DNA from: Malacoraja senta
Taxonomy: Eukaryota
NCBI GenBank assembly: GCA_038087875.1
Contig: CM075980.1
Span: forward strand, 9,362,001 to 9,426,000
Direction of reading: 5' to 3'
Length of the DNA: 64,000 bases
Below, piece after piece: positions 1 through 64,000 of the stretch; the stretch's first letter is position 1, and the number at the start of each line of letters is the position of its first letter. The translations under genes and the position numbers were made by a program. Below the pieces are notes generated by a model. It was not told the DNA's origin, made no database searches, and saw only the letters and a list, made by a program, of their open reading frames with translations.

Positions 1-49
1 AATATTTCTTTCTCCCAAAGGGCTGGAGCTGCAGAAATCTCATTTTACA

Positions 50-208
50 CGGAGCCAATAATTCAGTGAATCGATGTGACGTGGATAAAGATTTTGCATG
101 AATAATTAATAATTAGTGACGTTGGGATGCTGAAGACTTTAAAAGAGAAGCGTCGAAAGGGCTCAAAACCTCGCTTGTGTAGCAAAATATTGGTTTATCA
201 CCTTCGAC
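50..208 (+). promoter_or_regulatory. IgL cluster 1 proximal promoter
   Basis: CCAAT (54-58), TGACGTGG (77-84), octamer-like ATTTTGCAT (91-99) and TTTAAAA (138-144) upstream of the leader ATG; block conserved in all four units. Confidence 0.55.
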
Positions 209-254
209 ATGGCTGCATGGGTTTGGGTTCTCGCCTTGGTGACCTGTTTCCACT
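209..254 (+). CDS. IGL: IgL cluster 1 leader exon (MAAWVWVLALVTCFH, phase 1)
   Basis: ATG at 209, hydrophobic codons, GTGAGT donor at 255; splices in frame to TCAG|GT at 349, giving ...FHCINA|ETTL. Confidence 0.9.
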
Positions 255-348
255 GTGAGTAGAGCGCAGAATGATTAATGTTGTATCGTTTTACATTCTG
301 CTGTGTTTTTTCTAATTGTTCTGTATATTTATCTGTTTTTTCTATCAG

Positions 349-696
349 GTATAAACGCGGAGACTACCTTGACTCAGGTCCCGGCTATATCAACCTCGCC
401 GGGAAAAAACGTCAAAATCACCTGTACCCTGTCAGGGGGCAGCATCGGTAGCTACTACACGAGCTGGTACTGGCAGAAGCCGGACAGCAGCCCTGTCTTC
501 GTGTGGTATGGAAGCTCCACCAGAGGCACCGGAATTCCAGACAGATTCACGGGTTCCACGGACTCATCCATTAACCAAATGCATTTAATCATCACCAACG
601 TGCAATCGGAGGACGCGGCCGATTATTACTGTGGTGTGTGGGACAACAGTAACTACAAATTCACCTTTGGGAGAGGAACCAAACTGAATCTAAGCA
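349..696 (+). CDS. IGL: IgL cluster 1 germline-joined VJ exon, lambda/type II (CDR3 CGVWDNSNYKFTF)
   Basis: TC...WYWQKP...DAADYYC...FGRGTKL in one exon; acceptor AG 347-348, donor GTAAGT 697; motifs match shark type II (lambda) chains. Confidence 0.95.
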
Positions 697-2694
697 GTAA
701 GTAAAATATTCACGTTTTGATACAACGAATCGTTGAACTTAGGTTTTGCTTTCCTTCATAAATCCTCGGTAGAAAGATCATATTAAACCTAAGTGGAACA
801 CAACGGGTCAGCTAGCATCTCCGGTAGACGTATGGATGGGCAATATTTCGTGTCGGAACAAAGTCTCTTTGGGAGACTGTACCGAAAGGAAAATCGTCGT
901 TCTATGTCCTCCAGAGATGCTGTCGGATCCGCTGTGCTGTGCTCAAGATGGCAACTTGTTTCTCCTACGTGAACTTGGTGTTTAAGATCCTTTATCTCCA
1001 TCCCTACAACACTCCGAGAAATCTGCGCTCACCTAACCGTGGCTTCTTGATCATCGTGGAATTTAACGCCTTCACATACTGACAGTTGTGCTTCAAAGTT
1101 GTTAAATTCTGGAATGATATCCTGAAGCTCTATTTTCCCCTTTCTTCCCCGATGTTCATGAATCCTGTTCCTTTAACAGAAATACAGATTTTCTCATTTG
1201 AAGTATCCTGAAATGGCGGGTTTCGTCCGAGACTGCTGCTATTGATCACTTTGCTTCAATATAAGCGTAATGCAAACGAAAATTGTTGCCGTTTCCTGAA
1301 GAAATGTTCGGGAAATTATGAGATTTTATTAGTTTTCGGTATATTGTGGATACGGAGAATACCAACTCTGACAGTGGGCCAAATAGAATCATTGGAAGCA
1401 TCCAAATGGAAGTTAATAAACATTTGGCAAGGGATGTTGGTGAATTAAATGGGATATTTTTAAAATTGCAAATACCCATTAGGGCAAATTGCGCGAAGTT
1501 GATTTCTGATCGTTTTAATGATACCATGAGGGTGAAGTGGCGTTTCGACAGGTTTACATGGGCTCCCGACAACAGCGCTAAAACTAATTGTCAAGGAAAA
1601 GGTAAAAAAACTAATATTTAAACGCTTCGCACGGCACCATTTCAATTCCCTTTACGCGAAAGTGTGGAGGATTGTTGCAAGTCTGATTCAGCTCCGAAAT
1701 TAGAAACAAGAGCAGAACCGTATTCGGGTTCATTTCTCCTTCAGCTCACCATTGCCACCTTAGCTGATCACATTTGTGTGGATATGCCGTCAGACTCTTT
1801 GTACCCACCTTGTAGAACCTGCAAGGGATTTTGATGCTGGTTCTCCGATTGTCATCGAGTGTATGATATAGCAGAAAACACAGACTGTTCATTATGCTGT
1901 TAAACATGATCCCTCTGATTGTTGATGTTATTTACGGGCAGGCAGTTGGTAGACCGACATGTTAAAAAGCTTAAAAGAGCGAGACATCATTTTGCCATTT
2001 TCGGATAAATTAGTGCAGAAATGGGCACACCAGTATACGAGGTTATTGCTGAATTGCCTAGAATCGAAAGATTGGAAGGATATATTACAGCGTCTTTAAA
2101 TTCAGCATTAGCTTGATATGTTTTTTTAAGTCCGAATATGTTGGATGTTAAACCCAGAGCTGTCTCGATATGTGTCAGAAGGAATTTGAATCTGACAAAA
2201 CATTTCTTTAGTTTTACCTTTCATATTGCTGACCGCCACAATCCTTAAATCAATGGACTTTCTGGACGATGTGGAAGATTCACTAATAAGTAACATTCTA
2301 AAGACTATTCCGGGAAAGAATTGGGATTACTGTTTAAACAAGCATTAATTTGGAAATGCTGCTCATTCTGCCAGGATGAGTTGTGATTCCATTTTTCCTT
2401 CCCGTTTCCATTATATGACGAAAATCGTAGGCCACATGTTTTACCAAACCTCGGATATTCGAACAGTAAAAATTAACTTATCATGTTTCTGCTGTATAAA
2501 ATGAGGTTTATAAATCAACGGTAATTGTAAAGCCAGTGCAGTACACCGCCATAGAGCCACAGTCATAGAGTTATGCAGCGGTGGAACAGTCCTGAAGTCC
2601 ACTTATTTCATGCCGACCGAGGTGCCCTACTTGAGCTGGTCCCATTTGCGCGTGCCAGGCCCATATCTCTTTGAACCTTTCTTATCCAAGTATT

Positions 2695-3975
2695 TATTTA
2701 TTTATTTATTTATTTATTTATTCCGAACAAGTAAAGACATTAAAGACATTGATATTAACAAAATCGAAATTATCAAACAATTGAACATTGCAATCAACAT
2801 TTACAAATGAGAAGAACAAAATCAAGGTTCCAATGTCCAACTCAGAGTCTGTACAAGCTCGAAAAGGAGTGAGAAGAAGAATAACTTATTAAATCTCACC
2901 CCTTTTCCCCAACACTTCTATCGTATTTAAAAATCAATTCCTTACTAATAATAGTACTGCCCTAGGCAATTTCCCATAATACCTACAGACACATATATAC
3001 ATACAACTATTATGTACATACAATCTTCATATTTGAAGTACCCAACATCAGTGAACAATAGTAAACAAGATAAACATCAACAATAGTAACAAGATAAACA
3101 TCAACGATTGTAAACAAGATAAACATCAACCCCCACTTGTCAACCATCCCCTCCATCCCTGTACCCCTTGAGCATTATTTTTTTATATATCATTTTAAAA
3201 TGATTCATGTTTGTGCATTGCTTCAATTCCCCGTTCAATTTATTCCACACTCCTACTCCACAAACCGAAATACAAAAGGTTTTTCTAGTCGTACGGACTT
3301 TTTGTTTCTTAAAGTTAAATATTCCTCTTAAATTGTAACCCCCCACACGCTCGTTAAATAATTTTTGAATGTTTCCAGGTAAATTTTTATTTTTGGCCCT
3401 AAACATTATCTGAGCTGTTTTGAATGTGACCAAATCTTCTAATTTTAATAATTTTGATTCTAAAAATAATGGATTCGTATGACCCAGATACTTAGCATTA
3501 TGGATAATACGAATTGCTCTTTTTTGCATCATGGTTAATGAGTGTATCGAATTTTTATAATTATTTCCCCAGACTTCTGTACAATAATTTAAGTAGGGTA
3601 AAATTAATGTACAATAAAGAATACGGAGTGATTTGTAATCCAGAGCTTGCTTGGCTTTGTATAATACAGAGATACTTTTTGATAATTTTAATTTTACATG
3701 TTTAATATGTGATTTCCAGCTTATTTTATCGTCAATTATAACCCCAAGAAATTTATTTTCATGCACTCTTTCAACTTCCACCCCATTTATCTTTATACTT
3801 ACTAGGGGACTTATTCTACAATTACCAAATAACATTATTTTAGTTTTACTCAGATTTAATGAAATGTTATTACTATCAAACCATATTTTCAATTTACCCA
3901 TTTCTTTTATTATTTTATCCAATAGCCTTTTTAAATTTTCCCCAGAACAAAAAATATTTGTATAATCTAAGCACT
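2695..3975 (-). mobile_element. 5'-truncated L2/CR1-group LINE (Crack/Daphne-like) in cluster 1 J-C intron
   Basis: Open 260-aa RT C-terminal ORF 3140-3922 (WF..N.LSLN..KTK, KFLGV.ID); (TAAA)n tail at the left end; TSD AAGTATT at 2688-2694 and 3976-3982; empty site in units 2-4. Confidence 0.85.
3055..3131. repeat. Three copies of a 25-26 bp unit (AACAATAGTAAACAAGATAAACATC) in the LINE 3' UTR
   Basis: Direct reading. Confidence 0.8.
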
Positions 3976-4382
3976 AAGTATTAATTCAAATGTTTTTTTA
4001 AATGGTGTTATTGTACCTGCCTCATCAACTTCGCCGGGGAATTCTTTCCATGGAGTCAACGCATTATGTGTACACATGTTGCACTGAACCTAAACCCTCT
4101 AATTCTTCATTCTCCTACTATGGGGAAAACCATAAGTATTCCGTGCGCTAACCCTATGTATTCCCCTCGCGATTTTGTATACCGCCATGCGATCACCCTA
4201 AGGACTTCTACATACCAAGGACTAACGTCCTCGCATGTCCAATCTATGCCTATAGTTCAGGCGTTCGAAACCTGGCACCGTCGTCGTAAATCTTGCCTGG
4301 AGTCGTTCCAACTGAATCGATTCTGACTTTTAACGTCAACTGATAAATAACTCACTTGAATTTATTTCAATTCTATTTTCAG

Positions 4383-4705
4383 GTCCGCGGCCCCCCACCG
4401 TTTCCATTCTGGCGCCTTCAATGGGTGAAGTCACCGCAAAAAGTACTGCCACCCTGGTGTGTTTGGTGAGCGGGTTCAATCCGGGCGCTGTTGACATTGA
4501 ATGGACCGTAGACGGCAGTGCGAGAAGTGATGGCGCTGCGACCAGCCGGGTCCAGCAGGAGAAGGACAACTCGTTCAGTGCGAGCAGTTACCTGACTCTG
4601 CCAGCCTCCGACTGGAACTCACACGACCTTTACTCCTGTGTGGTTAAACACGAAACCCAGGCAAACCCGATTAAGGCCAATATCGCCAGATCCAGTTGCC
4701 TCTAA
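4383..4705 (+). CDS. IGL: IgL cluster 1 constant exon (C-lambda)
   Basis: Acceptor TTTTCAG|GT; phase 1 (A+GT=Ser); ATLVCLV...W...Y.CVVKH, penultimate Cys (SSCL*), TAA 4703-4705. Confidence 0.95.
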
Positions 4706-4884
4706 TTCTAAGGATGAAATTCCCGATTTGCTACATTTCTTTGTAAATTAATCCAATATTCAGATATCGAATGTTCGCTTTAACAGGGTATTTGTTCAAA
4801 CGCAGCACGTGTGCATTTTGTTGCCTTGAATGCGCTGTCCGTATTTTACGATGAACTGAAAAACAATAATGTAACATTTAATGC

Positions 4885-4960
4885 AATAAACCCGATTATT
4901 CTATTTACGATGCATCGTTGTCATTTTCTGTGGAAATGTCCTTGCCTTCCATAGAATAAA
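4885..4960 (+). terminator. Two AATAAA polyadenylation signals, cluster 1
   Basis: AATAAA at 4885-4890 and 4955-4960, conserved in the paralogues. Confidence 0.6.
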
Positions 4961-6673
4961 AACAATAATGTCCGATGATGCCAGTGTATATAAACTGGCA
5001 TTTAGTGAAACGTCGTTATATTTCAAATAAACTGCGTTTTCATGATTGATGATGATCCATGTGTTAGGACAGCTGAAGGGACTGCTTGCAAGTACCCCCC
5101 GATTGAAGAAATTAGGTGCAAATCCGTGTCTCCTATTTTGGATATTCCAGAAAAACGGAAGGGCAGTCCCTTACGCTAATATGCTTAAATGACCCAAATG
5201 TCTCTAATCGATCCGCACAAAATATCACAATATATCAGTTTATTCCATGAAAACGCGATGACAAGTGTGGTTTGACGAATTCGTAAACCGCGGCATTACC
5301 GTGGTCTTAAGTCAGCTCAACATTAATCACCAGAAGTGGTCATATATTTAAACAATGTAACGAGAGGAATAAAGTTCAGGCTCGGCGGGGTGAGCGCTAG
5401 ACTCATCTTGAAGGGGGGCTTCGCGCCAACAATTAACCGAAGTAAAAGTAGTTACTTCGCGATTCCCAGAAATGGGATAAACAGCTTTCGGGATATGGCA
5501 AGTGCTTGGATGTTCTTCTCTGGGAATTAAAAAAATGTTTAACAGGAGGAATAAATTGGGAGAATTTATGTACTGTGGCTGGGGAAAATCTGCTTCCGAT
5601 CTGGATAAGTCCTATCTGGAGAGACCCTCCAGTATGATGTCAATTTCCAGTAGTAAAATAACAGGTTGGGGACGTGTGCTGTCTATTTTCACCCCATCCC
5701 TTCCTCCACGGTTATCATTCACTCCCTTTCCCCCGTATTTTATGGCTGATTTCACTTCTTGTTCCCTTTTCACCCCCAGCCTTTGCCAAGTAACCCCCAC
5801 CGCCATCTGCTAATCAATCCCCTCTCACATGTATCCACCTATCACTTGGCAGGCTGTATCACACATATCTATTTTCCAGCTTTCTCCCCTCTGTTCCAAT
5901 TAGTCTGCAGAAGGTTCTCAACCTGAAATGATGCCTCGCCATTCTAATCAGATGTTGCCTGACCAGGCGAGTCATGTAGAGTCCAATGGCGAAGTCTTGT
6001 TTTGCGGGATTTGTCCGGTATTATGATTACCTCTCTGATCGCATTTACCTCTTCAATCCACTTCTTGTCAGAAAAAACATAATCTCGGAGGCCCCATTAA
6101 TTAAATAGAGAGCCGAGATTAGAAAGTGAGGTAGAAAGAAAAGTAACATTTTATCCTTAAATATATACTATTTTCATTTTCTTGAATCAGCTTTTTCAAC
6201 GATATAATTAATTTACAAAATGTGATTTTTTTAAAGAGACAAATCTCGTATTTTATAGTTTTACAGCCGCTTGTAAAATTGAAGTAATTAGGTGGGGAAA
6301 GCCTCAAAGTTAGTGACAGAAGGAGAAACTCCGTCCTCAGCATTACCCTCTCTTGTTCCAGGGCCAAGGCTTGATTGCTGGCTTGCATGAAGCGGGCAAC
6401 TCCTGGGGCCTTGTTGCTACCTTCCGCAACCGAAGCAGGCAAATCTGGACGGACGGCGGACCACATCTGGAACAATTCGCATGATATCCGATTACAATTC
6501 GATACCCAACATTCTCAGAATTCCACTTGTGAAGCTCTCTACGTATATTTATCAGTTAATGCAAAAGTCGTTACAAAGCCATAAATGACCGATATTTCCC
6601 ACCATGGCCACGGTATATTATGATTCGTTCTTCACTAAAGGCTGGAGCTACGAACGTTTCCAAACAACGGAGA

Positions 6674-6967
6674 GGGGCACATTGGCCCAGCGCTGGAGTT
6701 GCTGCCTCACAGCGCCAGGGACCCGGGTTCAATCCCGACTATGGCTGCTGTCTGTATGCAATTTGTACATTCTCCCCAGAGCCGCGTGGGATTTACCTGG
6801 GTGCTCCGGTTTCCTCCCACGTTCCACAGACGTACAGATATTTTTAGATTAATTGCCTTCTGTAAATTGTCCCTATTGGATGGATATACTGTATGGGCTG
6901 ATTGCTGGTCGGTGTTGACTCGATTAGCCGAAGGGCCTGTTTCCACGCTGTACTGAAGTAAACTAAA
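6674..6967 (+). mobile_element. tRNA-derived V-SINE (HE1-like)
   Basis: A-box TGGCCCAGCGCTGG, B-box GGTTCAATCCC, core GGGTGCTCCGGTTTCCTCCCAC. Confidence 0.75.
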
Positions 6968-7154
6968 CACTTCCGTCCACGAACTCACTGGATTGGAATG
7001 TTCGTCCGTTTCTTCACTTCCTAGTTCAGTTGCAAAAATAAGACAAAGTGTCTTATTTGTCCCGACAACTGTGCGCCCCCCCCCCCCATCAACCCCTGAA
7101 GCTCCCAGGGATCTATTCTTGGTCCCACCAATTCACATCATACTAATTCATGGG

Positions 7155-7415
7155 CGGGCACGGTGCCGCAGCAATAGAGTTGCTGCGTTACAGCGCTTAC
7201 AGCGTCAGAGACACGGGTTCGATCTCGGCTACAGGAGCTTCTCTGCACGGAGTTTGTAGGTTCACACCGTGACCTGCGTGGGGTTTCTCCGAGAACTTCG
7301 GTTTCCTCCAACACTCCAAAGGATAGTGTTAATGTACGGGGATCGCTCGTCGATGCGGACTCGGTGGGCTGACTGGCCTGATTCCGCTATATCTCTAAAC
7401 TAAACGAATGCCTTT
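7155..7415 (+). mobile_element. V-SINE (HE1-like), second copy
   Basis: GGCACGGTGCCGCAG head, GGTTCGATCTC B-box, V-core. Confidence 0.7.
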
Positions 7416-7589
7416 GAAACAGGCTGTCGCTTTACAGTCCAACCTCATCATACCCTTCTCCCAACCCATTCAATGCCAGAGCTTGTACTAGACTTTGTTG
7501 AACATAACAAAGTCGCTGACAGATCAGAGCAGTAATTCCACAAACATTTGCATGTAAACAGAAAACCCTTTTATTTATTCCCCATCTGA

Positions 7590-8170
7590 ACCGTAATTCC
7601 ACGATTAAACATCGATATCGCCAAAACGACGCAGGTCGGTGGACTCATCGATCGTGTTCCACTCGCGGAGACATGAGTTCCCTGGGCCTCATCTTTTACC
7701 CCACCAGCCTCTGCATCCAACACATAATTCACAGACATTTTCGTCACCTCCCAACGTGATCCCACCACTAAGCACATCTTCCAATCTCCAACCTTTTCCG
7801 CATTCCGCAGAGACCATTCCCTCCGCAACTCCTTGGTTCACTCATCGCTTTCCACTGAAGCAAATGTCCTTATTCCTCCACCATCAGCTCCACCCAGCGA
7901 CCTCGGCAGTGAGATTCACATGCACCTCCTCTAACATTCTCTCCTCGATCTGGTGTTCCGGATGTGGGCTACTGAACATCGGCTAGACCAAGCGTAGACT
8001 CGGCGACCGTTTAACTGAACTTGCGAAGGCCTACTAGATCTCCCGGTGGCTAGCCCCTTTAACACCCCCCCCCTTCCCATTACACTGACCTTTCCGGTCT
8101 GGGCCTCCTCCATTGTCAGAGCGTGTGTACACGTACATTGGAGGAATAGCAACACATTTCGCTCGGGTAG
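7590..8170 (+). mobile_element. Degenerate Penelope-like element fragment (GIY-YIG region)
   Basis: FTCTSSNIL..IWCS.CGLLNIG, similar to the GIY-YIG ORF at 62922. Confidence 0.65.
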
Positions 8171-8184
8171 CTGATTGGTCACCT

Positions 8185-8560
8185 ATCCTCACAGATTGTG
8201 GTCCGTTGGTCAGGAGGGTGCTGATTCCGTTACAATAGTTTGGAGATGAGCTTGCTTAGGATAATGGTATTGAAAGCAGGGCTCTGGTCTATGAATAGGA
8301 GTCTGATGTAGGTGCTCGTCTCATCCAGATGTTCTAGGGACAAGTGTAGGTGCCAGAGAGATGGCATCAGCAGTGGACCTGTTGTGGTAGTAGGTGAACT
8401 GCTGTAGATCAAGGCTGCTTGGTAGGCTGAATCTAGCTGCTCTAGAAGCAATTCGTAATGGTGGATGTCAAGACATCTGGACGGTAGTCATAAAGGCATG
8501 AGATCTCGATGTTGTTTGGCATCGAGGAGATAGTGGTTTTCTTGATGCATGTCGGTACCT
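8185..8560 (-). mobile_element. Degenerate Rex1/Babar-like RT fragment
   Basis: [24 protein letters not shown] resembles the Rex1 RT motif YVRMLFIDYSSAFNTI. Confidence 0.6.
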
Positions 8561-11118
8561 CAGAATTAATTCCCGGTCTACAACTAGACCAGTCCCGTTC
8601 ACCAGAAAGAGCAAAATATATGATTTTTCGATGATCTACATTGATATCCTACACCCAGTAGCAAGTCGAACATATCCATGCTTTGACCCAATTTTCCTTT
8701 CCCCCGCGAGGCTTCGTTTGCGTTTGATGGGCGACGAGTATTTTGGAAATACTGGTCAGCGTTTAGTGTTTCATCAACGCAGTATTCCTCACCCTCCATA
8801 CGAGCTTGGATATTTGGCCCAGCAAGCTCCTGCCATCACACCTTCGCGGCGCCACTTGGTTTATTTACACTCAGAAATGACAAGGAACAATAATCTTGCT
8901 GATAGTCCCTCCCCACGAACCCCTATTCGCCAACGACATCTCTTCCCTACTCTAGAACCATTGGTGCTGGCCAGTGGCAGATCCGTCGATGGTTCTTTCC
9001 TGGGATCCTTAAACGCATCCCGTTGTTCAATGGCTTTAATGTTCACATCAATGTTAGGCTCTTCTGCGTTCCGGCTGTATTTGGTGAGATTATGTTGGTT
9101 CTGGTACAGTGAAATTGCAATGCAGTTTGTGGAAGTAGGTTGGCCAGACCAGGCATGAAGGACAATTTACATGTTAAAATTGTTCCACTTCCAACGGTGT
9201 CAGATGGTGTAACCTGAATCCAATGAATTCCAATGGTGTAACCTGAATACAATAATCCACATTTCTAAATGACCTTTAAAATGAATAAATTTGAAATATA
9301 TGTATAAAACTGCAACAGTTTCCGAAGGAAATGTCACTTCTTAACTAAAAAAAAGAGCAGGGGTCTAAAATTTGGTCAACAGAGATGGCTTTTGAGGTCA
9401 GCTACAAGGAGGAGTGCAAAGTAGTGAGATGAAGATATGTTTGTGTGAACTTCCAGAGATTTGGGATTTGCCAGGTGAAGACTGACGCCAATAATAAAAA
9501 TAGTTAAAGCCATGGATGCTTTTAGGTTCAGAATTTGAGACCTCCTGCTCTTTCCAGTTGATATATTCTTTGTGCCTGATCAGCTATTTATTAAAAATGT
9601 TCCCCCTATTGAGGTAGTTAGTCTGGTGAAATGAATAATGGGGTTTTCAATGAAATTAGGCGAGAATCAAAATATAGAACTATATCTTTTAAAGGTGCCT
9701 CGACTGCAAGCTACTGTGATATATATTCAATTGCATTGCTGTACTTTAGTAAATTTCACCAGTTGTTATATCCATCATGTACTGCATTTACAACTCATAA
9801 GTCTGCGTAACAACCTGGGGGCTCTCGTGAAAATTCACATTTGTTCTGCAATTTGGTTGTCTTCCGGAAGAAAACCCAGAGGGAAATATCTCTTATTCCC
9901 GGTTAGACTTAATTTCACAGAAGAAATGGTAGTACAAGTCTCGCATAATATAACGTAAATAAATGATTGGAAAGTTTATGAAATTGCATTTATTTGAATG
10001 CATATCATTCGTAAATAACAATATAATTGGGAACAATTCCTATGCTTATATGATCACAAGTGGATGGATCTCAGTTCACAACCGTTTGTTCTTGATTCTC
10101 CTACTCTGGGTAAAAGAGTAGAGGACGAAAGTTTAAGGTGAGAGGGGAATGATTTAATAGTAACCTGAGGGGCAACATTTTCGCACAGAGGTTGGTGAGT
10201 ATAGGGAACGAGCTGCCACAAGAGGTAGTTCAAACAGGTACTATAACAACATTAAAAAAAACATTTGGCCAGGTACATTGATAGGAAAGGTTTAGAGGGA
10301 TACGGGCCAAACGCGGGCAGGTGGGACTCGTTGGGCCGAAGGGCTGTTTCCCTACTGAATAACTCCGTGATACATGCTTACAGCGGATCTGCAGAAATCA
10401 TCGGGACCTGTACATAAAGAAGCCCAGTTGGCAGAGGAATGCGGGTGCTGTTGAGTAGGAACACTTATCTCTGTATCGTAAAATAAAGTTGTCTGGCCGC
10501 TCACAATAACCCAAGATGTAGCTTCGCGTAAATGTTCATCCTGCAAGATGTGGCGCTGCATTCGACGATCTTCTGTGGTCCCTGCCGTTATCTTGCTCTT
10601 AGATGCTGAATCAATCGAAAAATAGTGACATCATCTGCAGCACCTTTGGGATATTTACAGTTCTTGTCATTTATGGGGAGGCAAATGCAAACTGCTTGAT
10701 GTGAAAATACTGGTATGGCCCAAATGTTCGTCTCTGTGCCGTACAGTCTTGCAACAGTAGATGGCAGCATTGCATCGGTTATGAAATAATGTTCATTTAT
10801 TGCGGAGATAGGACAAATGGTCAATTATCACTGTTGCAAAATTACGATAATGTGCTTGCCCATAAACCCATCGAATGTCTACTCATTTAGCGATTATGGG
10901 TGTGGATGCGAATATACTAAGTGAGGAGCGGCTTTAACTTTTGACACATGACAGTAAAAAAGACGGAGGAAATAAACTTACTGAATGCTCAAATGCACGT
11001 GGAGAAACAAACACAAAATATTTTTCCTCGTAAGTGCAATTCATAGTGACATAGTCTTAAAAAAAGAGTTCGGACAAACAACATACAAGCAGCTCGCTCT
11101 GGGTAAAGGATGTAATAG

Positions 11119-11970
11119 GCTGGGTGAGTGGGCAAATGCATGGCAGATGCAATATAATCTGGATAAATGTGAGGTTATCCACTTTGGTGGCAAAAAACAG
11201 GAAAGTAGACTATTATCTAAATGGTGGCCGATTAGGAAAAGGGGAGATGCAACGAGACCTGGGTGTCATGGTACACCAGTCATTGAAAGTAGGCATGCAG
11301 GTGCAGCAGGCAGTGAAGAAAGCGAATGGTATGATAGCATCGATAGCAAAATGATTTGAGTATAGGAGCAGAGAGGTTCTACTGCAGTTGTACAGGGCCG
11401 TGGTGAGACCACACCGGGAGTATTACGTACAGTTTTGGTCTCCAAATCTGAGGAAATACATTCTTGCCATAAAGGGAGTACAGAGAAGGTTCACCAGACT
11501 AATTCCTGGGATGTCAGGACTTTCATATGAAGAAAGACTGGATAGACTCGGCTTCTACTCGCTAGAATTTAGAAGATTGAGGGAGGGATCTTATAGAAAC
11601 ATTCTTAAGGGCTGGACAGACTAGATGCAGGAAGATTGTTCCCGATATTGGGGAAGTCCAGGACAAGGGGTCACAGTTTAAGGATAAAGGGGAAATCCTT
11701 TAGGACCGAGATGAGAAAAACATTTTTCACACAGAGAGTGGTGAATCTCTGGAACTCTCTGCCACAGAAGGTAGTTGAGGCCAGTTCATTGGCTGTATTT
11801 AAGAGGGAATTAGATGTGGCCCTTGTGGCTAAAGGGATCAGGGGGTATGGAGAGAAGGCAGGTACAGGATACTGAGTTGGATGATCAGCCATGATCATAT
11901 TGAATGGCGGTGCAGGCTCGAAGGGCCGAATGGCCTACACCTGCACCTATTTTCTATGTTTCTATGTTTC
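11119..11970 (+). mobile_element. 5'-truncated CR1 LINE with TSD
   Basis: CR1 RT C-terminus in broken frames (RDLGVMVHQSLK, VQRRFTRLIPG, FFTQRVVNLWNSLP); (TTTCTATG)n tail; TAATAG TSD at 11113-11118 and 11971-11976; empty site in unit 3 at 48220-48225. Confidence 0.85.
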
Positions 11971-13989
11971 TAATAGAAATCTACCGCGTGGGCAGAAGAT
12001 ACTGATGCAGTCTCCGATTATAACGGTAGATGGCGGTGCAGTACCATACTTCTGTGCTGAAGCTCAACACGCCAATTCTGAAATGGGTCAACCGCAATAT
12101 TATGTGTCTGAGCTCACGTATAGACCAGACCAGCAATAATTGGATTATTTTCCCCTTGAAGGATATATTTGGGATCCAGTTGTTTTGAAATAATCAATCA
12201 AACACCGTGATGTTTCTTTTGAAAGATTCTAGACACTTAACATAATTTAGATTCCACATGTTCTCTTTTGAAAGGCCTCTGCGTTCGTAATGATGTGATT
12301 TCGGTTTGATACCATTGCTTATCTGCACTTCCTTCACCTTTGCAGGGAGCGATTTGGCGGAATCTTTCACTGCATAAAAATATTCTCCTTTCACAGTTTT
12401 CTGATTCTGCTACGGTATAACCAGCTTGAGAGCTAACCTCTCCGGTTACTCAATACTATGTTCTTTGCAACCCAACATATATCACAGGTTTTGCTCACTA
12501 CTCTCGCGATGTATCTTTCTACCTTGCCAGATGTGTGCTCATGAACCTAAAGTCCCTCTGTTCCTGCGCACTATGAACTACATTGCCCCCCCCCCGCCTT
12601 CTATACACAAGGCAAAATTTCCTAGCTCATACTTCTCTGTGAGAGATTTCATCCATCATTCATCTGCTCATTCTCGTGTCATATTTAAATTTGAAGTGCA
12701 CGCTGAGTACTCCTCTCTCTCTCCTGCGTGTAAGCCGCTATTCTATCACGATTGTCGATGTGAATATATTGCTGTCGGTAGAGAACTCAACTAGGTATGG
12801 GGATAGAGGAGAATGAAATAATTGGCCAAAATGTTCGTGCATACTGAATGTGAATAATAAGAATGTTACCTTATATATCTCCGGGAGAGCCTTTAATTTT
12901 CCCCCCGACAAACATGAAGACAGTTGCAAACAGGATTTTGTACATTTGATTGTGTTTGCTTTATCTATGACTTGCCCAAAATCGAAGCTCTGGACAATGC
13001 GGAGTGGTTGCTTTGAATTTATTGTTGCTATTCTCCATTACATAGTTTATTGTATTTGATGGACCTGTTCGGCAAATTCTGAGTAATTGTGGGTCTGGAG
13101 TCACATACATTTTAGACTTTTCCTTCTTAAAGTAACTGAAATCACTTTTAATTACAACCCAATAGCGTCATGCTTGCGTTACCAATTCCAGCTTTTAATT
13201 TCAGATTTACTTTAACTGTGATATCAGCGCCAAATCACAGAATTATATTGAATTCAGTTATCTCCAATTGAGCTGAATATCAAAAAGACTACAGGTAAGA
13301 TACGTGATTCATTAATTCAAAGAATATTAATGTTTGTTTTGCGTCTTATTCTATCACGAATGGACAATAATGGCGTTCCACGTTGGACTGGGGAGAAGAA
13401 CACGAAATATACATGAATATCATTCTCCACTTTCATTAGTGACATTACTTCAGACCTCCATGAGCTGCATTTGCCATCTACATCCACCATTCAGATGTCC
13501 GCACTCACCAAGCTTATTTCTTCAGATCTGGCCTGGCAGCTGTCTCCAGCTTTCTGCAAGGAGACCCTGAACGCGGGCTGGGACTGGGGTGAGTAGGTCT
13601 GAGGTAGCCGCGGCAACGGACTTGCCCTTGAGACAGGCAGGATACATCCATCCCCATGTTTCCATGTCCTCTAGAGATGCTGCACGACCCGCTGAGTTTC
13701 TCCAGCACATTGTGGTTTTTTAAAAATCAGCAGCTGAAGTTCTCAGTACCCCCCAAGGTTTCCATCTATAAATTTGCCAAGGTGTTTGTTTCTGAATATC
13801 AATGAAAGTCATAAAGATAAAAAATACGACGGCATGAGATGAACGCTATTCTCTTAAAAGAAACAAACAGAAAATCAAATTACATCTCATTTAACACTGA
13901 GAACTCTTGCTTGCAGAAACATCGCAGGCACGTGGACTGAGACAGAAAAAAACACACAGGAACAAATTATACATCAATTATACATACAA

Positions 13990-14700
13990 ATCTGAAAGAA
14001 ACAAACAAGATTGCGTCCTAAAACATAATAATATAAAACATGTCGATAGTGTGCAAGGAATGGGGCATGGTGTCCCTTTGTTGAGGCACGATTAGGGGTA
14101 TGTAGGTCCTTCCAAAAACTGGATAGTTGTAGGCAAGTAACTGTTCTTGAACCGGGTGGTGTACTTTCTGTAGTAGATCTGTAAAAGTTTGTTGGAGTAT
14201 TTGGAGACATAAAGTATTTCTTTAAAATTCTTTGAAAGTAGAAGCATTGGCGCTCCTTCGTGGATGCATTTGTTTGCTGGGCCCGAGACAAGTCATCCAC
14301 GATGTTAATGCCGTGAATTTAAAGCTGATAACTCTCTCCACCACTGCTCCACCAAAAACAAACTGTGCTGAGGTCCCCGGACTTCCTCTTTCTGAAGTCA
14401 GCGACCACTTCGGTCTTGTTGCTTTGGAGCGAAAGGTTGTTGTTCTGATTCCACTCAACCAAGTGTTCATCTCTCTTTATGTTCACGCAGCACTATCAGC
14501 GATTCATCCAAACAGAATGGTATTGGGGGTGAATTAATAGATGACTTTGGAGCTGTGGGTGTAAAGGAAGTAGCCATGGGCGTAAAGGAAGTAGAACAGG
14601 GTGCAAAGCACGCAGCCTTGAGATGGTCAATGGGGAGGAGATGATGGTCAATGGGGAGGAGATGATGTTCCCCATCCGCACTCGGTCACTTGAAGCTAAT
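13990..14700 (-). mobile_element. Degenerate Rex1-like LINE 3' fragment
   Basis: VERVISFKF, AQQ...LYF.R, FYRSTTES motifs in broken frames. Confidence 0.6.
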
Positions 14701-15744
14701 TCACCAAACAGTAAAATGGAGACTAATCTGATTGTAACCTCTGATGTGCGGTCCCATCCACCTCTGTAACATATCACTACCCACCTTGTTTATTAGGAAT
14801 ATTTATACCTTTGAAAAATAATACCACATTTTCAGAAACGTAATTGATGAGGCTTTCTCCATTCTGATAGATATGTTTGTTTCTTCACTTTTGAAGTAGG
14901 CATTTATTTTTGTGTAACCGGTGACGTTTAGTTTTAGATTACCCCAGACGAATTGTCCTCGCCCTTCACATGCTGATAAGACCCCGCATAATCACCTGTG
15001 CTTCAATTAAAGCACCTCTCACGCTTCTAACCGTCGAGCAATTCCTCATAAGACAACTCACTCGTTGCAGATATGGGTCTACTAGTAATCATTTTCTGAA
15101 TTGCTTCAAAGGCATTTACATTTCAATACTCTGTTCGATTCTGCGATAAAGTATAACTGAAGCACTATCAACCTCTCTCTTTTGCATTCGTTTTTTCTGG
15201 CGTAAGATGCTAACACTGTTACCTTTCCTAGGTAGTTGTTGTACCTCATTCCACCCTGTTGCGAATCCTACCAGGGAACCGATATAATTCTGCATCTCAA
15301 AACACTGCAAACTGTCATAATGTAAATAGGAAGGGCCTCGACCCGAAACGTCACCCATTCCTTCTCCCCAGAGATGCTGCCTGTCCCGCTGAGTTACTCC
15401 AGTCTTTTGTGTCTATATTGTAAAGAACATTATTTTATATCATTTACCCTTCCAAAATTGACATTTCACATGTTCCCACATCGTGCATTTACCAGGCATT
15501 TGCCCATTCACTGGAACTATCCACATGCACGGCTGCCTTGTTTGGTTCTTCATGTCATTAGCAAATTCAACAGCCAGACATTTTTCAGCCGTGTGTATAC
15601 ATTTTTGGAAATTGGGGCTCCAGCACCGATCTATGAGGCACATACGTTTTTGCATCTTTCCAACCAGAAATTAGCCTGTTTATGCGTTTTCTATATTTCC
15701 AACTGATCGCCCAATGTTCTGTTCTTCCGATGACCATAAACTTC

Positions 15745-16830
15745 AGGACTCTTAGGATATAGGAGCAGGAGTAGGCCATTCGGTCCTTCGAGCAGCACCT
15801 CCATTCAATATGATCATGGCTGATCATCCAAAATCAGTACCCCGTACCTGCTTTCTCCCACATCCCTTGATTCCGTCAGCCCTAAAAGCTATATCTAACT
15901 CTCTCTTGAACATATCCAGTGAATTGGCCTCCACTGCCTTCAGTGGCAGAGAATACAACAGATTCACAACTCTCTGGGTAAAAATGTGTTTCCGCATCTC
16001 AGTCCTAAATGCCCTACCTCTTATTTTTAAACGGGAACCCCTGCTTCTTGACTCCCCTAACATCGGGCATATGTTACCTGCATCTAACGCATCCAATCCC
16101 TTAAGAATGTTATATCTTTCTATAAGAACCCCTCTCAGCCTTCCGAATTCCAGTGCATATAAGCCCAGTCAATCATTTGTCAGTTACACCATACCGGGAA
16201 TTAATCTGGTGAACCTACGTTGCACTCCCTCAATAGAAAGAATGTCCTTCTTCAAATTAGGCAACTAAAACGGCACACATTTCTCCAGGTGTGGTCTCAC
16301 CAGGGCCCTGCAGTAGGTCCACCTTTCTCCAATACTCAAATCCTCTCGCTATGAAAGCCTACATGCAATTTGCTTTCTTCACTGCCTGCTGTACCTGCAT
16401 GCTTTCTTTCAGTGACTGATGTTCAAGGACACACAGGTCTCGTTGCACCTCCCCTTTCCCTAATCTGACACCATTGAGATAATAATCTGACCTTTTTTTG
16501 CCACCAAAGTGGATAACCTCATATTTATCCACACAATACTGCATCTGCCATGCATCTGCCCACTCACCCATCTTGTCCGCCACCCTGCAGCCTCATAGCA
16601 TCTTCCTCGCAGCTCACACTGCCACCCAGCTTTGTGTGATCCGCAAACTTGGAGATGTTACATTTAATTCCTTCATCATCGTCAATATATATTGTAAATA
16701 ACCGAGGTCCCATCACTGAGTCTTGTGGCACTCCACTAGTAACTGCCTGCCATTCTGAAAAGAACCCACTAATTCCTACTCTTTGCTTCCTGTCTGCCAT
16801 ACAGTTCTCCATCCGTCAATACCCTACCCG
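15745..16830 (-). mobile_element. CR1 LINE fragment
   Basis: VTSGVPQDSVMGPRLFTIYIDD, ISKFADHTKLGG, FTQRVVNL motifs; CR1 3' tail at the left end. Confidence 0.8.
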
Positions 16831-16959
16831 CAATATTACCGTATTATTTACCATATCAACCTTTGATTCATCTCCTTAACAAATGCCTGCTCGAAATTAT
16901 ATTTGCCTGGCATGGTACTTCTTCAAAGCCTTCCGTTAAGTTAGTGAAACATCGTTCAT

Positions 16960-17650
16960 GAATTCATAGATTGTAGGAGGAGAATTTGGCTATTCGGCCC
17001 ATCAATTCTACCCCGCCATTCTATCACGCTTGATTTATCTTTTCTTCTCAACCCCATTCTCCTGACTTCTTCTCATAACCCTTAACATAGTTACTAATCA
17101 ACAACCACTCAATCTCCACCTTAAAAATATCAATTGACTTGGCTTCCACAGCCTTCTGTGGCAATGAATTCCACAGATTCACCACCCTCTCACTAAAGGA
17201 TTTCCTCCTCATCTCCTTTTTAAATGGACGTGCTTTTATTGTGAGGCATTCACCTCTGGTCCTAGACTCCCCCGCTCGGCGAAACATCCACTCCACATCC
17301 ACTCTATCCAGGCCTTCACAATTCGGTTAATTTCGAAGAGGTCTCTCCCCTCTCATCCTCATAAATTATATAGCGAGCACGGATCCAGTACCGTCAAACG
17401 CTCATCACACGTTAACCCAATTATCCCTGGGATCACCCACGTAAACCTCCTCTGGACCCTCTCCAATGCCAGCTCATCCTTCCTCAGATTGGAGCCCAAA
17501 ACTGCTCACAACACTCCAAATGCGGTCTGACCAGTGCCTTATAAAGGCTCAGCATTACATCCCTGTTTTTGTATTTTGTTTTTGTGTTCTGGCCCTCTCG
17601 AAAGAAATGCTTTCCTTGCTGCCGACTTGTAAATTAACTTTTGGGAAATC
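16960..17650 (-). mobile_element. Second CR1 3' fragment
   Basis: GESRTRG...RPFKKEMRR..FSERVVNLWNSLPQKAVEA. Confidence 0.7.
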
Positions 17651-18299
17651 CTGCACCAGCACTCCTGAGCCCCTTTGCTCTCTCTTTATGAACAACATTT
17701 TAACTTTTGCGAGATAATCTGGATCATTTTGTCAGTACCCTTTATATCGTTTTGGTAACAGCTTCCAATATTTCTCCAGGACAGATGTGCAACCAACTGG
17801 CCTGCGGTGGACGACTTTCTGTCTCTCTTCCTTTCTGAACGTCCATGGTAGTTTTGAAATAAAAAAATTCAAACCAAAGAATTCAGTACTGCAAGGGAAT
17901 TAATTAAGACTCTAGAATGAAATACAATACATCTCAACGCCCTGTCAGCCCGATGAAAAATTACCATTTAAATAATCTGCCATCTCCATATTCCCCTTTA
18001 ATTATACGACTGCGAATTATTTGTAGGAAAAGACAAATGTATTATTTTATACTTATTTGGAAGCTTAAGGGGATTAGTGCAAAGTCTGTACAGTCCCATC
18101 ATTCAACACAGCTGACCCCTTTTACTCAGTAAATAACAGCCTGCTCTCACACAACAGTTCCCGTCTGAGTCTCAGAGCTTCTCTCCCCCTCCCCCCGCCG
18201 CCGTTGAGATCACCGTTGTCTGCTATTCTCCTCCCACTTAAAACAATATGAATATTTCTTTCTCCCAAAGGGCTGGAGCTGCAGTAATCTCATTTTACA

Positions 18300-18458
18300 C
18301 CGAGCCAATAATTCAGTGAATCGATGTCACGTGGATAAAGGTTTAGCCTGAATAATTAATAATTAGTGACGTTGGGATGCTGAAGACTTTAAAAGAGAAG
18401 CGTCGAAAGGGCTCAAAACCTCGCTTGTGTAGCAAAATATTGCTTTATCACCTTCGAC
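18300..18458 (+). promoter_or_regulatory. IgL cluster 2 proximal promoter (octamer-like site degenerate)
   Basis: Same block as cluster 1, with GTTTAGCCT at 18341-18349 and TCACGTGG. Confidence 0.5.
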
Positions 18459-18504
18459 ATGGCTGCATGGGTTTGGGTTCTCGCCTTGGTGACCTGTTTC
18501 CACT
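18459..18504 (+). CDS. IGL: IgL cluster 2 leader exon
   Basis: Same sequence as the cluster 1 leader; GTGAGT donor at 18505. Confidence 0.9.
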
Positions 18505-18598
18505 GTGAGTAGAGCGCAGAATGATTAATGTTGTATCGCTTTACAATCTGCTGTGTTTTTTCTAATGGTTCTGTATATTTATCTGTTTTTTCTATCAG

Positions 18599-18946
18599 GT
18601 ATAAACGCGGAGACTACCTTGACTCAGGTCCCGGCTATATCAACGTCGCCGGGAAAAACCGTCAAAATCACCTGTACCCTGTCAGGGGGCAGCATCGGTA
18701 GCTACTACACGAGCTGGTACTGGCAGAAGCCGGACAGCAGCCCTGTCTTCGTGTGGTATCACAGCTCCACCAGAGGCACCGGAATTCCAGACAGATTCAC
18801 GGGTTCCGTGGACTCATCCATTAACCAAATGCATTTAACCATCACCAACGTGCAATCGGAGGACGCGGCCGATTATTACTGTGGTGCGTGCCACGGCAGT
18901 AACTACAAATTCACCTTTGGGAGAGGAACCAAACTGAATCTAAGCA
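18599..18946 (+). CDS. IGL: IgL cluster 2 germline-joined VJ exon (CDR3 CGACHGSNYKFTF)
   Basis: Intact V and J motifs and splice sites. Confidence 0.95.
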
Positions 18947-21339
18947 GTAAGTAAAATATTCACGTTTTGATACAACGAATCGTTGAACTTAGGTTTTGCT
19001 TTCTTCATAAATCCTCGGTAGAAAGATCATATTAAACCTAAGTAGAACACAACGGGTCAGCTAGCATCTCCGGTAGACGTATGGATGGGCAATATTTCGT
19101 GTCGGAACAAAGTCTCTTTGGGAGACTGGACCGAAAGGAAAATCGTCGTTCTATGTCCTCCAGAGATGCTGTCGGATCCGCTGTGCTGTACTCAAGATGG
19201 CAACTTGTTTCTCCTACGTGAACTTGGTGTTTATGATCCTTTATCTCCATCCCTACAACACTCCGAGAAATCTGCGCTCACCTAACCGTGGCTTCTTGAT
19301 CATCGTGGAATTTAACGCCTTCACATACTGACAGTTGTGCTTCAAAGTTGTTACATTCTGGAATGATATCCTGAAGCTCTATTTTCCCCTTTCTTCCCAG
19401 ATGTTCATGAAATCTGTTCCTTTAACAGAAATACCGATTCTCTGATTTGAAGTATCCTCAAATGGCGGGTTTCGTCCGAGACTGCTGCTATTGATCACTT
19501 TGCTTCAATATAAGCGTAATGCAAACGAAAACTGTTGCCGTTTCCTGAAGAAATGTTCGGGAAATTATGAGATTTTATTAGTTTTCGGTATATTGTGGAT
19601 ACGGAGAATACCAACTTTGACGGTGGGCCAAACAGAATCATTGGAAGCATCCAAATGAAAGTTAATAAGCATTTGGCAAGGGATGTTGGTGAATTAACTG
19701 GGATATTTTTTAAATTGCAAATACCCATTAGGGCAAATTGCGCGAAGTTGATTTCTGATCGTTTTAATGATACCATGAGGGTGAAGTGGCGTTTCGACAG
19801 GTCTACATGCGCTCCCGACAATAGCGCTAAAACTAATTGTCAAGGAAAAGGTAAAAAAACAAATATTTAAACGCTTCGCACGGCACCATTTCAATTCCCT
19901 TTACGCGAAAGTGTGGAGGATTGTTGCAAGTCTGATTCAGCTCCGAAATTAGAAAGAAGAGCAGAACCGTATTCGGATTCATTTCTCGTTCAGCTAGCCA
20001 TTGCCACCTTAGCTGATCACATTTGTGTGGATATGCCGTCAGACACTTTGTACCCACCTTGTAGAACCTGCAAGGGATTTTGATGCTGGTTCTCCGATTG
20101 TCATCGAGTGTACGATGCAGCAGAAAACACAGCCTGTTCATTATGCTGTTAAACATGATCCCTCTGATTGTTGATTTTATTTACGGGCAGTTGGTAGACC
20201 GACATGTTAAAAAGCTTAAAAGAGCGAGACATCATTTTGCCATTTTCGGATAAATTAGTGCAGAAATGGGCACACAAGTATACGAGGTTATTGCTGAATT
20301 GCCTAGAATCGAAAGATTGGAAGGATATATTAGAGCCTCTTTAAATTCAGCATTAGCTTGATATGTTTTTTTAAGTCCGAATATGTTGGATGTTAAACCC
20401 AGAGCTGTCTCGATATGTGTCAGAAGGAATTTGAATCTGACAAAACATTTCTTTAGTTTTACCTTTCATATTGCTGATCGCCTCAATGCTTGAATCAATG
20501 GACTTTCTGGACGATGTGGAAGTTTCACTAATAAGTAACATTCTAAAGACTATTCCGGGAAAGAATTGGGATTACTGTTTAAACAAGCATTAATTTGGAA
20601 ATGCTGCTCATTCTGCCAGGATGAGTTGTGATTCCATTTTTCCTTCCCGTTTCCATGATCTGAAGAAAATCGTAGGCCACATGTTTTACCAAACCTCGGA
20701 TATTCGCACAGTAAAAATTAACATATCATGTTTCTGCTGTATAAAATGAGGTTTATAAATCAACGGTAATTGTAAAACCAGTGCAGTACACGGCCATAGA
20801 GCCACAGTCATAGAGTTATGCAGCGGTGGAACAGTCCTGAAGTCCACCTATTTCATGCCGACCGAGGTGCCCTACTTGAGCTGGTCCCATTTGCGCGTGC
20901 CAGGCCCATATCTCTTTGAACCTTTCTTATCCAAGTATTAATTCAAATGTTTTTTTAAGTGGTGTTATTGTACCTGCCTCATCAACTTCGCCGGGGAACT
21001 CTTTCCATGGAGTCAACGCATTATGTGTACAAATGTTGCACTGAACCTAAACCCTCTAATTCTTCATTCTCCTACTATGGGGAAAACCATAAGTATTCCG
21101 TGCGCTAACCCTATGTATTCCCCTCGCGATTTTGTATACCGCCATGCGATCACCCTAAGGACTTCTACATACCAAGGACTAACGTCCTCGCATGTCCAAT
21201 CTATGCCTATAGTTCAGGCGTTCGAAACCTGGCACCGTCGTCGTAAATCTTGCCTGGAGTCGTTCCAACTGAATCGATTCTGACTTTTAACGTCAACTGA
21301 TAAATAACTCACTTGAATATATTTCAATTCTATTTTCAG

Positions 21340-21662
21340 GTCCGCGGCCCCCCACCGTTTCCATTCTGGCGCCTTCAATGGGTGAAGTCACCGCAAAAAG
21401 TACTGCCACCCTGGTGTGTTTGGTTAGCGGGTTCAATCCGGGCGCTGTTGACATTGAATGGACCGTAGACGGCAGTGCGAGAAGTGATGGCGCTGCGACC
21501 AGCCGGGTCCAGCAGGAGAAGGACAACTCGTTCAGTGCGAGCAGTTACCTGACTCTGCGAGCCTCCGACTGGAACTCACACGACCTTTACTCCTGTGTGG
21601 TTAAACACGAAACCCAGGCAAACCCGATTAAGGCCAATATCGCCAGATCCAGTTGCCTCTAA
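21340..21662 (+). CDS. IGL: IgL cluster 2 constant exon
   Basis: Acceptor TTTTCAG|GT; intact; differs from cluster 1 C at 2 nt (one silent, one Pro>Arg). Confidence 0.95.
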
Positions 21663-21926
21663 TTCAAAGGATGAAATTCCCGAATTGCTGCATTTCTTTG
21701 TAAATTAATGCAATATTCAGATATCGAATGTTCGCTTTAACAGGGTATTTGTTCAAACGCAGCACGTGTGCATTTTGTTGCCTTGAATGCGCTGTCCGTA
21801 TTTTACGATGAACTGAAAAACAATAATGTAACATTTAATGCAATAAACCCGATTATTCTATTTACGATGTATCGTTGTCATTTTCTGTGCAAATGTCCTT
21901 GCCTTCAAAACAATAAAAACAACAAT

Positions 21927-23749
21927 CTGATATGTTCCGCACAAACTTTTTGCCTCTGGTTGAGAAAGCCGAAAAAGATTTTGATCGCTGGTCAGTCTTA
22001 CCGCTATCCCTCGTGGGCCGGATAAATCTGGTTAAGATGGTTGTCCTACCCAAATTCCTGTATCTTTTCCAGCATGTCCCCATACTTATCACCAAATCTT
22101 TTTTTGACAAATTAGAAAGGACAATATCTACATTCTTATGGGGTAGGAAACCGGTCAGAATCCGAAAGGCGATACTGCAGTCGCCTAAGAGTGATGGCGG
22201 TTTGGCCCTCCCTGCTTTTAGGCGATACTACTGGGCAGCTAACTTTCAAAAACTCCTGTATTGGATGAATGATGATTGCGAGCACGCACCGATCTGGGTA
22301 TACATGGAAAAGGCGAGTTCACGTCTCCCATTGCGGTCTGTCCTATGTTCCCAACTCCCCCTTTCTATAACATCTGTGGGTGCAGGCCCTTTCGCTCAAG
22401 ATATGGAGTCAATTTAGGAAAAACCTCGGTTTACAGGGTCCTTCCATCTTGACCCCACTGCTTAAAAATCAATTTTTTAAACCTTCAAGTATAGACCACG
22501 CATTTAAAACCTGGCATAGTAATGGCATCAGTAGTATTAAAAACCTATATAAGGATGGTATATTCTCATCGTTCGCGGAGCTCTCGTCTAACTACAACCT
22601 CCCAAACTCCCACCTTTTTCGGTTTTTCCAGATTAGGGATTTTGTGAAGAAGACATTTCCCTACTTCCCAAATCGCCCTCCTGAAACCATGACTGATATC
22701 ATCTTAGCTTTAGACCCCAATCGGAAGAAATGCATCTCTATTTTGTATAATTTGCTAGGGCCGGTTTTATTGAAACCTCATACCTCATTAAAAGCTGCGT
22801 GGGAGGGAGAGCTGAATACGCAATTAACAGACCAGCAATGGGACTCTGCCTTGGATTTGATCCACTCTTCTTCCATATGCGCTCGTCATGGCCTAATCCA
22901 ATGCAAAGTCCTTTACAAAGTCCACTATACAAATGCAAGATTAGCTAGAATGTACCCAGCTGTGAATGACACCTGTAACAGATGTAGTCAATCTCCTGCC
23001 AACCATAGCCACATGTTTTGGTCTTGCCCTAAGCTAGCAGCCTTTTGGAGGAGTGCTTTTGAATTGATAAGCAGAGCTTACGACCAGACTATTCTTCCAA
23101 ATCAGCCATTTTCGGTACCCCTCCCAATACCAACCTCTCTGTTGCGGTGAAACGGGTCCTAGCTTTTACAACCTTGTTAGCTCGGAGACTGATCTTGCTT
23201 AGTTGGAGGCTCACCTGTGCCCCGACACACGCCCGTTGGATGAAGGAGGTGCTTTACAATCTGAAACTTGAAAAACGTAGGTTCTCTCTCAAAGGCTCTA
23301 CCAAGACATTCCTAGATACATGGAACCTTTTCTTTGAACTGGTTAACTCTCTTACCTTGTCCCCGGACTCGGAAGAGGACTGAGTGTTCTCCATCATCGT
23401 TTTGTTCTACAGCAGCTGCTTTCCCCTTAATCCCCCCTCCCTACAATTGTTTATTTAGATATATATGTATATATATATATATATTTATTTTTTATTTTTT
23501 CTATTTTTATTTTTATATAGCACATTTTGTTTCGTCTATTCTACCATTTGTGTGTGGATGTGTACGTATGTGAGTGTTGTTTGTCCCCGTTTGGCTCCGA
23601 CCGGAATTGTGTGGGTTGAAGGTGGGTAAGGGTAAGAGTTTTGAGGATCGCTTACATACTGTTGTACAATTATGCCTTGATTATTACTGTCTGTTATTAT
23701 TGTATGTATGTAAATTGCCGTGAAATTCAAATAAAAAGATTAAATTCGG
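21927..23749 (+). mobile_element. 5'-truncated L1-clade LINE downstream of cluster 2 C exon
   Basis: ORF2 C-terminal pieces 21932-23383 (LSLVGRINLVKMVVLPKFLYLFQ, GGLALP, CNRC...HMFWSCPKL) split by two frameshifts; near-perfect TSD AATAAAAACAAYAAT at 21912-21926 and 23750-23764; absent from units 1, 3 and 4. Confidence 0.85.
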
Positions 23750-25476
23750 AATAAAAACAATAATGTCCGATGATGCCAGTGTATATAAACTGGCATTTAG
23801 TGAAACGTCGTTATATTTCAAATAAACTGCGTTTTCATGATTGATGATGATCCATGTGTTAGGACAGCTGAAGGGACTGCTTGCAAGTACCCCCCGATTG
23901 AAGAAATTAGGTGCAAATCCGTGTCTCCTATTTTGGATATCCCAGAAATACGGAAGGACAGTCTTGGCATTACGCTAATATGCTTAAATGACCCAAATGT
24001 CTCTAATCGATCCGCACAAAATATCACAATATATCAGTTTATTCCATGAAAACGCGATGAAAAGTGTGGTTTGACGAATTCGTAAACCGCGGCATTACCG
24101 TGGTCTTAAGTCAGCTCAACATTAATCACCAGAAGTGGTCATATATTTAAACAGTATAACGAGAGGAATAAAGTTCAGGCTCGGCGGGGTGAGCGCTAGA
24201 CTCACCTTGAAGGGGGGCTTCGCGCCAACAATTAACCGAAGTAAAAGTAGTTACTTCGCGATTCCCAGAAATGGGATAAACAGCTTTCGGGATATGGCAA
24301 CTGCTTGGATGTTCTTCTCTGGGAATTAAAAAAATGTTTAACAGGAGGAATAAATTGGGAGAATTTATGTACTGTGGCTGGGGAAAATCTGCTTCCGATG
24401 TGGGTAAGTCCTATCTGGAGAGACCCTCCAGTATGATGTCAATTTCCAGTAGGAAAATAACAGGTTAGGGACGTGTGCTGTCTATTTTCACCCCATCCCT
24501 TCCTCCACGGTTATCATTCACTCCCCTTCCCCCTTATTTTATGGCTGATTTCACTTCTTGTTCCCTTTTCACCCCCAGCCTTTGCCAAGTAAATCCCACC
24601 GCCATCTGCTAATCAATCCCCTCTCACATGTATCCACCTATCACTTGGCAGGCTGTATCACACCTCATATCTATTTTCCAGCTTTCTCCCCTCTGTTCCA
24701 ATTAGTCTGCAGAAGGTTCTCAACCTGAAATGATGCCTCGCCATTCTAATCAGATGTTGCCTGACCCGGCGAGTCATGTAGAGTCCAATGGCGAAGTCTT
24801 GTTTTGCTGGATTTGTCCGGTATTATGATTACCTCTCTGATCGAATTTACCTCTTCAATCCACTTCTTGTCAGAAAAAACATAATCTCGGAGGCCCCATT
24901 AATTAAATAGAGAGCCGAGATTAGAAAGTGAGAGTAGAAAGAAAAGTAACGTTTTATCCTTACATATATACTATTTTCATTTTCTTGAATCAGCTTTTTC
25001 AACGATATAATAAATTTACTAAATGTGATTTTTTTTAAAGAGACAAATCTCGTATTTTATAGTTTTCCAGCCGCTTGTAAAATTGAAGTAATTAGGTGGG
25101 GAAAGCCTCAAAGTTAGTGACAGAAGGAGAAACTCCGTCCTCAGCATTCCCCTCTCTTGTTCCAGGGCCAAGGCTTGATTGCTGGCTTGCATGAAGCCGA
25201 CAACTCCTGGGGCCTTGTGGCTACCTTCCGCATCCGAAGCAGGCAAATGTGGACGGACGGCGGACCACATCTGGAACAATTCGCATGATATCCGATTACA
25301 ATTCGATACCCAACATTCTCACAATTCCACTTGTGAAGCTCACTACGTATATTTATCAGTTAATGCAAAAGTAGTTACAAAGCCATAATTGACCGATATT
25401 TCCCACCATGGCCAAGGTACATTATGATTCGTTCTTCACTAAAGGCTGGAGCTACGAACGTTTCCAAACAACGGAG

Positions 25477-26200
25477 AGGGGACATTGGCCCAGCGCTGGA
25501 GTTGCTGCCTCACAGCGCCAGGGACCCGGGTTCAATCCCGACTATGGCTGCTGTCTGTATGCAATTTGTACATTCTCCCCAGAGCCGCGTGGGATTTATC
25601 TGGGTGCTCCGGTTTCCTCCCACGTTCCACAGACGTACAGATATTTTTAGACTAATTGCCTTCTGTAAATTGTCCCTATTGGATGGATATACTGTATGGG
25701 CTGATTGCTGGTCGGTGTTGACTCGATTAGCCGAAGGGCCTGTTTCCACGCTGTACTGAAGTAAACTAAACACTTCCGTCCACGAACTTACTGGATTGGA
25801 ATGCTCGTCCGTTTCTTCACTTCCTAGTTCAGTTGCAAAAATAAGACAAAGTGTCTTATTTGTCCCGACAACTGTGCCCCCCCCCTCCCCCATCAACCCC
25901 TGAAGCTCCCAGGGATCTATTCTTGGTCCCACCAATTCACATCATACCAATTCATGGGCGGGCACGGTGCCGCAGCGATAGAGTTGTTGCGTGACAGCGC
26001 TTACAGCGTCAGAGCCACGGGTTCGATCTCGGCTACAGGAGCTTCTCTGTACGGAGTTTGTACGTTCACACCGTGACCTGCGTGGGGTTTCTCCGAGAAC
26101 TTCGGTTTCCTCCCACACTCCAAAGGATAGTGTTAATGTGCGGGGATGTGGACTCGGTGGGCTGACTGGCCTGATTCCGCTATATTTCTAAACTAAACGA
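25477..26200 (+). mobile_element. Two V-SINEs (unit 2 copies of 6674-7415)
   Basis: Colinear copies of the unit 1 SINEs. Confidence 0.7.
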
Positions 26201-26384
26201 ATGCCTTTGAAACAGGCTGTCGCTTTACAGTCCAACCTCATCATACCCTTCTCCCAACCCATTCAATGCCAGAGCTTGTACTAGACTTTGTTGAACATAA
26301 CAAAGTCTCTGACAGATCAGAGCAGTAATTCCACAAACATTTGCATGTAAACAGAAAACCCTTTTATTTATTCCCCATCTGAAC

Positions 26385-27350
26385 CGTAATGCCACGATTA
26401 AACACGGATATCGCCAAAACGACGCAGGTCGGTGGACTCATCGATCGTGTTCCACTCGCGGAGACATGAGTTCCCTGGGCCTCATCTGTTACCCCACCAG
26501 CCTCTGCATCCAACACATAATTCACAGACATTTTCGTCACCTCCCAACGTGATCCCACCACTAAGCACATCTTCCAATCTCCAACCTTTTCCGCATTCCG
26601 CAGAGACCATTCCCTCCGCAACTCCTTGGTTCACTCATCGCTTTCCACTGAAGCAAATGTCCTTATTCCTCCACCCTCAGCTCCACCCAGCGACCTCGGC
26701 AGTGAGATTCACATGCACCTCCTCTAACCTTCTCTCCTCGATCTGGTGTTCCGGATGTGGGCTACTGAACATCGGCTAGACCAAGCGTAGACTCGGCCAC
26801 CGTTTAACTGAACTTGCGAATGGCTACTAGATCTCCCGATGGCTAGCCCATTTAACACTCCCCCCCTTCCCATTACACGGACCTTTCCGGCCTGAGCCTC
26901 CTCCATTGTCAGAGCGTGTGTACACGTACATTGGAGGAATAGCAACACATTTCGCTCGGGTAGCTGATTGGTCACCTATCCTCACAGATTGTGGTCCGTT
27001 GGTCAGGAGGGTACTGATTCCGTTCCAATAGTTTGGAGATGAGCTTGCTTAGATAATGGTATTGAAAGCAGGGCTCTGGTCTATGAATAGGAGTCTGATG
27101 TAGGTGCTCGTCTCGTCCAGATGTTCTAGGGACAAGTGTAGGTACCAGAGAGATGGCATCAGTAGTGGACCTGTTGTGGTAGTAGGTGAACTGCTGTAGA
27201 TCAAGGCTGCTTGGTAGGCTGAATCTAGCTGCTCTAGAAGCAATTCGTAATGGTGGATGTCAAGACATCTGGACGGTAGTTATTAAGGCATGAGATCTCG
27301 ATGTTGTTTGGCATCGAGGAGATAGTGGTTTTCTTGATGCATGTCGGTAC
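26385..27350. mobile_element. Penelope-like (+) and Rex1-like (-) fragments, unit 2 copies
   Basis: Colinear with 7590-8560. Confidence 0.6.
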
Positions 27351-29818
27351 CTCAGAATTAATTCCCGGTCTACAACTAGACCAGTCCCGTTCACCAGAAA
27401 GAGCAAAATATATGATTTTTCGATGATCTACATTGATATCCTACACCCAGTAGCAAGTCGAACATATCCATGCTTTGACCCCATTTTCCTTTCCCCCGCG
27501 AGGCTTCGTTTGCGTTTGATGGGCGACGAGTATTTTGGAAATACTGGTCAGCGTTTAGTGTTTCATCAACGCAGTATTCGTCACCCTCCATACGAGCTTG
27601 GATATTTGGCCCAGCAAGCTCCTGCCATCACATCTTCGCGGCGCCACTTGGTTTATTTACACTCAGAAATGACAAGGAACAATAATCTTGCTGATAGTCC
27701 CTCCCCACGAACCCCTATTCGCCAACGACATCTCTTCCCTACTCTAGAACCATTGGTGCTGGCCAGTGGCAGATCCGTCGATGGTTCTTTCCTGAGATCC
27801 TTAAACTCATCCCGTTGTTCAATGGCTTTAATGTTCACATCAATGGTAGGCTCTTCTGCGTTCCGGCTGTATTTGGTGAGATTATGTTGGTTCTGGTACA
27901 GTGAAATTGCAATGCAGTTTGTGGAAGTAGGTTGGCCAGACCAGGCATTAAGGACAATTGACATGTTAAAATTGTTCCACTTCCAACGGTGTCAGATGGT
28001 GTAACCTGAATCCAATGAATTCCAATGGTGTAACCTGAATACAATAATCCACATTTTTAAATGACCTTTAAAATAAATAAATTTGAAATATATGTATAAA
28101 ACTGCAACAGTTTCAGAAGGAAATGTCACTTCCTAATAAAACAAAAGAGCAGGGGTCTAAAATTTGGTCAACAGAGATGGCTTTTGAGGTCAGCTACAAG
28201 GAGGAGTGCAAAGTAGTGAAATGAAGATATGTTTTTGTGAACTTCCAGAGATTTGGGATTTGCCAGGTGAAGACTGACGCCAATAATAAAAATAGTTAAA
28301 GCCAGGGCTGCTTTTAGGTCCAGAATTTGAGACCTCCTGGTCTTTCCAGTTGATATATTCTTTGTGTCTGATCAGCTATTTATTAAAAATGTTCCTCCTA
28401 TTGAGGTAGTTAGTCTGGTGAAATGAATAATGGGGTTTTCAATGAAATTCGGCGAGAATCAAAATATAGAACTACATCTTTTAAAGGTGCCTCGACTGCA
28501 AGCTACTGTGATATATATTGAATTGCATTGCTGTACTTTTGTTCTGCAATTTGGTTGTCTTCCGGAAGAAAACCCAGAGGGAAATATCTCTTATTCCCGG
28601 TTAGACTTAATTTCACAGAAGAAATGGTAGTACAAGTCTCGCATAATATTACGTAAATAAATGATTGGAAAGTTTATGAAATTGCATTTATTTGAATGCA
28701 TATCATTCGTAAATAACAATATAATTGGGAACAATTCCTATGCTTATATGATCACAAGTGGATGGATCTCAGTTCACAACCGTTGGTTCTTGATTCTCCT
28801 ACACTGGGTAAAAGAGTAGAGGACGAAAGTTTAAGGTGAGAGGGGAATGATTTAATAGTAACCTGAGGGGCAACATTTTCGCACAGAGGTTGGTGAGTAT
28901 ATGGAACGAGCTGCCACAAGAGGTAGTTCAAACAGGTACTATAACAACGTTTAAAAAAACATTTGGCCAGGTACATTGATAGGAAAGGTTTAGAGGGATA
29001 CGGGCCAAACGCGGGCAGGTGGGACTCGTTGGGCCGAAGGGCTGTTTCCCTACTGAATAACTCCAAGTGATACATGCTTACAGCGGATCTGCAGAAATCA
29101 TCGGGACCTGTACAAAAAGAAGCCCAGTTGGAAGAGGAATGCGGGTGCTGTTGAGCAGGAGCACTCATCTCTGTATCTTAAAATAAAGTTGTCTGGCCGC
29201 TCACAATAACCCAAGATGTAGCTTCGAGTAAATTTTCATCCTGCATGATGTTGCGCAGCTTCGACGATGTTCTGTGGTCCCTGCCGTTATCTTGCTCATA
29301 GATGCTGAATCAATTCAAAAATAGGGACATCATCTGCAGCACCTTTGGGATATTTACAGTTCTTGTAATTTATGGGGAGGCAAATGCAAACTGGTTGATG
29401 TGAAAATACTGGTATTGCCCAAATGTTCGTCTCTGTGCCGTACAGTCTTGCAACAGTAGATGGCGGCATTGCATCCGTTATGAAATAATGTTCATTTATT
29501 GCGGAGATAGGACAAATGGTCAATTTATCACTGTAGCAAAATTACGATAATGTGCTCGCCCATAAACACATCTAATGTCTACTCATTTAGCGATTATGGG
29601 TGTGGTTGCGAATATACTAAGTGAGGAGCGGCTTTAACTTTTGACACATGACAGTAAAAAAGACGGAGGAAATAAACTTACTGAATGCTCAAATGCACGT
29701 GGAGAAACAAACACACTATATTTTTCCTCGTAAGTGCAATTCATAGTGACATAGTCTTAAAAAAAGAGTTCGGACAAACAACATACAAGCAACTCGCTCT
29801 GGGTATAGGATTTAATAG

Positions 29819-30549
29819 GCTGGGTGAGTGGGCAAATGCATGGCAGATGCAGTATCATCTGGATAAATGTGAGGTTATCCACTTTGGTGGCAAAAACAGG
29901 AAAGTAGACTATTATCTAAATGGTGGCCGATTAGGAAAAGGGGAGATGCAACGAGACCTGGGTGTCATGGTACACCAGTCATTGAAAGTAGGCATGCAGG
30001 TGCAGCAGGCAGTGAAGAAAGCGAATGGTATGATAGCATCCATAGCAAAATGATTTGAGTATAGGAGCAGAGAGGTTCTACTGCAGTTGTACAGGGTCTT
30101 GGTGAGACTACACCGGGAGTATTACGTACAGTTTTGGTCTCCAAATCTGAGGAAAGACATTCTTGCCATAGAGGGAGTACAGAGAAGGTTCACCAGACTA
30201 ATTCCTGGGAAGTCAGGACTTTCATATGAAGAAAGACTGGATAGACTCGGCTTGTACTCGCTAGAATTTAGAAGATTGAGGGGGGATCTTATAGAAACTT
30301 AAAAAATTCTTAAGGGCTGGGCAGACTAGATGCAGGAACTCTCTGCCACAGAAGGTAGTTGAGGCCATTGGCTGTATTTAAGAGGGAGTTAGATGTGGCC
30401 CTTGTGGCTAAAGGGATCAGGGGGTACGGAGAGAAGGCAGGTACAGGATACTGAGTTGGATGATCAGCCATGATCATATTGAATGGCGGTGCAGGCTCGA
30501 AGGGCCGAATGGCCTACACCTGCACCTATTTTCTATGTTTCTATGTTTC
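29819..30549 (+). mobile_element. CR1 with TAATAG TSD, unit 2 copy with internal deletions
   Basis: TSD at 29813-29818 and 30550-30555; about 120 bp shorter than the unit 1 copy. Confidence 0.85.
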
Positions 30550-32589
30550 TAATAGAAATCTACCGCGTGGGCAGAAGATACTGATGCAGTCTCCGATTAT
30601 AACGGTAGATGGCGGTGCAGTACCATACTTCTGTGCTGAAGCTCAACACGCCAATTCTGAAATGGGTCAACCGCAATATTATGTGTCTGAGCTCACGTAT
30701 AGACCAGACCAGCAATAATTGGATTATTTTCCCCTTGAAGGATATATTTGGGATCCAGTTGTTTTGTAATAATCAATCAAACACCGTGATGTTTCTTTTG
30801 AAAGATTCTAGACACTTAACAGAATATAGATTCCACATGTTCTCTTTTGAAAGGCCTCTGCGTTCGTAATGATGTGATTTCGGTTTGATACCATTGCTTA
30901 TCTGCACTTCCTTCACCTTTGCAGGGAGAAATTTTACGGAATCTTTCACTGGATATAAATATTCTCCTTTCACGGTTTTCTGATTCTGCTACGGTATAAC
31001 CAGCTTGAGAGCTAACCTCTCCGGTTACTCAATACTATGTTCTTTGCAACCCAACATATATCACAGGTTTTGCTCACTACTCTCGCGATGTATCTTTTTA
31101 CCTTGCCAGATGTGTGCTCATGAACCTAAAGTCCCTCTGTTCCTGCGCACTATCAACTACATTGCCCCCCCCCCCGCCTTCCATACACGAGGCAAAATTT
31201 CCTAGCTCATACTTCTCTGTGAGAGATTTCATCCATCATTCATCTGCTCATTCTCGTGTCATATTTAAATTTGAAGTGCACGCTGAGTACTCCTCTCTCT
31301 CTCCTGCTTGTAAGCCGCTATTCTATCACGATTGTCGATGTGAATATATTGCTGTCGGTAGAGAACTCAACTAGGTATGGGGATAGAGGAGAATGAAATA
31401 ATTGGCCAAAATGTTCGTGCATACTGAATGTGAATAATAAGAATGTTACCTTATATATCTCCGGGAGAGCCTTTAATTCTCCCCCCCCCCCCCCCCCCCC
31501 CGACAAACATGAAGACAGTTGCAAACAGGATTTTGTACATTTGATTGTGTTTGCTTTATCTATGACTTGCCCAAAATCGAAGCTCTGGACAATGCAGAGT
31601 GGTTGCTTTGAATTTATTGTTGCTATTCTCCATTACATAGTTTATTGTATTTGATCGACCTGTTCGGCAAATTCTGAGTAATTGTGGGTCTGGAGTCACA
31701 TACATTTTAGACTTTTCCTTCTTAAAGTAACTGAAATCACTTTTAATTACAACCCAATAGCGTCATGCTTGCGTTACCAATTCCAGATTTTAATTTCAGA
31801 TTTACTTTAACTCTGATATCAACGCCAAATCACAGAATTATATTGAATTCAGTTATCTCCAATTGAGCTGAATATCAAAAAGACTACAGGTAAGATACGT
31901 GATTCATTAATTCAAAGAATATTAATGTTTGTTTTGCGTCTTATTCTATCACGAATGGACAATAATGGCGTTCCACGTTGGACTGGGGAGAAGAACACGA
32001 AATATACATGAATATCATTCTCCACTTCCATTAGTGACATTACTTCAGACCTCCATGAGCTGCATTTGCCATCTACATCCACCATTCAGATGTCCGCACT
32101 CACCAAGCTTATTTCTTCAGATCTGGCCTGGCAGCTGTCTCCAGCTTTCTGCAAGGAGACCCTGAACGCGGGCTCGGACTGGGGTGAGTAGGTCTGAGAG
32201 AGCCGCGGCAACGGACTTGCCCTTGAGACAGGCAGGATACATCCATCCCCAGGTTTCCATGTCCTCTAGAGATGCTGCACGACCCGCTGAGATTCTCCAG
32301 CACATTGTGTTTTTTTTTAAATCAGCAGCTGAAGTTCTCAGTACCCCCCAAGGTTTCCATCTATAAATTTGCCAAGGTGTTTGGTTCTGAATATCAATGA
32401 ATGTCATAAAGATAAAAAATACGACGGCATGAGATGAACGCTAGCTATTCTCTTAAAAGAAACAAACAGAAAATCAAATTACATCTCATTTAACACTGAG
32501 AACTCTTGCTTGCAGAAACATCGCAGGCACGTCGACTGAGACAAAAAAAACCCCACAGGAACAAATTATACATCAATTATACATAAAAA

Positions 32590-33300
32590 TCTGAAAGAAA
32601 CAAACAAGATTGCGTCCTAAAACATAATAATATAAAACATGTCGATAGTGTGCAAGGAATGGGGCATGGTGTCCCTTTGTTGAGGCAAGATTAGGGTTAT
32701 GTAGGTCCTTCCAAAAACTGGATAGTTGTAGGCAAGTAACTGTTCTTGAACCGGGTGGTGTACTTTCTGTAGTAGATCTGTAAATGTTTGTTGGAGTATT
32801 TGGAGACATAAAGTATTTCTTTAAAATTCTTTGAAAGTAGAAGCATTGGCGCTCCTTCGTGGATGCATTTGCTTGCTGGGCCCGAGACGACATCCACGAT
32901 GTTAATGCCGTGAATTTAAAGCTAATAACTCTCTCCACCACTGCTCCACCAAAAACAAACTGGCCTGAGGTCCCCGGACTTCCTCTTTCTGAAGTCAGCG
33001 ACCACTTCGGTCTTGTTGCTTTGGAGCGAAAGGTTGTTGTTCTGACACCACTCAACCAAGTGTTCCGTCTCTCTTTATGTTCACGCAGCACCATCAGTGA
33101 TTCATCCAAACAGAATGGTATTGGGGGTGGATCAATAGATGACTTTGGAGCTGTGGGTGTAAAGGAAGTAGCCATGGGTGTAAAGGAAGTAGAACAGGGT
33201 GCAAAGCACGCAGCCTTGAGATGGTCAATGGGGAGGAGATGATGGTCAATGGGGAGGAGATGATGTTCCCCATCCGCACTCGGTCACTTGAAGCTAATTC
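32590..33300 (-). mobile_element. Rex1-like fragment, unit 2 copy
   Basis: Colinear with 13990-14700. Confidence 0.6.
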
Positions 33301-34334
33301 ACCAAACAGTAAAATGGAGACTAATCTGATTGTAACCTCTGATGTGCGGTCCCATCCACCTCTGTAACATATCACTACCCACCTTGTTTATTAGGAATAT
33401 TTATACCTTTGAAAAATAATAAAGACTGCTTCTAGCACATTTTCAGAAACGTAATTGATGAGGCTTTCTCCATTCTGATAGAAATGTTTGTTTCTTCACT
33501 TTTGAAGTAGGCATTTATTTTTGTGTAACCGGTGACGTTTAGTTTTAGATTACCCCAGACGAATTGTCCTCGCCCTTCACATGCTGTTAAGACCCCGCAT
33601 GATCACCTGTGCTTCAATTAAAGCACCTCTCACGCTTCTAACCGTTGAGCAATTCCTCATAAAACAACTCACTCGTTGCAGATATGGGTCCACTAGTAAT
33701 CATTTTCTAAATTGCTTCAACCGCATTTACATTTCAATACTCTGCTCGATTCTGCGATAAAGTTTAAGTGAAGCACTATCAACCTCTCTCTTTTGCATTC
33801 GTTTTTTCTGGCGTAAGATGCTAACACTGTTACCTTTCATAGGTAGTTGTTGTACCTCATTCCAGCCTGTTGCGAATCCTACCAGGGAACCGAAATAATT
33901 CTGCATCTCAAAACACTGCAAGCTGTCATAATGTAAATAAGAAGGGTCTCGACCCGAAACGTCACCTATTCCTTCTCTCCAGAGATGCTGCCTGTCCCGC
34001 TGAGTTACTCCAGTCTTTTGTGTCTATATTGTAAAGAACTTTATTTTATATCATTTACCCTTCCAAAATTGACATTTCACATGTTCCCACGTCGTGGCAT
34101 TTGCCCATTCATTGGAACTGTCGCCTTGTTTGGTTCTTCATGTCATTAGCAAATTCAACAGCCAGACATTTTTCAGCCGTGTGTATACATTTTTGGAAAT
34201 TGGGGCTCCAGCACTGATCTATGAGGCACATAAGTTTTTGCATCTTTCCAACCAGAAATTAGCCTGTTTAGGCGTTTTCTATATTTCCAACTGATCGCCC
34301 AATGTTCTGTTCTTCCGATGACCATAAACATCAG

Positions 34335-36260
34335 GACTCTTGGGAAATAGGAGCAGGAGTAGGCCATTCGGTCCTTCGAGCAGCACCTCCATTCAATATG
34401 ATCATGGCTGATCATCCAAAATCAGTACCCCGTACCTGCTTTCTCCCACATCCCTTAATTCCGTCAGCCCTAAAAGCTATATCTAACTCTCTCTTGAACA
34501 TATCCAGTGAATTGGCCTTCACTGCCTTCAGTGGCAGAGAATACAACAGATTCACAACTCTCTGGGTAAAAATGTGTTTCCGCATCTCAGTCCTAAATGC
34601 CCTACCACTTATTTTTAAACGGCGACCCCTGGTTCTTGACTCCCCTAACATCGGGCATATGTTACCTGCATCTAACGCATCCAATCCCTTAAGAATGTTA
34701 TATCTTTCTATAAGAACCCCTCTCAGCCTTCCGAATTCCAGTGCATATAAGCCCAGTCAATCATTTGTCAGTTCCACCATACCGGGAATTAATCTGGTGA
34801 ACCTACGTTGCACTCCCTCAATAGCAAGAATGTCCTTCTTCAAATTAGGCAACTAAAACGGCACACATTTCTCCAGGTGTGGTCTCACCAGGGCCCTGCA
34901 GTAGGTCCACCTTTCTCCAATACTCAAATCCTCTCGCTATGAAGGCCAACATGCAATTTGCTTTCTTCACTGCCTGCTGTACCTGCATGCTTTCTTTCAG
35001 TGACTGATGTTCAAGGACACCCAGGTCTCGTTGCACCTCCCCTTTCCCTAATCTGACACCATTGAGATAATAATCTGACCTTGTTTTTGCCACCAAAGTG
35101 GATAACCTCATATTTATCCACACAATACTGCATCTGCCATGCATCTGCCCACTCACCCATCTTGTGCGTCACCCTGCAGCCTCATAGCATCTTCCTCGCA
35201 GCTCACACTGCCACCTAGCTTTGTGTGATCCGCAAACTTGGAGATGTTACATTTAATTCCTTCATCATCGTCAATATATATTGTAAATAACCGAGGTCCC
35301 ATCACTGAGTCTTGTGGCACTCCACTAGTCACTGCCTGCCATTCTGAAAATAACCCACTAATTCCTACTCTTTGCTTCCTGTCTGCCATACAGTTCTCCA
35401 TCCGTCAATACCCTACCCGCAATATTACCGTATTATTTACCATATCAACCTTTGATTCATCTCCTTAACAAATGCCTGCTCGAAATTATATCTGCCTGGC
35501 ATGGTACTTCTTCAAAGCCTTCCGTTAAGTTGGTGAAACATCGTTCATGAATTCATAGATTGTAGGAGGAGAATTTGGCTATTCGGCCCATCAATTCTAC
35601 CCCACCATTCTATCACGCTTGATTTATCTTTTCTTCTCAACCCCATTCTCCTGACTTCTTCTCATAACCCTTAACATAGTTACTAATCAACAACCACTCA
35701 ATCTCCACCTTAAAAATATCAATTGACTTGGCTTCCACAGCCTTCTGTGGCAATGAATTCCACAGATTCACCACCCTCTCACTAAAGGATTTCCTCCTCA
35801 TCTCCTTTTTAAATGGACGTGCTTTTATTCTGAGGCTTTCAACTCTGGTCCTAGACTCCCCCGCTCGGCGAAACATCCACTCCACATCCACTCTATCCAG
35901 GCCTTCACAATTCGGTTAATTTCAATGAGGTCTCTCCCCTCTCATCTTCAGAAACTATATAGCGAGCACGGATCCAGTGCCGTCAAACGCTCATCACACG
36001 TTAACCCAATTATCCCTGGGATCACCCTCGTAAACCTCCTCTGGACCCTCTCCAATGCCAGCTCATCCTTCCTCAGATTGGAGCCCAAAACTGCTCACAA
36101 CACTCCAAATGCGGTCTGACCAGTGCCTTATAAAGGCTCAGCATTACATCCCTGTTTTTGTATTTTGTTTTTGTGTTCTGGCCCTCTCGAAAGAAATGCT
36201 TTCCTTGCTGCCGACTTGTAAATTAACTTTTGGGAAATCCTGCACCAGCACTCCTGAGCC
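34335..36260 (-). mobile_element. Two CR1 fragments, unit 2 copies
   Basis: Colinear with 15745-17650; same RT motifs. Confidence 0.75.
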
Positions 36261-36889
36261 CCTTTGCTCTCTCTTTATCAACAACATTTTAGCTTTTGCG
36301 AGATAATCTGGATCATTTTGTCAGTACCCTTTATATCGTTTTGGTAACAGCTTCCAATATTTCTCCAGGACAGATGTGCAACCAACTGGCCTGCGGTGGA
36401 CGACTTTCTGTCTCTCTTCCTTTCTGAACGTCCATGGCAGTGTTGAAATAAAAAAAATCAAACCAATGAATTCAGTACTGCAAGGGAATTAATTAAGACT
36501 CTAGAATGAAATACAATACATCTCAACGCCCTGTCAGCCCGATGAAAAATTACCATTTAAATAATCTGCCATCTCCATATTCCCCTTTAATTATACGACT
36601 GCGAATTATTTGTAGGAAAAGGACAAATGTATTATTTTATACTTATTTGGGAGCTTAAGGGGATTAGTGCAAAGTCTGTACAGTCCCATCATTCAACACA
36701 GCTGACCCCTTTTACTCAGTAAATAAGAGCCTGCTCTCACACAACAGTTCCCGTCTGAGTCTCAGAGCTTCTCTCCCCCTCCCCCCGCCGCCGTTGAGAT
36801 CACCGTTGTCTGCTATTCTCCTCCCACTTAAAACATTTTGAATATTTCTTTCTCCCAAAGGGCTGGAGCTGCAGAAATCTCATTTTACA

Positions 36890-37048
36890 CCGAGCCAATA
36901 ATTCAGTGAATCGATGTCACGTGGATAAAGGTTTAGCCTGAATAATTAATAATTAGTGACGCTGGGATGCTGAAGACTTTAAAAGAGAAGCGTCGAAAGG
37001 GCTCAAAACCTCGCTTGTGTAGCAAAATATTCCTTTATCACCTTCGAC
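36890..37048 (+). promoter_or_regulatory. IgL cluster 3 proximal promoter (octamer-like site degenerate)
   Basis: GTTTAGCCT at 36931-36939, as in cluster 2. Confidence 0.5.
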
Positions 37049-37094
37049 ATGGCTGCATGGGTTTGGGTTCTCGCCTTGGTGACCTGTTTCCACT
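37049..37094 (+). CDS. IGL: IgL cluster 3 leader exon
   Basis: ATG at 37049, GTGAGT donor at 37095. Confidence 0.9.
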
Positions 37095-37187
37095 GTGAGT
37101 AGAGCGCAGAATGATTAATACTCTATCGTTTTACAATTGCTGTGTTTTTTCTAATGGTTCTGTATATTTATCTGTTTTTTCTATCAG

Positions 37188-37535
37188 GTATAAACGCGGA
37201 GACTACCTTGACTCAGGTCCCGGCTATATCAACGTCGCCGGGAAAAACGGTCAAAATCACCTGTACCCTGTCAGGGGGCAGCATCGGTAGCTACTACACG
37301 AGCTGGTACTGGCAGAAGCCGGACAGCAGCCCTGTCTTCGTGTGGTATGGAAGCTCCACCAGAGGCACCGGAATTCCAGACAGATTCACGGGTTCCGTGG
37401 ACTCATCCATTAACCAAATGCATTTAACCATCACCAACGTGCAATCGGAGGACGCTGCCGATTATTACTGTGGTGTGAGGCTCACCAGTAACTACAAATT
37501 CACCTTTGGGAGAGGAACCAAACTGAATCTAAGCA
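37188..37535 (+). CDS. IGL: IgL cluster 3 germline-joined VJ exon (CDR3 CGVRLTSNYKFTF)
   Basis: Intact V and J motifs and splice sites. Confidence 0.95.
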
Positions 37536-39927
37536 GTAAGTAAAATATTCACGTTTTGATACAACGAATCGTTGAACTTAGGTTTTGCTTTCCTTCATAA
37601 ATCCTCGGTAGAAAGATCATATTAAACCTAAGTAGAACACAACGGGTCAGCTAGCATCTCCGGTAGACGTACGGATGGGCAATATTTCGTGTCGGAACAA
37701 AGTCTCTTTGGGAGACTGTACCGAAAGGGAAATCGTCGTTCTATGTCCTCCAGAGATGCTGTCGGATCCGCTGTGCTGTACTCAAGATGGCAACTCGTTT
37801 CTCCTACGTGAACTTGGTGTTTATGATCCTTTATCTCCATCCCTACAACACTCCGAGAAATCTGCGCTCACCTAACCGTGGCTTCTTGATCATCGTGGAA
37901 TTTAACGCCTTCACATACTGACAGTTGTGCTTCAAAGTTGTTAAATTCTGGAATGATATCCTGAAGCTCTATTTTCCCCTTTCTTCCCCGATGTTCATGA
38001 AACCTGTTCCTTTAACAGAAATACCGATTCTCTGATTTGAAGTATCCTCAAATGGCGGGGTTTGTCCGAGACTGCTGCTATTGATCACTTTGCTTCAATA
38101 TAAGCGTAATGCAAACGAAAACTGTTGCTGTTTCCTGAAGAAATGTTCGGGAAATTATGAGATTTTATTAGTTTTCGGTATATCGTGGATACGGAGAATA
38201 CCAACTCTGACAGTGGGCCAAATAGAATCATTGGAAGCATCCAAATGAAAGTTAATAAACATTTGGCAAGGGATGTTGGTGAATTAAATGGGATATTTTT
38301 TAAATTGCAAATACCCATTAGGGCAAATTGCGCGAAGTTGATTTCTGATCGTTTTAATGATACCATGAGGGTGAAGTGGCGTTTCGACAGGTTTACATGC
38401 GTCCCTACAACAGCGCTAAAACTAATTGTCAAGGAAAAGGTAAAAAAACAAATATTTAAACGCTTCGCACGGCACCATTTCAATTCCCTTTACGCGGAAG
38501 TGTGGAGGATTGTTGCAAGTCTGATTCAGCTCCGAAATTAGAAAGAAGAGCAGAACCGTATTCGGGTTCATTTCTCCTTCAGCTCGCCATTGCCACCTTA
38601 GCTGATCACATTTGTTTGGATATGCCGTCAGACTCTTTGTACCGACCTTGTAGAACCTGCAAGGGATTTTGATGCTGGTTCTCCGATTGTCATCGAGTGT
38701 ATGATATAGCAGAAAACACAGACTTTTCATTATGCTGTTAAACATGATCCCTCTGATTGTTGATTTTATTTACGGGCAGGCAGTTGGTAGACCGACATGT
38801 TAAAAAGCTTAAAAGAGCGAGACATAATTTTGCCATTTTCGGATAAATTAGTGCAGAAATGGGCACACCAGTATACGAGGTTATTGCTGAATTGCCTAGA
38901 ATCGAAAGATTGGAAGGATATATTACAGCGTCTTTAAATTCAGCATTAGTTTCATATGTTTTTTTAAGTCCGAATATGTTGGATGTTAAACCCAGAGCTG
39001 TCTCGATATGTGTCAGAAGGAATTTGAATCTGACCAAAACATTTCTTTAGTTTTACCTTTCATATTGCTGACCGCCACCCTCCTTGAATCATGGACTTTC
39101 TGGACGATGTGAAAGATTCACTAATAAGTAACATTCTAAAGACTATTTCGGGAAAGAATTGGGATTACTATTTAAACAAGCATTAATTTGGAAATGCTGC
39201 TCATTCTGTCAGGATGAGTTGTGATTCCATTTTTTCCTTCCCGTTTCCATGATCTGAAGAAAATCGTAGGCCACATGTTTTACAAAACCTCGGATATTCG
39301 CACAGTAAAAATTAACTTATCATGTTCCTGCTGTATAAAATGAGGTTTATAAATCAACGGTAATTGTAAAGCCAGTGCAGTACACGGCCATAGAGCCACG
39401 GAGTTATGCAGCGGTGGAACAGTCCTGAAGTCCACCTATTTCATGCCGACCGAGGTGCCCTACTTGAGCTGGTCCCATTAGCGCGTGCCAGGCCCATGTC
39501 TCTTTGAACCTTTCTTATCCAAGTATTAATTCAAATGTTTTTTTAAATGGTGTTATTGTACCTGCCTCATCAACTTCGCCGGGGAACTCTTTCTGTGGAG
39601 TCAACGCATTATGTGTACAAATGTTGCCCTGAACCTAAACCCTCTAATTCTTCATTCTCCTACTATGGGGAAAACCATAAGTATTCCGTGCGCTAACCCT
39701 ATGTATTCCCCTCGCGATTTTGTACACCGCCATGCGATCACCCTAAGGACTTCCACATTCCAAGGACTAACGTCCTCGCATGTCCAATCTATGCCTATAG
39801 TTCAGGCGTTCGAAACCTGGCAACGTCGTCGTAAATCTTGCCTGAAGTCATTCCAGCTGAATCGATTCTGACTTTTAACGTAAACTGATAAATAATTCAC
39901 TTCTATATATTTCAATTCTATTTTCAG

Positions 39928-40250
39928 GTCCGCGGCCTCCCACCGTTTCCATTCTGGCGCCTTCAATGGGTGAAGTCACCGCAAAAAATACTGCCACCCT
40001 GGTGTGTTTGGTGAGCGGGTTCAATCCGGGCGCTGTTGACATTGAGTGGACCGTAGACGGCAGTGCGAGAAGTGATGGCGCTGCGACCAGCCGGGTCCAG
40101 CAGGAGAAGGACAACTCGTTCAGTGCGAGCAGTTACCTGACTCTGCCAGCCTCCGACTGGAACTCCCACGAGCTTTACTCCTGTGTGGTTAAACACGAAA
40201 CCCAGGCAATCCCGATTAAGGCCAATATCGCCAGATCCAGTTGCCTTTAA
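39928..40250 (+). CDS. IGL: IgL cluster 3 constant exon
   Basis: Acceptor TTTTCAG|GT; intact; ends SSCL*. Confidence 0.95.
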
Positions 40251-41704
40251 TTCAAAGGATGAAATTCCCGAGTTGCTACATTTCTTTCTAAATTAATCCA
40301 ATATTCAGATATCGAATGTTCGCTTTAACAGGGTATTTGTTCAAATGCAGCACGTCTGCATTTTGTTGCCTTGAATGCGCTGTCCGTATTTTACGGTGAA
40401 CTGACAAACAATAATGTAACATTTAATGCAATAAAACCGATTATTCTATTTACGATGCATCGTTGTAATTTTCTGTGCAAATGTCCCTGCCTTCAATAGA
40501 ATAAAAACAATAATGTCCGATGATGCCAGTATGTATATACTGGCATTTTGTGAAACTTCGTTATATTTCAAATCAACTGCTTTTTCATGATTGATGATGA
40601 TCCATGTTTTAGGACAGCTGAAGGGACTGCTTGCAAGTATCCTCCGATTAAAGTGATTAGGTGCAAATCCGTGTCTCCTATTTTGGATATCCCAGAAATA
40701 CGGAAGTGCAGTCTTGGCATTACGCTAATATGCTTAAATGACCCAAATGTCTCTAATCGATCCGCACAAAATATCACAGTTTATTCCATGAAAACGCGAT
40801 GAAAAGTGGTTTGACGAATTCGTTAACCGCGGCATTACCGTGGTCTTAAATCAGCTCAACATTAAGCACCAGACGTGGTCATATATTTAAACAGTATAAC
40901 GAGAGGAATAAAGTTCAGGCTCGGCGGGGTGAGCGCTAGACTCATCTTGAATGGGGGCTTCGCACCAACAATTAACCGCTGTAAAAGTAGTTACTTCGCG
41001 ATTCCCAGAAATGGGATAAAAAGCTTGCGGGATATGGCAACTGCTTGGATGTTCTTCTCTGGGAATTAAAAAAATGTTTAACAGGGGGAATAAATTGTGA
41101 AGATTGATGTACTGTGGCTGAGGAAAATCTGCTTCCGATGTGGGTAAGTCCTATCTGGAGAGACCCTCCAGTACGATGTCAATTTCCAGTAGTAAAATAA
41201 CAGGTTGGGGACGTGTGCTGTCTATTTTCACCCCATCCCTTCCTCCACGGTTATCATTCACTCTCTTTCCCCATTATATTGTGGCTGATTTCACTACTTG
41301 TTCCCTTTTCACCCCCAGCCTTTGCCAATTAACCCCTACCACCACCTGCTAATCAATCCCCTCTCACATGTATCCACCTATCACTTGGCAGGCTGTATCA
41401 CACCTCATATCTATTTTCCAGCTTTCTCCCCTCTGTTCCAATTAGTCTGCAGAAGGTTCTCTACCTGAAATGATGCCTCGCCATTCTAATCAGACGTTGC
41501 CTGACCCGGCGAGTCATGTAGAGTCCAATGGCGAAGTCTTGTTTTGCTGGACTTGTCCGGTATTATGACCTGCTCTCTGATCGAATTTACATCTTCAATC
41601 CACTTCTTGTCAGACATAACATAATCTCGAATCGCTATTAATTAAATGGAGAGCCGAGATTAGAAACTGAGAGTAGAAAGAAAAGTAACGTTTTATCCTT
41701 AAAT

Positions 41705-42320
41705 TAGCAATGTTACAAAATTTTGAGATTTTAAAAATAAAGTCTACAATTTATCCCATCAGATAAAGCATAACAAATAAATTTACAGGCCAAATGGAAG
41801 GAATTGAATGTTTAATAGCTGTAAATTAATGGGCATTTAAATCATTTTGCGAGTGAGGTTTTACTGGAACGCGATGATTTGGAACGTTGATTTGCGGTGA
41901 TTTTAACTCCGTATCGGCATGAAAAATTCTGCCGTTAGTTCGGGGGAAAAAAATCACCGTTTCGCATGAAAAAATATGAATTAAAGGCTTCTTAAGAAGC
42001 ACTTTTATACATTAAAATAAACTACTTTCGTTTACCTGTCTCGTGTGTGAAATCCGTCCCCGTTGTCGGCGTTGACGGCTTCAGAAGCTGATTTTAAAAT
42101 AACTCCAGCGCTGATATTGTCGATTTAATAAAAAAATACACAAAACGCCCGTCGGAACGATTTTTCAGCAAAACGTTGTACTCCAACGAAATATAATACA
42201 GGACAAGGTAGGAGAAACCCGCGTTTTAACCCCGCCCCCCCCCTTAAAGGCGCCAAAATCGCGCACACGGCCAGTGGCAGAATTACAGCGCCGCTGAAGG
42301 TAAGTATTGTAACATACCTA
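41705..42320. mobile_element. Non-autonomous DNA transposon (MITE-like), 616 bp
   Basis: Imperfect TIRs TAGCAATGTTACAA / TTGTAACATACCTA (12/14); CTTAAAT duplicated at 41698-41704 and 42321-42327; absent from the other units. Confidence 0.7.
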
Positions 42321-42836
42321 CTTAAATATATACTAATTTCATGCATCAGCTTTTTCAACGATATAATTAATTTTAAAAATGTGATTTTTTTAAAGAAACA
42401 AATCTCGTATTTCATAGTTTTACAGCCCCTTGTAAAATTGAAGTAATTAGGTGGGAAAAGCCTCAACGTTAGTGACAGAAGGAGAAGCTCCGTCCTCAGC
42501 ATTCCCCTCTCTTGTTCCAGGGCCAGAGCTAGATTGCTTGTTCCAGGGCCAGTGCATGAAGCCGACAACTCCTCGGGCCTTTTGGCTACCTTCTGCATCC
42601 GAAGCAGGTAAATGTGGACGGGCGGTGGACCACATCTTGAAAAATTCGCATGATATTCGATTACAATTCGATACCCAACATTCTCACAATTCCACTTGTG
42701 AAGCTCTCTACGTATATATATCAGTTAATGCAATTGTCGTTAGATAAACGAACGATATTTTCCACCATGTCCACGGTACATTATGATTCGTTCTTCACTA
42801 AAGGCAGGAGCTACGAACGTTTTCAAACAAGGGAGC

Positions 42837-43565
42837 GGGGCACATTGGCCCAGCGGTGGAGCTGCTGCCTCATAGCGCCAGGGACCTGGGTTCAATCCCG
42901 ACTACGGGTGATGTCTGTATGAAATTTGTACATTCTCCCTGAAGCCGCGTGGGATTTCTCTGGGTGCTCCGGTTTCCTCCCACGTTCCAAAGACGTCCAG
43001 ATATTTTTAGATTAATTGCCTTCTGTAAAATGTCCCTATTGGATAGATATACTGTATGGGCTGATTACTGGTCGGTGTGGACTCGATTAGCCGAAGGGCC
43101 TGTTTCCACGCCGTACTGAAGTAAACTAAACACTTCCGTCCACCAACTTACTGGATTGGAATGCTCGTCAGTTTCTTCACTTCCTAGTTCAGTTGCAAAA
43201 ATACGACAAAGTGTCTTATTTGCCCCGACAAAAGCGCCGCCACACTCCCCATCAACACCTGAAGCTCCCAGGGATCTATTCTTGGACCCTCCAATTAACA
43301 TCATACTAATTCATGGGCGGGCGGTGGCGCAGCGGTAGAGTTGCTGCGTTACTTCGCCAGAGACACGGGTTCGATCTCGGCTACAGGAGCTTCTCTGTAC
43401 GGAGTTTGTCCGTTTTCCCCGTGACCTGCGTGGGGTTTCTCCGAGAACTTTGGTATCCTCCCACACTCCAAAGACGCAGGATAGTGTTAATGTGCGGGGA
43501 TCGCTCGTCGATGCGGACTCGGTGGACCGAAGGGCCTGATTCCGCTCTGTATCTCTCAACTAAAC
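42837..43565 (+). mobile_element. Two V-SINEs (unit 3 copies)
   Basis: Colinear copies of the unit 1 SINEs. Confidence 0.7.
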
Positions 43566-43724
43566 TACAGTTCAACCACATCATACCCTTTTCCCAACCC
43601 ATTCAATGCGAGAGCTTGTACTAGACTTTGTTGAAAATAACAAAGTCTCTGACAGATCAGAGCAGTACTTCCACAAACATGTGCATAAAAAGGAAAAACA
43701 CTTTTATTTATTCCCCATCTGAAC

Positions 43725-44730
43725 CGCAATTCCACGATTAAACATGGATATCGCCTAAACGACGCGGGTCGGTGGACTCATCGATCGTGTTCCACTCGCG
43801 GCGACATGAGTTCCCTGGGCCTCATTTTTCACCCCACCTGCCTCTGCCTCCAACACATAATGCTCTGACATTTTCGTCACCTCCCAACGTGATCCCACCA
43901 CTAAGCACATCTTCCAATCTCCTTCCGCAGAGACCATTCCCTCCGCAACTCCTTGGTTCACTCATCGCTTTCCACGGAAGCCACCCCCACTCCTGCCACC
44001 TTACCCTGCAACCGCGGGAGATTTAACACCTGCCCTTAGTCCTCCACCCTCAGTTCCACCCAGCGACCTCGGGAGTGAGATTCACGTGCACCTCCTCTAA
44101 ACTTATCTTCTCGATCTGGTGTTCCGGATGTGGGCTACTGAATATCGGCTAGACCAAGCGTAGAATCGGTGACCGTTTAACTGAACTTGTGAAGGCTTAC
44201 TTGATCTCCTGGTGGCTAGCCCCTTTAACACCCCCCCCCCTTCCCATTACACTAAGCTTTCTGGCCTGGGCCTCCTCCGTTGTCAGAGCGAATCTACACG
44301 CAAATTGGAGGAATAGCAACACATTTCGCTCGGGTAGCTGATTGGTCACCTATCCTCACATATTGTGGTCCGTTGGTCACGAAGTCGAAGACCCAATTGA
44401 AGTGGGGAGTGCTGATTCCGTTCCAATAGTTTGGAGATGAGCTTGCTTTGGATAATGGTATTGAAGGCAGGGCTCTCGTCTAGGAATAGGAGTCTGATGT
44501 AGGTGTTCGTCTCATCCAGGGATAAGTGTAGGGCCAGAGAGATGGCAGCAGCAGTGGACATGTTGTGGAAGTAGATGAACTGCTGTAGATCAAGGCTGCT
44601 TGGTAGGCTGAATCTGGCTGCTCTGGAAGCAATTCGTAATGCTGGATGTCAAGACATCTGGACGGTAGTCATTAAGGCATGATATCTCGATTTTCTTTGG
44701 CACCGAGGTGATAGTGGTCTTCTTGATGTA
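43725..44730. mobile_element. Penelope-like (+) and Rex1-like (-) fragments, unit 3 copies
   Basis: Colinear with 7590-8560. Confidence 0.55.
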
Positions 44731-46446
44731 TGTCGGTATCTCAGAATTAATTCCCAGTCTACAATTAGACCCGTTCGCCAGAAATAGCAAAATATATGAT
44801 TTTTAGATGATCTACATTGATATCCTACACCCAGTTGCAAGTCGAACATATCCATGCTTTGTCCCCATTTTCCTTTCACCCGCTAGGTTTCGTTTGCTTT
44901 TGATTGGCGACGGGTATTTTGCAAATACTGGTCAGCGTTTAGTGTTTCATCAACGCAGTATTCCTCAACCTCCGTAGGAGCTTGGATATTTGGCCCAACA
45001 AGCTCCTGCCGTCACATCTCCGCGGCGCCACGTGGTTTATTTACAGTCAGAAATGACAAGGAACAATAATCTTGCTGATAGTCCCTCCCCACGAACCCCA
45101 ACGACATCTCTTCCCTACTCTAGAACCATTGGTGCTGCCCAGTGACAGATCCGTCGATGGTTCTTTCCTGGGATCCTGAAACTCATCCCGTTGTTCAATG
45201 GCTTTAATGTTCACATCAATGGTAGTCTCTTCTGTGTTCCGGCTGTATTTGGTGAGATTATGTTGGTTCTGGTAGAGTGGAATTGCAATGCAGTTTGTGG
45301 AAGTAGGTTGGTCAGACCAGGCATGATGGAGTGGACAATTTACATGTTAAAATTGTTCCACTTCCAGTGGTGTCAGATGGTGTAACCTGAATCCAATGAA
45401 TTCCAATGGTGTAACCTGAATCCAATAATCCACATTTTTAAATGACCTTTAAAATAAGTAAATTTGAAATATATGTATAAAACTGCAACAGTTTCAGAAG
45501 GAAATGTCACTTCCTCATAAAAAAAAGAGCAGGGGTCTAAAATTTGGTCATCAGAGATGGCTTTTGAGGTCAGCTACAAGAAGGAGTACAAAGTAGTGAA
45601 ATGAAAATATGTTGGGGTGAAATTACAGAGATTTGGCGTTTGCCAGGTGAAGACTGACGCTAATAATGAAAATAGTTAAAGCCAGGGATGCTTTTAGGTC
45701 CAGAATTTGAGATCTCATGCTCTTTCCAGTTGATATATTCTTCGTGTGTGAATAGCTATTTATTATAAATGTTCCTCTTATTGATGTAGTTAGTCTGATG
45801 AAATGACTAATGGGGTTTTCAATTAAATTAGGCGAGAATCAAATAATATAACTACATCTTTAAAGGTGCTTCGACTGCAAGCTACTGTGATTCAATTGCA
45901 TTACTGTACTTTAGTAAATTTCACCAGTTGTTATATCCATCATATACTGCATTTACAACTCATAAGTCTGCGTAACAACCTGGGAACTTCCGTGAAAATT
46001 CTCATTTGTTCTGCAATTTGGTTGCCTGCCGGAAGAAAACCCAGAGGGAAATATCTCTCATTCCCGGTTAGATTTAATTTCACAGAAGAAATGGTAGTAC
46101 ACGTCGCACATAATATTACGTAAATAAATGATTGGAACGTTTATGAAATTGCATTTGTTTGAATGCAGATCATTCGTAAATAACAATATAATTGGGAACA
46201 ATTCCCATGCTTATATGATCACAAGACGATGGATAGCAGTTCACAACCGCTGGTTCTTGATTCTCCTATTCTGGGTAAAAGAGTAGAGGTCGTATGTTTA
46301 AGGTGAGAGGGGAATGATTTAATAGGAACCTGAGGCGCAACATTTTCGTACATAGGTTGGTGAGTATATGGAACGAGCTGCCAGAAGAGGTAGTTCAAAC
46401 AGATAATATAACAACATTCAAAAGACATTTGGACAGGTACATTGAT

Positions 46447-47395
46447 CAAGTCAAGTCAAGTCACATTTATTTATATCGCACATTTAAAAAAACCCAAATC
46501 TCGTTGGCCAAAGTGCTTTACATTTGTTATAAGAATAGCATAAACAAAACAAACTACATACATATATATATGTAGCCCTCACTCAGAGGACGTCAGGAAA
46601 GGCTTGGGAGTATAGATACGTTTTTAGTCTTGACTTAAAAGAGTCGATGGAGGGGGCAGTTCTGATGGGAAAGGGAATGCTGTTCCACAGTCTAGGGGCT
46701 GCAACCGCAAAGGCGCGATCGCCCCTGAGCTTATGCCTAGACCGTGGGATATTCAGCAACCCCAAGTCGGTCGATCCGAGGGGCCTGGAAGTGGAGTGGT
46801 GGGTGAGAAGACATTTTATGTAGGTGGGGGCAAGCCCATTGAGGGCTTTGTAGACTTGGAAGAGGATCTTGAAGTTTATACGGAACCGCACAGTGGAGAG
46901 AGGCCAGGATCGGGTGATGTGGTCCCTTTTTCGGGTGCCCGTCAGGAGTCTCGCTGCGGCGTTTTGGACCAGTTGCAGGCGGGGCAGGGAAGATTGGCTG
47001 ATGCCAGTGTAAAGGGAGTTGCAGTAATCTAGGCGGGAGGAGATGAATGTGTGGATGATCTTATCGAGGTCATCAAACTGGAGGATTTGTTTTATTTTTG
47101 CTATTGTCCGAAGCCGAAATAAGCTAGCTTTTACCACGGCATTAACTTGTTTGTCAAATTTCAGTGCTGAGTCAAATATCACGCCAAGGTTTTTGACGTG
47201 AGGTTTGAGTAGTGGGGTAAGGCTTCCAAGGCTGCCTGCTATCATTTTGATTGAGTCCGAGGGGCCGAGAAGGATGACCTCAGACTTACTCTCGTTTAGT
47301 TGGAGGAAGTTCTGGGACATCCAACACTTTATATCCTCGAGGCAGCGGGTAAGGTTAAGCAGATTTGATTAGTTTTTGGGCTTCAGGGGGAGATA
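46447..47395 (-). mobile_element. 5'-truncated L2 LINE nested in a CR1 tail remnant
   Basis: 245-aa ORF 46583-47320 (NFLQLNESKSEV, KNLGVIFDS, SRLDYCNSL, LQLVQNAAARLL, RAFAVAAPRLWNS); (ACTTG)n tail; possible TGAT duplication; unit 3 only. Confidence 0.85.
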
Positions 47396-49499
47396 TGATA
47401 TGAAAGGTTTAGAGGGATACGAGCCAAACGCGGGCAGTTGGGACTAGTTGGGCCGAAGGGCTGTTTCTCTTACGAATGTCTCCAAGTGATACATGTTTAC
47501 AACGGATCTGCAGAAATCATCGGGACCTATGCAAAAAGAAGCCCAGTTGGCAGAGGAATGCGGGGGCTGGTGGGCAGGAGCACTCATCTCTGTACCGTAA
47601 AATAAAGTTGTCTGGCCGCTCACAATAACCCAAGATGTAGCTTCGAGTAAATTTTCATCCTGCATTATGTGGCGCAACATTCGACGATCTTCTATGGTCC
47701 CTGCCGTTATCTTGCTCTTAGATGCTGAACCAATCCAAAATAGTGATATCATTTGCAGCACCTTTGGGATGTTTACAGTTCTTGTCATTTATGGGGAGGC
47801 ATATGCAAACTGCTTGATATGAAAATGCTGGTATTGCCCAAATGTTGGTATCTGTGCCGTACAGTCTTGCAACAGTAGATTTTGAACGGTTTTGAAATAA
47901 TGTTCATTTATTGCGGAGATAGGACAAATGGTCAATTATCACTGTAAAAATATTAAGATAATGTGCAAGCCCATAAACCCATCTAATGCCTACTCATTTG
48001 GCGATTATGGGTGTGGATGCGAATATATTAAGTGAGGAGCGGTTTTAACTTTTGACACATGACAGTAAAAAAGACGGAGGCAACAAACTTATTGAATGCC
48101 CAATTGCACTTGGATAAACAAAAATATGTTTTCCTCGTATGTGCTATTTATAGTGACATGGCCTTAAAAAAAGAGTTCGGGCAAAAAACATACAAGCAGC
48201 TCGCACTGGGTAAAGGCGGTAATAGAAATCGACCGCGTGGGCAGAAGATACTGACGCAGTCTCCGATGATAACGGTAGATGGCGGTGCAGTACCTTACTT
48301 CTGTGCTGAAGCTCAACACGCCAATTCTGAAATGGGTCAACCGCAATATTGTGCCTGAGCTCACGTATAGACCAGACCAGCAATAATTAGATTATTTTCC
48401 GCTTGGAAGGATATATTTGGGATCCAGTTGTTTTGTAATAATCAATAATACAACCTGATGTTTCCTTTGAAAGATTCCAGACACTTAACATAATTTAGAT
48501 TCCACACCTTCCCTGTTGAAATATGTCTGGATATGTGGTCAAGGTCTCTGCGTTCGTAGTGATGTGATTTCGGTTTGAAACCATTGCTTATCTGCACTTC
48601 CTTCACCTTTGCAGGGAGCCATTTGGAGGAATCTTTCACTGCATAAAAATATTCTTCTTTCACAGTTTTCTGATTCTGCTACGGTCTAACCAGCTTGAGA
48701 GCTAACCTCTCCGCTTACTCAATACCTCGTTCTTTGAAACCCCACATGTGATATATCACAGGTTTTTGCTCACTACTCTCGCGATATATCTTTCTACATT
48801 GCCAGATGTGTGCTCACGAACCCAAAGTCCCTCTGTTCCTGCGCACTATGAACCCACCTTGCCCCCTCCCCTCCCCTCCATACACGAGGCAAAATATACC
48901 AGCTCATACTTCTCTGTGATAGATTTCATCCATCATTTACCTACTCATTCTCCTGTCATATTGAAGTTTGAAGTGCACGCTGAGTACTCTCTCCCTCTCC
49001 TGCATGTAAGCCGCTATTCTATCATGATTGTTGATGTGAATATATTGCTGTTGGTACAGAACACAACTAGGTATGGGGATAGAGGAGAATGAAATAATTG
49101 GCCAAAATGTTCGTGCATACTGAATGTGAATAATGAGAATGTTACCTTATATATCTCCGGGTGTGCCTTTAATTTTTTTTTGGACAAACACGAAGACAGT
49201 TGCAAACAGGATTTTGTACATTTGAGTGGGTTTTGGTCCCATGTTTTTACTCCCAGGTTTTCCATCTATCCAATTTGCCAAGTTGTTCAGTGTCAATGAA
49301 AGCCATAAAGATTTAAAAAACGACGCATGACATAAATAACTGAACATTATTCTCTTAAAAGGAACAAACAGAAAATCCAATTACAACTCATTTTAATCCG
49401 AGAAGTCTTGCTTGCAGAAACATCGCAGACACGTGGACTGTGACATAAAATACACAGGAATAAATGTTACATAAATTATACATACACATCTGAAAGAAA

Positions 49500-50200
49500 G
49501 CAACAAGATTGCGACCAAAAACATAATAATGAAAAAACATGTCGATAGTGTACAAGTTTTGGGGCATAGAGTCCCGTTATCGAGGCAAGATTAGGGGTAT
49601 GTAGGTCCTTCCAAAAACTGGATAGTTGTAGGTAAGTAGCTGTTATTGAACCGGGTGGTGTACTTTCTGTAGTAGATCTGTAAAAGTTTGTTGGAGTATT
49701 TGTAAACATAAAGTATTTCTTTAAAATTCTTTGAAAGTAGAGGCATTGGCGCACCGTCGTGGATGCATTTCTTTGCTGGGCCCGGTACGTCATCCACGAT
49801 GTTAAAGCCTAGAATTTAAAGCTGATAACTCTCTCCACCACTGCTCTACCAAAAACAAACTGGTCTGAGGTCCCCAGACTTCCCCTTTCAGAAGTCAGCA
49901 ATCAGTTCGTTCTTGTTGCATTGGAGCAAAATGTTGTTTTTATGACACCACTCAACCAAGTGTTCCGTCTCTCTTCTCTATGTTGACGCAGCACCATCAG
50001 TGATTCATCCAAACAGAATGGTGTTGGGGTGAGTTTATAGACAACTTTGGAGCTGTGGGTGTAAAGGAAGTAGCCATGGGTGTAAAGGAAGTAGAACAGC
50101 GTGCAAAGCACGCAGCCTTGAGATGCACTGTGTTGATGGTCAATGGGGAGGAGATGATGTTCCCCATCCGCACTCGGTCACTTGAAGCTAATTCACCAAA
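49500..50200 (-). mobile_element. Rex1-like fragment, unit 3 copy
   Basis: Colinear with 13990-14700. Confidence 0.55.
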
Positions 50201-51094
50201 CAATAAAATGGTGACTAATCTGATTGAAACCTCTGATCTGCGGTCCCATCTACCTCTGTAACATATCACTACCCCACCATTTATATTTGTGTAACCGGTG
50301 ACCTTTAGTTTTAGATTACCCCAGACGAATTGTCCTCTCCCTTCACATGCTGTTAAGACCCCGCATAATCACCTGTGCTTCAAGTAAAGCACCTCTCACG
50401 CTTCTAACCGTCGAGCAATTCCTCATAAAACAACTCACTCGTTGCAGATGTGGGTCAAGTAATCATTTTCTGAATTGCTTCAAAGGCATTTCCATTTCCA
50501 TACTCTGCTCGATTCTGCGATGAAGTATAACTGAAGCACTAAGAACCTCTCTCTTTTGTATTCGGGTTTTCTGGCGTTAGATGCTAACACTGTTACCTTT
50601 CCTAGGTAGTTGTTGTACCTCATTCTAGCCTGTGGCGAATCCTAACCAGGGAACCGAAATAATTCTGCATCTCAAAACACTGCAAACTGTCATAATGTAA
50701 ATATGAAGGGCCTCGACCCGAAACGTTAACCTTTCCTTCTCTCCAGAGATGCTGCCTGTCCCGCTGCGTTACTCCAGCTTTTTGTGTCTATATTGTAAAG
50801 AATATTCTTTTATATCACTTACCAAAATTGACATTTCACATGTTCCCACATCCTGCAATTACCAGGCCTTTGCCCATTCACTGGAACTATCCACATACAC
50901 GGTGGTCTTGTTTGGTTCTTCATGGCATTAGCAAATTCAACAGCCATACATTTGTTTTAGCATTTTTGGAAATTGGGGCTCCAGCACTGATCTATGAGGC
51001 AGTTTTACATCTTTCCAACCGGACTTTTGCCTGTTTATGCGTGTTCTATGTTTCCAACTAATCGCCCAACGTTCTGTTCTTAACCATAAATACT

Positions 51095-52190
51095 AGGACT
51101 CTTAGCAAATAGGTGCAGGAGTAGGGTATTCGGCCCTTCGATCAGCACCGCTATTCAATATGATCATGGCTGATCATCCAAAATCAGTACCCCGTTCCTG
51201 CTTTCTCCCCATATCCCTTGATTCCATCAGCCCTAAAAGCTATATCTAACTCTCTCTTGAATACACCCAATGAATTGGCCTCCACTACCTTCTGTGGCAG
51301 AGAATTCCACAGATTCACAACTTTGCGTAAAAAAGTGTTTCCGCATCTCTGTCCAAAATGGCCTACCTCTTTTTTTAAAACTGGGTCCCCTGGTTCTGGA
51401 TTCCCCCAACAACGGGAACATTTTACCTGCATCTAGCGTATCCAATCCCTTAAGAATATTATATATTTCTATAAGATTCCCTCTCATCCTTCAAAATTCC
51501 AGAGCATATAAGCCCTCTCGTCATATGTCAGTTCCACCATCCCGTGGATTAATCCGGTGAACCCACGTTGCACTGTCTCAATAGCAAAAATGTCCTTCCT
51601 CAAATTTGGAGACTAAAACTGCACACAATACTCAAGGTGTTGTCTCACTAGGGCCCTGTACAACTGCAGTAGGACCACCTTGCTCCATACTCAAATCCTC
51701 TCGCTATGAAGGCCAACGTGCCATTCGCTTCTCTTCACTGCCGACTGCACCTGCTTGCTTTCTTTCAGTGATTGATGTTGAAGGACATCCAGGTCTCGTT
51801 GCACCCTCCCTTTCCCTGATCTGACACCAATCAATTAATAATCTGCCGTTTTCTTGCCACCAAAGGGGATAACCCCACATTTATACACGTTATACTGCAT
51901 CTGCCATGCATCTGCCCACTCACCCATCCTATCCAAGTCACCATGCAGCCTCATAGCATCCTCCTCGCAGCTCACACTGCCACCGAGCTTTATGTGATCA
52001 GCAAACTTGGAAATGTTACATTTAATTCCTTCATCTTAATCGTTAATATATATTGTTAATAACTGAGGTCCCATCACTGAGCCTTGCGGCACCCCACTGG
52101 TCACTGCCTGCCATTCTGAAAAGGACCCGTTAATTCCTACTCTTTGTTTCCTGTCTGACATCCAGTTCTCCATGCATGTCAATTCCTACC
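51095..52190 (-). mobile_element. CR1 fragment, unit 3 copy
   Basis: VVNLWNSLPQKVVEA, GESRTRG motifs; colinear with 15745-16830. Confidence 0.75.
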
Positions 52191-52784
52191 CCCAATACTA
52201 CCACATTATTTACCATATCAATCTTTGATTCCTCACCTTATCAAATGCCTGCTCGAAATTATATCTGCCTGGCATGGTACTTCTTCAAAGCCTTTCGGTA
52301 AATTGGTGAAACATCCTTTATAAATTCATAAATTATAGGACCAGAATTTGGCCTTTCGGCTCACTAATAATACCCCGCCATTCTATCACGCTTGATTTTC
52401 CTCTCCCTCTCAACTCCATTCTCGTGACTTCTTCCCATAACCCTTAACACTCTTACTAATCAACAACCAATCAATCTCCACCTTAAAAATATCATTTGAC
52501 TTGGCTTCCACAGCATTCTGTGGCAATTAATTTTGCACATTTACCACCGTCTGACTAAAGGAATTCCTCCTCATCACCTTTTGTAAATGTATGTCCTTAT
52601 ATTCCGAGGCTATAACCTTTGGTCCGAGACATCCCCGCTCATCGAAACATCCACTCCACAACCACTCTATCCAGGCCTTTCACAATTCGGTTAGTTTTAA
52701 TGAGGTCTCTCCTCTCATCCTTATAAACTATATAGCGAGCATGGATCCAGTGCCGTCAAACGCTCATTACACGTTAACCCAATT

Positions 52785-53654
52785 GAATGAATGAATAGGT
52801 TTAGTGGCCAAGTATGTACACATACAGGGAATTTGTCTTGGTGCTCCACTCGCAAGTAACAACACGACATACAGTAACCCCTTAGGAATAAAACATTTAT
52901 TAAAACATTAAGAATAAAACATTATAGTTTAAACATGTGAATGAAATAAAATACCAGAGCAAAAGGAGACTGCAGACTTTTAGTTATTGAGTAGAGCTAC
53001 TGCTCGTGGAAAAAAAGCTGTTTTTATGTCTGACTGTGGCGGCTTTGAAGGTCCAGAATAGCCTTCCAGAGGGAAGAGCTTCAAATAGTTTGTGGCCTGG
53101 GTGAGAGGGTTCAGAGACAATCTTACTGGCTCGCTTCCTGGCCCTTACAGTGTACAGTTCGTCAATGGGGGGAAGGTTGCAGCCAGTAATCTTCTCAGCT
53201 GATCGAACGATTCCCTGCAGCCTCCGGATGTCGTGCTTGGTGGCTGAGCCAAACCAGACTATGATGGAAAAAGTGAGGACAGACTCTACGATTGTAGTAT
53301 AGAATTGGGCTATCATTGCCTGTGACAGAATGTGTTTCGTCAACTGCCGCAGGAAGTACATCCCCTGTTGGGCCTTTTTGACTGTCGAATCGATGGTGGC
53401 CCCCCATTTAAGGTCCTTGGAGATGATGGTTCCAAGGAACTTAAAGGACTCTGCAGATGTGACTGCAGCGTTGTCAATGGTGAGTTGGGGGGGGGGGGAG
53501 ATGGGGGGCTCTCCTAAAGTCTAATATCAATTCCACCATCTTAAGAGCATTGAGCTCTAGATTGTTACGAAGAAACCAGGTCGCCAGATATGTCACTTCC
53601 TGTCTGTAGGCAGATTCTACCTCATCCTGGATCAGTCCAATCAGGGCTGTGTCG
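52785..53654 (-). mobile_element. 5'-truncated Rex1-like LINE inserted into a CR1 fragment
   Basis: ORF 52984-53361 (YFLRQL, FYTTIVESVLTFSIIVWFG, SHPGHKLF..LPSGR); (ATTC)n tail; absent from units 1 and 2. Confidence 0.8.
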
Positions 53655-55396
53655 TCCCTGGGATCCCAGGGATCCCTGGGATCACCCTCGTAAACCTCCT
53701 CTGGACCCTCTCCAACGCCAGCTCATCCTTCCTCAGATTGGAGCCCAAAACTGTTCACAACACTCCAAATGCGGTCTGACCAGTGCCTTATAAAGGCTCA
53801 GCATTACATCCCTGTTTTTGTATTTTGTTTTTGTGTTCTGGCCCACTCGAAAGAAATGCTAGCATTGCATTCGCATTCCCGACTACCGACTTGTAAATTA
53901 CCTTTTGGGGAATCCTGCACCAGCACTCCCAAGCCCCTTTCCCCCTATCATTTCTGAATTTTCTCTCTTTCTCAACGACATTTTGACTTTTGCGAGATGA
54001 CCTTATTGATCATTTTGTCAGTACCCTTTATATCGTTTTAGTAACAGCTTGCAATATTTCTGTCTCTCTTCCTTTCGGAATGAAAATGATCACCAAGGAA
54101 CGTCCATGGTAGTTTTAAAATAAAAATTCAAAGCAATGAATTCAGCGCTGCAATGGGATGAATTAAGATTCTAGAATGAATTACAATACATCTTAAGACC
54201 CTATCAGCCCGTGGCTCTATCAACTTCCTAATGATTGCAACTTTTTTGAGTTTGTTCCTTGCTTCCACTACCATGTCTGCAGCCGTTTCTGGGATGTTGT
54301 CCGTGTTCTGTAGAGCAGACCGATGAAAAATTACAGTTTACATTATCTGTCATCTCCATGTTCTCTTTAATTTTACCCCAGCCCTTTACTTCAGACCATT
54401 GTCCACTCTGTAGGTTGTAATAACAATGACAGAAATTCTTATTGTCATGCATTTACACTTCTAGCTGGCGTCGAACAATACTTTAATATTTTCGTACTCA
54501 TTGAACCCTTCGTCATATTTCTTTACAATTCGCTGTTCAATTTACTGATTTCCATTCAACTTTGCTCATAGAAAATATTTTTGCTCTTAGTTTAATGCTG
54601 TCTTTAACATGTTTAGATAATCGTGGATGTGTCATGCACTTGGATTTTATTTCTTGTGGCACGTGTGTAGTTTCTGTCTTTTGAATGCTCACATTGAAAC
54701 CTTCCGTCTACATCTGGAATTTCCGATATTTTAATTGAATTTGCTGGTGGACCAAGTTCAAGTTCACATTTAGTGTCACACGCACCAATTATGGTACAGT
54801 GATATTTGAGTTACCGTGCTGCCATACATGTAAAAAGAACACAACACATTCAGCTGGCTCCGTTCCATGGCATGCATTTACCCCTATACAGCATTCCCTC
54901 ACTCCCTCACACTTCAACTTCAATTAATTATGTATTGTTCTTCCCATGCCCTTCAATTCGACCGTCTGAAGCGTCAACGTCTTCTCGTTGTCTCGCATCG
55001 CGATGAAGACATAGTAACAGACTCTCATGTGCCGTTTAATTTGACCATTAAAGTGGACACTTTAAATACATTGAAGGGGCTAATGGTGGAATGGTGACTT
55101 GAGATATTACACGACTGCGAATTATTTGAAGGAAAAGGGAAATGTATTATTTTATAATTATTTGGGAGCTTAAGGGGATTAGTGCAAAGTCTCTATAGTC
55201 CCATCATTGAACGCAACTGACCTTTTACTCAGTAAATAAGAGCCTGCTCGCACACAACAGTCTGAGTCTCAGAGCTTCCCCCCCCCCTCCCTCGCCGCCG
55301 TTGAGATCACCGTTGTCTGCTATTCTCCTCCCACTTAAAACAATATGAATATTTCTTTCTCCCAATGGACTGGAGCTGCAGAAATATCATTTTACA

Positions 55397-55554
55397 TCGA
55401 GCCAATAATTCAGTGAATCGATGTCACGTGGATAAAGATTAGCATGAATAATTAATAATTAGTGACGTTGGGATGCTGAAGACTTTAAAAGAGAAACTTC
55501 CAAAGGGCTCAAAACCGCGCTTGTGCAGCAAAATATTCCTTTATCACCTTCAAC
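55397..55554 (+). promoter_or_regulatory. IgL cluster 4 proximal promoter
   Basis: CCAAT, TCACGTGG, octamer variant ATTAGCAT (55438-55445), TTTAAAA. Confidence 0.55.
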
Positions 55555-55600
55555 ATGGCTGAATGGGTTTGGGTTCTTGCCTTGGTGACCTGTTTCCACT
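55555..55600 (+). CDS. IGL: IgL cluster 4 leader exon (MAEWVWVLALVTCFH)
   Basis: ATG at 55555, GTGAGT donor at 55601. Confidence 0.9.
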
Positions 55601-55694
55601 GTGAGTAGAGCGCAAAATGATTAATATTGTATCGTTTTACATTTTGCTGTGTTTTTTCTAATGGTTCTGTATATTTATCTATTTTTTCTATCAG

Positions 55695-56036
55695 CTATAA
55701 ACGCGGAGATTACCTTGACTCAGGTCCCGGCTATATCAACCTCGCCGGGAACAACTGTCAAAATCACCTGTACCCTGTCAGGGGGCAGCATCGGTAGCTA
55801 CCACAGGAGCTGGTACTGGCAGAAGCCGGACAGCACCCCTGTCTTCGTGTGGTATCAAGGCTCCACCAGAGGCACCGGAATTCCAGACAGATTCACGGGT
55901 TCCACGGACTCATCCATGAACCAAATGCATTTAACCATCACCAACGTGCAATCGGAGGACGCTGCCGATTATTACTGTGGTGTGACGGATGACAGTACAT
56001 TCACCTTTGGGAGAGGAACCAAACTGAATCTAAGCA
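55695..56036 (+). CDS. IGL: IgL cluster 4 germline-joined VJ exon (CDR3 CGVTDDSTFTF, 2 aa shorter)
   Basis: Acceptor TCAG|CT, donor GTAAGT at 56037; 342 nt; intact frame. Confidence 0.95.
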
Positions 56037-57045
56037 GTAAGTAAAGTATTCACGGTGTGAAACACGAATCTTTGAACTTAGGTTTTGCTTTCCATCATAA
56101 ATCCTCGGTAGAAAGATCCTATTAGACCTAAGTAGAACACAACGGGTCAGGCAGCATCTCCGGTAGACGATGGCCAATGTTTCGTGTCGGAACCTTTGCG
56201 AGACTTCCCCGAACGGTAATATCATCTATCTATATCCTCCAGAGATGCTGTCTGATCCGCTGGATTACTTCAGCACTTTGTGTTGTATTCAAGATGCCAA
56301 CATTCGCGGTTCCTTGTTTCTCCTACGTGAACGTGTTTTTTTCATAATCCTCTACCTCCATCCCTACAACACTCCGAGAAATCTGCGCTCACCTAACCGT
56401 GGCTTCTTGATCATCGCGGAATTTAACGCCTTCACATACTGACAGCTGTGTTTCAAATGCGAAGTTGTTCAATTCTGGAATGATCTCCTGAAGCTCTATT
56501 TCCCCCTTTCTTCCCTGATGTTCATGAAACCTGCTCCTTTAACCGAAATGCTGATTCTCTGATTCGAAGTATCCTCAAGTGGCGGGTTTCGTCCGAGACT
56601 GCTGCTATTGACCACTTTACTTCAATATAAGCGTAATGCAAACGAAAACTGTTGCCGTTACTTGAAGAAATGCTCGGGAAATTATGAGATTGTATTAGTT
56701 TACGGTATATTGTGGACGCTGAGAATACCAACTCTGAGAGTGGGCCAAATAGAATCATTGGAAGCATCCAAAGGAAAGTTAATAAACATTTGGCAAGGGA
56801 TGTTGGTGAATTTAAATGGGATATTTTTGAAATTGCAAATACCCATTAGGGCAAATTGCGCGAAGTTGATTTCTGATCGTTTTAATGATACCACGAGGGT
56901 GAAGTGGCGTTTCGACAGGTTTACATGCGCTCCCTACAACAGCGCCAAAACTAATTGTCAGGGAAAAGTTTAAAAAAAATATGTAAACGCTTCGCACGGC
57001 ACCATTTCAATTCCCTTTACGCGAAAGTGCGCAGGATTGTTGCAA

Positions 57046-57174
57046 AGTGTTAAAGAAGGAACTGCAGGTGCTGGAAAATCTGAAGAAGGGTTTCGGCCCG
57101 AAACGTTGCCTATCTCCTTCGCTCCATAGATGCTGCTGCACCCGCTGAGTTTCTCCAGCTTTTTGTGTACCTGA
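57046..57174. mobile_element. Short internally inverted Penelope-like 3'-end insertion in cluster 4 J-C intron
   Basis: Flanked by GG(A/T)TTGTTGCAA at 57034-57045 and 57175-57186; absent from units 1-3. Confidence 0.75.
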
Positions 57175-58566
57175 GGTTTGTTGCAAGTCTGATTCAGCTC
57201 CGAAATTAGAAACAAGAGTAGAACCGTATTCGGGTTCATTTCTCGTTCAGCAAGCCATTGCCACCTTAGCTGATCACATTTGTGTAGATATGCCGTCAGA
57301 TTCTTTGTACCCGCCTTGTAGAACCTGCAAGGGATTTTGATGCTGGTTCTCCGATTGTCATCGAGTGTATGATGTAGCAGAAAACGCAGACTGTTCATTA
57401 TGTGTTAAACATGATCCCTCTGATTAATGATTTTTTATTTACGGGCAAGCAGTTGGTAGACCGACATTTCAAAAATCTTAAAAGAGCGAGACATGATTTT
57501 GCCATTTTCGGATAAATTAGTGCAGAAATGGGCACACAAGTATACGCGGTTATTGCTGAATTGCTCAGAATCGAAAGATTGGAAGGAAATATTACAGCGT
57601 CTTAAAATTCAGCATTAGGTTGAAATGTTTTTTAAAGCTCGAATATGTCGGATGTTAAACCCAGAGCTGTTTGGATATGTGTCAGAAGGAATATGAATTT
57701 GACCAAAACATTTCTTTAGTTTTACCTTTCATTTTTCTGACCGCCACCATACTTGAATCATGGACTTTCTGGACGATGTGGAAAATTCACTAATAAGCAA
57801 CATTCTAAAGACTATTCCGGGAAAGAATTGGGATTACTATTTAAACAAGCATTGATTTGGAAATGCTGCTCATTCTGCCAGGATGAGTTGTAATTCCATT
57901 TTGTTTCTGCCCGTTTCCATGATCTGAAGAAAATCGTAGGCTACATGTTTTACCAAACCTCGGATGTATCAAATGAGGTTTATAGCTCAACGGTATTTGT
58001 AAAGCATGTGATGAAGGATGTACAAGGTCTTCGAGCCACGGAGTTATGCAGCGGTGGAAGAGACCTCAAGTCCACCTATTTCATGCCGACCGAGGTGCCC
58101 TACTTGAGCTGGTCCCATTTGCGCCTGCCAGGCCCATATCTCTTTGAACCTTTCTTATCCAAGTATTGATTCAAATGTTATTTTAAATGGTGTTATTGTA
58201 CCTGCCTCATCAACTTCGCCGGGGAACTCTTTCCATGGAGTCAACGCATTATGAGTACAAATGTTGCACTGAACCTAAGCCCTCTAATTCTTCATTCTCC
58301 AACTATGGGGAACCCCCTATGTATTCCGTGCGCTAACCCTATGTATTGCCCTCGCGATTTTGTACACCACCATGCGATCACCCTTAGGTCTTCTACACTC
58401 CAAGGACTAACGTCCTCGCATGTCCAATCTATGACTATAGTTCAGGCGTTCGAAACCTGGCACCGTCGTCGTAAATCTTACCTGGAGTCATTCCAGCTGA
58501 ATCGATTCTGACTTTTAACGTCAACTGATAAATAATTCACGTACTTATTTCAATTCTTATTTTCAG

Positions 58567-58889
58567 GTCCGCGGCCCCCCACCGTTTCCATTCTGGCGCC
58601 TTCAATGGGTGAAGTCACCGCAAAAAGTACCGCGACCCTGGTGTGTTTGGTGAGCGGGTTCAATCCGGGCGCTGTGGACATTGAGTGGACCGTAGACGGC
58701 AGTGCGAGAAGTGATGGCGCTGCGAGCAGCCGGGTCCAGCAGGAGAAGGACAACTCGTTCAGTGCGAGCAGTTACCTGACTCTGCCAGCTTCCGACTGGA
58801 ACTCACACGAGCTTTACTCCTGTGTGGTTAAACACGAAACCCAGACTTCCCCGATTAAGGCCAACATCGCCAGATCCAGTTGCCTCTAA
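58567..58889 (+). CDS. IGL: IgL cluster 4 constant exon
   Basis: Acceptor TTTTCAG|GT; intact; ends SSCL*. Confidence 0.95.
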
Positions 58890-60809
58890 TTCAAAGGATC
58901 AGATTCTGGATTTGCTACATTTCTTTGTAAATTAATCCAATATTCAGATGTCGAATGTTCGCTTTAAAAGGGTATTTGTTCAAACGCAGCACGTGTGCAT
59001 TTTGTTGCCTTGAATGCGCTGTCCGTATTTTACGGTGAACTGACAAACAATAATGTAACATTTAATGCAATAAAACCGATTATTCTATTTACGATGCATC
59101 GTTGTAATTTTCTGTGCAAATGTCCTTGCCTTCAATAGAATAAAAACAATAATGTCCGATGATGCCAGTGGGTATAAACTGGCATTTAGTGAAACTTCGT
59201 TATATTTCAAATAAACTGCGTTTTCATGATTGATGATGATCCATGTGTTAGGACAGCTGAAGGAACCGCTTGCAAGTACCCACCGATTGAAGAAATTAGG
59301 TGCAAATCCGTGTCTCCTATTTTGGATATCCCAGAAATACCGAAGTGCAGTCTTGGCATTACGCTAATATGCTTAAAGTAGCCAAATGTCTCTAATCGAT
59401 CCGCACAAAATATCACAATATATCATGAAAAACGCGATGAAAAGTGTGGTTTGACGAATTAGTTAACCGCGGCATTACCGTGGTCTTAAATCAGCTCAAC
59501 ATTAATCAACAGAAGTGGTCATATATTTAAACAGTATAACGAGAGGACTAAAGTTCAGGCTCGTAGGGGAGAACGCTAGACTCATCTTGAAGGGGGGCTT
59601 CGCACCAACAATTAACCGCTGTAAAAGTAGTTACTTCGCGATTCCCAGAAATGGGATAAACAGCTTTTGGGATATGGCAACTGCTTGGATGTTCTTCTCC
59701 GGGAATAAAAAAAAAGTTTAACAGGGGGAATAAATCGTGAAAATTGATGTACTGTGGCTGGGGGGAATCTGCTTCCCATGTGGGTAAGTCCTATCTGTAG
59801 AGACCCTTCATCCAGTACGATGTCAATTTCCAGTAGTAAAATAACAGGTTGGGGACGTTTGCTGTCTATTTTCATCCAATCCATTCCTCCACGGTTATCG
59901 TTCACTCCCTTTTCCCCTTATTTTGTGATTGATTTCACTTCTTGTTCCATTTTCAACCCGAGCCTTTGCCAATTAACCCCCTACCCCCATCTGTTAATCA
60001 ACCCATCTGTCATCAGCTTTCTCCCCTCTGTTCCAATTAGTCTACAGAAGGTTCTCGACCTGCAATGATGCCTCGCCATTCTAATCAGATGTTGCCTGAC
60101 CCGGCGATTCATGTAGAGTCCAATGGCGAAGTCTTGTTTTGCTGGATTTGTCCGGTATTATGACCACCTCTCTGATCGAATTTACCTCTTCAATCCACTT
60201 CTTATCAGACATAACATAATCTCGGAGGCCCTATTAATTAAATGGAGAGCCGAGATTAGAAAGTGAGAGTAGAAAGAAAAGTAACGTTTTATCCTTAAAT
60301 ATATACTATTTTCATTTTCATGAATCAGCTTTTCCAACTATATAATTAATTTAAAAAATGTGATTTTTTAAAGAAACAAATCTCGTATTTTATAGTTTTA
60401 CTGCCCCTTGTAAAATTGAAGTAATTAGGTGGGGGAAGCCTCAAAGTTAGTGACAGAAGGAGAAACACCGTCCTCAGCATTCCCCGGTCTTGTTCCAGGG
60501 CGAGGGCTTGATTGCTGGCTTGCATGAAGCCGACAACTCCTGGGGCCTTGTTGCTACCTTCCGCATCCGAAGCAGGTAAATGTGGACGGACGGCGGACCG
60601 CAACTGGAACAATTCGCATGATATTCGATTACAATTCGATACCCAACATTCTCACAATTCCACTTATGAAGCTCTCTACGTATAGATATCAGTTAATGCA
60701 ATAGTCGTTACAAAGCCATAAATGACCGATATTTTCCACCATGGCCACGGTACATTATGATTCGTTGTTCACTAAATGCTGGAGCTACGAACGTTTTCAA
60801 ACAAGGGAG

Positions 60810-61546
60810 AGGGGCACATTGGCCCAGCGCTGGAATTGCTGCCTTATAGCGCCAGGGACCCGGGTTCATTCCCGACTACGGGTGCTGTCTGTATGACATT
60901 TGTACATTCTCCCCGTAGCCGCGTGGGATTTCTCTGGGTGCTCCGGTTTCCTCCCACGTTCCAAAGACGTACAGGTATTTTTAGATTTTTTACCTTCTGT
61001 AAATTGTCCCTAATGGATAGATATACTATATGGGCTGATTGCTGGTCGGTGTTGACTCGATTAGCCGAAGGGCCTGTTTCCACGCTGTACTGAAGTAAAC
61101 TAAACACTTCCGTCCACGAACTTACTGGATTAGAATGCTCGTCCGTTTCTTCACTTCCTAGTTCAGTTGCAAAAATAAGACAAAGTGTCATATTCGCCAC
61201 GACAACAGCGCCCCCCCCCTCCCCATCAACCCCTGAAGCTCCCAAGGATCTATTCTTGGTCCATCCAATTCACATCATACTAATTCATGGGCGGGCACGG
61301 TGGCGCAGCTGTAGAGTTGCTGCGTTACAGCGCTTACAGCGCCAGAGACACGGGTTCGAACCCGGCTACAGGAGCTTCTCTGTACGGAGTTTGTACGTTC
61401 TCCCCATGACCTGCGCGGGGTTACTCCGAGAACTTCGGTTTCTTCCCACACTCCAAAGGATAGTGTTAATGTGCGCGGATCGCTCGTCGATGGGGACTCG
61501 GTGGGCCGACGGGCCTGATTCCGCGCTGTATCTATAAACTAAACTA
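60810..61546 (+). mobile_element. Two V-SINEs (unit 4 copies)
   Basis: Colinear copies of the unit 1 SINEs. Confidence 0.7.
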
Positions 61547-62200
61547 ATGCCTTTGAAACAGGCTGTCGCTCTACAGTTCAACCTCATCATACCCTTCTCC
61601 CAACCCATTCAATGCCAGAGCGTGTACTAGACTTTGTTGAACATAACAAAGTCTCTGACAGATCAGAGCAGTAATTCCACAAACATTTGCATGAAAAGAG
61701 AAAACCCTTTTATTTATTCCCCATCTGAACCGTAATTCCACGATTAAACATGGATATCGCCTAAACGACGCGGGTCGGTGGACTCATCGATCGTGTTCCC
61801 CTCGCGGAGACATGAGTTCCCTGGGCCTCATCTTTCACCCCACCAGCCTCTGCATCCAACACATAATTCTCTGACATTTTCGTCACCCAGGACCTGATTT
61901 AGATGAAGTGAGGCCCTAGGCTGTTCCACTTGTGAGGCCCCTCCCAATCCCCCACCCCCACGACTAGAGGAAGATGGTCCACCAGATTGACACCGATTTG
62001 CAGCCGAGCGTGGCCAATGAGATAAGGGACTGGAAAGCTGCGCTTATTTATTTATTTATTTATTGCCAGTGCTAGTGTCGAGTTATCGGCTTAAATGGAG
62101 GGCAAGGAAAATTACGGAAGGGTTGTTTAGAGACTACAGTGCATTGTGACAGCATATGTAAGAAAGGCCTATGACAGTGTCAAAAATATTATACACCTTG

Positions 62201-62550
62201 CAGGGCTCTCACTTAATTTGTTTTCTCTGTTGTCAGCCGGGCAACCTAGGCAGCTTTTTAAGTTGCCAAATGACAGTTTAGGTGGTCATTTAAGACGGCT
62301 TGCATGACGCGTGCGATAATGTGCTCGGACGAAGTGCATAGTTACCAGTCGGAATTATGCTCAATGAAGCATTCACATATTATTTCTGCTTCAAATAAAG
62401 TCACAAACTAAACATATTCACCAATCAAGACATGATATATACCACAATGACATGCAGCAAAATTATAATACAGTATCTCCTCATTTTACACGTTGCAATG
62501 AATGCAATTTCTATTATTTCTTTCCACTTCCAAACAAAAATGTGGTTGGA
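62201..62550. mobile_element. Possible DNA transposon terminal fragment
   Basis: Begins with CAGGGCTCTCAC (hAT-like CAGGG end); no matching right TIR seen. Confidence 0.3.
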
Positions 62551-62554
62551 TTAT

Positions 62555-63690
62555 TCAGCGTATGATCAACCTCGGTGACACAAAGCGCAGGCTTGGCAAT
62601 CACTTCGCACAACACCTTCACTCAGTTCGCAATAACCAACCTGATCTCCCCCGGTGACTCAACACTTCAACTCCCCTTCCCATTCCGAATCCGACCTTTC
62701 TGTCCTGGGCCTCCTCCATGGCCAGAGTGAGGCCCACCGCATATTCGAGGAGCAGCACCTCCTATTTGCTTGGGTAGTATTTGCTCCCTCCTTCCCCTCC
62801 CATTCCCAGCTCTCCCACAGCCTACTGTCTCCACCTCTTCCTTTCTTTTTCGTGTCTCCCCCCGACATCAATCTGAAGAAGGGTCTCGACCCGAAACGTC
62901 ATCTATTCCTTCGCACCATAGATGCTGCCTTACCCGCTGATTTTCTCCAGCTTTTTTGTCTACCAATGGGATCCCACCACTGGCCACATCTTCCCATCTC
63001 CTCCCCTGTTGGCTTTCCGCAGAGACTGCTCCTTCCGTAACTCCCTGGTTAATTCGCCCCTTCCCACCCAAACCACCCCCTTTCCTGGCACTTTCTCTTG
63101 CAACCGCAGGAAATGCTACACTTGTCGCTTTACCTCCCGCCTTGACTCCATTCACGAACCCAAGCAGTCTTTCCGGGTGCGGCAGAGGTTCACCTGCACC
63201 TCCTCCAATCTCATATATTGCATCCACTGCTCTAGGTGTCAGCTGCTCTACATCGGTGAGACCAAGCGTAGGCTTGGCGATCGCTTTACCCAACACCTCC
63301 GTTCGTTTGCAGTAACCAACCTGATCTCCCGGTGGCTCAGCACTTCAACTCCCCCTCCCATTCCGAATCCGACCTTTCTGTCCTGGGCCTCTTCCATGGC
63401 CAGAGTGAGGCCCACCGTAAATTGGAGGAGCAGCACCTCATATTTCGCTTGGGCAGTTTACACCCCAACGGTATGAACATTGACTTCTTCAATTTCAGGT
63501 AGTCCCTGCTTTCTCCTCCCCTTCCCAGCTCTCCCTCAGCCTACTGTCTCCGCCTCTTCCTTTCTTCTTCCCGTCCCCCCCACCCTCACATCAGTCTGAA
63601 GAAGGGTCTCGATCTGAAACGTCACCTATTTCCTTCGCTCCATAGTTGCTGCCTCACCCGCTGAGTTTCTCCAGCATTTTTGTCTACCCA
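62555..63690 (+). mobile_element. Penelope-like element 3' part with upstream partial tandem copy (pseudo-LTR arrangement)
   Basis: ORF 62922-63476 with C..C.TC and FTCTSSNLIYCIHCSRCQLLYIGETKRRLGDRF (GIY-YIG); a diverged copy of the 3' about 390 nt sits at 62555-62950. Confidence 0.8.
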
Positions 63691-63699
63691 TTCAAACAA

Positions 63700-63870
63700 G
63701 TTCTGTTATCCCACTTTCCTCACCCACTCCCTACACATTAGGGGCAATTTTACAGACAAGTTAACCTACAAACCAATGCATCTTTGGGATGTGGGAGGAA
63801 ACCCACACGCTTGCAGGGAGAATGTGCAAATTCAACACAGACAGTGCCCGAGGACAGGATCGAACAGGAT
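63700..63870 (-). mobile_element. V-SINE fragment
   Basis: GTGGGAGGAAACC (reverse complement of the V-core) and CAGGATCGAAC (reverse complement of a B-box). Confidence 0.55.
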
Positions 63871-64000
63871 CTCTGTTTTCCAACACACAAAATATAATAC
63901 GTTGATAACTTTGGTTACTAAAAAAATGAAAATATCCATTTTCAGTCCTAAATCTCCAAGTGACGCTATGTCCCCCTTTACAGCTACTGTATGTTTTAAT

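What the first reader, a model, noticed from the sequence alone, without database searches (positions are those of the whole stretch)
18886..18897. Germline paralogues diverge mainly in CDR3/CDR2, often by contiguous substitutions like those of shark hypermutation
Seen: V2 and V3 (348 nt) differ at 11 nt. Nine lie in CDR2 (CAC vs GGA) and CDR3 (GCG TGC CAC GGC vs GTG AGG CTC ACC), all in codons that change amino acid; the two framework differences are silent. The same 12-nt CDR3 window differs at 5 nt for V1/V2 and 4 nt for V1/V3 (636-647, 18886-18897, 37475-37486), while C1 and C2 differ at only 2 of 323 nt. Many differences are adjacent doublets or triplets (GGA/CAC, ACG/GTG, GG/CC, AA/GG, GA/CT, GG/AC, GG/CA). 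Established: somatic hypermutation of shark light chains characteristically produces contiguous 2-5 nt substitutions, and pre-joined genes cannot diversify by V-J joining. Inference: the array may build a hard-wired CDR3 repertoire after duplication, through germline AID-type mutation, micro-conversion from other clusters or somatic variants, or very strong positive selection. The variable codons are 2-5 after the Cys, on the V side with constant length, so they are not N-region. Caveat: strong hotspots (AGCT in CDR1, AGTA in CDR3) are unchanged, and some doublets may be independent hits on different branches.
Basis: partly seen in the sequence, partly recalled or inferred. Interest (0 to 1): 0.8.

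Follow-up and report, generated by a model that had tools for sequence, protein, structure and literature searches.

The report
CDR divergence among pre-joined skate genes
Four tandem, ready-assembled antibody light-chain genes of a skate differ mostly at antigen-contact codons; this pattern is already known for skate light chains and fits selection for diversity plus patchy copying between copies better than germline hypermutation.

Summary
The window holds four (not three) head-to-tail lambda/type II light-chain clusters of a rajid skate, each with a germline-fused VJ exon. V1-V3 differ by 2.3-2.9% in introns, but the 12-nt CDR3 stretch (codons 96-99, Kabat L90-L93) has 8 substitution steps. 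It is the densest of 13,485 windows across the repeat unit. Two other skate genomes show the same CDR-focused divergence.

The SHM-like reading is not supported. V1 keeps the CDR3 12-mer shared with two other genera. Two of the three remaining same-branch events (510-511, 558-559) carry exactly the state of the fourth copy, V4. Changed sites avoid AID and Pol eta motifs and show no transition bias. The excess stops at both V-exon borders, and V1's CDRs did not change at all.

V exons are about four times more mosaic than their flanks, and in A. radiata a whole CDR3 cassette has moved between clusters.

Best reading: diversifying selection on contact codons plus short-tract exchange among paralogues. 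This is the known kind (Anderson et al. 1995, skate type I). Donors for the unique V2 and V3 CDR3 states could not be sought elsewhere in this genome.

The parts
1..18250 (+). Repeat unit U1 (leader, fused VJ exon, C exon, spacer)
   Evidence: Four-copy direct repeat with an 18.25-18.6 kb period.
209..254 (+). V1 leader exon
   Evidence: ATG followed by a GT donor; spliced product aligns with skate lambda chains.
349..696 (+). V1 germline-fused VJ exon (348 nt)
   Evidence: Continuous reading frame from the splice acceptor through Cys, CDR3 and the FGRG motif to the GT donor. Pfam V-set E = 1e-16.
510..512 (+). V1 CDR2 first codon (codon 54, Kabat L50), GGA
   Evidence: Codon table. GGA is also found in A. 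radiata A1, A6 and A8. Aligns with the first CDR-L2 residue of human lambda chains.
558..559 (+). FR3 codon 70 doublet (GT>AC), a derived state shared by V1 and V4
   Evidence: 13 of 14 outgroup genes have G and T here; only V1 and V4 have A and C.
636..647 (+). V1 CDR3 hot stretch, GTG TGG GAC AAC (ancestral state)
   Evidence: Identical 12-mer in A. radiata A1, A6, A7 and R. longicauda R2. Densest 12-nt window of the unit.
4383..4705 (+). C1 exon (323 nt)
   Evidence: ORF and Pfam C1-set E = 3e-25; 94-96% identical to skate lambda C.
18251..36840 (+). Repeat unit U2
18599..18946 (+). V2 fused VJ exon
18760..18762 (+). V2 CDR2 codon 54, CAC
   Evidence: C and A at the first two bases are shared with V4 (CAA); the third base is unique to V2.
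18886..18897 (+). V2 CDR3 hot stretch, GCG TGC CAC GGC (the finding's coordinates)
   Evidence: 5 nt from the ancestral 12-mer. 637C and 641C are unique to V2; 642C is shared only with V3.
21340..21662 (+). C2 exon
36841..55346 (+). Repeat unit U3 (gene part homogenised with U1/U2, older spacer)
   Evidence: Gene part is 2.3-2.9% from U1/U2; the spacer is 6-13% from them.
37188..37535 (+). V3 fused VJ exon
37475..37486 (+). V3 CDR3 hot stretch, GTG AGG CTC ACC
   Evidence: 4 nt from the ancestral 12-mer. 639A is shared with V4, 642C with V2, and 643T is unique to V3.
39928..40250 (+). C3 exon
55347..64000 (+). Repeat unit U4 (cut by the window end), an older lineage
   Evidence: About 8% (J-C intron) to 13% from U1-U3. 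It usually keeps the outgroup state at noncoding sites.
55695..56036 (+).
   Evidence: Intact frame; CDR3 is 6 nt shorter.
55982..55993 (+). V4 CDR3 hot stretch, GTG ACG GAT GAC
58567..58889 (+). C4 exon

Best explanation
The window is part of a tandem array of at least four lambda (type II) immunoglobulin light-chain clusters of a rajid skate. Each cluster is leader - germline-fused VJ exon - about 3.7 kb intron - C exon. Because V and J are already joined, each cluster encodes one fixed combining-site half, and primary light-chain diversity is the set of paralogues.

The units evolve in concert. Kilobase-scale homogenisation and short-tract exchange keep introns, frameworks and C exons 2-3% apart. 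Selection for amino-acid diversity drives and preserves replacements at a few antigen-contact codons: Kabat L50 (the first CDR2 residue) and L90-L93 (the tip of CDR3).

V1 keeps the canonical, cross-genus CDR3 (GVWDNS). V2 and V3 left it stepwise: G642C in their common ancestor, then separate single-base hits in each. The 'contiguous' differences seen in pairwise comparison are composites of three things: hits on different branches, dense hits in a 12-nt target, and small patches shared with another paralogue (V4).

Shown here: the anatomy, the rates, the polarity of changes, the mosaic structure and the exon-limited excess. Inferred: selection as the cause, and conversion as the mechanism of patch sharing.
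For: Identity of the locus:
- V-set and C1-set domains.
- 70% identity to sandbar shark lambda; 84-96% to Amblyraja, Leucoraja and Rhinoraja 'lambda-1 light chain-like' proteins.

Rates:
- Intron divergence is 2.3-2.9%. Frameworks have pN about equal to pS and to the intron. CDR pN is 0.056-0.12 and the hot codons 0.43-0.68.
- The CDR3 stretch is the top outlier of 13,485 windows.

Replication in three genera, six independent nearest-neighbour pairs:
- Noncoding 2.3%.
- Framework pN 1.6% against pS 5.8% (pN/pS 0.28, P = 1e-4).
- CDR pN 10.9%, 4.7 times noncoding (P = 1e-15).

Polarity:
- V1's 12-mer is identical in A1, A6, A7 and R2.
- V1's CDRs are 3.3% from A1/A6 but 8.6% and 4.3% from V2 and V3.
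- CDR changes per branch are 0 (V1), 7-8 (V2) and 3 (V3), with P = 0.012-0.017 for none on V1. A uniform mutator does not predict this unevenness.
- 642C is shared only by V2 and V3, together with 296A and 395G, which gives a nested stepwise path.

Hot codons are combining-site positions. They align with GTWDSS and the first L2 residue of solved human lambda chains. The codons that vary among V1-V3 include the most variable ones in the other two genera: 99, 54, 97 and 70.

Exchange between copies:
- Informative sites are mosaic up to about 2.1 kb and then uniformly group U1 with U2 (permutation P = 4e-4).
- The gene part of U3 is homogenised against an older spacer.
- Four-gamete incompatibility is 41% in V exons against 10% in the flanks (A 33 vs 14%, R 39 vs 4%). 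Synonymous sites are equally incompatible.
- The derived doublets 558-559 and 510-511 are shared with V4.
- In A. radiata a tract from CDR3 to about +350 nt of the intron switches A2 from grouping with A1 to grouping with A3.

Prior report of the same pattern in skate type I genes: Anderson et al. 1995, abstract.
Against: - The strict within-CDR test is not significant: pooled CDR pN/pS is 1.37 (P = 0.40).
- Synonymous divergence of the V exon is itself about twice that of C-exon synonymous sites and introns (5.9% vs 2.9%, P = 0.05). Part of this is CpG.
- In the hot codons pS is also high (3 of 15.2 sites). New point mutations plus selection alone do not explain this. It points to older CDR cassettes, exchange or multi-base events.
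- With site weights taken from the other genera, the window's pairs have more adjacent differences than expected (3 observed vs 0.44, P = 0.006; pooled 14 vs 6.5-9.3, P = 0.002-0.07).
- Same-branch multi-base events are 3 of 14 against 5% in noncoding DNA (P = 0.03).
- No donor was found for 637C, 641C, 642C, 643T or 512C among the 18 genes examined.
- Selection itself is inferred. No population or expression data were available.
Confidence: 0.6

Rival explanations
1. Ordinary templated gene conversion only. The V2 and V3 CDR3 and CDR2 states are old cassettes copied from other lambda clusters of the same genome, or retained while the flanks were homogenised. No accelerated substitution occurred in place.
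For: - V exons are about four times more homoplasious than their flanks, including at synonymous sites.
- pS is raised in the V exon and in the hot codons.
- CDR states recur across genera: codon 99 AAC/GAC/GGC/ACx, codon 54 GGA/GAA/CAA, and Cys at codon 97.
- The doublets 558-559 and 510-511 equal V4's state.
- A CDR3-carrying tract has been exchanged in A. radiata.
- More joined light-chain arrays lie 0.26, 0.81 and 1.0 Mb away on the same piece.
Against: - No donor for 637C, 641C, 642C, 643T or 512C exists in the window or in 14 genes of two other genera.
- The nested pattern (642C shared by V2 and V3, then different neighbours changed in each) fits stepwise change in place better than independent copying from different donors.
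- Any tracts would have to be very short: under 23 nt at codon 54 and under 59 nt at codon 70.
Confidence: 0.22
2. A germline, non-templated multi-nucleotide mutation process, either AID-initiated shark-type hypermutation or an error-prone polymerase, acts on the pre-joined V exons in germ cells and produces tandem 2-3 nt substitutions in the CDRs.
For: - Same-branch multi-base events are 3 of 14 against 5% background (P = 0.03).
- There is an adjacency excess under the cross-genus site-weight null in the window (P = 0.006).
- Synonymous third positions change together with neighbours in the hot codons.
- Shark SHM does make 2-4 nt tandem changes.
Against: - Changed sites avoid the motifs: 2 of 9 G/C changes in WRC/GYW, 1 of 8 A/T changes in WA/TW, and none of the 7 CDR3 sites.
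- The canonical hotspots are untouched.
- The ts:tv ratio is 6:10, not transition-biased, whereas shark SHM is biased to transitions and G:C.
- The excess ends at the exon borders: leader intron 1.2%, first 100 nt of the J-C intron 1.7%, against 4.5% in the exon. SHM is known to spread 1-2 kb from the promoter (established for mammals, assumed for skates).
- V1 has no CDR change, and the youngest duplicates A1/A6 (0.3% noncoding divergence) have none.
- Two of the three multi-base events match V4 exactly, which has a chance of about 0.012 if they were non-templated.
- Adjacency inside the 12-nt stretch equals the expectation.
Confidence: 0.07
3. Artefact: the CDR differences come from assembly error, collapsed or mixed haplotypes, or somatically mutated B-cell DNA in the sequenced tissue.
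For: Tandem 18-kb repeats at 97-98% identity are hard to assemble. The tissue source is unknown.
Against: - The units carry distinct large insertions (1.29 kb in U1, 1.84 kb in U2, several in U3) and hundreds of unit-specific substitutions.
- All four genes are intact.
- The same CDR-focused pattern appears in two independent assemblies of other genera.
- A consensus assembly cannot carry the mutations of individual B-cell clones.
Confidence: 0.03
4. Soma-to-germline feedback (the Steele/Blanden/Rothenfluh idea): somatically mutated and selected VJ transcripts are reverse-transcribed and converted into germline clusters.
For: The excess is confined to the exon, as a cDNA-templated patch would be. 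The hypothesis has been published for mammalian V genes.
Against: - There is no SHM signature in the changes.
- The leader exon and C exon, which are also in the mRNA, show no excess.
- Introns are intact.
- The mechanism itself is unproven.
Confidence: 0.01

Closest known systems
Germline-joined type I (sigma-2) light-chain clusters of the little skate (Anderson, Shamblott, Litman and Litman 1995, J Exp Med 182:109; PMC2192082)
   Same: Skate light-chain clusters with V and J fused in the germline. Differences between clusters lie preferentially in CDRs, with replacement substitutions exceeding neutral ones. There is no combinatorial or junctional diversity.
   Different: A different isotype (lambda/type II here). 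Here the genes are seen in chromosomal context as an 18.5-kb tandem array, with intron, spacer and C-exon controls and cross-genus polarity.
Lambda (type II / NS3) light-chain clusters of cartilaginous fish (sandbar shark: Hohman et al. 1993; reviews PMC5192425 and PMC4279169)
   Same: The same isotype, with V-J fused in the germline in every species studied and the same V(J)-C cluster layout. Identity is 70% to sandbar shark and 84-96% to annotated skate lambda chains.
   Different: None in kind. This is a further array from another rajid genus. I could not read Hohman 1993.
Diversifying selection with interlocus gene conversion in multigene immune families (germline VH/VL CDRs; MHC peptide-binding codons)
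   Same: Contact codons have a raised nonsynonymous rate while the rest of the gene is conserved or homogenised. Site patterns are mosaic, motifs are shared across species, and synonymous divergence is raised next to the selected codons.
   Different: Here the whole VJ, including CDR3, is hard-wired, so CDR3 itself is under germline selection. This comparison rests on my own knowledge of those systems.
Chicken pseudo-V gene conversion
   Same: Short templated patches move CDR variants between homologous V sequences.
   Different: The chicken process is somatic, AID-dependent and unidirectional from pseudogenes. Here the exchange is inferred to be germline, between functional paralogues, on an evolutionary time scale.
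Shark somatic hypermutation with tandem 2-4 nt substitutions (Lee et al. 2002; Ott et al. 2018, PMC5931798)
   Same: Adjacent-base differences occur in light-chain CDRs.
   Different: There is no WRCH or WA targeting, no transition or G:C bias, no spread into introns and uneven change among copies. Most doublets are composite or templated.
'Signature of somatic hypermutation written into germline V genes' (Blanden, Rothenfluh, Zylstra, Weiller and Steele 1998; cited in PMC7064991)
   Different: It is a controversial hypothesis for mammals. The tests here do not support it for this array.

Membership tests
Cartilaginous-fish lambda (type II) germline-joined light-chain cluster | V and J are contiguous in germline DNA, with one exon from the splice acceptor to the J splice donor and no RSS or intervening DNA | tested here: met
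   348-nt (V4: 342-nt) open exons run through Cys-CDR3-FGRGTKLNLS to a GTAAGT donor in all four units.
Cartilaginous-fish lambda (type II) germline-joined light-chain cluster | Cluster layout: leader, V(J), and a single C exon a few kb downstream, repeated as independent clusters | tested here: met
   The C exon lies 3.7 kb (U1) or 2.4 kb (U2-U4) after VJ. Four units repeat with an 18.25-18.6 kb period.
Cartilaginous-fish lambda (type II) germline-joined light-chain cluster | Sequence kinship with lambda/type II chains | tested here: met
   70% to sandbar shark lambda. V is 84-90% and C 94-96% identical to Amblyraja and Leucoraja lambda-1-like chains. V-set and C1-set domains.
Cartilaginous-fish lambda (type II) germline-joined light-chain cluster | Expressed as a light chain in B cells | not testable with these tools
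   No transcript data. A near-identical CDR3 (AAWDNSNYKFT) occurs in a Leucoraja erinacea light-chain record (P0098).
Diversifying selection on CDRs of germline V paralogues | CDR nonsynonymous rate exceeds a neutral reference | tested here: met
   Pooled CDR pN is 10.9% against 2.3% for noncoding DNA (P = 1e-15). In the window, hot-codon pN is 0.43-0.68 against 0.023-0.029 for the intron.
Diversifying selection on CDRs of germline V paralogues | pN greater than pS within the CDRs themselves | tested here: inconclusive
   Pooled pN/pS is 1.37 (P = 0.40). In the window, W2/W3 give 0.120 vs 0.023, but on only about 22 synonymous sites.
Diversifying selection on CDRs of germline V paralogues | Frameworks under purifying selection (pN less than pS) | tested here: met
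   Pooled framework pN/pS is 0.28 (P = 1e-4).
Shark-type (AID-initiated) hypermutation acting in the germline | Mutations target WRC/GYW and WA/TW motifs | tested here: not met
   2 of 9 G/C changes (26% expected) and 1 of 8 A/T changes (46% expected) fall in motifs. None of the 7 CDR3 sites does.
Shark-type (AID-initiated) hypermutation acting in the germline | Transition and G:C bias | tested here: not met
   ts:tv is 6:10 in the VJ exon, the same as noncoding DNA at 56:70. 9 of 17 changes are at G/C.
Shark-type (AID-initiated) hypermutation acting in the germline | The mutation domain follows distance from the promoter and includes the leader intron and proximal J-C intron | tested here: not met
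   Pooled divergence: leader intron 1.2%, VJ exon 4.5%, J-C intron +1..100 1.7%.
Shark-type (AID-initiated) hypermutation acting in the germline | Excess of non-templated tandem substitutions on single lineages | tested here: inconclusive
   3 of 14 events against 5% background (P = 0.03), and an adjacency excess under one null but not inside the 12-nt stretch. Two of the three events match V4.
Interlocus gene conversion / concerted evolution | Phylogenetic incongruence in blocks along the sequence | tested here: met
   Runs test P = 4e-4. Four-gamete incompatibility is 41% against 10%. An A. radiata tract spans 634-1051. The gene part of U3 differs from its spacer in divergence.
Interlocus gene conversion / concerted evolution | An identifiable donor for each converted patch | tested here: inconclusive
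   A donor state is present in V4 for 558-559 and 510-511. None was found for the unique CDR3 states of V2 and V3. The other clusters of this genome could not be read.

The most novel reading that the evidence does not exclude
A germline, non-templated multi-nucleotide mutation process (SHM-like or polymerase-zeta-like) contributes measurably to CDR diversification of pre-joined lambda genes in skates. Part of the hard-wired CDR3 repertoire would then be written by a mutator rather than by point mutation and conversion alone.
Probability: 0.08. Interest if true: 0.75.

Novelty: new member of a known kind. Interest (0 to 1): 0.3.

Why it matters
Pre-joined light-chain genes cannot use V-J joining, so how they obtain CDR3 diversity is a genuine question about the early evolution of antibody repertoires. 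This array, with two sister-genus arrays, gives a clean chromosomal-scale view:
- One canonical CDR3 (GVWDNS, the same WD motif as in human lambda chains) is kept across genera.
- Neighbouring duplicates leave it within about 1% of neutral time.
- V exons are reshuffled more than their flanks.

That supports the classical picture of diversifying selection plus conversion and argues against a germline hypermutation imprint. It adds detail to something already described in 1995 and does not open a new kind of system. The residual excess of multi-base changes and of synonymous change in the hot codons is the only part that could still hold a surprise.

Tried and rejected
1. I first used V4 as the outgroup for V1-V3. 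This was partly misleading, because V4 is itself derived in CDR3 and shares patches with V1-V3. Polarity was redone with 14 genes of two other genera. The motif test used the V4-based ancestor. With the corrected ancestor the CDR3 sites still lie outside the motifs, but I did not recompute it formally.

2. I searched the window for donors of each CDR3 12-mer. The only hits were two one-mismatch matches in a spacer repeat with no flank similarity, which is chance.

3. The V-only protein search missed full-length lambda chains because of the length filter. It was repeated with a longer query.

4. I tested CpG hypermutability as the whole cause of the raised V-exon synonymous rate. It explains part of it, but the C exon is richer in CpG and shows no excess.

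5. I considered independent germline V-J joining (junctional diversity) as the source of the CDR3 differences and rejected it. The variable codons lie 2-5 after Cys, on the V side of an unchanged SNYK-FTFG stretch. The fusion is shared by all lambda genes of all species. V4's 6-nt gap is also found in A4 and in all R. longicauda genes.

6. Hohman et al. 1993 and the full text of Anderson et al. 1995 are not held in the library, so only the Anderson abstract was used.

7. The 260-aa minus-strand ORF in the U1-specific insertion has no Pfam match.

8. R3 (an insertion in the intron) and A8 (cut by the locus end) were left out of the noncoding comparisons where stated.
Full report
WHAT IS THERE

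The window has no gaps. It consists of four head-to-tail repeat units: U1 1-18250, U2 18251-36840, U3 36841-55346 and U4 55347-64000, the last cut by the window end. Each unit carries, on the + strand:
- a 46-nt leader exon,
- a 94-nt intron,
- one exon encoding a complete V domain already fused to J (Cys-CDR3-FGRGTKLNLS, then a GTAAGT donor),
- a C exon 2.4-3.7 kb downstream.

Pfam finds V-set and C1-set domains. The closest named protein in the first search is the sandbar shark lambda chain at 70%. A wider search shows that the nearest relatives are 'lambda-1 light chain-like' proteins of the skates Amblyraja radiata, Leucoraja erinacea and Rhinoraja longicauda (V 84-90%, C 94-96%). The window therefore comes from a rajid skate of another genus. 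Lambda (type II) genes are germline-joined in all cartilaginous fish studied (reviews). The fourth, V4 (55695-56036), is intact and has a CDR3 two codons shorter.

THE OBSERVATION

Every count in the finding reproduces. To judge it against chance I aligned the units.
- Among U1-U3 the J-C intron differs by 2.3%, 2.8% and 2.9%, and U4 is about 8% away.
- The whole VJ exon (3.2-3.7%) is hardly above that. The distribution inside the exon is what is extreme.
- The 12-nt stretch 636-647 has 8 parsimony steps where 0.48 are expected. It is the single densest of 13,485 twelve-base windows in 14.8 kb of aligned unit.
- Frameworks have pN about equal to pS and to the intron rate. The four codons 96-99 have pN 0.43-0.68.
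- Aligned with solved human lambda chains, these codons are the GTWDSS tip of CDR-L3 (Kabat L90-L93), and codon 54 is the first CDR-L2 residue (L50). I know these as major antigen-contact positions from the literature, not from a test here.

RELATED ARRAYS

I fetched the lambda arrays of A. radiata (8 VJ exons over 130 kb) and R. longicauda (6 VJ exons).
- Noncoding DNA groups strictly by species: W1-3 at 2.3-2.8%, W against A at 8-9%, and W against R at 10-11%.
- V1's CDR3 12-mer GTG TGG GAC AAC is identical in A1, A6, A7 and R2.
- V1's CDRs are only 3.3% from those of A1/A6, but 8.6% and 4.3% from its neighbours V2 and V3.
- So V1 keeps a canonical, conserved combining site, while V2 and V3 left it recently. 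CDR changes per branch are 0, 7-8 and 3, with P about 0.01-0.02 for none on V1.
- The CDR-focused pattern is general. In six independent nearest-neighbour pairs from the three genera, noncoding divergence is 2.3%, framework pN 1.6% (pS 5.8%) and CDR pN 10.9% (P = 1e-15 against noncoding).
- The youngest duplicates, A1 and A6 (0.3% noncoding divergence), have identical CDRs.

ARE THE CONTIGUOUS DIFFERENCES TANDEM MUTATIONS?

In raw pairwise comparison, runs of two or more bases make up 4 of 8 difference blocks in V1/V2, against 5% (16 of 322) in U1/U2 noncoding DNA. With the fourth copy and the outgroups, most of this dissolves:
- 642C is shared by V2 and V3 only, as are 296A and 395G. So GG/CC (641-642) and GA/CT (642-643) each lie on two branches.
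- 409 and 410 changed in different copies.
- GG/AC at 645-646 compares two derived copies.
- The third base of the GGA/CAC triplet is a separate V2 change.

Three same-branch multi-base events remain out of 14 (P = 0.03 against background). Two of them, GT>AC at 558-559 (V1) and the CA/GG difference at 510-511 (V2), carry exactly the state of V4, a non-sister copy. That is what a copied patch looks like, and it has about a 1% chance if the changes were non-templated. The third, AA>GG at 645-646 (V2), has no donor in the window, but the single-step intermediate GAC is in V4 and GGC recurs in the other genera.

Inside the 12-nt stretch, the number of adjacent differing sites equals what the number of hits predicts (P 0.12-0.99). 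Under a broader null, with site weights taken from the other genera, the window's pairs do show an excess (3 observed vs 0.44 expected, P = 0.006). The other arrays mostly do not, and the pooled result is 14 against 6.5-9.3. A modest excess of neighbouring changes therefore cannot be excluded.

TESTS OF AN SHM-LIKE PROCESS

- Changed sites are not enriched in WRC/GYW (2 of 9) or WA/TW (1 of 8). None of the seven CDR3 sites is in a motif, and the strong hotspots are untouched (the ancestor used there was V4-based).
- ts:tv is 6:10, the same as in noncoding DNA. Shark hypermutation is biased to transitions and G:C and targets WRCH.
- The excess ends at the exon borders: leader intron 1.2%, VJ exon 4.5%, first 100 nt of the J-C intron 1.7%.
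- The C exon is a clean control: pS 2.9% against 3.1% for the intron.

These results, together with the frozen CDRs of V1, argue against a promoter-coupled mutator acting on all copies.

EXCHANGE BETWEEN COPIES

- Informative sites among U1-U3 form a mosaic up to about 2.1 kb and then uniformly group U1 with U2 (P = 4e-4).
- The gene part of U3 is 2-3% from U1/U2 while its spacer is 6-13% away.
- In all three arrays, pairs of informative sites fail the four-gamete test far more often inside the V exon than in the flanks (41% against 10%). Synonymous sites fail as often as replacement sites.
- In A. radiata, A2 groups with A1 in the 5' flank and distal intron, but with A3 from CDR3 to about +350 nt of the intron. 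A CDR3 cassette has moved, or its flanks were homogenised around it.
- Co-segregating doublets shared by several paralogues also exist there: 394-395 in A and 378-379 in R.

WHAT SELECTION ALONE DOES NOT EXPLAIN

- Pooled CDR pN/pS is only 1.37 (not significant).
- V-exon synonymous sites are about twice as diverged as C-exon synonymous sites (5.9% against 2.9%, P = 0.05). CpG accounts for part of this, but the C exon is richer in CpG.
- In the hot codons the synonymous rate is also high (3 of 15 sites).

This fits CDR cassettes that are older than their flanks and are moved around or protected from homogenisation. It would also fit multi-base mutation.

VERDICT

The kind of thing is known: Anderson et al. 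1995 reported for skate type I joined genes that differences lie preferentially in CDRs and that replacements exceed neutral changes. The idea that hypermutation leaves a signature in germline V genes is also already in the literature.

The best-supported mechanism is diversifying selection on a few contact codons, together with concerted evolution and short-tract exchange. Conversion from unsampled clusters is the main rival for the CDR3 of V2 and V3. A germline SHM-like process is unlikely, at about 7-8%.

The decisive step I could not take is a search of the rest of this genome, which holds more joined light-chain arrays on the same piece, for donors of the V2 and V3 cassettes.

Noticed in passing
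window 36841-55346 (U3), boundary near 41000-42000: U3 is a hybrid unit. Its first 5 kb or so (5' flank through the C exon) is 2-3% from U1/U2, but its spacer is 6-13% from them, as far as U4 is. This is kilobase-scale homogenisation or an unequal crossover within the array.
   Followed up: partly
window 18889-18891 (V2 codon 97, TGC): V2 has an unpaired Cys at the tip of CDR3 (GACHG). A Cys at the same position recurs in A. radiata A2, A3 and A8 (TGT) and in L. erinacea P0053. It may be a maintained CDR3 type with an unknown partner.
   Followed up: no
window 37119-37122 (V3 leader intron): There is a cluster of three changes in four bases in noncoding DNA: ACTC in V3 against GTTG in V1/V2 and ATTG in V4. 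One of the three states is shared with V4 and one with the A. radiata genes. It is either a small patch or a multi-base event outside any codon.
   Followed up: no
window 55994-56002 (V4 CDR3) and L006:24734-25075 (A4): V4's 6-nt shorter CDR3, with GAT at codon 98 and ACA before TTC, is shared with A. radiata A4. All six R. longicauda genes also lack these 6 nt. Yet V4 and A4 are not close in noncoding DNA (12.4%).
   Followed up: partly
window 2688-3975 (U1), 21909-23746 (U2), and several in U3 (41705-42336, 46443-47395, 52785-53671, 54371-55105): These are unit-specific insertions. The U1 insertion sits in the J-C intron and holds a 260-aa minus-strand ORF (3140-3922) with no Pfam match. It is probably a decayed retroelement.
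   Followed up: partly
window 349-350, 18599-18600, 37188-37189: V1-V3 begin the VJ exon with GT, giving Cys at the leader/V junction. V4 and all 14 outgroup genes have CT (Ser). V1-V3 also share Ala for Glu at leader residue 3. These are changes on the V1-3 stem.
   Followed up: no
L006:10001-27683 (A. radiata CM021390.1): The annotated gene for P0096 spans 17.7 kb and two clusters. An unannotated intact VJ exon (10142) with its own C exon (12564) lies inside it. This is probably an annotation merge.
   Followed up: no
window 220-257 and equivalents: A CACTGTG heptamer overlaps the leader splice donor in every unit. Another reader noted it as a cryptic RSS (s1-141413). I did not examine it.
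   Followed up: no
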